This document shows, piece after piece, positions 1 to 64,000 of a stretch of 64,000 bases of DNA. The number at the start of each line of letters is the position of its first letter. The first letter of the stretch is position 1. A program made the position numbers and the translations under genes. The DNA lies in the NCBI GenBank assembly GCA_043228905.1, contig JBHGNT010000011.1, positions 2,356,001 through 2,420,000 of the forward strand, read 5' to 3'. This DNA comes from Azolla caroliniana (lineage: Eukaryota > Plantae > Polypodiophyta). The notes beneath the pieces are model-generated. The model saw only the letters and a list, made by a program, of their open reading frames with translations. It was not told the DNA's origin and did no database searches.

Positions 1-11800: not shown

Positions 11801-13511
11801 GGTCGGGTCCTAAACAAAAATAGACAAATTCTATAAATAAAATACTAATAACAGAAATTCATTTACAAAACCTGATCTTGTGCACAATATTTCCAGTCTG
11901 AGTAAAGCAAAGAGAGACAGAAGCCAAACACAGCAATGTACTACACACATGCACATACAGAAAACATTAATGTCTGGATAGGAACAAAACAGACAAAATC
12001 AAGATTAAGCATAGACATGGCATTCTTGAGAACCATATTAAAATCAGGTTACAAACTAATAAGGGCACAATACCATGTGACATGGGCATTTCATCCCTAT
12101 TCCAGTGATTAAGTCAAAAAGAGTATTATACACAAGTATTTTATAGGTGGAGAACGAAAATGACAGGTAGAGAAATTCTTACCACAGAAATCTGACCTTT
12201 ATAAAGTTCACCCAGAAACGCAAGTGCAAATAATGCACATCAGTCCACGATCAAGTGTAGCAAAACATGTGTAAAGCATCTATAGTACCAGATACAGGAG
12301 TGCATCATCCCATCAAAAGGGCTCTGCCAGTGGGTGAGTGAATAATGTGTGGAAAAGCCATATCTCTGGCCTCCTCTTTCATTTTCTAATTATTCCTTTA
12401 TTACTAGCTAGCTTAAACTTATACTGTTTAATGCATTGGTTCTAAACACACAATCCTAACTTCCTTGCAAGCTAAGCATAGTACAATGATCTGTAATCTT
12501 GCTTGCTTCACACCCATCATCCATAGAAGAAAACATTGCCAGCCGATGGTGGGTGATCATCTCCATACTATTTCATCACTAATTATTGTTCAATTGCTTG
12601 CTAAATAAGTTCACTTGATGTACACTCGTCTTCTATTACTAATTCCGCTGCACAACCCTCAATTTGTTACCATCAACTGAATTTCTGTCTATTAACAATG
12701 CATCAATCCTCTAATTTATCACAAACACGTACCTTTTTTACTCATACCAGTAACCAGATATACATCTGGCATGATCAGGGGGAAGTTCCTTCCCTATTTC
12801 CAACAATTTCGGTAACGTTACCGCTTCTAGATATTTGCCAATCAAGTGTTCACACAATCCTCAGTAACATCAGCAATCAAATGTTAGCGCAATCCATAAT
12901 TGCATGAGCAATCAAGTGTTAGAACAATCCGGGGTATGTCATTTGTCAGCTAGCTTTTGACTATTTAAAGATGTATCAGTGTTAACTAAGGATTACTTTA
13001 CAAGCTAACCGTAGCAAAAAGACAGGATGAAATACATTAAGAACTGATGACAAGGCGGAGAAATCGAACGGACTCTGGAACTTCAGCTCTTCCTGACCAG
13101 TAACTTCTGCCTTTTTTGATCCTTCACTTGATGAAACCGAAGCTTGCTGATCAGCCTTTTCCTTCACATCTAGCAAAAGGCAGAAGAAAAAAAGCAAATG
13201 CCTGATCTTGTAAGAAATTAACCGTGGGAAAATTGTTGCTAAAACACAACGTGTACAGAACACATATCAAAACACAAGAAACAAAAGCAAAAAAAGCAAG
13301 ACTGAAAGGAGCGGGGGGAGATCATGTAAGAAACTTCCGATCATGTAAGAAACCATGGAGGAAAGTAACTTGAGGCGAAAATAAGGAAGCAAAAAAAAGT
13401 GGAAGGTTTTGATGGCAGTTCAGCCCGTTTTCTTTCTGTTTCGAAAAGTCAAGAGAGGAAGGAAGGAAAAAAAGAAGCGGATTGTAGAGTACCTGAAGGT
13501 GAAGAAGCCAT
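8845..13511 (-). CDS. AKR2: Ankyrin repeat-containing protein 2 (AKR2A/B-like chaperone for organelle membrane proteins), 8 exons
   Basis: Exons on -: 13511-13493, 13169-13036, 11809-11603, 11496-11348, 10785-10599, 9897-9805, 9603-9464, 8944-8845, all GT-AG and in frame. Motifs [41 protein letters not shown], ankyrins [16 protein letters not shown] and [16 protein letters not shown]-terminus LLEKDAFL*. Confidence 0.96.
10948..11214. repeat. ~133-bp tandem duplication inside AKR2 intron 4
   Basis: ATATTACGTTATCTACTT...GGTTATTCACTTTAA occurs twice back to back with few differences. Confidence 0.9.
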
Positions 13512-13776
13512 GGCGAAAAATCCAATCAATCGGCAGAAAGCGCAGATGGAAGAGTGAAACAGGGAGAAGCTCTTCTCTCAGTATCTGCCTCTGTCTCTGT
13601 TCTCTGTTCTCTGTCTCCGTCTCTGTGTGTATATGTGGATGGGGTTTCTCGGTGTAAATGGGCCCTATTTCTAAGGACCCCACATCCTCTTCTTCTTCTA
13701 AGTTCTTCTCCCTCCATCTGGATCTCCTTCACACATCATTGAGAGAGAGAGAGAGACAAACAGACAAAAAGAGAGA

Positions 13777-14095
13777 GCTTGAATGCATGTAGCTCAGTTC
13801 GTAAGATTGCCCAATGGAGACCAGGTGGTCATGGGTTCGACCCCTGCATTCCACAATGGCATCTAGTGAAATAAGAGGTCTATCTATTGAGTAATAGAGA
13901 GATGAGAAGATTGTGTTCTGAACCCGAGATGTAGTGTTAATGACTTACCACGGGTTCGACCGCTATTCCACAATGGCAACTAGTGAAATAAGAGGTATCT
14001 ATGGAGTAATAAAGAGGTGAGAAGATTGTGTTTTGAACTCGAGACATAGTGTTAATAGTGTAAACGACTTACCACTAGGGTAAGCTGATTACAAT
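13777..14095 (+). mobile_element. tRNA-derived SINE with an internal ~120-bp duplication
   Basis: A box TAGCTCAGTTCG 13790-13801; B box GGTTCGACCCC 13834-13844; acceptor-like stem GAATGCA/TGCATTC. Second B box near 13953; 3' hairpin CTTACC-ACTAG-GGTAAG; candidate TSD AAAAGAGAGA (13767-13776 / 14096-14105). Confidence 0.72.
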
Positions 14096-14699
14096 AAAAG
14101 AGAGATCATGGGACTATTCTCCTTCACAATAATAGTCAAATGTGCATGGATGGCTTGATACAATCGGAGATTCCTCTTTCGGGCATCAAGCCAGAATCGC
14201 TAGTAATTGTCGGTGGCTTTGATGGCGGATTGATTTGCAAACGATCGGTTCAAAAATGGGTGATTTACTTGTTGAATCGCAATATGAAGCCTCAGGAACA
14301 ACGATTATTATGCCTACCTATGCATTTTGGTCACGGCACAATCACCCCCTCGACAAACATATAATCCAAATCCAATGGATTCTGCAACACCTATGGAGAT
14401 TGAGATGTGACACGTCAATGAGAACCCTTACTAGACAAGGAAAAGCAATGACTTCGAAGCAAATCGTCTTTGCTTATATTGCGGTGGTCTAGGACATATA
14501 ACAGTAAATTTTCCCCATAGGCCGAGGCTTCAGGTAAACCAAATCATTACTATTAGTAAACCTGAGTTTAGTAAATTTTACCCATAGGCTGAGCCATCAT
14601 GCAATCATTTCGGTAGCCTGATATTAACAAATCAATTTGAGGTATGTACTAAGTTAGCTAGATGAAGAGGTAAACCAGTGAGTCCAACCAAAATTGGAG

Positions 14700-15290
14700 C
14701 CATTTGGTTGGACAATCATAGGTTGTTCCAGCCAATCCCTAGTAATGGTTTCATTTTGTCCAATCACGTTAGTAGTGGTTTCTCATCCCTAGTCCAAGTA
14801 AGCACATCAAGTAGTACCACTATACATGTTCTTGCTCTCTTATATACTAGTGCTAGCTCTCGCTTCATGGATCAAGATTTTGCATTGACACACAAAATAA
14901 CTTTAGAAAAGCTTCATTGTCTAACTTCAATTATAGTCATTGATGGTCGACCTATTGCTTCTGGAGCCTAGCAATATAGTAGAAGAGTTTGAACCAGTTC
15001 GAGCGGTCTTAGAAGAATTGGCATGTGTGATATCTTTCATTATAATTAATAGTTTTGAACATCCAATTGTCCTTGGTTTGCCCTTGTTTGAGCTGCGTAA
15101 TCCAAAGATTAATTGGTAAACCTGAGTAATTTGTAGTTGAAAACAAGTCAATACACAAGTTATCCCCATAGATACCATCACTCAACCCCATAAGGTGTCA
15201 ACGATTTTAGTGCAAGAGCTATGTCGAGAAGGGCAACAAGAAGACATGTTCTTATTTGCAGTAACAACCAACCTTTCTGCTACTCTTGAC
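14700..15290 (+). mobile_element. Degenerate Ty3/Gypsy (chromovirus-type) aspartic protease remnant
   Basis: Translates as VLALLYTSASSRFMDQDFA...VIDGRPIASG, then HPIVLGLP..ELRNPKINW, a decayed ALLDSGAS protease with stops. Confidence 0.65.
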
Positions 15291-16150
15291 AATATCTCTC
15301 AAAATGAGAGAGAATCACAAGATAAAGAGAGAGAAGTATGATAAAAGGAAGCACAAGGATAGGAACAACTTAGAGGCTTAAGCCTAGTGTTGAACCGAAT
15401 TGGTTGTGAATAATACAATATGCCTCTATTTATAGGGCTTTCAAGAATATTTCTATTAAAGTTTCTAGAATATTTGTGAATTTTCCGGAATGAAATAACA
15501 AATGAAAATAATATCTTATGTATTACAACATTTATCCTAATGGTAAGGCCTCAACCCGTGTACTATAGTCACGGGTTCATTTCCTATTTGAGGCCATATC
15601 ATGACAGTATCCCCTTCTTCGAACGACAAGTGATTTACGAGTTGTCTTTAGTTGAGGACATTGTTTGTTTGGATATTATCAATGAAATTCCTCAACAAGG
15701 GTTCAAGTATTTGCAACATGCTCTACAGGTTCCCAAGTAAGGTCACTCGGATTATATCCTAGTATAGTCCATCCACCAAATAATAGAGCTTGTTGCGATC
15801 AATCTTGGAATCAAGAATAGCAGCGACTTTGTACTTTGGTCCATCTTCAAGTTCGACAACGGTGGAGGTGGTGTAGTATGATTTGGAATATAACTTACTT
15901 GGCATGGTTCTAAGAGAGAATGGTGAAATACTGGATGTATCCATAATTGTGGAGGTAGATAAAGGTAAAAGTTTACATCATTACTTTTTCTATTAATGAC
16001 AAAAGGGCCTAACTGTTGATAATCCAAGTTGGCACATGGTCTGGTTGTGTTTATAGGTCATCGTAGTAGCCATACTCGATCTCCAACTTCAAAACTAGAT
16101 GAAAGTTGATGATTATTTGCATTGTCTTTCTCTGTTAGTTGAGCTTGATG

Positions 16151-19100
16151 TGACGGGAACCCAACATTCCTTATGCGCAACGCTCGGCCACAACCGAGCT
16201 TAGAATGATGCACAGAAAAAACGGGAAATAAAACGCGACACAAAGGAGAGGAAGAATACACAGGAGGTTAACGTGGAAAACCCCAAACTAGGGGAAAAAA
16301 CCACGGCAGCCCACAGGCTGCAAACTGTCACTATGTAAGAATGTACAAAACAGTGAGTTCACGGAGGCAACGACCTCGTGCTCACGATCTTCGCCACAGG
16401 CGGCGGTTACAACAGAGGCAATGACCTCGTCTCTCTCTCTCTCTCTCTGTACAGTTACGCACTCTCTCTTCTTCTTGCACCAACAAGGGAAAAATAACAA
16501 CAACCAACAGTTCCTAAAAGTTTGCCCTAAGTCATATTTATACTAATATGACTTTTCGGCTATTTACAAAAGTAGCCTCGATGGGCTCTCAGAAACATAT
16601 TTACGAATATGTCTCTTCATCCGGTTCATACCGGGCCTGTACCATCCGGCTCTCCGTAGCCGAGTACTCCTCATCCGGTTCATACCGGGCCTGCACCATC
16701 CGGCTCTCCGTAGCCGGGTACTCCTCATCCGGTTCATACCGGGCCTGCACCATCCGGTTTCGGCCTCGACCGAGTTTGTTCATCAGCACTGATCTTCTCC
16801 CTTCCCATCCGGAGGGACCTGTCTCCCAACAAACTCCCCCTTCACTCCGGCATGGGGTGTCTTACCAGTCCGATCCTCTTCCGGCATGCGTCCAGCTTGT
16901 CGGGTATCAGCACTTTGGTCAGCATATCTGACCCGTTCTCGGCCGTGTGGATCTTCGTCAGTGCGAACTCTTGGTCATCTACTCTTTCCCGGATCCAGTG
17001 ATACCTCCGCTGGATATGCTTCGTCCGGGAATGGTAGGCCGCATTCTTAGCAAGGTGGATGACACTTTGACTGTCACAGTAGAGTCGGTATTCCTCTTGC
17101 CGGATACCGAGCTCTCCGATGAAGTGCTTCATCCATAATATTTCCTTGCCGGCTTCCACAGCCGCCATGTACTCCGCCTCTGTGGTTGACAATGCAACCG
17201 TCTTCTGCAGCCTCGACTGCCACGAAACAGCTCCCCCTGCATATGTCATCACATACCCAGATATAGACCGGCTGGTATCCACATCAGCCGACATGTCCGA
17301 ATCGGTGAAACCGTCCAGTTGAGGTTTTCCGGAGCCGAATCGGAGACACATATTTGAAGTGCCCTTCAAATACCGGAGTATCCACTTGACCGCGTTCCAG
17401 TGCTCCTTGCCGGGATTGCTCATAAACCGGCTCACCACTTCGACTGCGTATCCAATGTCCGGTCGGGTACAAACCATTGCGTACATCAAGCTCTCGACAG
17501 CAGAGGCATATGGGATCTTCATCATATCCGCCTTCTTTGCTTTCGTCTTCGGGCTTTGCTTACCGGATAGCCTGCAGTTTGCCGGAAGTGTTGATCCGAC
17601 CAGTTTCGATTCTGACATGTTGAACCGGTGAAGCACCTTTGTCACGTACTTCTCCTGTGACAACCATAATTGCTTCGCTTTCCGGTTACGGATGATGTGC
17701 ATCCCCAGCATCTGTCTTGCCGGACCCAAGTCTTTCATTGAGAAGGTCTGGTTGAGAGCCTTCTTCAGCATCCGTATTTTTACTTGGTCTCGTCCGACGA
17801 TCAACATGTCATCCACGTATAGGAGGAGTATCAGGAAGTCCTCTCCTTCGAACTTCTTCACAAACACGCAGTGATCGGCCTGCGTCTTGTGGTACCCTTG
17901 ATCGGTCATGAAGGAGTCGAACTTCCGGTACCATTGCCGGGGAGCCTGCTTCAGTCCGTACAGGCTCTTCTTCAACCGGCATACCAGGTGCTCCTTCCCT
18001 TTCTCCACAAATCCTTCCAGTTGCTGCATGTAGATCTCCTCTTCGAGGTCGCCGTGAAGGAATGCCGTCTTCACGTCCAACTGCTCTACCTTGAGGTCCA
18101 TGCTTGCCGCTATACTCAGCACCGTCCGGATGGAGGTCATCTTTACTACCGGGGCAAATATCTCGTCGAAATCCACGCCCTTCTTCTGTTGGAACCCCTT
18201 CACCATGATCCTGGCTTTGTATCTCGGGGGGTTTCCGGCATCTCCCGGTTTCAACTTGTACACCCACTTGTTTCGGAGTGCCCGCTTTCCTTTCGGCAAC
18301 TCCACCAATTCATATGTATGGTTCTCATGCAGGGAATCCATCTCATCCTGCATGGCACTTAACCATTTTCGGTTGTGGGTGTCTTCCTTCGCTTCTTCGA
18401 AGCTTTCCGGCTCGCCCTCATCGGTCAGCAGAACATGCTCTGCATCCGGAAATCTTCGGGGGGCCCTTCTCTCTCTGAGAGGATATCTCCGTCTTCGGGC
18501 TTCGGTAACCGGCTCCTCCATTTGCTCTTCATCCGAATCCGATTCGGGGTCTTGGCCGGTTCCGGTCTCAGCTTCCTCTACCTCTTCTTCTGCCGGTTCG
18601 GTATCCTCACCGTAACCGGCTGGTTCCTCGAGTGCTAACCGGTCTCTTGCCGGTTGGGTCTGCTCATCATAGAGTCTATCCTTACCGGTCGACTCGGAGT
18701 TCATTATCTTCTTCTCCGACTCCCAGTCGGCGAGCGTTTTGTTCTCCATGAAGATAATATCTCGACTCCGGAATACCTTCTTGTCGAGCGGGTCCCACAC
18801 TCGGTAGCCGAACTCATCGTCACCGTAACCGAGGAATATGCATGGCCGAGTCTTTGGATCTAGCTTTCCTCTCCGGTCCTTAGCTACATGCACGTACGCG
18901 AGACACCCGAACACCTTCAGATGCCGGTAGGATACTTCCTTACCGGTCCACACTCTCTGTGGCGTGTCTCCGTCCAAGGGTACTGAGGGTGATCTATTAA
19001 TCACATATGTCGCCGTCAACAGTGCCTCAGCCCAAAACTTCTTGGGTAGTTTTGCATGCGCTAGCATACTCCGGACCCTCTCCATTATGGTCCGGTTCAT

Positions 19101-21707
19101 CCTCTCGGCCAGTCCGTTTAGTTCCGGCGTCTTCGGCACGGTAAATTCGAGCCGGATTCCCTTCGAGCGGCAGTACTCCTCGAACTACCCCCGGTATTCT
19201 CCTCCGTTATCTGCTCGAACCGCCTTCAGCTTCCGGCCGGTTTCTCTTTCCACTCTCGCGTGGAGGTCTTTGAAGACGGATAACACTTGATCCTTCGTCT
19301 TCAACGGTGTGGCCCACAACTTCCGGCTGTGGTCATCTATGAACGTCACGAAGTACTGCACTCCAGCGTGTGACTTCGTGTCTACTTAACACACATCTGT
19401 ATGCACCGACTCTAGTGGTGCATTACGTCTCATCGGTGGCCTTGGTCGGAAGGAGGTCCAGTTTTGCTTACCGGCCAGACAATCAGTGCACTTCTCCAAG
19501 TGCACGTTCTTCACTGGAATGAGGTTGTCGTTTGGAAGCCTCTTTATCCCCTTCTCGCTCATATGACACAACCTCTTGTGCCACAGCTCACCGGCAGTGT
19601 CAGAAGCCACGTTCACTTCTTCCGGACATAACCGGGCATTCATCAGGTACAGGGTGTTTACCTTCCGGGCCCGAGCCACAATCAGGCTCCCTTTGCTGAA
19701 CTTCAGGACACCGTTCCGGATGCTACCCGTGTAGCCTTCATCATCTAGCCGACCGGCTGATATCAGGTTCAGTCGAACCTCCGGAACGTGTTGGACATGC
19801 CTCAGCAGCAACTTGCATCCGGTTGGTGTTGACAGCCACACGTCTCCCATGCCGACAATTCGGCATGTACCTTCATTCCCCATCTGGACACAGCCGTGAT
19901 CACCGGCTGAATAGGATGAGAAGCATTTCCGGTCCGGGGTAAGGTGGAACGACGCTCCGGAGTCTACCACCCAGTTCATCTCGTCGCCGGCAAGGTTTAT
20001 TTCACTCTCCTCGGTGATGAGCATCAACTCCTCTTCACTTGCCGTGATTGCCATCGTTCCCTTCCGGTCCGGCCCCCTCCGGTCTTTACCGTTTCGGTCC
20101 GGGGTTTGCTTCGAATCGGTACCGTCGGTTTCCTTGTCTTTACGGAAATGCCGACAGTTCTTTTGGAAGTGTCCCGGCTTGCCGCAATAGAAGCAAGTAG
20201 GTCTCCCCCTTGACTTTGACCGTGTCCCCGACTTCTCCCGATTCTAGGGACTATGGTTTCTATGTCTTCCGCGTTCCGATTCGGTAAGGAGCGCTTTGGA
20301 GTCGGAGCTCGTATCTTTGTCTTTCCGACGCGCCTCCTCATCTAGCAAGCTCGACTTTACTCTTGCTAGGGATAACCGTTTTCCTTCCGGCCCGGCGTTG
20401 CCCAAAGTGACAACCAACGTCTCCCAGCTATCCGGGAGGGAACCGAGCAGGAGTAGTGCTAGTACCTCATCGGCAAGAGGTACTTCCAATGACGTTGCCT
20501 GATGTATCAGCCCCTGGAAGGCATTCATGTGCTCCGCCATGTTGGAGCCATCTTGGTACCAGAGTCTTACTAGCTTCCGGAATACCGACACCTGATTGAC
20601 AGCATTTTTGTTCTGGAAAATTATGCCGATCTTCTCCTAGAGCTCATGAGCCTTGCTCTCTTCATTGAAGTTGTTGTATAGGCTCATGTCGATGAAGCAC
20701 TGTATGTACGCCATTGTCTTCATGTGCATCAACTCCCATATCGCGGCGTCGATTTTGTCCGGTCTCTTGTCCCCGAACTGAACCGGCAGCCAGAGGTCTT
20801 TAACAACGAGCATGTCCCTCATCTTCGACTTCCACACTGAATAGTTGGAGCCGGTGAGCTTGAACATGCCGCCAAACGATTCGTCCATTTTCTGTGTCGA
20901 TTTCGCTCTGATACCACTTGACGGGAACCCAACGTTCCTTATGCGCAACGCTCGGCCACAACCGAGCTTAGAATGATACACAGAAAAAACGGGAAATAAA
21001 ACGCGACACAAAGGAGAGGAAGAATACACAGGAGGTTAACGTGGAAAACCCCAAACTAGGGGAAAAAACCACGGCAGCCCACAGGCTGCAAACTGTCACT
21101 ATGTAAGAATGTACAAAACAGTGAGTTCACGGAGGCAACGACCTCATGCTCACGATCTTCGCCACAGGCGGCGGTTACAACAGAGGCAACGACCTCGTCT
21201 CTCTCTCTCTCTCTCTGTACAGTTACGCACCCTCTCTTCTACTTGCACCAACAAGGGAAAAATAACAACAACCAACAGTTCCTAAAAGTTTGCCCTAAGT
21301 CATATTTATACTAATATGACTTTTCGGCTATTTACAAAAGTAGCCTCGATGGGCTCTCAGAAACATATTTACGAATATGTCTCTTCATCCGGTTCATACC
21401 GGGCCTGTACCATCCGGCTCTCCGTAGCCGAGTACTCCTCATCCGGTTCATACCGGGCCTGCACCATCCGGCTCTCCGTAGCTGGGTACTCCTCATCCGG
21501 TTCATACCGGGCCTGCACCATCTGGCTCTCCGTAGCCAGGTACTCCTCATCCGGTTCATACCGGGCCTGCACCATCCGGCTCTCCGTAGCCGGGTACTCC
21601 TCATCCGGTTCATACTGGGCCTGCACCATCCGGTTTCGGCCTCGGTCGAGTTTGTTCATCGGCACTGATCTTCTCCCTTCCCATCCGGAGGGACCTGTCT
21701 CCCAACA
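16151..21707 (-). mobile_element. Full-length Ty1/copia, Tnt1/Tork lineage (element T1)
   Basis: LTRs 20919-21707 (5') and 16151-16831 (3'), TG...CA. TSD TGATG (16146-16150 / 21708-21712); PBS tRNA-iMet TGGTATCAGAGC at 20905-20916; PPT next to 16832. Confidence 0.97.
16842..20888 (-). pseudogene. gag-pol of T1: one reading frame with at least 4 premature stops
   Basis: ORF pieces 20637-, 20244-, 19386- and 16842- share a frame. Zinc knuckle, protease WVVDSGASFH, GAG-pre-integrase, integrase, RT (LYGLKQAPRQW, YVDD) and RNase H. Confidence 0.93.
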
Positions 21708-22649
21708 TGATGTAGATGATTGGAAAGTTTTTCCTAAATTTGTCGCCATCGATCCAAATGATCATGAACACAAGGATTTGTTGGTAATTCAAGAGCTTCG
21801 AATAAATACCACCAAGGATGATAATCTTTGTATGCATAGAATGGCGTAACCCTAATAGAGGAGCGGATAAAATTATTATATGCAAATTTTGCAATAGGTG
21901 ATATATCAACCCAATTATCTTGTTGATAACTGATGAAAAAACTAAGATACTGCTCCGATGTCTGATTTGCATGTTCTATTTGTCCATCAATTTGAGGATG
22001 ATAGCTTGAGGAGAGTTTGCAGGAGACCTTGAGCATTGTGAAGAGATGTTTCCAAAATTTAGATATAAATTGAGGTCCATGATCACTGATGATGTTGTTG
22101 GAAAGACCATGGTGACGAAAAACTTCACGCATAACGAGATTTGTTGTGTCCTCACTAGTGATATCTTTAGTACATGGCAAGAAATGTGCCATTTTAGCAT
22201 AATAATTGATCAAATACAATTAAGATAGCATTTGTCATGACACAACATCGTGACAAAATTGAACCCCTTAGAATTTGGAAGATTTGTAATAATGACTAAA
22301 GACATAGATTGCCATGGCCTGCTTGGAATTGGTAATAGCGACAATAAACCATACGAATGATGTAGGGGCATCTTTGCTCTACAACATGTATCACATGTGC
22401 GAACATAATCTTCGACAAATTTGTGTAGATGAGGCCACCAAAATGATCGTGTTACCAAATCCAATGTTTAATCGATACCAAAAATGCCCAGACGTATATG
22501 TATCATGGTAATTTTGTATGACTTGGGGACGAGATGATCCATTAGGAACATAAAGAAGATTTTTGAAGAACAGTAATCCATCATGCCACTTGAATTGCTT
22601 ATAATCCATCGTCTTCTTCAACATACATTTCACATTGGTGATCGTGTAT

Positions 22650-23553
22650 GATTATTGTGTCGTTACATGATAACGACACAACATTGTGACAAACTCGATT
22701 ATCAACAATTGGGACCATTTACAATGTCATCAAAGATTAATAAGGTGGCTTTTCGTCTTGATCTCCCTTCCCATATGTGACATCACCTAGAATTTCATTG
22801 TTCGTCTTTTGAACCTTGTGCCACAAGCACTATTTCAAATCGCGCGGTACCATTGTCGCCTCCTCTCCAACTTGCTAATAATCCTAAAATATGAAGTTGC
22901 ATTGATTCTCAATTCCAAGATCCTGCACAATAAATTATATTATTTGGTGGATTGGTTGGGTTATGATCCAAATGATCGAACATGGGAACCTGCCGAGAAT
23001 TAAGCAAATGCTTTAGATCTGGTCAAAGAATTTCATCGTCAATACCATAACAAACCTAGTCTCGTAGCCATCATGTTGTTTTAGGAGGGGGGGTAGTGTG
23101 ATGCCCACCATCTGATGACATGGATTGAAACTGTGACCTATGTGTACATATGCTATCTGATACATATATTTAATATATTGTAACATAATATCATAATTAG
23201 TAGAACCCTAGAACATTCTACAACTTTGTAGAACTTCTTGGAACATTCTAAAACTTTGTAGAACTTCCTGGAACATTCTAAAACTTTGTAGAACTTCCTG
23301 GAACATTCTAGAAAACCCTAAAGTGTTGCATGACCCACTATATAATGAAGCGCCGTCACTCTTGTCGAACCATTCCGGTTCAACGCCAATCTTGGGTCCT
23401 CCAAGTAAGCTCTCTCTTGTATCTCTTTATCTTAATACATATTTCCTTTCATAGTTTCTCTCGCTCACTCTATCCATTGCTATCTCATTTATCCCTTTCA
23501 TCCATCGCTCATTCTCTCGCTCTTTCTACTACTATCTTGTCTAAGTTATGATA
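22650..23553 (+). mobile_element. Chromovirus 3' fragment: integrase end, chromodomain, PPT and LTR
   Basis: KYEVALILNSKILHNKLYYLVDWLGYDPNDRTWEPAEN (to 23003); PPT AGGAGGGGGGG at ~23083-23093; LTR from TGTGATG at 23097 with a 30-bp tandem repeat at 23211-23310 and a TATA near 23340. Confidence 0.8.
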
Positions 23554-23559
23554 GTGTCC

Positions 23560-24300
23560 AGATGGACTTATACTCGGTCATTCTGAACTTGTAGAGCAGG
23601 TTCATCATTGTAGAGAGTAGGAACAATTTTGGAGCTTGAATAACCTTGATGACAAGAAAATAATGTGAGTCATTCAGATCCTTCATCTCAAACTTTTTTG
23701 AAAGCAACTTTTTAATCGTGTCTCGGTGAGGTTTTCTCTATTGATGACAAGGTTATCAACATATAAGATAATAAAGACCATGCTTTTGGGACAATTGTGG
23801 ATATACAATGAGTTATCAAATTTTGACATCCGAAAACCAAGGTTGTGAAGATACGACGTGATCTTTGAATGCCATGCTCTCGGGGTTTGCTTCAGTTTGT
23901 AGTGTGGCTTATTCAATTGGCAAACTACATGTGGATGTTTGCTCGATTCAAAGACAAGTGGTGGCATTGTGTGAACTTCCTCGAGCTCGCCTTGAAAGAA
24001 CGTGTTCGTGACATCCATTTTATGCAAGTGCCACCTTTTCGCTACTACAATTGCAATTATTGTCCTCACAATAGTCATTTTTGCCACCAAGGCAACTTTT
24101 CATCATAGTCTATGCAATGGGTTTGTGCATACCCCTTGGAGATTGGCCGAGCCTTGAATTGGTTGATCATGCCATATGCATTATGTATTATCTTGAACAT
24201 TTAGTGGTAACCAATTGGCTTCTTCATAGTTCCAGAGGTTGGGACTAAATCGAACAACGCTCGCATCTCCTCCCTCATTGGCTCGATCCAAGTTGATGCA
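23560..24300 (-). mobile_element. Degenerate Ale-like copia reverse transcriptase remnant
   Basis: VAKMTIVRTIIAI..WHLHKMDVTNTFFQGEL, YKLKQTPRAW, ILYVDNL; same family as 27940-38142. Confidence 0.8.
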
Positions 24301-24590
24301 GACAAGAGTAAGAAAGATGAACAGATTAATCCAAGCATAGACAACTTAACAGAGATCAAGATCAAGAATAGAATATGAGAGAGAGAGACAGAGGCAGGAA
24401 GTTGTAGTTGTATTATTCAAGTCTCAGAAGTTACAATACAATAATAGCAACAACAACTACATTCTCCAACCAGGTTACAAGTCCAGTTTATATATGAACT
24501 AAACTAGGGCAACTACCCCAGAATTGTCCTAAACCTAGTATGTCCAAATGAGATGGTGTGAATACGTCCATTATACACCCATATTCGATA
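24301..24590 (-). mobile_element. LTR fragment with adjacent PPT; related copy at ~26560-26915
   Basis: Shares GTGTGAATAC.GCCATTATA.ACCCATATTCGA and GCAACTACCC with 26560-26915; both are followed on + by a C-run (PPT on -). Confidence 0.6.
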
Positions 24591-25399
24591 GTCCCCCATA
24601 ATGTACGTTGTCGTGTGGTGCATGACACACGTGCCAAACATTGCGATGTGCGTGTCACACGTGCGCGAACAAGCATCGGGCCTCTATCCGCTAGTGGTTA
24701 TGGAGGATTGTCAAATGGTCAAGTTAATGAAAAGAAAATGATATGACCATATGAGTTGAGTACACTTGAGAAGAAGAAGAAGAAGAAGAAGAAGATGATG
24801 ATGATCTCACAAAGAAGAGGACAAGTGAAACCCTCAAAACCTCCAAGTTTCTTTTCTTGATAAGAAGAACTATACAAAATGAAGAAGGATATGCTTATTG
24901 CGATCCTACCAATCTTTGAGCCCCCCTTTCACAAGAAAAGAGGCCCTTTATATAGGGTCTCACATGCATTAAGAGCTTAAGATCATGACGCCACTTGTCT
25001 CTCAACATGTTTGTGTTCAAAAGTGGAAGGTTCACGCACAATCAGAAGGATACAGAATATTCCATTTGATTTCAGGGTTTTTTAAACTGTCTCACAAAAA
25101 ATGTGATGCCAATATCACATGTGCTCAAAGACTCAATGGAAAAGCTTAAAATATTACCCTATCATAAAATTGAAAATTCACAAAATTAGGCAAATGTCAT
25201 AAATTTATACCATGTTTTTTACTGTAAAATTAACAACTCATGTTTTTTATAACAAACAATATTCACAAGGAGCGATTAATTTAAAAACAATTAAGCTTTA
25301 TATCAATTGAGTTCTTACAAGCTTATATTGTTAACCATTCATGCCAAAAATACAATCAAGAGTTATTCCTCTCATAAGAATCACTACTATAGAGCCTAG

Positions 25400-25865
25400 T
25401 ATACAATGGTGACTCATCCTCCTCCTCATCAGATGTACCAATCAAAGCATTGTCTTCATCTAAAAGCAAATGTTGTGACTCCAAATCCTGTGTAGGAGAT
25501 CCGGTCCGCCTTGTAGACTTGGCAATTTCTCTTTTATTATGTCTATTGTTGGCTTCCTTAAATGTCTAGCTTTTGTGAGTGTAAAGTCGTACACAACGAT
25601 ATCCGCCTCTTTCATGTCAAGGGTTGATGTGTTACGAATATTTCTTTTTCGCTTTATATTTCCTCTTGACGTTGGGCATTCCATCATCTCTAATGTATAC
25701 TTGCCTGTAAATGCATTCTTGCTTTTAGTTTTGTACCAATGCACCTTTGTAGACTTTATCTGATTTTGGTTTTCATGCATCGCCACGTCCAATACTTTAC
25801 CAATCTAGAATTGGTGCACTAGGTCGTTGTCATATGTAGGTGTGGCAATTAACATCCCAACAAAG
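25400..25865 (-). pseudogene. Decayed ORF fragment, probably the C-terminal part of a DNA-transposon protein (family not identified)
   Basis: VGMLIAT...F*IGKVLDV...KVHWYKTKSKNAFTGKYTLE...IVVYDFTLTKARHLRK, followed by an acidic tail. Internal stop; sits among TEs. Confidence 0.35.
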
Positions 25866-26486
25866 TGCCGGTTAGGAAAGATGGTAGCGAATTAAGGCTA
25901 AGAGCCAGCCATCCGGCTAAGAGTTGAGTGTTGCGGCTAAGGCTAAGTACTGAATCGGCTCTAGCCAATTCGGTTAGGGACAATATGTAAATACATACAT
26001 ATGTATGTATAAAACCTAGGTGGGTGTATCAATGTGTTAGAGTCATTATTAGAGCTGAATAGAAGTACAAAGAAGTGTGTGAACGTTAAGGTGAAGAGAA
26101 GAAGAAGAAGGACCGTGGGTTGTGCAGGTCGAGCTTGTGTAGCAACCAACCCTTGAATCCGATCTGACAGGTCGACGACTCTACGCAAATCATGTGTTGT
26201 CGTTTCTCTCTTTCCCCTTGTTCTCTATGTATATTCCTCTACTAAGACGAAGGTCTGTTCAAGGTTGTGGCCTTGAGAGAACGACTATACCCCTAGTTGG
26301 CTAGGGAAGCCCAAAACACTTGTATACACTCTAACAATGAATATGTTTGGAGTCTGTGGCCTCCTATGGTTTTTTCCCATTTAGGGTTTCCACTTTAAAA
26401 CCTAGTGTCTATGTATTTTCTACTTTGTTGTTGTTTGTCATTCCTGCATGTTAGTCGGTTGTGTATGAGTTCATATTATCACATCA
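25866..26486 (+). mobile_element. Solo or truncated copia-type LTR
   Basis: TG...CA ends, TATAAAA near 26008, GG-T(n)-CCC...GGGTTTCCAC motif at 26366-26393. No TSD found. Confidence 0.55.
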
Positions 26487-26559
26487 GTTTGGTCACGTAC
26501 CAACCGTAGAAGGGAGCATCAAGTGGCCCGAGAACACTACATTGACATAGAGATTGTTG

Positions 26560-27698
26560 GAACTAGCCGTCAGGTGCGGAACAATCTTAACACTCTTTGA
26601 GTTGAAGATCTTTAGCGAGTACAAAGAAATAGATTGATACCAATAGATAGTTGAATCATAAGACAAGATCAACAATGGAACAAGGGAAGAGAGACAATAG
26701 AGTAGGCACAAGCAAGATGTAACTGTATTATTCTCAAAGAGTTACAATAGTACAATGTACAAAATGGACAACCTCTTTACACTAGGTTACAAGAGTCTGT
26801 TTAAATACCAACTGACTTAGAGCAACTACCCTTTCCACAATTTATTGAAATAGCCTAAATCTAGTGTGTTCAATGGGACAGTGTGAATACGGCCATTATA
26901 TACCCATATTCGACACTCCCCTGGAATGGGCGTATACAACAAATAATCTATAATAAAAGAAATGAGCAAGAAACACAGATTTATGCAAGGTTGTCAAACA
27001 AGTCGGCTTTGTTTGAGTTGGCAAAATTCAAGAACAGAAGACCAAGTTGGCCGGGGTCGGAAGAGTTGAAGTCAAGCCTCGAACTATTGATTTTGATTGT
27101 CCAAAACCATCCTGAATGTCTAACTCAATGGGGCCAATTCTTTGTTACGCCCATCTGGTGCCGAAGGGATCAGAATCGATCCGTCGAAAGAAACTTGGTC
27201 ATCTCATCTACGACATTATTGCCTGTAGGTATCTTCTTGATGCCGATTTTCCCTGAAATGATGCAATCTCAAACAAAGTGATATCTCACATCAATGTGCT
27301 TCGAGGATTTGTGCTGAACCGAATTTTTCGACAAAGCAACAACACCCTGACTTTCACTGTAGACAACTGAAGCTAAGTCGGAGTCGACTTGTCAAAATGT
27401 GTGTGCCAGCCGACCGAGCCATAAGGCCTCTTTCGCCGTGTCGGACAGAACTATGTATTTGGCCTCGATCGTTGATGTAGTAGTGCACTCCTGGAGTTTC
27501 GACTTCCACGGAATTGCTCCGTTGACAAATTTGAAGCAGTATCTGGTTGTTGACTTTCGAATGTCCATGCAATTGGCAAAGTTTGAGTCGGTATAACCGA
27601 CTATGCCTGAAATATTGTTTGGCCTGAATAAGATGCCATAGTCTTTTGTGCCCACTAGGTATCAGAACACCTGCTTTACTGCGTTCCAATGCGATCAG
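26560..27698 (-). mobile_element. Copia 3' remnant (RT end/RNase H) with PPT and LTR fragment
   Basis: HWNAVKQVF.YLVGTKDYGILF, GYTDSNFA..RKSTT.YCF, WKSKLQECT..ST.EA.Y, KHIDVRYHF; LTR start at 26915, PPT at 26916-26921. Linkage of the LTR to this RNase H is assumed. Confidence 0.65.
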
Positions 27699-27939
27699 TG
27701 TTAGCCGGTTGGCTACAGGGTCGGGAAGTCAGAATCGAACAAGTGTGAAATGGTCAGAGTCGATGGTGTTCAAAAGTATAGAAGAGTTGGAGTCGGATCG
27801 ACATAGCAGATTGATGAGTCAACAATATTCATTTGCCAAGTAGAAAAATATATATTAGAATTAGTTAAACCGTTTTGTGTTAGTTCTTGCCGAACATAGG
27901 CAGGTGTAATCTTGGAAAGAGACTCTCGGTGTTACCTAT

Positions 27940-30900
27940 TGTAAAGAATCAATGGTGATTCTTGTGCAACGAAATAGATATGTGTGTGTGTGTGAAAAAT
28001 AGAGGAGAGAAGAGAACACAAGATAGATAAGCAAGAGAAATCAAATACTCAAGAAGAAGGTGTATATTTCACAAATAGAATGGAGATACAAAATTTCGAC
28101 TTAGTATGTGTTGGGAAATCGGTCCCTTCGGATGGGATTCGGTTATGGATGAAGAGTACGCGATGAGAATTAGAAGAGATCCGGAAACCGGATCGGATGG
28201 ACCCGGTGAGAACCAGAAGAGAAGACATACTAGTAAATATGTTTTGAACAAGCCTATTGAGGCTATATTTGTAAATAACCCTAATTTCATATAAGTATAA
28301 ATATGACTTAGGGCAATCACTTTATGAGGGTTGTAACCATATTGTTGTATGTGTATAACTATGGCATAGAGCGAGTGACATAGAGAGAGAGAGAGAGAGA
28401 GAGAAGGAGATACAGAACGATTTCTGTTGTAACCGCCGCCTGGCGAAGAAATAGAGCTCGAGGTCGTTGCCTCCGAGTCTCTGATTGCACCTTTCTCATA
28501 TAGTGATAGTTCGGAACCTGTGGGCTCCCGTGGTTTTTCCCTTATTAGGGTTTTCCACGTAAATATCTTGTGTACTCTCTATTGCTCGTGTGTGTATGAG
28601 TATTTATCTCTATTCCCATTTTTGTGTTTGATTCTAAATGAAGTGATTCAAGACTTGGTTGTGGCCAAGCAATATTCCGTGCAATTCTCGTCAAACTAGT
28701 ATCCGAGCGAACAACACATGAAATGGAAGAATCGTTCGGCGGCATGTTCAAGCTCACCGGCTCCAACTACCCAGTGTGGAAGTTGAAGATGAGGGATATG
28801 CTATTGGTTAAAGATCTTTGGTTGCTGGTTTAGTTCGGGGACAAGAGACCGGATAAGATCGACGCCATAGTGTGGGAGGTGATGCACATGAAGACGACGG
28901 CATACATCCGGTGCTTCATTGACATGAACCTATACAACAACTTCAATGAAGAAAGTAAGGCTCATGAACTCTGGGAGAAGATCGACATCATGTTCCAGAA
29001 CAAGAATGTCGTTAATCGGGTTTAGGTATTCCGAAAGCTAGTGAGGCTCCAGTACCAGGACGGCTCCAGTATGGCGGAGCACATGAATGTCTTCCAGGGG
29101 CTAATACACCAAGCAACCTTGTTGGAAGTACCTCTCGCTGATGAGGTAATTGCATTACTCCTACTTGGTTCCCTCCCGAATAGTTGGGAGACACTAGTTG
29201 TCATGTTGGGAAACGCCGGGCCGGAAGGAAAGTAGTTGTCCCTAACAAGGGTAAAATCAAGCTTGCTAGATGAAGAAGCACGCCGGAAGGACCGGGAGTC
29301 CGGAACCGATCCGAAGGCCTTGGTCACGGAAGATGACCACAACTGGGGAAGAGGCTGGTATCGGAGTCCCCAAAACTGGGACATGTCGGGGACAAGGTCG
29401 AAGTCAAGGGGGAGGCCTACTTGCTTCTATTATGCGAAGCCAGGGCACTTCTAGAAGAACTGTCAGCATTTCCGGAAAGAGAAAGAAACCGACATCACCG
29501 ATTTGAAGAAGATTTCGGACCGGAGAGGCCCGGATCAGAAAGGAACTTCGGCGATCGCGACAAGTAAAGAAGAACTGATGCTCATTACCGAGGAGAATGA
29601 GTTAAACCTTGTCAGTGACGAGACAACGTGGGTTGTCGATTTCGGAGCGTCGTTCCACCTGACACCGTATCAGAAATGCTTCTCATCCTACACAACCGGC
29701 GATCATGGTTGTGTCCGGATGGGGAATGAAGGTACATGCCGAATTATCGGCATAGGAGATGTGTTGTGGACGACATCAACCAGTTGCAAGTTGTTGTTGA
29801 AGGATGTCTGACACATTCCGGAGGTTCGACTGAACTTGATATCAGCCGATCGGCTAGATGATGAAGGCTACACGGGTAGCATCCGGAATGGAGTCATTAA
29901 GTTCTGCAAAGGGAGCCTAATAGTGGCTCGAGCCCGGAAGGTCAACACACATTGTACTTGATGAATGCCCAGATATGCCGGGAAGAAGTGAACGTAGCAT
30001 CCGACACTGCCAGTGGGCTGTGGCACAAGAGATTGTGTCACATGATCCAAAAGGGGATGAGAAGACTTGCCAAAGACAACCTCATTCCGGAGGTGAAAGA
30101 CATGTTCCTTGAGAAGTGCACCGATTGCTTGGCCGACAAGCAAAACCGAACCTCTTTCCAGTCAAGACCACCGATGAGACGGAATGCACCACTGGAGCTG
30201 GTGCATACCGATGTGTGTCAAGTGGACACGAAGTCATATGCCAGAGCACAGTACTTCGTGACGTTCATAGATGACCACAACCGGAAGTTGTGGGTCTCAC
30301 CATTCAAGACGAAGGATCAAGTGTTATTCGTCTTCAAGGAGCTCCACGCGAGAGTGGAAAGAGAAACCGGCCGGAAGCTGAAGGCGGTTCGAGCAGATAA
30401 CGGAGGAGAATACCGGGGGCAGTTCGAGGAGTACTACCGGTCCAAGGGATTCCGACTCGAATTTACTGTGCCGAAGACACCAGAACTAAACGGGCTGGCC
30501 GAACGGATGAATTGGACCGTCATGGAGAGAGTTCAGAGCATGTTGGCACATGCAAAATTACCCAAGACGTTTTGGGCTAAGGCGTTGATGACGGCGACCT
30601 ATGTGATAAACATATCACCCTCAACACCCTTGGAAGGAGACTCACTGCAAAAAGTATGGATCAGTAAAGATGTATCTCACTGGCATCTAAAGGTGTTCGG
30701 ATCTCTTGCTTACGTGCATTTGGCGAAGGATAAGAGCGCAAAGTTGGATCTGAAGTCTGGGCCATGCATATTCCTTGGATACGACGATGATGAGTTCAGT
30801 TACCGGGTGTGGGATCTGGTCGACAAGAAGGTGTTCCAGAGTCGGGACATAGTCTTCATGGAAGACAAGACCATTGCCGATTGGGAATCCGAGAAGAAGA

Positions 30901-33900
30901 TGATGAACTCCGGATCATCCAATGAAAAACGGTTTGAGGACACAAGGACCTACCCGGTTGAAAACCAGATGTTGGCCGGCAACCAGAGGAAACTCGACAA
31001 ACTGGCCGGATACAGACAAGAAACCAAACCGGCCGGATATGGACAAGAAACCAAACCGACCGAAGAAAGGGAGATCAACATGCATCAACCGGAAGGATTT
31101 GAGAAGAAAGGGAAGGAGCACTTGGTGTGCCGGATGAAGAAGAGCTTATACGGACTGAAGCAAGCTCCCCGACAATGGTACCGGAAGTTCAACTCCTTCA
31201 TGACCGACCAAGGGTACCACAAAATGCAAGCCGATCACTATGTGTTTGTGAAGAAATTTGACGGAGGAGATTTATTGATACTTCTCCTAAATGTGGATGA
31301 TATGTTGATCGTCGAACGAGATCAAGGCAAGATTCGGATGCTAAAGAAGGCTCTGAACCAGACTTTCTCAATGAAAGACTTGGGTCTGGCAAGATAGATA
31401 TTGGGAATTCACATCATCCGGGACCAGTTGAAGAAGCTATTGTGGTTGTCACAGGAGAAGTACGTGACAAAGGTGCTTCAACGGTTCAACATGTCAGAGG
31501 TGAAACCGGTCGGATCGACACTTTCAACAAACTGCAAGCTATCCGGAAAACAAAGTCCGAGGACAAAGGCAGAGAAGACGGATATGATGAAGATACCATA
31601 TGCCTATGCCGTCGGAAGCTTGATGATGTGATGGTATGTACCCAACTGGATATCGGATATGCAGTCGGAGTGGTAAGCCGGTTCATGAGCAATCCCGGAA
31701 AAGAGCACTAGAACATGGTCAAGTGGATACTCCGGTATTCGAAAGGCACCTCAAGTATGTGCCTCCGGTTCAGCTCCGGTAATCCCCAACTTGATGTATT
31801 CATGGATTTGGATATGTTGGCTGATGTGGATACTATCCAGTCTACATCTGGATATGTCATGGCTTATGCAAGGGGGGCTGTTTCGTGGCAGTCGAGGCTG
31901 CAGAAGACGGTTGTGTTGTCAACCACGGAGGCGGAGTACATGGCAGTTGTAGAAGCCAACAAGGAGATAATCTGGATGAAGGAATTCATCGAAGAGCTAG
32001 GAATCCAACTGGAGGAATGTCGGCTCTATTGCGATAGTCAAAGTGCCATCCACCTTGCAAAGAACGCGGCCTACCATTCCCAGACGAAACATATCCAGCG
32101 GAGGTACCACTGGATCCGGGAGAGAGTAGAAGATCAAGAGTTCGTGCTGACGAAGATTCACATGAAGGAGAACGAGTCAGATATGTTGACCAAGGTGTTG
32201 ACAACAGACAAGCTGGACGCGTGCCGAAAGCGGATCGGGCTGGCGAGACATCCCATGCCGGAGTGAAGGTGGAGATTGTTGGGAAATTGGTCCCTCTGGA
32301 TGGGATCCAGTTATGGATGAAGAGTACCCGGTGAGAATTGGAAGAGATTCGGAAATCAAATTGGATGGACCCGGAGAGAACCGGAAGAGATCCGGAAACC
32401 GGATTGGATGGACCCGGTGAGAACCGGAAGAGAAGACATACTTGTAAATATGTTTTAAACAAGCCTATTGAGGCTATATTTGTAAATAGCCCTAAGTTCA
32501 TATAAGTATAAATATGACTTAGGGCAATCACTTTATGAGGGTTGTAACCATATTGTTGTATATGTATAATTGTGGCATAGAGTGAGTGATAGAGAGAGAG
32601 AGAGACAGAGAGACAAAGAAGGAGATATAGAATGGTTTCTGTTGTAACCACTGCCTGGCGAAGAAACAGAGCTCGAGGCCGTTGCCTCCGAGTCTCTAAT
32701 TGTACCTTTCTCATATAGTGATAGTTTGGAGCTTGTGGGCTGCAGTGGTTTTTCCCTTATTAGAGTTTTCCACGTAAACATCCTGTGTACTCTCTATTGC
32801 TCGTGTGTGTATGAGTATTTATCTCCCATTTTTGTGTTTGATTCTAAACGAAGTGATTCAAGACTTGGTTGTGGCCGAGCAATATTCCGCGCTATTCTCG
32901 TCAGTATGAAGTATGAGGAGGGTGATTTATATAGAGTCACCCTCTCTCTTCATTAACTAACTACAACAACCACTCTCTCTCTTGGGGAATGTGAAGACTT
33001 ATAGTCATGGGGAATATGTAACTAATTAGTTATGTGTCATAGAATAAGATTCTATGACACATAGTTAATGTGTAGAGAGTAGTGGTGTGACTCTTGACCT
33101 TTGAGTAATCATAGATTCTCAAAAGGTGTGTTCACACATTGCACTATGTTGAGCTTGATTCTCAACACGCTCCCTCAAGCGCAACTCTAGTCGGTTCCTT
33201 TTGATTGATGTCCGCTTCGGCTAGTATCTGGTTCGGACGATATTCGGTGTTCACTTTGGCTCGTACCCAGTTCGGATGGTATCTGGTTCTCTCTTGTAGT
33301 CCCCTCAAGCTTGGCAAGTCAGGGATCGTCAATCCAAGGTCTGACATGAATTGTCGAAGTTTGTCGGCTCCTAGGGCCTTGGTGAAGATGTCGGCTGTCT
33401 GAAGATTCATGTTGATGTGTAGAAGATCGACATCTCCGTCCTGAACACACTCTTGAATGAAGTGATAGTGCACTTCGATATGCTTTGTGCGTGCGTGGAA
33501 CACCGGGTTCAGAGCCATATATATATTGCTCATGTTATTGCAGTAAATGGGAGTTGGATCCTTGATGGGGATGCCCAGATCCTTCAAAATCCTCTTGAGC
33601 CATACGGCCTCACATGCAACTACGGTTGCACCCCTGTATTCGGCCTCTGTACTCAAAACTGCGACGGTATTGCTCTACTACCGAGCGAGAAGAAAAATCC
33701 GGAGGTCGATCGTCGATCACCTCTGTAGTCGGCCCAGTCAGCATCTATGTACCCTTCGAGTCGAATTGGTGTGGCCGATGTGTAGAGGATGTTGTAATCA
33801 ATTGTGCCACTCACATATCGTAATACTCGCTTAGCACAATCGAGATGAATATCACGCGGAGTTTGCATGAATTGGCTAAGAAGGAAGAATGAATAGCTAA

Positions 33901-36900
33901 GGTCGGGTCGAGTGATCGTGAGATAGATGAGGCTCCCGATCAGTTGATGATATTGGGTCGGCTTTCACTCGTCTGTACCAGAGTCAACATCTAGTTTGAG
34001 GTTTCGATCGAGAGGAGTAGCGACCGATTTGCACTCAGTCATCCCAAACTTGTATAGTAAGTTGAGGATGTAGTGCCGTTAAGAGATCATAATGCTAGTC
34101 GGAATCCGAATTACTTTGATGCCAAGGAAGTAATGGAGCTCCTTCATGTCCGTCATCTCGAATTTTCAAGAGAGGAGGGACTTGACCTTGTTGATGTCGA
34201 CTAGACTTTCACCTCCAATGATCAGATCATCCACGTATAGGATGATGACAATTAGGCTTCTAGAGTCGTGTCGTACATAGAGGGAGTTCTCGGATTTCGG
34301 CATTCGAAAGCCGATTTGATGAAGATATTGTGTAATCTTCAAATGCCAAGCACGCGGTGCTTGCTTGAGGCCGTAGAGTGGATTCTTGAGTCGGCACATG
34401 ACTTTCGGATGAGTACACGATTCGAAGTTTGGTGGTTGTACCATGTACACCTCCTCTTCTAATTCGCCTTGAAGAAAGGCGTTGTTGACATCCATTTGAT
34501 GGAGGTGCCACCCTTTTGCCGCTACAAGTGCGATCACAGTCTGCACCGTCATCATCTTTGCCACTGGGGCTAAGGTCTCTTCATAGTCGACTCCATGTGT
34601 TTGTGCATATCCTTTCGCTACGAGTCGAGCTTTCTAGCAGGCATTATACTTCACCTTGTAGGTCCATCTGCAGCCAATTGCCTTCTTGTGCGGTGAGTGG
34701 GGAATGAGATCCCATGTCTCATTCTTGCGTAGTGCACACATCTCCTCGTTCATTGCTTCGATCCATCGTGGGTCCTTCACGGCTTTGGAAAAGGTTTTCG
34801 GCTCCCATAATGTTGCCCCCTTCATCATAAATGCGTAATGGTACGCCATGTACTCATCGTCGCCGAGTCGGCTTACGGGGTTCTTTTCACGGGTGGATCG
34901 GCAGAGCTTCTCGTTTGTGGATTCTAAGGCTTTCTTCACTCCATTTGTCCGGATGTCCAGGCCTTCGAACTCACTATCGAGGGAGTGAGTCGATTCGGTG
35001 CCGTTGAAATGATCGTCTTCATACTCCGGCATTTTCGCCTTCCCTTTGTCCAGCTTTGGAGTTGGCCGAGAAGTGCTTTGATCACTCGGGGGCTCTTGTG
35101 GCCCACTAAGCCTTGTCGTAATTGGACTTTCTTCGAACATGCACGTGAGCCGATCTTCGGCTTCTATCTCTATTTCGGCGAAATCCAGGTCGAGCGGAAT
35201 CGAAGTCGAAGTTGTCTCTGGTGCGTACCAAGATGCGAACTCGTCGAAAACGACGTCTCGTCTTACTCAAGATTTTCGAGTTGTGGGGTTATAGCACTTG
35301 TACCCCTTTTGCTCCAATGAGTATCCTACAAGGATACATTTCTCCAACTTTGAGTCGAGCTTTTGTCTCTTCTCGTTGGGGACGTGCACGTATGCAATGG
35401 AGCCGAATATTCGAACATGCGATAGGTCCAACTTCTTTCCGAAAAACTTCTCGTGCAGAGTAAGTTCGTGCACCGATTCATGAGGTATACAGCCGTGTTA
35501 ACCTCTTCTGCCTAGTATGACTTCGGCACGTGCTTTTTGTTCATCATGGCCCATGCTACTTCGAGGATGTGCCGATTCTTTCGTTCGGCCACTCCGTTTT
35601 GTTGTGGCATATGTCAACACGAAAACTCTCGCCGAATTCCTTCTTTCCGTAGATACGCCGTAAACTCATCCAAGAAATATTCCTTGCCTCCATCCGATCG
35701 AAGGCACTATACGTGTCGACTCGTAGCTTTTTCGACTCCACTCTTGAATTTTTCGAAGTGTCCGAACACTTCACTCTTTTGCCGCATCAGGTAGATCCAA
35801 GTGTGCCTAGAGACGTCGTCGATACAGGTCACGTAGTATTGCCATCCGTTGAATCTCACCATTTGAGCCAATCCCCATACATTGGAATGAATTACGTTGA
35901 GTACGCCTTTGCTTACATTCCTCTCCTTCGAAAATGGATGCCGATGTTGCTTGCCAAATTGGCAAGCCGCACATATGCCTTCAATCTCTCTCTCTCTTTG
36001 AAGGTCGGGAGTCTGATGACGACTCCTTTCGATTGCATTTCCTTGAGCTTTTGAAGGTTGATATGGCTTATCCGCTTGTGCCATAACCCTATGTCAAACT
36101 TGGCTTTCGTGCCTTTTGCGAACATGGCCAATTTCATCTCGTGCGAGTCGAGAATGAACATTCGACCCTCTCTTCGTCTGTGCGCGATGAGCCGACTCTC
36201 TTTTTCGATGAAGCAACCGCCTTGGTTAAGTCGAACTTGCATTCCTTGCTCTACAATTTGGCCAACGGAGACCAAATTCTTCGTGATAGTTGGTACATGC
36301 AAGACCTTTTTAATGTAAGTTTGCTTACCTTCTTCTATGAACGGAACATTGCTGATGTGCCGAATCGGATGCATAGTGTCGTCTCCGGTTTCGACATAGC
36401 GGGGTCATTCCGATTCCCGAAGTTCTCGGAACCATTCTTGATGAGATGTCATATGGTTCGAGGCACCGGAATCGACGAAACATACGTCTTCCGGACTGGA
36501 GGCACTAGTAGAAGTAGAGGCAGACATAGAATTGGTTCTATGTCTTATTACGAATAATCCACCGTAGTCGGCATACTCGGAGTCAGCGGCGTAATTGGTG
36601 AGTTGTCGACTAGTGGAAGCCGACTCACGCATCTTCTTTCGACACTCTTCTTCGCGGTGGCCGACTTTGCCGCAATATCCGCATCCGATTGAGGTTTGTC
36701 AGCTTGAACCGGAATGGTGGCTCCCCCTTCTTCCGAAGGTTCCTCGATGGCCTCCATCTTGTTGCCGTAATTGAGAGTTGTTTTCATAAATCGGGCCTCG
36801 TCCTCCTCGTCCTTGGTCGAATCGGCCTCTTCTTGCACGACTGTGTCCTCTTCCTCCGTCCAAATGCGTGTAGAGCATGGGGCCTTCCGAGGCATTGCTC

Positions 36901-37698
36901 CTTGTTCGTACATGATTTTCTTCGACCAACAACATGGATTGAAGATCGAAGAAGGAGGGTAGACTCTCTCGTGCTAGTATGGCGGTCCGCATCGCGCCGA
37001 ACAGTGGTGCAAGGCCACCGAGACATATTTGCACCATTTCGTCATCCTCCACATTGACGCTTATCGAGCAGAGTGCATCACAAACCTCCTTGATCTTCAA
37101 GGTATAGCTTGTAATGGACATATCCCGTTGTTGGATGTTGTTCAACTCTTGACGGAGTTGAAGCTTTCTCGCGGTCATGTTGGTGGCGAAAATCTTTCGT
37201 AGATTCTCCCACGCTTCCTTCGGCGTCTCGACTACTCGAATGTAGCCGAGCATGTGGCCGTGAACACATGTCGCCAAGCAATACATCACTTGGCTTGCCG
37301 CTTTCTCCCAAGTTGCATAGTTGACGTCTTTCGGGTCAGGTCGGTTTTCTTGTGCTCCCTTGATGTAACTCCAATAGCCTTGGCCGACAAGGTATTGGTG
37401 CATCTTGTACTCCCAAGATGCAAAGTTATTGCGATCCAACTTCTCGCTAGGGAGATCGCTCCCCATTTGAGTATTCATTGTCAATTAAGCTTCCTTTATT
37501 CTTTTCCTTCTCTCTTGAACACGAGCTATGTAGTGGTACTACGATAACCATGAGTCGGTTCTTCTTGAACGTCGGCGTAGAGCACAACACATGATTACAA
37601 TGAGGCGAATGGGCTAGATCGAGCTACCCAATCGCTCTGATACCATGTAAAGAATCGATGGTGATTCTTGTGCAGTAGAATAGATATGTGTGTTATGT

Positions 37699-37754
<56 letters not shown>

Positions 37755-38142
37755 GAGGAGAGAAGAGAACACAAGATAGATAAGCAAGAAAAATAAAATA
37801 CTCAAGAAGAAGATGTATATTTCACAAATAGAATGGAGATACAAAATTGTAGCATTACAAGGAGTCACAACCAACTTAGTATGAAGTATGAGGAGGGTGC
37901 TTTATATAGAGTCACCCTCTCTCTTCATTAACTAACTAAAACAACCACTCTCTCTCTTGGGGAATGTGAAGACTCATAGTCATGGGGAATATGTAACTCA
38001 TTAGTTATGTGTCATAGAATATGATTCTATGACACATAGTTAATGTGTAGAGAGTATTGGTGTGACTCTTGACCTTTGAGTAATCATAGATTCTCAAAAG
38101 GTGTGTTCACACGTTGCACTATATTGAGCTTGATTCTCAACA
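27940..38142 (-). mobile_element. Full-length degenerate Ale/Retrofit-like copia (element A1); its 3' LTR is interrupted by T2
   Basis: 5' LTR 37646-38142; 3' LTR 27940-28108 + 32904-33167; TSD CCTAT (27935-27939 / 38143-38147); PBS iMet at 37634-37645 abutting the LTR. Frameshifted gag, PR (FVDSGASNH), INT, RT and RH ending ...PSLRG. Confidence 0.93.
28109..32903 (+). mobile_element. Tork-type copia (element T2), degenerate, with an internal deletion of the RT N-terminus
   Basis: LTRs 28109-28693 and 32277-32903; TSD GTATG (28104-28108 / 32904-32908); decayed PBS TAGTATCCGAGC. The ORF jumps from the INT-RT linker (KPTEER) to EINMHQPEG near 31070. Confidence 0.95.
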
Positions 38143-38928
38143 CCTATAAAAGAGGAATCGAGAACATTATAAAGCTATTGTTCTATTTTGGTATTAATAT
38201 AAGTTATTAGTTTGAGTAATTCCGTGTCAACAATATCTCTGTGCATTGTTATTCTCAATGTCGATTCATGGTTTCCTATGCTTAATAAGTAATTATATTA
38301 AGACCAATTAGTTGATCAAGGTTGCTCGAATAGCAAGTACTATCTACTGACTAGTTCTTCTATCCCTCCTACCACAATTATCTTGATAGAATGTTCAGAT
38401 TGGAATGTTCGACCTATTGTGTTGGCTATGTACAATAATAGAGTGTCGGCCAAACAACATAATAATTTTGGCATGCCCGATTACATCTGGAATAGGCAAA
38501 GAACAAGGTGAAATGGATGTCGTCTAGTCCAAAAACACCTGTCAACCGAAAACATCATCGCACACAAGTAGAGACTCAACATGTAGCAGAAGGTAGTGCT
38601 AAAAATTTCGAACAAGTTGATCGGGAGTGGAGTAGAATCCCGGATTTAACAGGTAATCATTCAGATGAGGAGCAGTCTGAGCAAGGTTCCTTTTACGACA
38701 TTTGGGGAGACGACAATATGTCGTACCCTTACTTGAAATACAGAGATGACGTTGATGCGGAAGCGCATATAAGAGATTTTCTGACCACATTGGAAATGAA
38801 CCATGTAGCACAACGACTGTCGGCAACAACCGAGGAAAAATAAAAAATCATTGAGTTCGTCCTATCATTGGATGGTCCATCGGCAAATTGGTATGCCCAA
38901 ATAGGCCAAAAGAGTTCGACTCGTTCGC

Positions 38929-39077
38929 TGTCGAAACCGTTGTCAGGGTAGTTGTGGTTCGTGCGGCGAAGTCGCGGGGACTAAGGTTAAGGGGAGTTGA
39001 AGGAACTTAACTTTTAATAAGGCTTGTATGGTGATGATAGAATGGTTAAGGATAGTAAGAAGAAGAGTTACGAGTAA

Positions 39078-39116
<39 letters not shown>

Positions 39117-42100
39117 AGCATAGATAAAAGATAGAGACAATGTATGATTCAAGAAAGAAGATTGAGACAAAGTATGATTCTAGAAAGAAGATTGAGACAA
39201 AGTATGAATCAAGGAACAAGAGTATATGATATAAACATGATGTATATTAAAAATATAATATTTTACCAACTTTACAATCCTTGATCGTAAGATGAATCTT
39301 TTGAATACCGACCCTTGATTTGAACCCACGACCTCAACTTCCAAACAAGAGGTTCTCCACCCAATGAGCTAGTCTTCTCTACTTGATTGTTTTATTTTTT
39401 CACTCTCTCTTGATTGATCCATTACCCTGTTTTCCCTTGCCCCTCTTTATATAAGTGTTGCCATGCATATGGTAATGTATGGGAGCATGGCATGCATGCA
39501 ATGCATGAGTTACATGTAATGCATGATCGCCATTTGGCGCACATGTATTGCACGTGATGCATGGTAGCCATCATGCTCACTTGAGCTCCCATGTATGAAA
39601 ATAGATATGGGATAAGTATAATGATGAAAATGCATTCTAAAATAACTAACCTACCTTAGTGGTGTATACTTTGTGTTTGGCATACAAGGTTGAGAGTTCA
39701 AGTCTCTCTCTCAATTTTACTTAATACAATATATAGCTTCATTCTTATATCATGAAGCACATTTATTATACACTTTTACAAATAAATAGCCTAGCCTAGT
39801 GGTATGTACATTGTACTTCGTATATAAGGATGTGGGTTCAAGTCTCTCAAATATTATTAAATACAATATTTAAGCTCATTCTTATATCGTGAAGCACATT
39901 CTTCACGACACCGTGTCAGGTCACATGCCTTTCCCGAATCTCGGCGAAGCTTTGCGTTTCTATCCAGAGGGGTCGAGATGGGCTTACAGTTGGCCATCCC
40001 GAACTTGAAGAGCATATCCAGCGCGTAATGACGTTGGCTGATCAATATGCCTTCGGGGGCGTGGATCACTTCGATACCGTGGAAGTAATGAAGGTCTCAA
40101 AGATCCTTCATTTTGAATGATGCGGCAAGCTGAGACTTTACACGGTGGATTTCATCCAAGTCGGCACCAACGATGACTAAATCATCAACATAAAGTAGAA
40201 GGCTAACCGGTCCATATTGACCTTGCCGAACAAATATTGAAGAGTCCAATTTCGACGTCGTAAACCCCTTCCTACGCAACTGTTGCGTAATCTTCGCGTT
40301 CTAGGCTCGCATGGCTTGCTTAAGTCCATAGAGTGACTTCTTCAGTCGGCAAACTGCCGAAGTGTTTCGTTCGGATAGAAATCCGGGGGGTTGTACCATG
40401 TACACCTGTTCCTCAAGATCACCTTGTAGGAACGCGTTCTTTACATCCATCTGATGTAAGTGCCACCCCTTTGCCGCAACTACGGCTAGCAGAACACGCA
40501 CGGTAGTCATCTTCGCAACCGGCACGAAGGTCTCATCGTAATCTACGTCGTGCTTCTGCGTGTAGCCTTTCGCAACTAAACGGGCCTTGTATCGATTGAT
40601 TGAGCCATTAGTATTGTATTTCACTTTATACACCCACCTACATCCGATCAGCTTAACACCCTTCAGTGCCTCAACCAGGTCCCAAGTCTCATTATCAATC
40701 AAAGCGTGCATCTCTTCCTCCATCGTGGCATGCCAGTTTGTGTCTTCCCCTGCTTCTGCATAGCTCTCGGGCTCACGCACTTCCGCCACTCGTGTCATGT
40801 ACGCGTAATGTAAGCATTGCCCTGGCCGCTTCTTCGATTGTCCGATTCTTCCGCTCGGCCACGCCGTTTTGCTACAGCGTGTATCTACACAAGAATTCGC
40901 GTCGAATTCCCTCCTTCTGTAGATAACTTGTGAACTGGTCGGAGAAATACTCCTTCCCACCATCGGACCATAGGCATTTGATCTTACGCCTTGTTTCCCT
41001 TTCCGCAAGGCTCTTCACCTTCAGGAAACATGCGAAGACTTCACTCTTCTTCGCGATCGTGCATACCCACGTGTGCCGAGTGAAGTCGTCGATGAAGGTT
41101 ACAAAGTAACGGCTTCCAATGAGACTCACGTTCTGTGCCGGACCCCACACATCCGAATGGATCAAATTCAACGAATTTCGACTATGATTACGCTCATTAG
41201 GGAATGGAAGTCGGTGTTGTTTTCCCACCTGGCAAGCTTCGCAGACTTGGCCATTCCAGCCTTGAAATTTCGGCAAGCCGAACACAATGTTCTTCGTCTG
41301 CATTTCATGAAGCCGCGGGAAGTTAATATGGCCGAACTGCTTATGCCACAGGTCGATGTCTGACTCGACCTTCTACCCTTTCGCAAACATAGTGGTGCCC
41401 ACATTGTTGGTTTCGAGGATAAACATCCTCCCTTCATGGCGCCCTTGTGCGATTACTTTGCCCTCCTCTTCTATGAAGCACCCTAGATGCGTGAATCGAA
41501 CCTGCATCCCTTGGTCGATGATCTGTCCGACCGACACCAGGTTCTTCGTTATTGTCGGGACGTGTAGCACATTCAAGAGTTTCCCTTTCTGCCCGACATG
41601 GATGAGGGGAACTTCACCAACATGTTCGATGGTATGCGGGGTGTCATCTCCCATTTCGACTACCCCTTGCTTTTCCGGCTTCTCCAAGTACGAGAACCAT
41701 TCCTCGTGACTCATCATATGATTTGACACTCTGGAATCAACGTACCACACCTCGCTCAATTTCGAGGTGTTCACGGTCATTGAATTGGCCTTGTGCTTCA
41801 TTACGAAGGTAGGGCCCGATCCATTTCCGGCTCATTCGGAGTCCTCGGCGTAGTGCGACTTTTGATGCCTTCCTCCGTCTCTCCCGTTTGGTCCAGCTTT
41901 GTCCGAATCAGCTTGTTTCTTCTAGCACTCGCTCTCCCTGTGGCCTTTCTTCCCATAGTACCAGCATTTCATTGTGGCCTTATCTTGCCGGCTTCTAGCG
42001 CCGCTATGACTCCCCTTGCTTCCAGAGGGTTCAGAATTGCTTCTGACATTTCGATTATGCCGTCCATTCAGCTCTTTGCGGCCACCTCCATTATGTGCCG

Positions 42101-43286
42101 ATCCGCTTCGTCCACCACGACCACGGGGCCTATCTTCCTCCGCGTATAACATCTTACCATTGGCGTGCGTACTCGTCGACACACCTGCGTGGTTTTCCTC
42201 CACAAGCAACATTGACTGAACCTCGAAGAACGAAGGCGTATTCTCCCTCGTACTGACCACCGTTCGGAATGCTCCGAACTTGGATGCTAGCCCACCAAGG
42301 CAAAGTTGCACCATCTCGTCCTCCTGGACGTTCACGTTGACTGAAGCAAGTGAGTCACAAATTTCCTTTATTCGGGCGATATAATCGGCCACAGACAGAT
42401 CTTTCTGTTGGACATTGTTGAGCTTTTGTTTGAGCTGCAGCTTCGTGGTCGTTGTGCTTGCGGCGAAAATCCTTTTGAGATTCGCCCACGCGTCCTTCGG
42501 CGTCTTGGCATCCCGAATATAGCTCAATAGCTGGTCGCTCACATAGGATGCAAAGCAATAGAGAACTCTGCTTGCTGTTTGTTCCCAAGCCGAAAAATCC
42601 CTGTATGTTGATTCGAGTGTTGTATCATTAGCTCCTTCAACATAACTCCAGTAGCCATGAACAAGCAGGTACTGGTGCATCATGTACGATCAAGATGCAT
42701 AGTTGCTCCTGTCGAACTTCTCAGTCGGTAGCAAGCTTCCCATTCCTCTATCCATGTTGTTGTCTTATCTTTTCCGAAAGCCAAGAATACCAACTCAACT
42801 ATGTCTCTATCACAAGCTTTTCTGTCGAATGCGGAGGAATTCAACCCTCGCGCTCTGATACCATGTAAAAGAATACGTGTGTGGAAGCGTATGCAAAACA
42901 CAGAGTGCACAGTTCAGAGAATGACAGTTTGGTAAAACATAGAAAACACAGAGATGGAGAGGGAGAGGGAGAGACAGAGACAGAGAGAGCAGGCAACTTA
43001 GTTCTATTTCAAAATAATGACACTCTATACATATTTCGTGCTCAGTGAGCAATTTTTAAACAAGCCCTGACTATCAGGCTGACACAAGTACTGACAATAC
43101 TTGACTGCTCATAAATGAGCCTACTACACTAACTCCCAAAATTATTCCTTTCGAGGAATACCATACTAACGGCCTTTCGGTTTACACACCAATACGGCCA
43201 TGTTATGCGTATTGTTTTACGCACCCAGTCTACGCATTGGCTTACACACAGTGTTATGCACCCAATGTTAAGCTTGTCACTCAACA
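38929..43286 (-). mobile_element. 3'-truncated Ale-like copia (element A2) with its 5' LTR
   Basis: LTR 42864-43286; PBS iMet at 42852-42863; gag 41922-42683; PR WYVDSRVSNH; INT with a deletion near 40820; RT 40097-40800; interrupted by the solo LTR at 38941-39910. Confidence 0.88.
38941..39910 (-). mobile_element. Solo LTR related to the Gypsy at 46072-62245
   Basis: Starts TGTCGTGAAG on -, the same 10 nt as 46072. 4-bp TSD CCGT (38937-38940 / 39911-39914); removal restores the host frame CDLTRFRQ. Confidence 0.9.
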
Positions 43287-44331
43287 ATCCGGTTGTCGGC
43301 CAACATCCGGTTTTCAACCGGGTAGGTCCTTCTGTCCTCAAACCGGTTTTCATTGGATGATCAAGAGTTCATCACCTTCTTCTTCGACTCCCAGTCGGCA
43401 ATGGTCCTATCTTCCATGAAGACTATATCCCAACTCCTGAACACCTTATTGTCGACCAGATCCCACACCCGGTAATCAAACTCATCATCGTCATATCCAA
43501 GGAATATGCATGGCCGGAACTTCGGATCCAGCTTTGCTCTGTTGTCCTTCGCCACATGCACGTATGCGAGACACCCAAACACCTTCAGATGCCGTTAAGA
43601 TACATCTTTACCGGTCCATACTTTCTGAGGGTGATATGTTTATCACGTAGGTCACCGTCGTCAGTGCCTCAGTCCAAAACGTCTTGGGTAACTTGGCATG
43701 TGCGAGCATGCTCCGGACTCTCTCCATTATGGTCCGGTTCATCCTTTCGGTCAACCCGTTTAGTTCTGGCGTCTTCGGCATAGTAAATTCGAGCCAGATT
43801 CCCTTTGACTGGCAGTACTCCTCGAACTACCCCCGGTATTCTCGTCCGTTATTTGCTCGAACTGCCTTCAGCTTCTGGCTGGTTTCTCTTTCCACTCTCG
43901 CGTGGAGCTCCTTGAAGAAGAATAACACTTGATCCTTCATCTTCAATGGTAAGACCCAAAACTTTTGGCTATGGTCATCTATGAACATCACGAAGTATTG
44001 CGATCCGGCATGTGACTTCGTGTCCACTTGACACACATTGGTATGCACCAGCTCTAGTCGTGCATTCTGTCTCATCAGTGATCTTGACCAGAAGGAGGTT
44101 CGGTTTTGCTTGCTGGCCAAGCAATCGGTGCACTTCTCAAGTTGCACTTCCTTCACCTGAATGAGATTGTCTTCGGCAAGTCTCTTCATCCCCTTCTCAC
44201 TCATGTGACACAATCTCTTGTCCCACAGCTCACCGGTTCGGCCTAGCGTTGCCCAACGTGACAATTAGCGTCTCCCAACTATCCGGGAGGGAACCGAGCA
44301 GGAGTAATGCAAGTACCTCATCGGCGAGAGG
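43287..44331 (-). mobile_element. Internally deleted Tork-type remnant (gag fragment joined to integrase)
   Basis: ADEVLALLLLGSLPDSWETL at ~44260-44330 is joined directly to GELWDKRLCHMSEKG and integrase (VHTNVC, RANNGREY, CIFLGY). Confidence 0.85.
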
Positions 44332-44446
44332 TGACAGGAATACACGCTCCCGATGAACAACGCTCGACCACAACCGAGCCAAGGATCAAAAACAGAAAAC
44401 ATGTAATGAATTCACGACACAGTGAAGAGAAGAGTACACAGGATGT
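44332..44446 (-). mobile_element. U5 end of another Tork LTR, inserted into the gag remnant and itself interrupted by T4
   Basis: Begins TGACAGGAA exactly where the gag sequence stops. Shares CCACAACCGAG and GAGAAGAGTACACAGGATGT with the Tork LTRs. Confidence 0.7.
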
Positions 44447-46235
44447 TGACGGGAACCGCACGCTCCCTATACGCAACGCCCGGCCACAACCGAGCTTAGA
44501 ATCATACACAAAAAATGGGAAATAATGAACGACACGAAGAAGAGACGAGTACGTAGGATGTTTACGTGGAAAAAACCCAAACTAAGGGAAAAAACCACGG
44601 CAGCCCACAGGCTGCAAACTATCACTATGTTAGAATGTACAACAGTGAGTTCACGGAGGCAACGACCTCGTGCTACCGATCCTCGCCACAGGCGGCGGTT
44701 ACAACAGAGGCAACGACCTCTTTCTCTCTGTACACAGTTACGCGCTCTCTCTCTCCTTGCACCAACAAGAATGACAACCACCAAAAGTTTGCCCTAAGTC
44801 ATATTTATACTAATATGACTTTTCGGCTATTTACAAATATAGCCATGATGGGCTCTCAGAAACATATTTACGAATATGTCTCTTCATCCGGTCTTGACCG
44901 GGTCTGCACCATTCGGCTCTCCGTAGCCGGGTACTCCTCATCCGGTTCTCACCGGGTCTGCACCATCTGGCTCTCCGTAGCCGGGTACTCCTCATCCGGT
45001 TCTCACCGGGTTTGCACCATCCGGCTCTCCGTAGACGGGTACTCCTCATCCGGTCTTGACCGGGCCGGCACCATCCGGCTCTCCGTAGCCGGGTACTCCT
45101 CATCCGGTCTTGACCGGGCTTGCACCATCCGGCTCTCCGTAGCCGGGTACTCCTCATCCGGTCTTGACCAGGTCTGCACCATCCAGCTCTTCGTAGCCGG
45201 GTACTCCTCATACAGTTTCAATGGACTCTCAGAAGCATATTTACGAATATTTCCCTTCGTCCGGTGAGCACTTCTCACCGGGCCTTCACCATCCGACTCT
45301 TGCCGGGTACTCGTCATCCGGTTCTCACTGGGCCTTCCTTGCTGGGTACTCCACATCCGGTTCTCACCGGGTCTTCCGTTGCCAGGTACTTGTCATCCGG
45401 TTCTCACCGGTTCTTTCGTTGCCGGGTACTCGTCATCCGGTTCTCACCGGGTCTTCCGTTGTCGGGTACTCCACATCCGGTTCTCACTGGGTCTTCCGTT
45501 GCCGGGTACTCCATATCCGGTTTCTCACTATTCTTCTCACTTCCCATCCGGAGGAACCTGTTTCCTAACAAACTCCCCCTTCACTCCAGCATGGGATGTC
45601 TTACTAGTCCGATCCGCTTCCGACATGCATCCAGCTTGTCAGGTATCAGTGCTTTGGTCAGCATATCTGACCCGTTCTCGGCCGTGTGGATCTTCATTAG
45701 TGCGAACTCTCGATCTTCTACTCACTCTCGGATCCAGTGATACCTACGCTGGATGTGCTTTGTCCTGGAGTGGTACGCTGCGTTCTTAGCAAGGTGGATG
45801 GCACTTTGACTGTCGCAATAGAGCCGGTATTCATCTTGTCGGATATCGAGCTCTCCGATGAAGTCCTTCATCCATAGTATTTCCTTGCTGGCTTCCACAG
45901 CCGCCATGTACTCCGCTTCCGTGGTTGACAACGCAACCGTCTTCTACAGCCTCGACTGCCACGAAACAGCTCCCCCTGCATATGTCATTACATACCCGGA
46001 TGTAGACCGGCTGGTATCCACATCAGCCGACATGTTCGAATCGGTAAAACTGTCAAGTTGAGGTTTATCGGTGTCGTGAAGTATGAAAGCTTCACATTAA
46101 AAGTCTACAATAAGATAAATACGTAACTAAAATAACATTTGATAATGTTTTATAACAACACATATGATAATATTATATATATGTAAAGAAAAATAATATA
46201 TATATATATAGATAAATATATTATATTACACGAAC

Positions 46236-46822
46236 AAGAGAGGACTTGAACCAATAACCCCACCCTATGACTCTCAAATCTTACCATTTACTCTATACTA
46301 GTAATATACATAAAATAAAGCATACTTTATATATACTTTATATTACATAAAGGATTTGCTTCATGATATAAAAATAAAGTTGTATGTTGTAGTATTTTGA
46401 GACTCGAACCAACAACCTCATACACCAAAGTCAACACACCTACCATTAAGCTAGGCCCTTTCTCTTTAAGATTATATTTTCATGTTTATTGTTATTGCAT
46501 ATATTGTTTCATACATAAAAGCTCAAATGAGCGAGATGTTTATCATGCATCACATGTAATGCATGAACGCCAAATGGCGATCATGCATCACATGCATGTC
46601 TTGTACCCTCCAATGCATCATATGCATGGGGGCACCTATTTAAAGGGTGAAAGAGGAGATCAAAGGGAGATATGTATGAGATATCAATCAAATTATGTAT
46701 TTCATAAGAGATACCATAAAAATAGAGAAAGAAGGGAAGAAGTTTAACATAAACGTGGAGCTCTAGCTTGGCGGTCGTGGTGGTCAACTCTCAACAAGAG
46801 GGAGGCGGTTCGAGCCTTATCT
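46236..46822. promoter_or_regulatory. Three tRNA-like A/B-box modules flanking an RY-rich TATA core in the G1 LTR (repeated at about +15075 in the 3' LTR)
   Basis: On -: A 46284-46295 / B 46242-46252 and A 46443-46453 / B 46400-46410. On +: A 46764-46774 / B 46807-46817. TATTTAAA at 46637-46644. Confidence 0.7.
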
Positions 46823-47237
46823 TCATCAAAATATTGAAGTGAAGATTATAGTGGTCTACGATCAAGAAAGAGAAGAGCGATTACCTTGCAAGACAAAGTT
46901 CGGAGGATCAACGACGTGTACAATCATTTTGTAACTCTTTCATGAAAATGATTATAAATTTCATACACTTTCTCATATATTATTTTATATCTTATCTTGT
47001 CTTATCTTATATTCCTTAAAAATCCTAATTTGTCATATCTTATTGATCTCTATTCACTCCATCTCTACTCTTTCGTCTCTTCTGTCCATAATCCCAGTGA
47101 TTCTTTCCTCACTTTCACGTTATCCTTTGTGTGCGCAACGCTACGCTTCTAGGCGAGCCACGTCACGACACAATTTCATGAACCCGACGTGAAACGGGGA
47201 AGTAGAAGAGACATCTAAAGTAAAGATCAACATCAAC

Positions 47238-48773
47238 ATGGCAAGTACGAGTACAATGGATCCGGTAATGTTGTTTATTGGAAAGTTGAATCAAGATCGA
47301 TTATTTCATGCCTTACGAGAAGTCCGACAGAAGATTGGTATGTTTGATGGCACAAATATTTCGAAGTATGTGAATATATATTATGATGAAATGGAAATGT
47401 TTGGTATAAATGATGTCAATAATGAAATACACGCATTGCATAGTTTGGATTGGAATGCATTCAAAGAAGCACTTGTGTCTGAATATGCTCGTGAGGATTT
47501 CTCTCGAGTTACTATGCGTTCATTTCATGAATGGATCTTAAAAGAAGATAAAGGGTTATCTGTGGCTGACACAAAAAAAGAGTTTGATCGGATGTATGGA
47601 CACTTAAAGCCAGAAGAAAGAAATTCTTTGTCTTGGCAAAAGGTTGCTTTATTTTTGCAGGCAGTTGACAAGAGATATAGAAAAGAATTGGAATTCATGC
47701 TTGAAGTACCAAATACTGAGGATGGCATAACGACAGATTGGAATGAGGTAACAAATGCTTGTAATAAATTTATGAAAAGAATGCAAAGGAATGGTGTAAT
47801 GCTACAAATACCACATGTGGGAAACACAAATCGGCTTGAGCAAAACATTGAAGTTCAAAGACTTGGTCGAGAACCATCACACGAAATGGTCCATCAACCA
47901 CGAGAAATGACGGGAACTAAGAGTGAGTTTTTGCTTGATGATTTAGTTCAAAGTATGAAAGATCTAACAATTAAAGTGGCAAAGCTTGAGAATGGTCAGA
48001 CTTCGAGGTCAAGGGAACCATTTCGACCTCGATGCATGTGGTGTGATAGTCTCGAACATCGTCTACGTGATTGTGAAGAATATAAAGACATGGAGAATCG
48101 GGACTTGGTCTATTGGAAAAATGGTAACATTTACTTAACTGAAACTAGTACTCCGCTTACAAAGAACTTTGGTGATGGTGGTGTTAAGGTTAAATTTGAA
48201 GAAGCTGAAGCAAAGAAGGCTTCCGCAATGTATTACTCGGCAACGGCAGGAATGCGCCTCGATGACATGCCATCCCGATCATCATTCTGGGAGAAGGTTG
48301 TAAGTACCACACAAAAGCAAAAGATGAAGATGGAAGACCTTCGTGTTGCCGGAGATTCTGTGAGGAAAAACACTAGATGGGATGTTCCAGTAGATGTTAT
48401 GACAGTCTATGCTCAAATGGCAGAACACCAAGAGCATGAGGTGATAGTGGAAGAAAAAAGGAAAAGATCGGATGATGAGATTGGCTCAACCAAAAAGCAT
48501 GAAACAAGAGAAAGCAAAAGAAAAGAGATGGACGCAAAAGTTGAAAAAGGTAAATCTGGTCCTTCATTCAAATTAATGTCTGATATTGAAAAGGATACAG
48601 ATTTAAAGAAAGTTTTAGAAACAAGAATACTAGACAGTCGAGTAGAATTTACACTAAGAGAAGTGTTAGGTATTGCAAAAAAGGAATTTCATGATGAAAT
48701 AATTGATATTGTGCGAAGAAAGAAGCAAGTAAATGAGCAGGTTAAAGAGACAAATCCGAAGGTGAAGTGGTGA
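47238..48773 (+). CDS. G1 gag
   Basis: 511-aa ORF after the PBS; FDGTNISKY capsid start; CX2CX4HX4C knuckle (CMWCDSLEHRLRDC). Confidence 0.85.
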   Translation: MASTSTMDPVMLFIGKLNQDRLFHALREVRQKIGMFDGTNISKYVNIYYDEMEMFGINDVNNEIHALHSLDWNAFKEALVSEYAREDFSRVTMRSFHEWILKEDKGLSVADTKKEFDRMYGHLKPEERNSLSWQKVALFLQAVDKRYRKELEFMLEVPNTEDGITTDWNEVTNACNKFMKRMQRNGVMLQIPHVGNTNRLEQNIEVQRLGREPSHEMVHQPREMTGTKSEFLLDDLVQSMKDLTIKVAKLENGQTSRSREPFRPRCMWCDSLEHRLRDCEEYKDMENRDLVYWKNGNIYLTETSTPLTKNFGDGGVKVKFEEAEAKKASAMYYSATAGMRLDDMPSRSSFWEKVVSTTQKQKMKMEDLRVAGDSVRKNTRWDVPVDVMTVYAQMAEHQEHEVIVEEKRKRSDDEIGSTKKHETRESKRKEMDAKVEKGKSGPSFKLMSDIEKDTDLKKVLETRILDSRVEFTLREVLGIAKKEFHDEIIDIVRRKKQVNEQVKETNPKVKW

Positions 48774-49354
48774 GCAACGAGTCAAACAATATCGTTGTTG
48801 ACTCTCAACATGCATCAACCTCAATGATAAATTCAACAGATGTAAGAAGCCATTACTCTCGCAAATGTTGGGCAAGAGCCACTACTGAGACTCATGTGAA
48901 GATTGGAAATGTTCCAGACCCCGTGATGGCACTTATTGATCATGGTTCTGAAATAAATATAATGAGTGCTGATTTTTACAGGAAAGGTAGATGGCCAATT
49001 GATACTCAACATGGTTGGCGAGTAAAAGTTGCCACATCAGTCACGGAAGATTTATTTGGTGCATGCCCAAATGTAAAGGTTACTATTGGTGATATAGAGG
49101 TAGATCAACATTTCTTTGTGCAGGAAGGATCTACCTATCCAATAATCCTGGGGCAACCATACATTACAGCGGTACGAATGGAGACCAAAGTCCTCGACAA
49201 TGGTTCTGCCTATGCAAAAATCCGTAGCCAAGATGGACGACGAACTGTACAATTTATGACAGTTCGCCCAAATCATGAGAGGAACAAGCAAGAGCTTCGT
49301 GATCACTCAATACCAAAAGACTATGATGATTTTGATAATCAGGTTTTTGACTAG
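48767..49354 (+). CDS. G1 aspartic protease (probably fused to gag before a 1-nt deletion)
   Basis: ALIDHGSEINIMS and YPIILGQPY motifs; -1 frame relative to gag with no canonical slippery heptamer. Confidence 0.8.
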   Translation: MVSNESNNIVVDSQHASTSMINSTDVRSHYSRKCWARATTETHVKIGNVPDPVMALIDHGSEINIMSADFYRKGRWPIDTQHGWRVKVATSVTEDLFGACPNVKVTIGDIEVDQHFFVQEGSTYPIILGQPYITAVRMETKVLDNGSAYAKIRSQDGRRTVQFMTVRPNHERNKQELRDHSIPKDYDDFDNQVFD

Positions 49355-52300
49355 GACTGTTGCGAGTGAGGGTTGCAATAGTCCCATTATTAAAAGACCC
49401 TCATATAGGGCATTACAACATATGAATAAGTCATTTCATGTTTCTGAAAGTGGTGCTATATGTGTGACTAGGATGTATGAATGCAAGAGGAACTTGAAAA
49501 AGAATGCTAATCTGTTTCAGCAGGCATTGAAGGATAATGGAGTACTTGAAATGGAAGAGCAGATTGAAAGTGTTATGGAAGAAATTTCTTTTGCAAATAC
49601 TTTAGAAGAGTTAGAAATGTATTTGAAAGAAGATGATGAGAATGTTAGAAAGATACATGTAAACTCAATTGATATGTATTATGAGATTGATAGGTATAAT
49701 TGTAAATATGAAGAAGTAGAAAGTTTATGTAATACAAAATACAAAACAATAGATAAAAAGGTCAAACCTGCTGCAGTACCATTACCTATTGGTAGTGAAG
49801 AGAAGATGGAGGCAGTAGCAACCGAGCCTATGCTTCGACCAATAGAGAAGATCGGACATCACTTCACTTCGGAGACAATAAATAACTTGAGAATCGGAAG
49901 GGGTGAATTTCTTCTGCAATCAGAGATCGTGACTTTCAAAGAAATGATCTTTAGGCATGGGAAAGCGTTTGCATTCAAAGCTGAGGAGATTGGTTGTGTA
50001 AATCCAAAGGTGGTGACGCCAATGGTAATATTTACTATCCCTCATATTCCTTGGAATTTTAAACCTATTGCAGTACCGAGAGCTCGATTACCTCAATTGT
50101 TGGAGTTGCTGAAGGATAAAGTCAAGATGAAGATTTTAGAGCCTTCAAATGCACCATACTCCAATAGATGGTTCACAGTTCCAAAGAAAGATGGTTCTCT
50201 AAGATTCATTCAAGATCTACAACCAGTCAACAAAGTCACAATCCGAAATGCGGGAATTGGACCGATCGTTGATGAATTTGCGGAAGCGTTTGCTGGAAGA
50301 GCGATTTACTCTATGGGAGACCTATATTCAGGATACGACCAATTTCAACTAGCAATTGATAGTCGCAACATCACAACAATGAAAACACCAATTGGGTTGG
50401 TTCGAATGTGCACTCTACCTCAAGGTGCGATGAATTCGGTTGCTCATATGATGAATGCAATGAACAAAGTTCTACATGAATACATCCCAAAGGTAACTAT
50501 GCCATTTTTAGATGATATTCCTATTAAGGGATGCTTAGAAAGAGAGAAAGATGAGACTATGGTTGGAAATGGTTGCAGAAAGTTTGTGATGGATCACATT
50601 AATGACTGTGAAAGTATTTTAAATAAGCTTGAGCAGGTACATTTAACACTATCAGGAACAAAGTCTTGCTTTGGGCAAAACGAAGTTCTAATAGTTGGTC
50701 ATATGTGTGGGTGGTATGGGAGGAAACCTTCACCGATCAAAATTAACGCAATACAAAATATGAAGGAAGTTTGCGACTCGGTGACAGAGGTGAGAAGATT
50801 TTTGGGTGCATGTGTGTTTTATCATATTTGGTTACCACACTTTGCACATGTCTCAGATCCTCTCTACCAACTTTTAAGAAAAGGAAAGAAGTTTATTTGG
50901 ACTGATGAACATACACAAGTTGTTCAACAGCTGAAAGAAGCATTACTGAAAGCACCAGTTCTTCGTCAACCAGACTACAAAGGTGAAAGACCAATTATAG
51001 TAACAGTTGATACTAGCCCAATCGGGATCGGTTGGGTTATCAACCAAGAAGATGAAGACCAACATCGATATGCTATTAGATTTGGAGCAAAGATATTAAA
51101 TGAAAGACAAAGAAACTATGCACAAGTTAAACGAGAATTGTGGGGTTTGCTTACTGCATTAAAAACAGATAGAGATTACTTGATCGGAGCAGATGTAGTG
51201 GTTGAAACAGATTGTTTGCCACTCATTGGAATGATAGCAAGTTGCACGACACCAGATATTGCAATGCTTCGGTGGATTGCATACATCAGAACCATGAACC
51301 CAGAATTGCGGCATATAAAGGGAAAAGACAACCCAATTGCAGATATGCTGTCAAGGGCAAGGTTCATAAATGAAAAGGTGATGCAAACTGAAGATAAGAA
51401 CTGGGCAACTACAAGCCATCAATTTGCTCATCAAGAATCTATTACGCCTCATGATGAGTTTAATGTAAGTATAATGTTCAAAGATGTGGAGTATGAAGGT
51501 CAATGGTTAGAAATAGGAAATTTTCTAAAGACTCAAGAAGCCAACCCATCATGGTTGAAGAAACAATTAAATGAATTTCGAAGACGAGCATTCAAGTTTT
51601 TTTTACATGAAGGGCATTTATGGAGGCGTTCAAAAAGGCCAACCGAAAATCCTCTTCGAGTCATTTGTAAGGATGACATTAAGAGAAAATTAATTAATGA
51701 ATTCCATGATAGTTTGTGGGCAGGACATAGAGGCATATGGGCGACATTTGTTGGTATTTCGGTCCCTCCGGATGGGATGTCCGGAAATGAATGACGGCAA
51801 GCCCGGTTGCGGTTACGGAGCCGGATGAAGAAGACCCCGGCTACGGAGCCGGATGATGAAGACCCCGGCTACGGAGCCGGATGATGAAGACCCCGGCTAC
51901 GGAGCCGGATGAAGAAGACCCCGGCTACGGAGCCGGATGATGAAGACCCCGGCTACGGAGCCGGATGACGAATGTACCCGGAGAGAGATCCGGATGCGGG
52001 GACATATCTGTGAATATGTTTGCCAAGGGCCCTTGAGGCTATATTTGTAAATAGCCCGAAAGTCATATGTGTATAAATATGACTTAGGGCAAACTGTTCT
52101 TGTGGCTGGTTGTTGTTGCTCATTTTCTGTTTTTTCCTTTTAGAGGGAGAGAAGTGAGAGCAGCCGAGAGAGAGAGAGAGAGACGAAGAGGTCGTTGCCT
52201 CTGTGTACTGCCGCCGCCTGTGGCGAAGACAGTGAGCTCAAGGTTGTTGCCTTGTAGCTTCACCATTGTACATCTCTGTTTATACTGATAGTTGGAGTTT

Positions 52301-52480
52301 GAGGACTCCCGTGGTTTTTCCCCATTTAGGGTTTTCCACGTAAAACATCCTGTGTACTCTTCTCTCTATTGTCTTCGTGCATCTTGTATTTCCTGTTTTC
52401 TGTGAGTTGATCCTATTCCTCGGTTGTGGCCGAGCACTGTTTTTCAACAAATTGGTATCAGAGCACGGTTAACACAGAAA

Positions 52481-55400
52481 ATGGAAGGCGGCGGTAGTGG
52501 GCCTCCGGGCATGATGGTGTTGAACTCACATAACTACGCCGACTGGAAGATAAAGATGGAAGACCTTCTCATCGTCCGAGACCTGTATGAACCGATCAAC
52601 AATGCCGAGATACCCAAGGGGGTAATAGAGTCGGAGTGGAAGCTCCTGAACCGGAAAGCCGTAGCGACGATCCGGCAATATGTCGATGTAAGCGTTCTAC
52701 AACATGTGGCGAATGACACCAACGCATATGAGATGTGGAAGAAGCTGTCGGGCCTCTACGAGAGGAAGAATGCGTTGAACCGGACCTCCCTGATGAGGAA
52801 GATAGTGAACCTCAAGTACCGGGATGGCGAGAATATGGTGGAACACGTGAGCACGTTCATGGGATTCGTGAACCAGCTTGCGGCGATCAAGTTCCCGTTG
52901 GAGGATGCAATGCAAGCCATCATTCTGATGTGTACATTGCCGGAAAGCTGGGAGAACTTGGTGGTGACTCTCAGCACCTCCTGCACCGAAGATAACTTGT
53001 CTCTACAAACGGTAAAGACAAGCATTTTGAACGAAGAAGCGCGTCGGAGAGATAAAGAACCGGCCTCCGACTCGAAGGCGCTGCTTACCGAATCGGAACG
53101 GGGAAGACAATGGAACCGGAGTCCGCAAAGACGGGAGAAGTCGGGGACCCGGTCGCAGTCAAGAGGAAGGCCCACATGCTTCCACTGTGGGAAGCCGGGG
53201 CACTTTCGAAAGAACTGTCGGCATTACCGAAAAGACAACGGAGCCGACGATACCGATTCGAAGAAGTCACCGGAGCGAAACGGTGCATACCGGGGAGCCA
53301 CGGACCGGAGAGGTCCGGATCGGCGAGGGCAGGACCGGAAAGGAACGACGGCACTCGCGGCAAGTGAAGAAGAGATAATGCTCATTACCGAAGAGAGGGA
53401 GCTGAACCTTGCCGGTGAAGAGATGACCTGGGTGGTCGATTCCGGAGCGTCGTTCCACCTGACCCCGGAGAAGAAATACTTCTCATCCTACACAGCCGGT
53501 GAGCACGGCTGTGTCCGGATGGGAAATGAAGGCACATGCCGGATTGCCGGCATAGGAGACGTGTGGCTGATGACATCAACCGGATGCAAGATGCTGCTGA
53601 AGGATGTTCGACACGTTCCGGAGGTCCGATTGAACCTGATTTCGGCCGGGAGGCTAGACGATGAAGGCTACACGGGTAGCATCCGGAACGGTGTCATGAA
53701 GTTCAGCAAGGGGAGCCTGATAGTGGCTCGGGCCCGGAAGGTCAACACACTGTACCTGATGAATTCCCGGCTATGTCCGGAGGAGCTGAACGTGGCAGCC
53801 GACACTGCCGGTGAGCTGTGGCACAAGAGACTGTGCCACATGAGTGAGAAGGGGATGAAGAGGCTTGCAGAAGACAACCTTATTCCAGTGAAGCATGTGC
53901 ACCTGGAGAAGTGCACCGACTGCCTGGCCGGTAAGCAAAACAGAACCTCCTTCCACTCAAGGCCACCGACGAGACGTAGCGCACCATTGGAGTTGGTGCA
54001 CACTGACATGTGTCAAGTAGAAACGAAGTCACATGGCGGAGCCCAGTACTTCGTGACATTCATTGATGACCACAGCCGGAAGCTGTGGACGGCACCGTTG
54101 AAGACAAAGGACCAAGTATCGTCCGTCTTCAAAGAACTCCACGCGAGAGTGGAAAGGGAATCCGGCAAGAAGCTGAAAGCGATACGAGCGGATAACGGAG
54201 GGGAATACCGGGGGCAGTTCCAGGAGTACTGTCGCTCGAAGGGAATCCGGCTCGAGTTTACTGTGCCGAAGACGCCGGAACTGAACGGGCTGGCCGAGAG
54301 GATGAACCGGACCATAATGGAGAGGGTCCGGAGTATGCTGGCGCATGCGAAATTACCCAAGGGGTTTTGGGCTGAGGCAATGTCGACGGCGACATACGTG
54401 ATAAACAGATCACCCTCAGTACCTTTGGACGGAGACACGCCGCAGAGAGTGTGGACCGGTAGGGAAGTATCCTACCGGCATCTGAAGGTGTTCGGGTGTC
54501 TCGCATACGTGCATGTGGCAAAGGACCGGAGAGGAAAGCTAGATCCAAAGACCCGGCCATGCATATTCCTCGGTTATGGCGATGATGAGTTCGGCTACCG
54601 AGTATGGGACCCGGTCGACAGAAAGATATTCCGGAGTCGTGATATCATCTTCATGGAGGTCAAGACACTCGCCGACTGGGAGTCGGAGAAGAAGATGAAG
54701 AGCTCCAAGTCGACCGGTTAGGATCAACTCTACGAGGAACAGTCCCGACCGGCAAGGGACCGGTTAGCACTCGAGGATCTGGCCGAAGACGGTGAAGAAA
54801 TAGAATCGGCCGAGGAAGATGAAACTGATACCGGAACCGGCCCCGATCCCGAAATGGATTCAGATGAAGAAGAAACGGAGGAGCCGGTTACCGAAGCTCC
54901 GGAACGGAGATATCCTCTAAGAGAGAGAAGGGCCCCCCGGAGATTTCCGGAACCAGAGCACGTGCTGCTAACCGACGAGGGGGAGCCGGAGAGTTTTGAA
55001 GAAGCAAAGCTTGACAACCATAGCCGCAGGTGGTTAAGTGCCATGCAGGAGGAGATGGATTCCCTGCATGAGAACCACACATATGAACTTGTGGAGTTGC
55101 CGAAAGGTAAGCGGGCACTTCGAAACAAGTGGGTGTTCAAGCTGAAACCGGGAGATGCCGGAAACCCCCCGAGATACAAAGCCAGGATCGTAGTGAAGGG
55201 GTTCCAGCAGAAGAAGGGCGTCGACTTCGACGAGATGTTTGCCCCGGTAGTGAAGATGACCTCCATACGGACGGTGCTGAGCATAGCGGCAAGCATGGAC
55301 CTCGAGGTAGAACAGATGGACGTGAAGACGGCATTTCTTCACGGTGACCTCGAAGAAGAGATCTACATGCAGCAACCGGAAGGATTCGAGAAGAAAGGGA

Positions 55401-56554
55401 AGGAGCACCTGGTATGCCGGTTGAAGAAGAGCCTTTACGGACTGAAGCAGGCTCCCCGGCAATGGTACCGGAAGTTTGACTCCTTCATGACCGACGAAGG
55501 GTACCACAGAACGCAGTCCGACCACTGCGTGTTTGTGAAGAAGTTCGAAGGAGGAGACTCTCTAATACTCCTCCTGTACGTGGACGACATGTTGATCGTC
55601 GGACGGGACCAGGGCAAGATACGGATGCTGAAGAAAGCACTTCACCGAACCTTCTCAATGAAGGACCTGGGTCCGGCGAGGCAAATACTAGGGATGCATA
55701 TCATCCGGGACCGGAAGAAGAAGCAGTTGTGGCTGTCATAGGAGAAGTACGTGACAAAGGTGCTTCATCGGTTCAACATGTCGGAAGCAAGACCGGTCGG
55801 ATCAACTCTCCCGGCAAACTGCAAGTTGTCCAGCAAGCAAAGCCCCAAGACAAAGGCTGAGAAAGAGGACATGATGAAAGTACCATATGCCTCCGCCGTC
55901 GGAAGCTTGATGTACGCAATGGTATGTACAAGACCGGACATAGGATATGCAGTCGGAGTGGTGAGCCGGTACATGAGCAATCCCGGCAAAGAGCACTGGA
56001 ACGCGGTCAAGTGGATACTCCGATACCTGAAGGGCACGGCAAACGTGTGCCTCCGATTCGGCTCCTGTAAGCCCGAACTCGACGGCTTTACCGACTCGGA
56101 TATGTCGGCTGATGCAGATACCAGCCGGTCCACATCTGGGTATGTGATGACGTATGCAGGGGGAGCTGTCTCGTGGCAGTCGAGGCTGCAGAAGACGGTT
56201 GCATTGTCAACCACGGAGGCGGAGTACATGGCGGCTGTTGAAGCCGGCAAGGAAATAATATGGATGAAGGACTTCATTAGAGAGCTCGGTATCCGGCAGG
56301 AGGAGTTCCGACTCTACTGTGACAGTCAGAGTGCCATCCACCTTGCGAAGAACGCGGCCTATCACTCCCGGACGAAGCACATCCAGCGAAGATATCACTG
56401 GATCCGGGAAAGGATAGAAGACCAGGAGTTCGTGCTGACGAAGATCCACACGGACGAAAACGGGTCAGAAATGCTGACCAAAGTGCTCACACCCGACAAG
56501 CTGGAAGCGTGCCGGAAGAAGGTCGGACTGGAAAGACATCCCATGCCGAAGTGA
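52481..56554 (+). pseudogene. T3 gag-pol: single frame with two premature TAG stops
   Basis: ORF pieces to 54721, 55741 and 56554 share a frame; stops at 54719-54721 and 55739-55741; all copia domains are present. Confidence 0.93.
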
Positions 56555-56987
56555 AGGGGGAGTTTGTTGGTATTTCGGTCCCTCCGGATGGGATGTCCGG
56601 AAATGAATGACGGCAAGCCCGGTTGCGGTTACGGAGCCGGATGAAGAAGACCCCGGCTACGGAGCCGGATGAAGAAGACCCCGGCTACGGAGCCGGATGA
56701 TGAAGACCCCGGCTACGGAGCCGGATGATGAAGACCCCGGCTACGGAGCCGGATGATGAAGACCCCGGCTACGGAGCCGGATGACGAATGTACCCGGAGA
56801 GAGATCCGGATGCGGGGACATATCTGTGAATATGTTTGCCAAGGGCCCTTGAGGCTATATTTGTAAATAGCCCGAAAGTCATATGTGTATAAATATGACT
56901 TAGGGCAAACTGTTCTTGTGGCTGGTTGTTGTTGCTCATTTTCTGTTTTTTCCTTTTAGAGGGAGAGAAGTGAGAGCAGCCGAGAGA

Positions 56988-59758
56988 TAGATAGATAGAT
57001 TATATTATCGTCTTCGGAGGTCAAATATGACCTATGAGACCAAAAATATTACATTTCACGTGATATGTGTGAAAGTGAGTAGTGACTCTCGATGTTCAAG
57101 AACTTTACCAATGAATGTTGCAATCGAGAGTGCACATTGTGGTTGTGAGAGGAATTCATGCAAAGATTGGGCTCGATCGAAGAGATGTGTAAAGCATGGT
57201 CGAATATGATCAAAGGCAGAGCATTGTATCAAAGTGTGATACTCAGACTCGCGAACTTGTTTAGGGCAAAGTGTGCATAACCGACCACTCTCATCACTTG
57301 TACCCCAACGCCCTGTTTCACATCGCAATGCATGTGAGCTAAGTCGCATGAAAGCAATGGTTCGAATGGAAGATAACGGTATGGGCTCTAACATGTATGG
57401 ATGTGTACGATTTCCCCGTTCCGCGAAGAATATGGTTTTGTAGTTAGGTGCAACATGTGTAGTATAATGTGTGAAGCGTGAGCCTCCACATTTGTCCCAT
57501 GTCATGATACATTGGCGTTGCAAAAATGCCTCATTTACAGAGGAATCTAATGATGCATCATGAAGCAAGTGTCTCGCATCCCATCTACCAAACCATTTTT
57601 CTATATCTTGCATCCAACCGGAACACAAAATTTTGCTTTTATGCGTCTTTTGGATCTTTTTGCTTGCTTCCCACGCAATTCTAGGAAGTCGATGTGAGGG
57701 ACTTTTTTGAACCTTAAGCATGTATTCAACAACCCTTTCCATGGCCATGATCTCAATGGGAAGCGATCCCGTCTCAAGGAGGAGGAGGGTGTAGGGCGTT
57801 TGTTTCTTAACTTGTAGAAACTTGGTAAGAAAATGCTTTTGGACATTTTCAAACTCTTTCCACATAGATTTAGGGATGCTACCGCCCCATACTTCCACCC
57901 CATAGAGAAGAACCGGTGTCACCAAAGTGTCGAAAAGATATTTCTTGAGGACCCAACACTTAATATCTCCAAGATTGCATGTGTTCTCAAATGCATAGTA
58001 TGCTCGCTTGCCCGCCTCTAAGCGGCGTGTAGCACATTCATTCCATCTATGATTTGAAGGAACTTCAAGGCCAAGATATTTGAAGCTTTCCACACATTCA
58101 AGTGGCTCATTGTTGTACATAATGCATGGTTTATCTCTTTTTTGGCTCTTCACAAGCATAATCTTTGTTTTAGAGCTATTGACACTTAATTTAGTATGCA
58201 TGCAAAATTTTTCCAATGCCTTCATAAGCTTTTGTGCATCTCCTAAAGTATTTGCAAAAAGCACTACATCATCTGCATATAGCAAAAGCATAATCACAAC
58301 ATTCCCAATGGCAACTTCTTCAACACATTCTTCCTTTGCAAACTTGGTAACCATTTCTTCCAATTCATCAATGCATAGACCAAATAGTGTTGGTGAGAGT
58401 GGGCATCCTTGCTTAACACCAATAGTGCTTTTGAAAAAATCTGAAAGTTTATCTCTCATGCGCACACAACATATAACCTTCTCATAAATTCGGGAAATTG
58501 CAAGCATATATTCACTTGGCACCTCAAGTTCTTCCATTCGCCTCCAAAGATGCTCACGAGGTACCATATCAAAAGCTTTCTTGAAGTCTACAAAGCAACA
58601 ATATAAACCTTTACCTCTAAGGCGACTTTCCTCCGTTAATACTCGAAGGGTGATAAGGTGATCAATGGTGCTATGGTGTTTCCGAAAGCCAGCTTGTCCA
58701 TAAGCTCTCTTACCACTTTTTTCAGCCCATACACTTATCTTTGATTCCATTATACATCCAAATAGTTTTGCCATTAATGAGCCAACCATGATGGTTCGAT
58801 AGTTGTTTACATTATTTATATCTCCACCTTTATGTAAAGGTTTGATCCAATTTGTAGTCCAATCGTACGGCATACCATGTTGCAATGCATCATTAAACAT
58901 ATCGCTTATCCATATATGTGCTTCCTTTCCCGTCCATTTGAGCATTTCAGCCTTTATACATTGAAGATCGCTTGCCTTTCGAGAGGCCAATTTCTTAAGT
59001 CCTATGCATATATCTTCAATTGTAAAGAAGGGAGGCATATGTGAAAGAGAACCATAACACATCATCTTTCCGGCAAGAGATAACTCATATAAATTCTTAC
59101 AATGCATAGACAAGTCGTGAAGAGTTAAGTCACCATAACTCTCAACACGTTTTCCCTTTAGATTTCCCCAAAATTTAGCACATGCATGTGCTTTCTCTTG
59201 CGTTTGGATAAGTTGTTGAGTAACTTCCCATATTCTTCTCTTTCTTTGAATAAGCCTTTTATACTCATGCAAATGCTTTTGGTAATTCTCTTTATCCTTA
59301 ACTACATCCAAAACCATAAGGCACTTTCGAGCTTCATGACATTCTTTATCAAACCATTTTTTCCTAAGTTTCTTGGTGCATTTCCAAGATGTGCGATTGG
59401 TCGAAAAACATTTGTTTGTACATGAGAGAATGACTTTCTTGAAAGCTTCCCATTTGCATTCTAGTGTGGCACCATGTTGTATCTTTGTCATTTGTAACAT
59501 ATCCTCAACCATCTTGGAATACATGGGTGCTCGCTTAAGGTTCATGCTCAAGTGCGGTTGTTTATTATCTTCAATAGCCTTCTCACAATCAAACCTATGC
59601 ATACATTTGAGATCGATACATAAAGGCCTATGATCGGATTCCGGTGTCCATTCACCAAGTGAGAATTTATGTATACGATCCAAAATACATTCGGAAAGTA
59701 GCACATAGTCAATCACACTATTTCCATTGTGTTTTCTACATGTAAAACCATTAGTGTT
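56988..59758 (-). mobile_element. 5'-truncated RTE-group (RTEX-like) LINE inserted in the (GA)n tract of the T3 3' LTR
   Basis: (ATCT)n tail on -, short 3' UTR with hairpin AGGTCA-TATT-TGACCT; LTR sequence resumes on both sides. Confidence 0.9.
57056..59716 (-). CDS. LINE ORF2: APE C-terminus, reverse transcriptase and C-terminal CCHC
   Basis: Open to the truncation point; SVIDY...SDH, NYRTI, QAGFR, FVDFKKAFD, GVKQGCPLSP, LLYADD, FKYLG, RLSSHALRCETGRW..CTLC..ESEYH...C. Confidence 0.92.
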   Translation of the reverse strand: MIDYVLLSECILDRIHKFSLGEWTPESDHRPLCIDLKCMHRFDCEKAIEDNKQPHLSMNLKRAPMYSKMVEDMLQMTKIQHGATLECKWEAFKKVILSCTNKCFSTNRTSWKCTKKLRKKWFDKECHEARKCLMVLDVVKDKENYQKHLHEYKRLIQRKRRIWEVTQQLIQTQEKAHACAKFWGNLKGKRVESYGDLTLHDLSMHCKNLYELSLAGKMMCYGSLSHMPPFFTIEDICIGLKKLASRKASDLQCIKAEMLKWTGKEAHIWISDMFNDALQHGMPYDWTTNWIKPLHKGGDINNVNNYRTIMVGSLMAKLFGCIMESKISVWAEKSGKRAYGQAGFRKHHSTIDHLITLRVLTEESRLRGKGLYCCFVDFKKAFDMVPREHLWRRMEELEVPSEYMLAISRIYEKVICCVRMRDKLSDFFKSTIGVKQGCPLSPTLFGLCIDELEEMVTKFAKEECVEEVAIGNVVIMLLLYADDVVLFANTLGDAQKLMKALEKFCMHTKLSVNSSKTKIMLVKSQKRDKPCIMYNNEPLECVESFKYLGLEVPSNHRWNECATRRLEAGKRAYYAFENTCNLGDIKCWVLKKYLFDTLVTPVLLYGVEVWGGSIPKSMWKEFENVQKHFLTKFLQVKKQTPYTLLLLETGSLPIEIMAMERVVEYMLKVQKSPSHRLPRIAWEASKKIQKTHKSKILCSGWMQDIEKWFGRWDARHLLHDASLDSSVNEAFLQRQCIMTWDKCGGSRFTHYTTHVAPNYKTIFFAERGNRTHPYMLEPIPLSSIRTIAFMRLSSHALRCETGRWGTSDESGRLCTLCPKQVRESEYHTLIQCSAFDHIRPCFTHLFDRAQSLHEFLSQPQCALSIATFIGKVLEHRESLLTFTHIT

Positions 59759-62700
59759 AGAGAGAGAGAGAGACGAAGAGGTCGTTGCCTCTGTGTACTG
59801 CCGCCGCTTGTGGCGAAGACAGTGAGCTCAAGGTTGTTGCCTTGTAGCTTCACCATTGTACATCTCTGTTTATACTGATAGTTGGAGTTTGAGGACTCCC
59901 GTGGTTTTTCCCCATTTAGGGTTTTCCACGTAAAACATCCTGTGTACTCTTCTCTCTATTGTCTTCGTGCATCTTGTATTTCCTGTTTTCTGTGAGTTGA
60001 TCCTATTCCTCGGTTGTGGCCGAGCACTGTTTTTCAACAACATTTATGAAGTTGAAAGAAAAGTATTGGTGGCCACATATGTACAAAGATGTAACGAAAT
60101 TTGTGGAAACCTGTGAGGTTTGCCAGAGGTATTCAACTATCCGGTATCGAGATGAGCTAAAACCAACATATTCATCATCAATGCATTACAAATGGATGGT
60201 TGATTTAGTGACAATGCCACTTGGGGAAGGTCAAATGCGATATTTAGTACTAGCAAGAGAAGACCTTACAAACCAAGTAGAAGGAAGACCACTACGACAA
60301 AAAACAACTAGAGCTGTATGTAAATTTTTGTTAGAAGATGTAATATGTCGTTATGGGTGTGTTGGTAAAATAATTGCAGATAGAGGAGAACTCGACTCTG
60401 ATGAAGCTAGAGAATTCTTCAGCCGAATAGGGGTCAAATTATCACTTACAACTGCGTATAATCCAGAAGCCAATGGAAAGATTGAAAGAGGACATAGCCC
60501 AATAGTTAAGGCGATCGTGAAAAGCTGTAAAGGTAAAATAAGAGATTGGCCACGCATGCTACCTTATGCACTATGGGCGGATCGAACAACTCATAGTTCA
60601 GTAACAGGATACATGCCCGCTGAATTGATACTTGGCCAAAAGCCCATCATGCCGATAGAAGAATCAATTATGTCATGGATATCTATTCCATGGAGAGAAG
60701 AGGTGAGCAGAGAAGAATTACTTGCTTTGCGAATTCAACAATTAGAGCGTCGACCTGAAGATATAGAAATAGCAGCCCAACGATTGAAGGAGGCTCGACT
60801 AAAGAATAAAATCTGTTTTGATAAAAGTCATAGAATTCGACCTAAGAAAATAGAAGAAGGAGATTGGGTGCTCGTGTACGATAGCAGTTTAGATAATCAA
60901 CATAGCACCGTCCGCAAGTTCGCTGAAAGATGGTTTGGGCCTTATATAGTAAGAAAAGTATATGATAACTTTACTTATAAGCTTAGTGAATTGGATGGGA
61001 CACTAATCCTAAACGTGGTAGCTGGAAAGAGGATAAAAGTATTTAAGAAAAGGTTTGAGCTTGAACCTCCTCCGATAGATCAACATGAAGATGAAAGATA
61101 GTGGCACATGCCGGAGGATGTGCAGGTCTAGAGGGGTTTATCGGTGTCGTGAAGTACGAAAGCTTCACATTAAAAGTCTACAATAAGATAAATACGTAAC
61201 TAAAATAACATTTGATAATGTTTTATAACAACACATATGATAATATTATATATATGTAAAGAAAAATAATATATATATATATATAGATAAATATATTATA
61301 TTACACGAACAAGAGAGGACTTGAACCAATAACCCCACCCTATGACTCTCAAATCTTACCATTTACTCTATACTAGTAATATACATAAAATAAAGCATAC
61401 TTTATATATACTTTATATTACATAAAGGATTTGCTTCATGATATAAAAATAAAGTTGTATGTTGTAGTATTTTGAGACTCGAACCAACAACCTCATACAC
61501 CAAAGTCAACACACCTACCATTAAGCTAGGCCCTTTCTCTTTAAGATTATATTTTCATGTTTATTGTTATTGCATATATTGTTTCATACATAAAAGCTCA
61601 AATGAGCGAGATGTTTATCATGCATCACATGTAATGCATGAACGCCAAATGGCGATCATGCATCACATGCATGTCTTGTACCCTCCAATGCATCATATGC
61701 ATGGGGGCACCTATTTAAAGGGTGAAAGAGGAGATCAAAGGGAGATATGTATGAGATATCAATCAAATTATGTATTTCATAAGAGATACCATAAAAATAG
61801 AGAAAGAAGGGAAGAAGTTTAACATAAACGTGGAGCTCTAGCTTGGCGGTTGTGGTGGTCAACTCTCAACAAGAGGGAGGCGGTTCGAGCCTTATCTTCA
61901 TCAAAATATTGAAGTGAAGATTATAGTGGTCTACGATCAAGAAAGAGAAGAGCGATTACCTTGCAAGACAAAGTTCGGAGGATCAACGACGTGTACAATC
62001 ATTTTGTAACTCTTTCATGAAAATGATTATAAATTTCATACACTTTCTCATATATTATTTTATATCTTATCTTGTCTTATCTTATATTCCTTAAAAATCC
62101 TAATTTGTCATATCTTATTGATCTCTATTCACTCCATCTCTACTCTTTCGTCTCTTCCGTCCATAATCCCAGTGATTCCTTCCTCACTTTCACGTTATCC
62201 TTTGTGTGCGCAACGCTACGCTTCTAGGCGAGCCACGTCACGACATCGGAGCCGAATCAGAGACACATATCCAAAGTGCCCTTCAAGTACCGGAGTATCC
62301 ATTTGACCGCGTTCCAGTGCTCCTTGTCGGGATTGCTCATAAACCGGCTCACCACTCCGACTGCGTATCCTATATTCGGTCGGGTACACACCATTGCGTA
62401 CATTAAGCTCCCGACGGCAGAGGCATATGGAACCTTCATCATATCAGCCTTCTCTGCTTTCGTCTTCGGGCTTTGCTCACCGGATAATCTGCAATTTGCC
62501 GAGAGTGTTGATCCGACCGGTTTCGCTTCTAAAATGTTGAACCGTTGAAGCACCTTTGTCACGTATTTCTCTTGTGACAGCCACAATTGCTTCGTTGGCC
62601 GATTCCGGATGATATGCATCCCCAACATCTGTCTTGCCGGACCCAAGTCTTTCATTGCGAAAGTTCAGTTGAGAGCCTTCTTCAGCATCCGTATTCTGGC

Positions 62701-64000
62701 TTGGTCTCGTCTGACGATCAACATGTCATCCACGTATAGAAGGAGTATCAGGAAGTCGCCTCCTTCGAACTTCTTCACAAACACGCAGTGATCGGCCTGC
62801 GTCTTGTGGTACCCTTGATCGGTCATGAAGGAGTCGAACTTCCAGTACCATTGTCGGGGAGCCTGCTTCAGTTCGTACAAGCTCTTCTTCAACTGGCAAA
62901 CCAGGTGCTCCTTCCCTTTCTCCACGAATCCTTCCGGTTGCTGCATGTAGATCTCCTCTTCGAGGTCACCGTGAAGGAATGTCGTCTTCACGTCCAGCTG
63001 CTCTACCTCGAGGTCCATGCTTGCCGCTATACTCAGCACCGTCCAGATGGAGGTTATCTTTACTACCGGGGCAAATATCTCGTCGAAGTCCACACCCTTC
63101 TTCTGTTGGAACCCCTTCACCACGATCCTGGCTTTGTATTTCGGGGGGTTGCCGGCATCTCCCGATTTCAACTTGTACACCCACTTGTTTCAGAGTGCCC
63201 GCTTTCCTTTCGGCAACTCCACCAATTCGTACGTATGGTTCTCATCCAGGGAATCCATCTCATCCTGCATGGTACTTAACCATTTGCGGTTGTGGGTGTC
63301 ATCCTTCGCTTCTTCGAAGCTTTCCGGCTCTCCCTCATCGGTCAGCAGCACATGCTCTGCATCCGGAAATCTCCGGGGGGGCCTTCTCTCTCTAAGAGGA
63401 TATCTCCGTCTTTGGCTTTCGGCAACCGACTCCTCTATTTGTTCTTCATCCGAATCCAATTCAGGATCTTGGCCGGTTCCGATTTCAGCTTCCTCTACTT
63501 CTTCTTCTGCCGGTTTGGTATCCTCACCGTAGCCGGCTGGTTCCTCGAGTGTCAACCGGCTCTTAGCCGGGTGTGTCCGAATCTCATCGGAGTTCATTAT
63601 CTTCTTCTCCAACTCCCAGTCGGCAAGAGTCTTGTCCTCCATGAAGATAATATCTGGACTCCGGAAAGCCTTCTTGTCAACCGAATCCCACACTCGGTAG
63701 CTGAACTCATCATCGCCGTGTCCGAGGAATATGCATGGCCAGGCCTTTGGATCCAACTTTCCTCTCCAGTCCTTAGCAACATGAACGTACGCGAGACACC
63801 TGAACACCTTCAGATGCCGGTAGGACACTTCCTTACCGGTCCACACCTTCTACGGTGTGTCTCCATCCAAGGGCACTTAGGGTGATCTGTTTATCACATA
63901 CGTCGTTGTCGACAGCGCCTCAGCCCAAAACTTCTTGGGTAATTTTGCATGCGCCAGCATACTCCGGACCCTCTCCATTATGGTCCGGTTCATCCTCTCG

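Follow-up and report, generated by a model that had tools for sequence, protein, structure and literature searches.

We found that the long terminal repeats (LTRs) belonging to G1, a Phygy-like Ty3/Gypsy retrotransposon, and to a number of its relatives contain tRNA-derived modules in which the A and B boxes of a type-2 RNA polymerase III (Pol III) promoter start 43 or 44 nt apart. The feature is real and conserved, and apparently undescribed for the Phygy-like lineage. By analogy with the tRNA genes (tDNAs) that act as chromatin barriers in yeast, we favor the reading, to which we give a probability of roughly 0.45, that Pol III complexes on these modules would hold the adjacent Pol II promoter open within nested repeats.

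The window analysed here, a stretch of 64,000 nt, is plant DNA made up mostly of nested retrotransposons. Its AKR2-like gene matched ferns best (67% over 410 aligned residues), with Sphagnum at 64–65%, a lycophyte at 61% and P. patens at 65%, the last represented by a short protein; these matches place the host among the seed-free land plants. G1 is inserted in a Copia element and is flanked by a 4-bp target site duplication (TSD) of the NCGN type, TCGG (left copy 46068–46071, + strand; right copy 62246–62249), the empty site of which is visible in an intact related Copia at 17290–17370. Its 5′ LTR of 1099 bp (46072–47170, +) and its 3′ LTR (61145–62245, +) differ by four substitutions and one 2-nt indel. 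Between them lie a primer-binding site (PBS; 47176–47193, +), the gag (DUF4100), protease, RT and RNase H frames (47193–51794, +) and an integrase frame (60001–61101, +), in which no chromodomain match was obtained at E ≤ 0.1. A nested Copia (51747–60040, +), with a LINE-like RT frame in its 3′ LTR (57056–59827, −), splits pol; once this insert is subtracted, G1 measures about 7.9 kb, and its domain order, PROT-RT-RH-INT, is that of Gypsy elements. The 18-nt PBS is conserved in the family and related loci (38 of 41 identical), and its isotype is tentatively assigned to tRNA-Trp, in agreement with Phygy. In G1 itself, two adjacent PBS positions (47177–47178) deviate from essentially all family contigs and related loci. 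Self-priming, considered for G1 because its PBS does not start with TGG, was rejected, since the related loci and family contigs have the ordinary form. The 10 bases ahead of the 3′ LTR (61135–61144) are identical to the host flank ahead of the 5′ LTR (46062–46071), in place of the family polypurine tract (PPT) junction, so that the 3′ LTR alone appears to be flanked by a TSD; this copied flank may reflect inter-LTR conversion or an artefact of assembly polishing.

Phygy is a non-chromovirus Ty3/gypsy lineage with a 4-bp NCGN TSD, a tRNA-Trp PBS, no added polyprotein domain and a length of 7.7–10 kb, as given in the accessible part of its description (Neumann et al. 2019, PMC6317226). G1 agrees with it in the NCGN TSD, the absence of an extra domain and the length, and probably also in the isotype of the PBS. 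Of 10 full 5′ LTRs from related elements, 7 likewise have an NCGN left flank. We therefore call G1 Phygy-like, a probable assignment made by traits matching the published description. In the same accessible part, Phygy is reported as Physcomitrella-specific and tRNA-like LTR modules go unmentioned (PMC6317226). Pol relatives with 61–70% identity (P0031, P0048 and P0117) occur in Riccia and Adiantum, which suggests that Phygy-like elements may extend beyond Physcomitrium.

The G1 5′ LTR contains two antisense modules upstream of a TATA-like box (46637–46644, +) and one sense module downstream of it, and all six boxes are present as had been claimed in the original prediction. Module 1 (46232–46302, −) has its A box at 46295–46284, in a 12-nt form that is the weakest among the three, its B box at 46252–46242 and a T5 run downstream at 46193–46189. 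Module 2 (46390–46460, −) has its A box at 46453–46443, an AGG motif, its B box at 46410–46400 and a T5 run downstream at 46374–46370. Module 3 (46757–46827, +), which likely lies within the transcribed R region, has its A box at 46764–46774, its B box at 46807–46817 and its first T4 at 46927–46930. The distances from the B boxes to these T runs are, in increasing order, 25, 48 and 109 nt. The A-to-B start spacing is indeed 43 nt in all three modules, and the sense module, predicted about 120 bp downstream of the TATA box, has an A box that begins 127 nt past it. As also predicted, the triad is present in each G1 LTR, the 3′ LTR repeating the B boxes at 61327 (−), 61485 (−) and 61882 (+). The TATA-like box belongs to the presumed Pol II promoter and aligns with TATA-like boxes in G2 (described below) and related LTRs. 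The interval between it and module 2 holds a CATG-rich palindromic block (46540–46630, unstranded), a putative enhancer common to the LTRs of G2, L014, L022 and L025.

The same triad occurs in G2 (38941–39910, −), a solo LTR of a second family with the TSD ACGG: two of its B boxes are antisense to the LTR (39835 and 39695) and one is sense (39326, spacing 45). G2 is about 70% identical to G1 over 250 nt of U3, and both were inserted at NCGN sites in Copia coding sequence. The whole window contains 21 strict B boxes, nine of which have an A box at 25–60 nt: seven of these pairs are spaced by 43 nt and all lie in Gypsy LTRs, and the remaining two are a tRNA-Phe gene at 44 nt and a Copia pair at 30 nt. 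Among 2000 dinucleotide shuffles of the G1 LTR, none had even one A and B pair at 43–44 nt. In line with the predicted lack of a full cloverleaf, neither ARAGORN nor Rfam gave a tRNA match on the G1 LTR; the sole tRNA called by ARAGORN in the window was tRNA-Phe (7430–7504), and Rfam gave no tRNA match at E ≤ 10 in 46000–47300. Seven weak non-tRNA Rfam matches in that interval (E 0.8–9) were taken as chance. Recent SINE insertion had been named as an alternative origin, and all six window modules proved to be free of an A8+ tail, with a longest flanking repeat of 0–8 nt that was AT-rich.

Several other features of the window are recorded here. The tRNA-Phe(GAA) gene lies about 350 bp upstream of a 438-aa frame (5758–7074, −) with no Pfam match. 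A tRNA-like head outside LTRs (13790–13845; A and B boxes, spacing 44) opens a unit of about 120 bp that is repeated twice (13790–14080), just upstream of the AKR2-like gene; it had no match among the 80 related loci described below and is possibly a SINE-like repeat. Tandem repeats of 54 bp (44880–45534) and 40 bp (21284–21707) are located within Copia elements, near their 3′ ends.

Related LTRs were collected through a Pol alignment of 35 proteins; of the 163 metagenome loci confirmed with it, the best 80 were taken. LTR pieces were obtained from 51 of the 80 loci; 16 redundant pieces (near-identical, or second from one family) and pieces of <200 nt were dropped, leaving a final set of 45 LTR pieces (34,310 nt) with G1 and G2 included. 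B boxes were searched for with one mismatch allowed and with all A-box offsets from 20 to 89 open. We found 48 B boxes, of which 19 had an A box at offset 43 and three at offset 44 (22/48), and every other offset in the range accounted for at most two cases. When the window LTRs were excluded, 14 of 42 B boxes had the A box at 43 and three at 44. In shuffled LTRs, B boxes numbered 8.5 per set and pairs at 43–44 nt 0.025. In 162,528 nt of pol coding DNA there were 35 B boxes, none of them paired at 43–44 nt, and 3,088 nt of Copia LTR contained no such pair. A scan of IMG/VR yielded 54 candidate stretches with no relative among them. All 19 module-positive loci come from nine assemblies with neighbouring accession numbers, possibly from one campaign.

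We compared 20 ungapped modules that had been picked on their A and B boxes alone. The tRNA positions 43–47, unused for selection, showed 78% pairwise identity, with G45 and G46 present in all 20 modules, and positions 22–42 and the flanks showed 33%, which is near random. The modules thus share a third motif beyond the two boxes, RAGG, at tRNA positions 43–46 (AGG at 44–46), which the original prediction did not mention. This bears on a check proposed with the original prediction, that boxes be compared with spacers across copies: among families that share about 71% RT-RH identity, the boxes are conserved but the spacers have diverged to near-random levels. The four stems showed Watson-Crick pairing of 0.34, 0.28, 0.26 and 0.48, as compared with 0.29, 0.24, 0.25 and 0.46 in column shuffles, and in none of the stems did it rise above the shuffles (p = 0.09, 0.23, 0.46 and 0.37). 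ARAGORN found no tRNA gene in any of the 16 related loci scanned. The modules were accordingly rejected as tRNA genes, given the chance-level stem pairing and the lack of an ARAGORN or Rfam tRNA call. With a profile in which C56 and R57 were masked, 34 distinct modules were obtained, including three outside Phygy-like LTRs (L040:12026, L046 and L074). The masked dinucleotide was CG in 14, CA in 18, TG in one and TA in one; taking one module from each of 13 spacer groups, the means were 5.4 for CG, 6.9 for CA and 0.7 for those starting with T. CpG decay is thus retained only on the side that spares the B box, although some ancestors may have had A57. Since the boxes, their spacing, C56 and AGG are kept, with spacers near random and cloverleaf pairing at chance, the sequences make it quite probable that selection for a DNA-level Pol III promoter acts on the modules.

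Such selection could serve the Pol III RNAs themselves, short antisense transcripts from U3 and sense transcripts from R acting in trans, perhaps as decoys or as precursors of small RNAs. A T4 was found inside none of the 20 modules, as compared with 5.4 expected, and within 35 nt past the B box in 11 of the 20, again with 5.4 expected. This avoidance within modules and enrichment right after them favors an RNA product, and foamy-virus LTRs are described, in the part of the report available, as having Pol III-transcribed miRNA cassettes in U3 (PMC3993851). Both T4 signals were weaker with one module per 13 spacer groups (1.0 vs 3.6 expected inside, 6.0 vs 3.3 downstream). However, the spacers are at the random level between families and the orientation of the modules is free. 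Nor was a stable hairpin found in the three predicted G1 transcripts (z = +0.5, −1.0 and −0.7) or, on average, in the 20 modules (mean z = −0.44), where z served only for excluding strong hairpins, a real tRNA-Phe itself scoring −0.31. We consider selection for the transcripts unlikely, although it deserves to be kept in mind.

The arrangement of modules varies widely among families. Clustering of 56 RT-RH sequences at 90% gave 31 families, nine of which had no U3 sampled; of the other 22, with presence or absence labelled by hand, 10 carry a module and 12 have no intact one. The module-positive representatives have a median RT-RH identity of 71% (range 67–96%). Module presence switches seven times along the RT tree; L036, for instance, has no module, yet its RT groups with those of the module-positive L024/L025. 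The outward-facing triad was found in only two of the 10 module-positive families (G1/L001/L052 and L014), plus the solo G2. Thus, the original interpretation held as to conserved units resembling type-2 Pol III promoters that are not recent SINEs, and was not supported as to the outward triad being the rule. One antisense upstream module is present in L004/L008/L078, L024/L025 and L061, and a single antisense upstream module with a weak downstream one in L022 and L010. The upstream module is in the sense orientation in L035, L039, L041 and L043, L013 has a convergent pair, and L034 has overlapping upstream modules with a downstream module facing inward. From these varied layouts, the shared element is one module, in either orientation, about 100–350 bp upstream of the TATA-like box. 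A clear downstream module occurs in a minority of families, and decayed modules were seen in L003, L007 and L010. We conclude that the modules are optional accessories, not essential parts. LTR-like inserts in L046 (3827–4116) and L074 (1661–1856) have a different 5′ end, the same antisense module (spacing 44) and the palindromic block; judging from these, the module may have reached another LTR lineage. L040 also has a module-like unit (~12026–12070) that adjoins Copia-like sequence and does not belong to its Phygy-like LTRs.

These layouts bear on the idea that the Pol III complexes are a brake or roadblock, which would damp the Pol II promoter of the LTR, stop read-in from upstream nested elements or aid termination in the 3′ LTR. 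The position of module 3, downstream of the TATA box, would suit such a role, and free orientation is equally compatible with it. Budding-yeast tDNAs repress neighbouring Pol II reporters 2- to 60-fold, as cited in the accessible part of PMC2040200. On the other hand, the upstream module is commoner than the clear downstream one, and G2, L014, L034 and L052 have tandem duplicates of their upstream modules, a tendency probably shared with U3 elements that activate. A brake or roadblock is a somewhat more doubtful proposition than selection for the transcripts.

The modules have been duplicated, exchanged and lost. In G2 and in L014, the two upstream modules form a tandem repeat with a duplicated unit of about 140 bp; an additional B-box half is present in L052. 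The LTR of G1 is mosaic, combining U3 blocks of two LTR families: nt 1–217 resemble L001 (74%), nt 277–577 resemble L025 (81%) and L014 (79%), and nt 692–1099 resemble L052 (80%), with the donor block beginning near the donor's own LTR start. Module 2 was therefore acquired from a family with about 71% RT identity, and the triad persisted after the exchange. In four sequencing runs, a variant at 46406 that alters C56 in the B box of module 2 accounted for 814/1179, 1275/3617, 154/1005 and 135/1203 contig-depth units, that is, for 69%, 35%, 15% and 11% of contig depth, which does not equal copy number. In the G1-family contigs from the same four runs, no variant at ≥15% was found in the boxes of module 1. 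Evidently, some G1-family copies lose the module 2 B box, as read from these contigs.

This history would also fit neutral relics, tRNA- or SINE-derived heads that were taken up on a few occasions and then disseminated through U3 recombination, in which case the conservation would reflect shared ancestry together with repeated fresh capture. The patchy presence with its seven changes on the RT tree, the mosaic G1 LTR, the decayed modules and the C56 variant are all in keeping with it, as is the tRNA-like head outside LTRs at 13790–13845. However, fresh captures should retain stem pairing and spacer similarity, and the modules retain neither; those in the window also have no tails and no long flanking repeats. 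The one-sided CpG decay argues against relics as well, as does a spacing that is fixed even though the LTRs of distant families fail to align. We disfavor neutral relics, which seem to us a little less credible again than a brake.

A further alternative places the function in RNA, where U3 of the genomic RNA would anneal to the primer tRNA or to tRNA fragments, or would mimic the tRNA elbow. Ty3 has a bipartite primer site, the conserved positions correspond to universal tRNA loop residues, and fixed spacing with G45 and G46 would suit an RNA partner. The same pattern is, however, found in both module orientations, and no stems are retained. The family PBS implies a primer with U59 and A62, whereas, of the 34 modules, 32 have R59 and 33 have Y62, these columns being part of the scoring profile. 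Pairing with or mimicry of tRNA is therefore very improbable. Least probable of all is a landing pad that draws Pol III-targeting retroelements or seeds non-autonomous TRIMp3 derivatives: Helenus TRIMs are present in Selaginella according to the part of PMC10886601 available, but the three window LTRs are free of nested insertions, G1 and G2 landed in the coding part of Copia elements rather than next to a Pol III unit, and the carrier has no clear gain.

We return to the reading that the modules keep the Pol II promoter open. In sequence, they combine a tRNA-like A/B spacing, the lack of an internal T4 and a downstream T run, the T-run signals being weak after grouping. They cannot serve to transcribe the genomic RNA, since two of them point the other way and T runs are met no more than about 110 nt downstream. 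From known Pol III biology, the modules would bind TFIIIC, which would load TFIIIB and Pol III. TFIIIB would sit on the A-box side, which in G1 is the promoter side of modules 2 and 3, and these two would flank about 300 bp holding the palindromic block and the TATA box. The complexes would then protect the adjacent Pol II promoter from nucleosomes and from spreading silencing once the element has inserted into other repeats. The by-products would be short Pol III transcripts, about 90–170 nt in length, and the open promoter would be the selected benefit, by analogy with yeast tDNA barriers. In fission yeast, a tDNA barrier requires the A box, TFIIIC and Pol III and works regardless of orientation, as described in the accessible part of the report (PMC2040200). 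The modules likewise occur in either orientation, undergo tandem duplication and U3 block exchange between families, and are carried by CG-centred insertions into the retrotransposons of the window.

Counted against this barrier reading are the 12 of 22 families with no module, the C56 variant of module 2, the T4 signals that weaken after grouping and the plant CAA upstream motif, which was not enriched (6 of 34 modules vs 6.4 expected). The strict 43–44 spacing and the AGG motif are tighter than TFIIIC is known to need, which also counts against it. Module 3 probably lies where Pol II must pass, and could impede it. If selection does act on a Pol III promoter, we put the chances that its purpose is a barrier or open promoter slightly above even, again by analogy. 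The fuller account, in which stripped tRNA promoters were captured as portable chromatin barriers, duplicated and traded by U3 recombination, and so sustain transcription after CG-site insertion in silenced repeats, is one we put forward tentatively, as a shade less probable than the open promoter by itself.

Were it true, the modules would rank as the first Pol III barrier found in plants and as a transposon-borne device that counters silencing in cis, and the 70-bp module would be a portable insulator useful for plant transgenes. AGG at tRNA positions 44–46 and the strict spacing are constrained features that plant TFIIIC may read. The families offer a natural test set, with zero, one, two or three modules, both orientations, sister elements that differ in having a module, and copies whose B box is broken.

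The literature covered, which lay outside most subscription papers and Repbase, contained no tRNA-type promoter modules in LTRs of autonomous plant Gypsy or Phygy elements, and no description of a Pol III shielding role for a plant retrotransposon promoter was found in it. The closest known systems, not named in the original prediction, are the Helenus TRIMs, or TRIMp3, which have tRNA-derived LTR sequence that is conserved near boxes A and B but in most cases does not make up a functional tRNA (Kojima 2024, PMC10886601; here and below, as given in the accessible part of that paper). LTRs of the G1 type also hold tRNA-derived sequence with conserved A and B boxes. Helenus elements, however, are non-autonomous and 311–1263 bp long, whereas G1-type carriers are autonomous, about 7.9 kb long, with gag-pol frames, and have one to three modules per LTR, mostly antisense. 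The tRNA-like part of Helenus is proposed as its own promoter, whereas G1 has a TATA-type promoter with two of three modules facing away, which as an argument from sequence points to a different use (PMC10886601). In Kojima's reasoning, an autonomous partner must be transcribed by Pol II and is unlikely to have long stretches of LTR in common with TRIMp3 (PMC10886601). The same paper notes that "not a few" Repbase LTRs contain tRNA-like parts, of which only TRIMs were followed up, and an unpublished precedent is therefore likely (PMC10886601).

Cassandra TRIMs are likewise plant LTR elements with a conserved internal Pol III promoter in their LTRs, but the promoter is of the 5S type (type 1), the elements are non-autonomous and transcription runs from it LTR to LTR (summarised in the accessible part of PMC10886601). 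Foamy viruses share with G1 an autonomous LTR element with several U3 Pol III units that have A and B boxes and T-run terminators; their units yield stem-loop miRNA precursors, in contrast to the tRNA-derived modules of the G1 type with no stable hairpin or conserved spacer (PMC3993851, accessible part). The fission-yeast cen1 tDNA and B-box barriers resemble the modules in being an A-plus-B unit that is orientation-independent and sits at the edge of silent chromatin; they are real tRNA genes at fixed host loci, established by experiment, whereas the units described here are degenerate, mobile and in a plant, and are known from their sequence (PMC2040200, accessible part).
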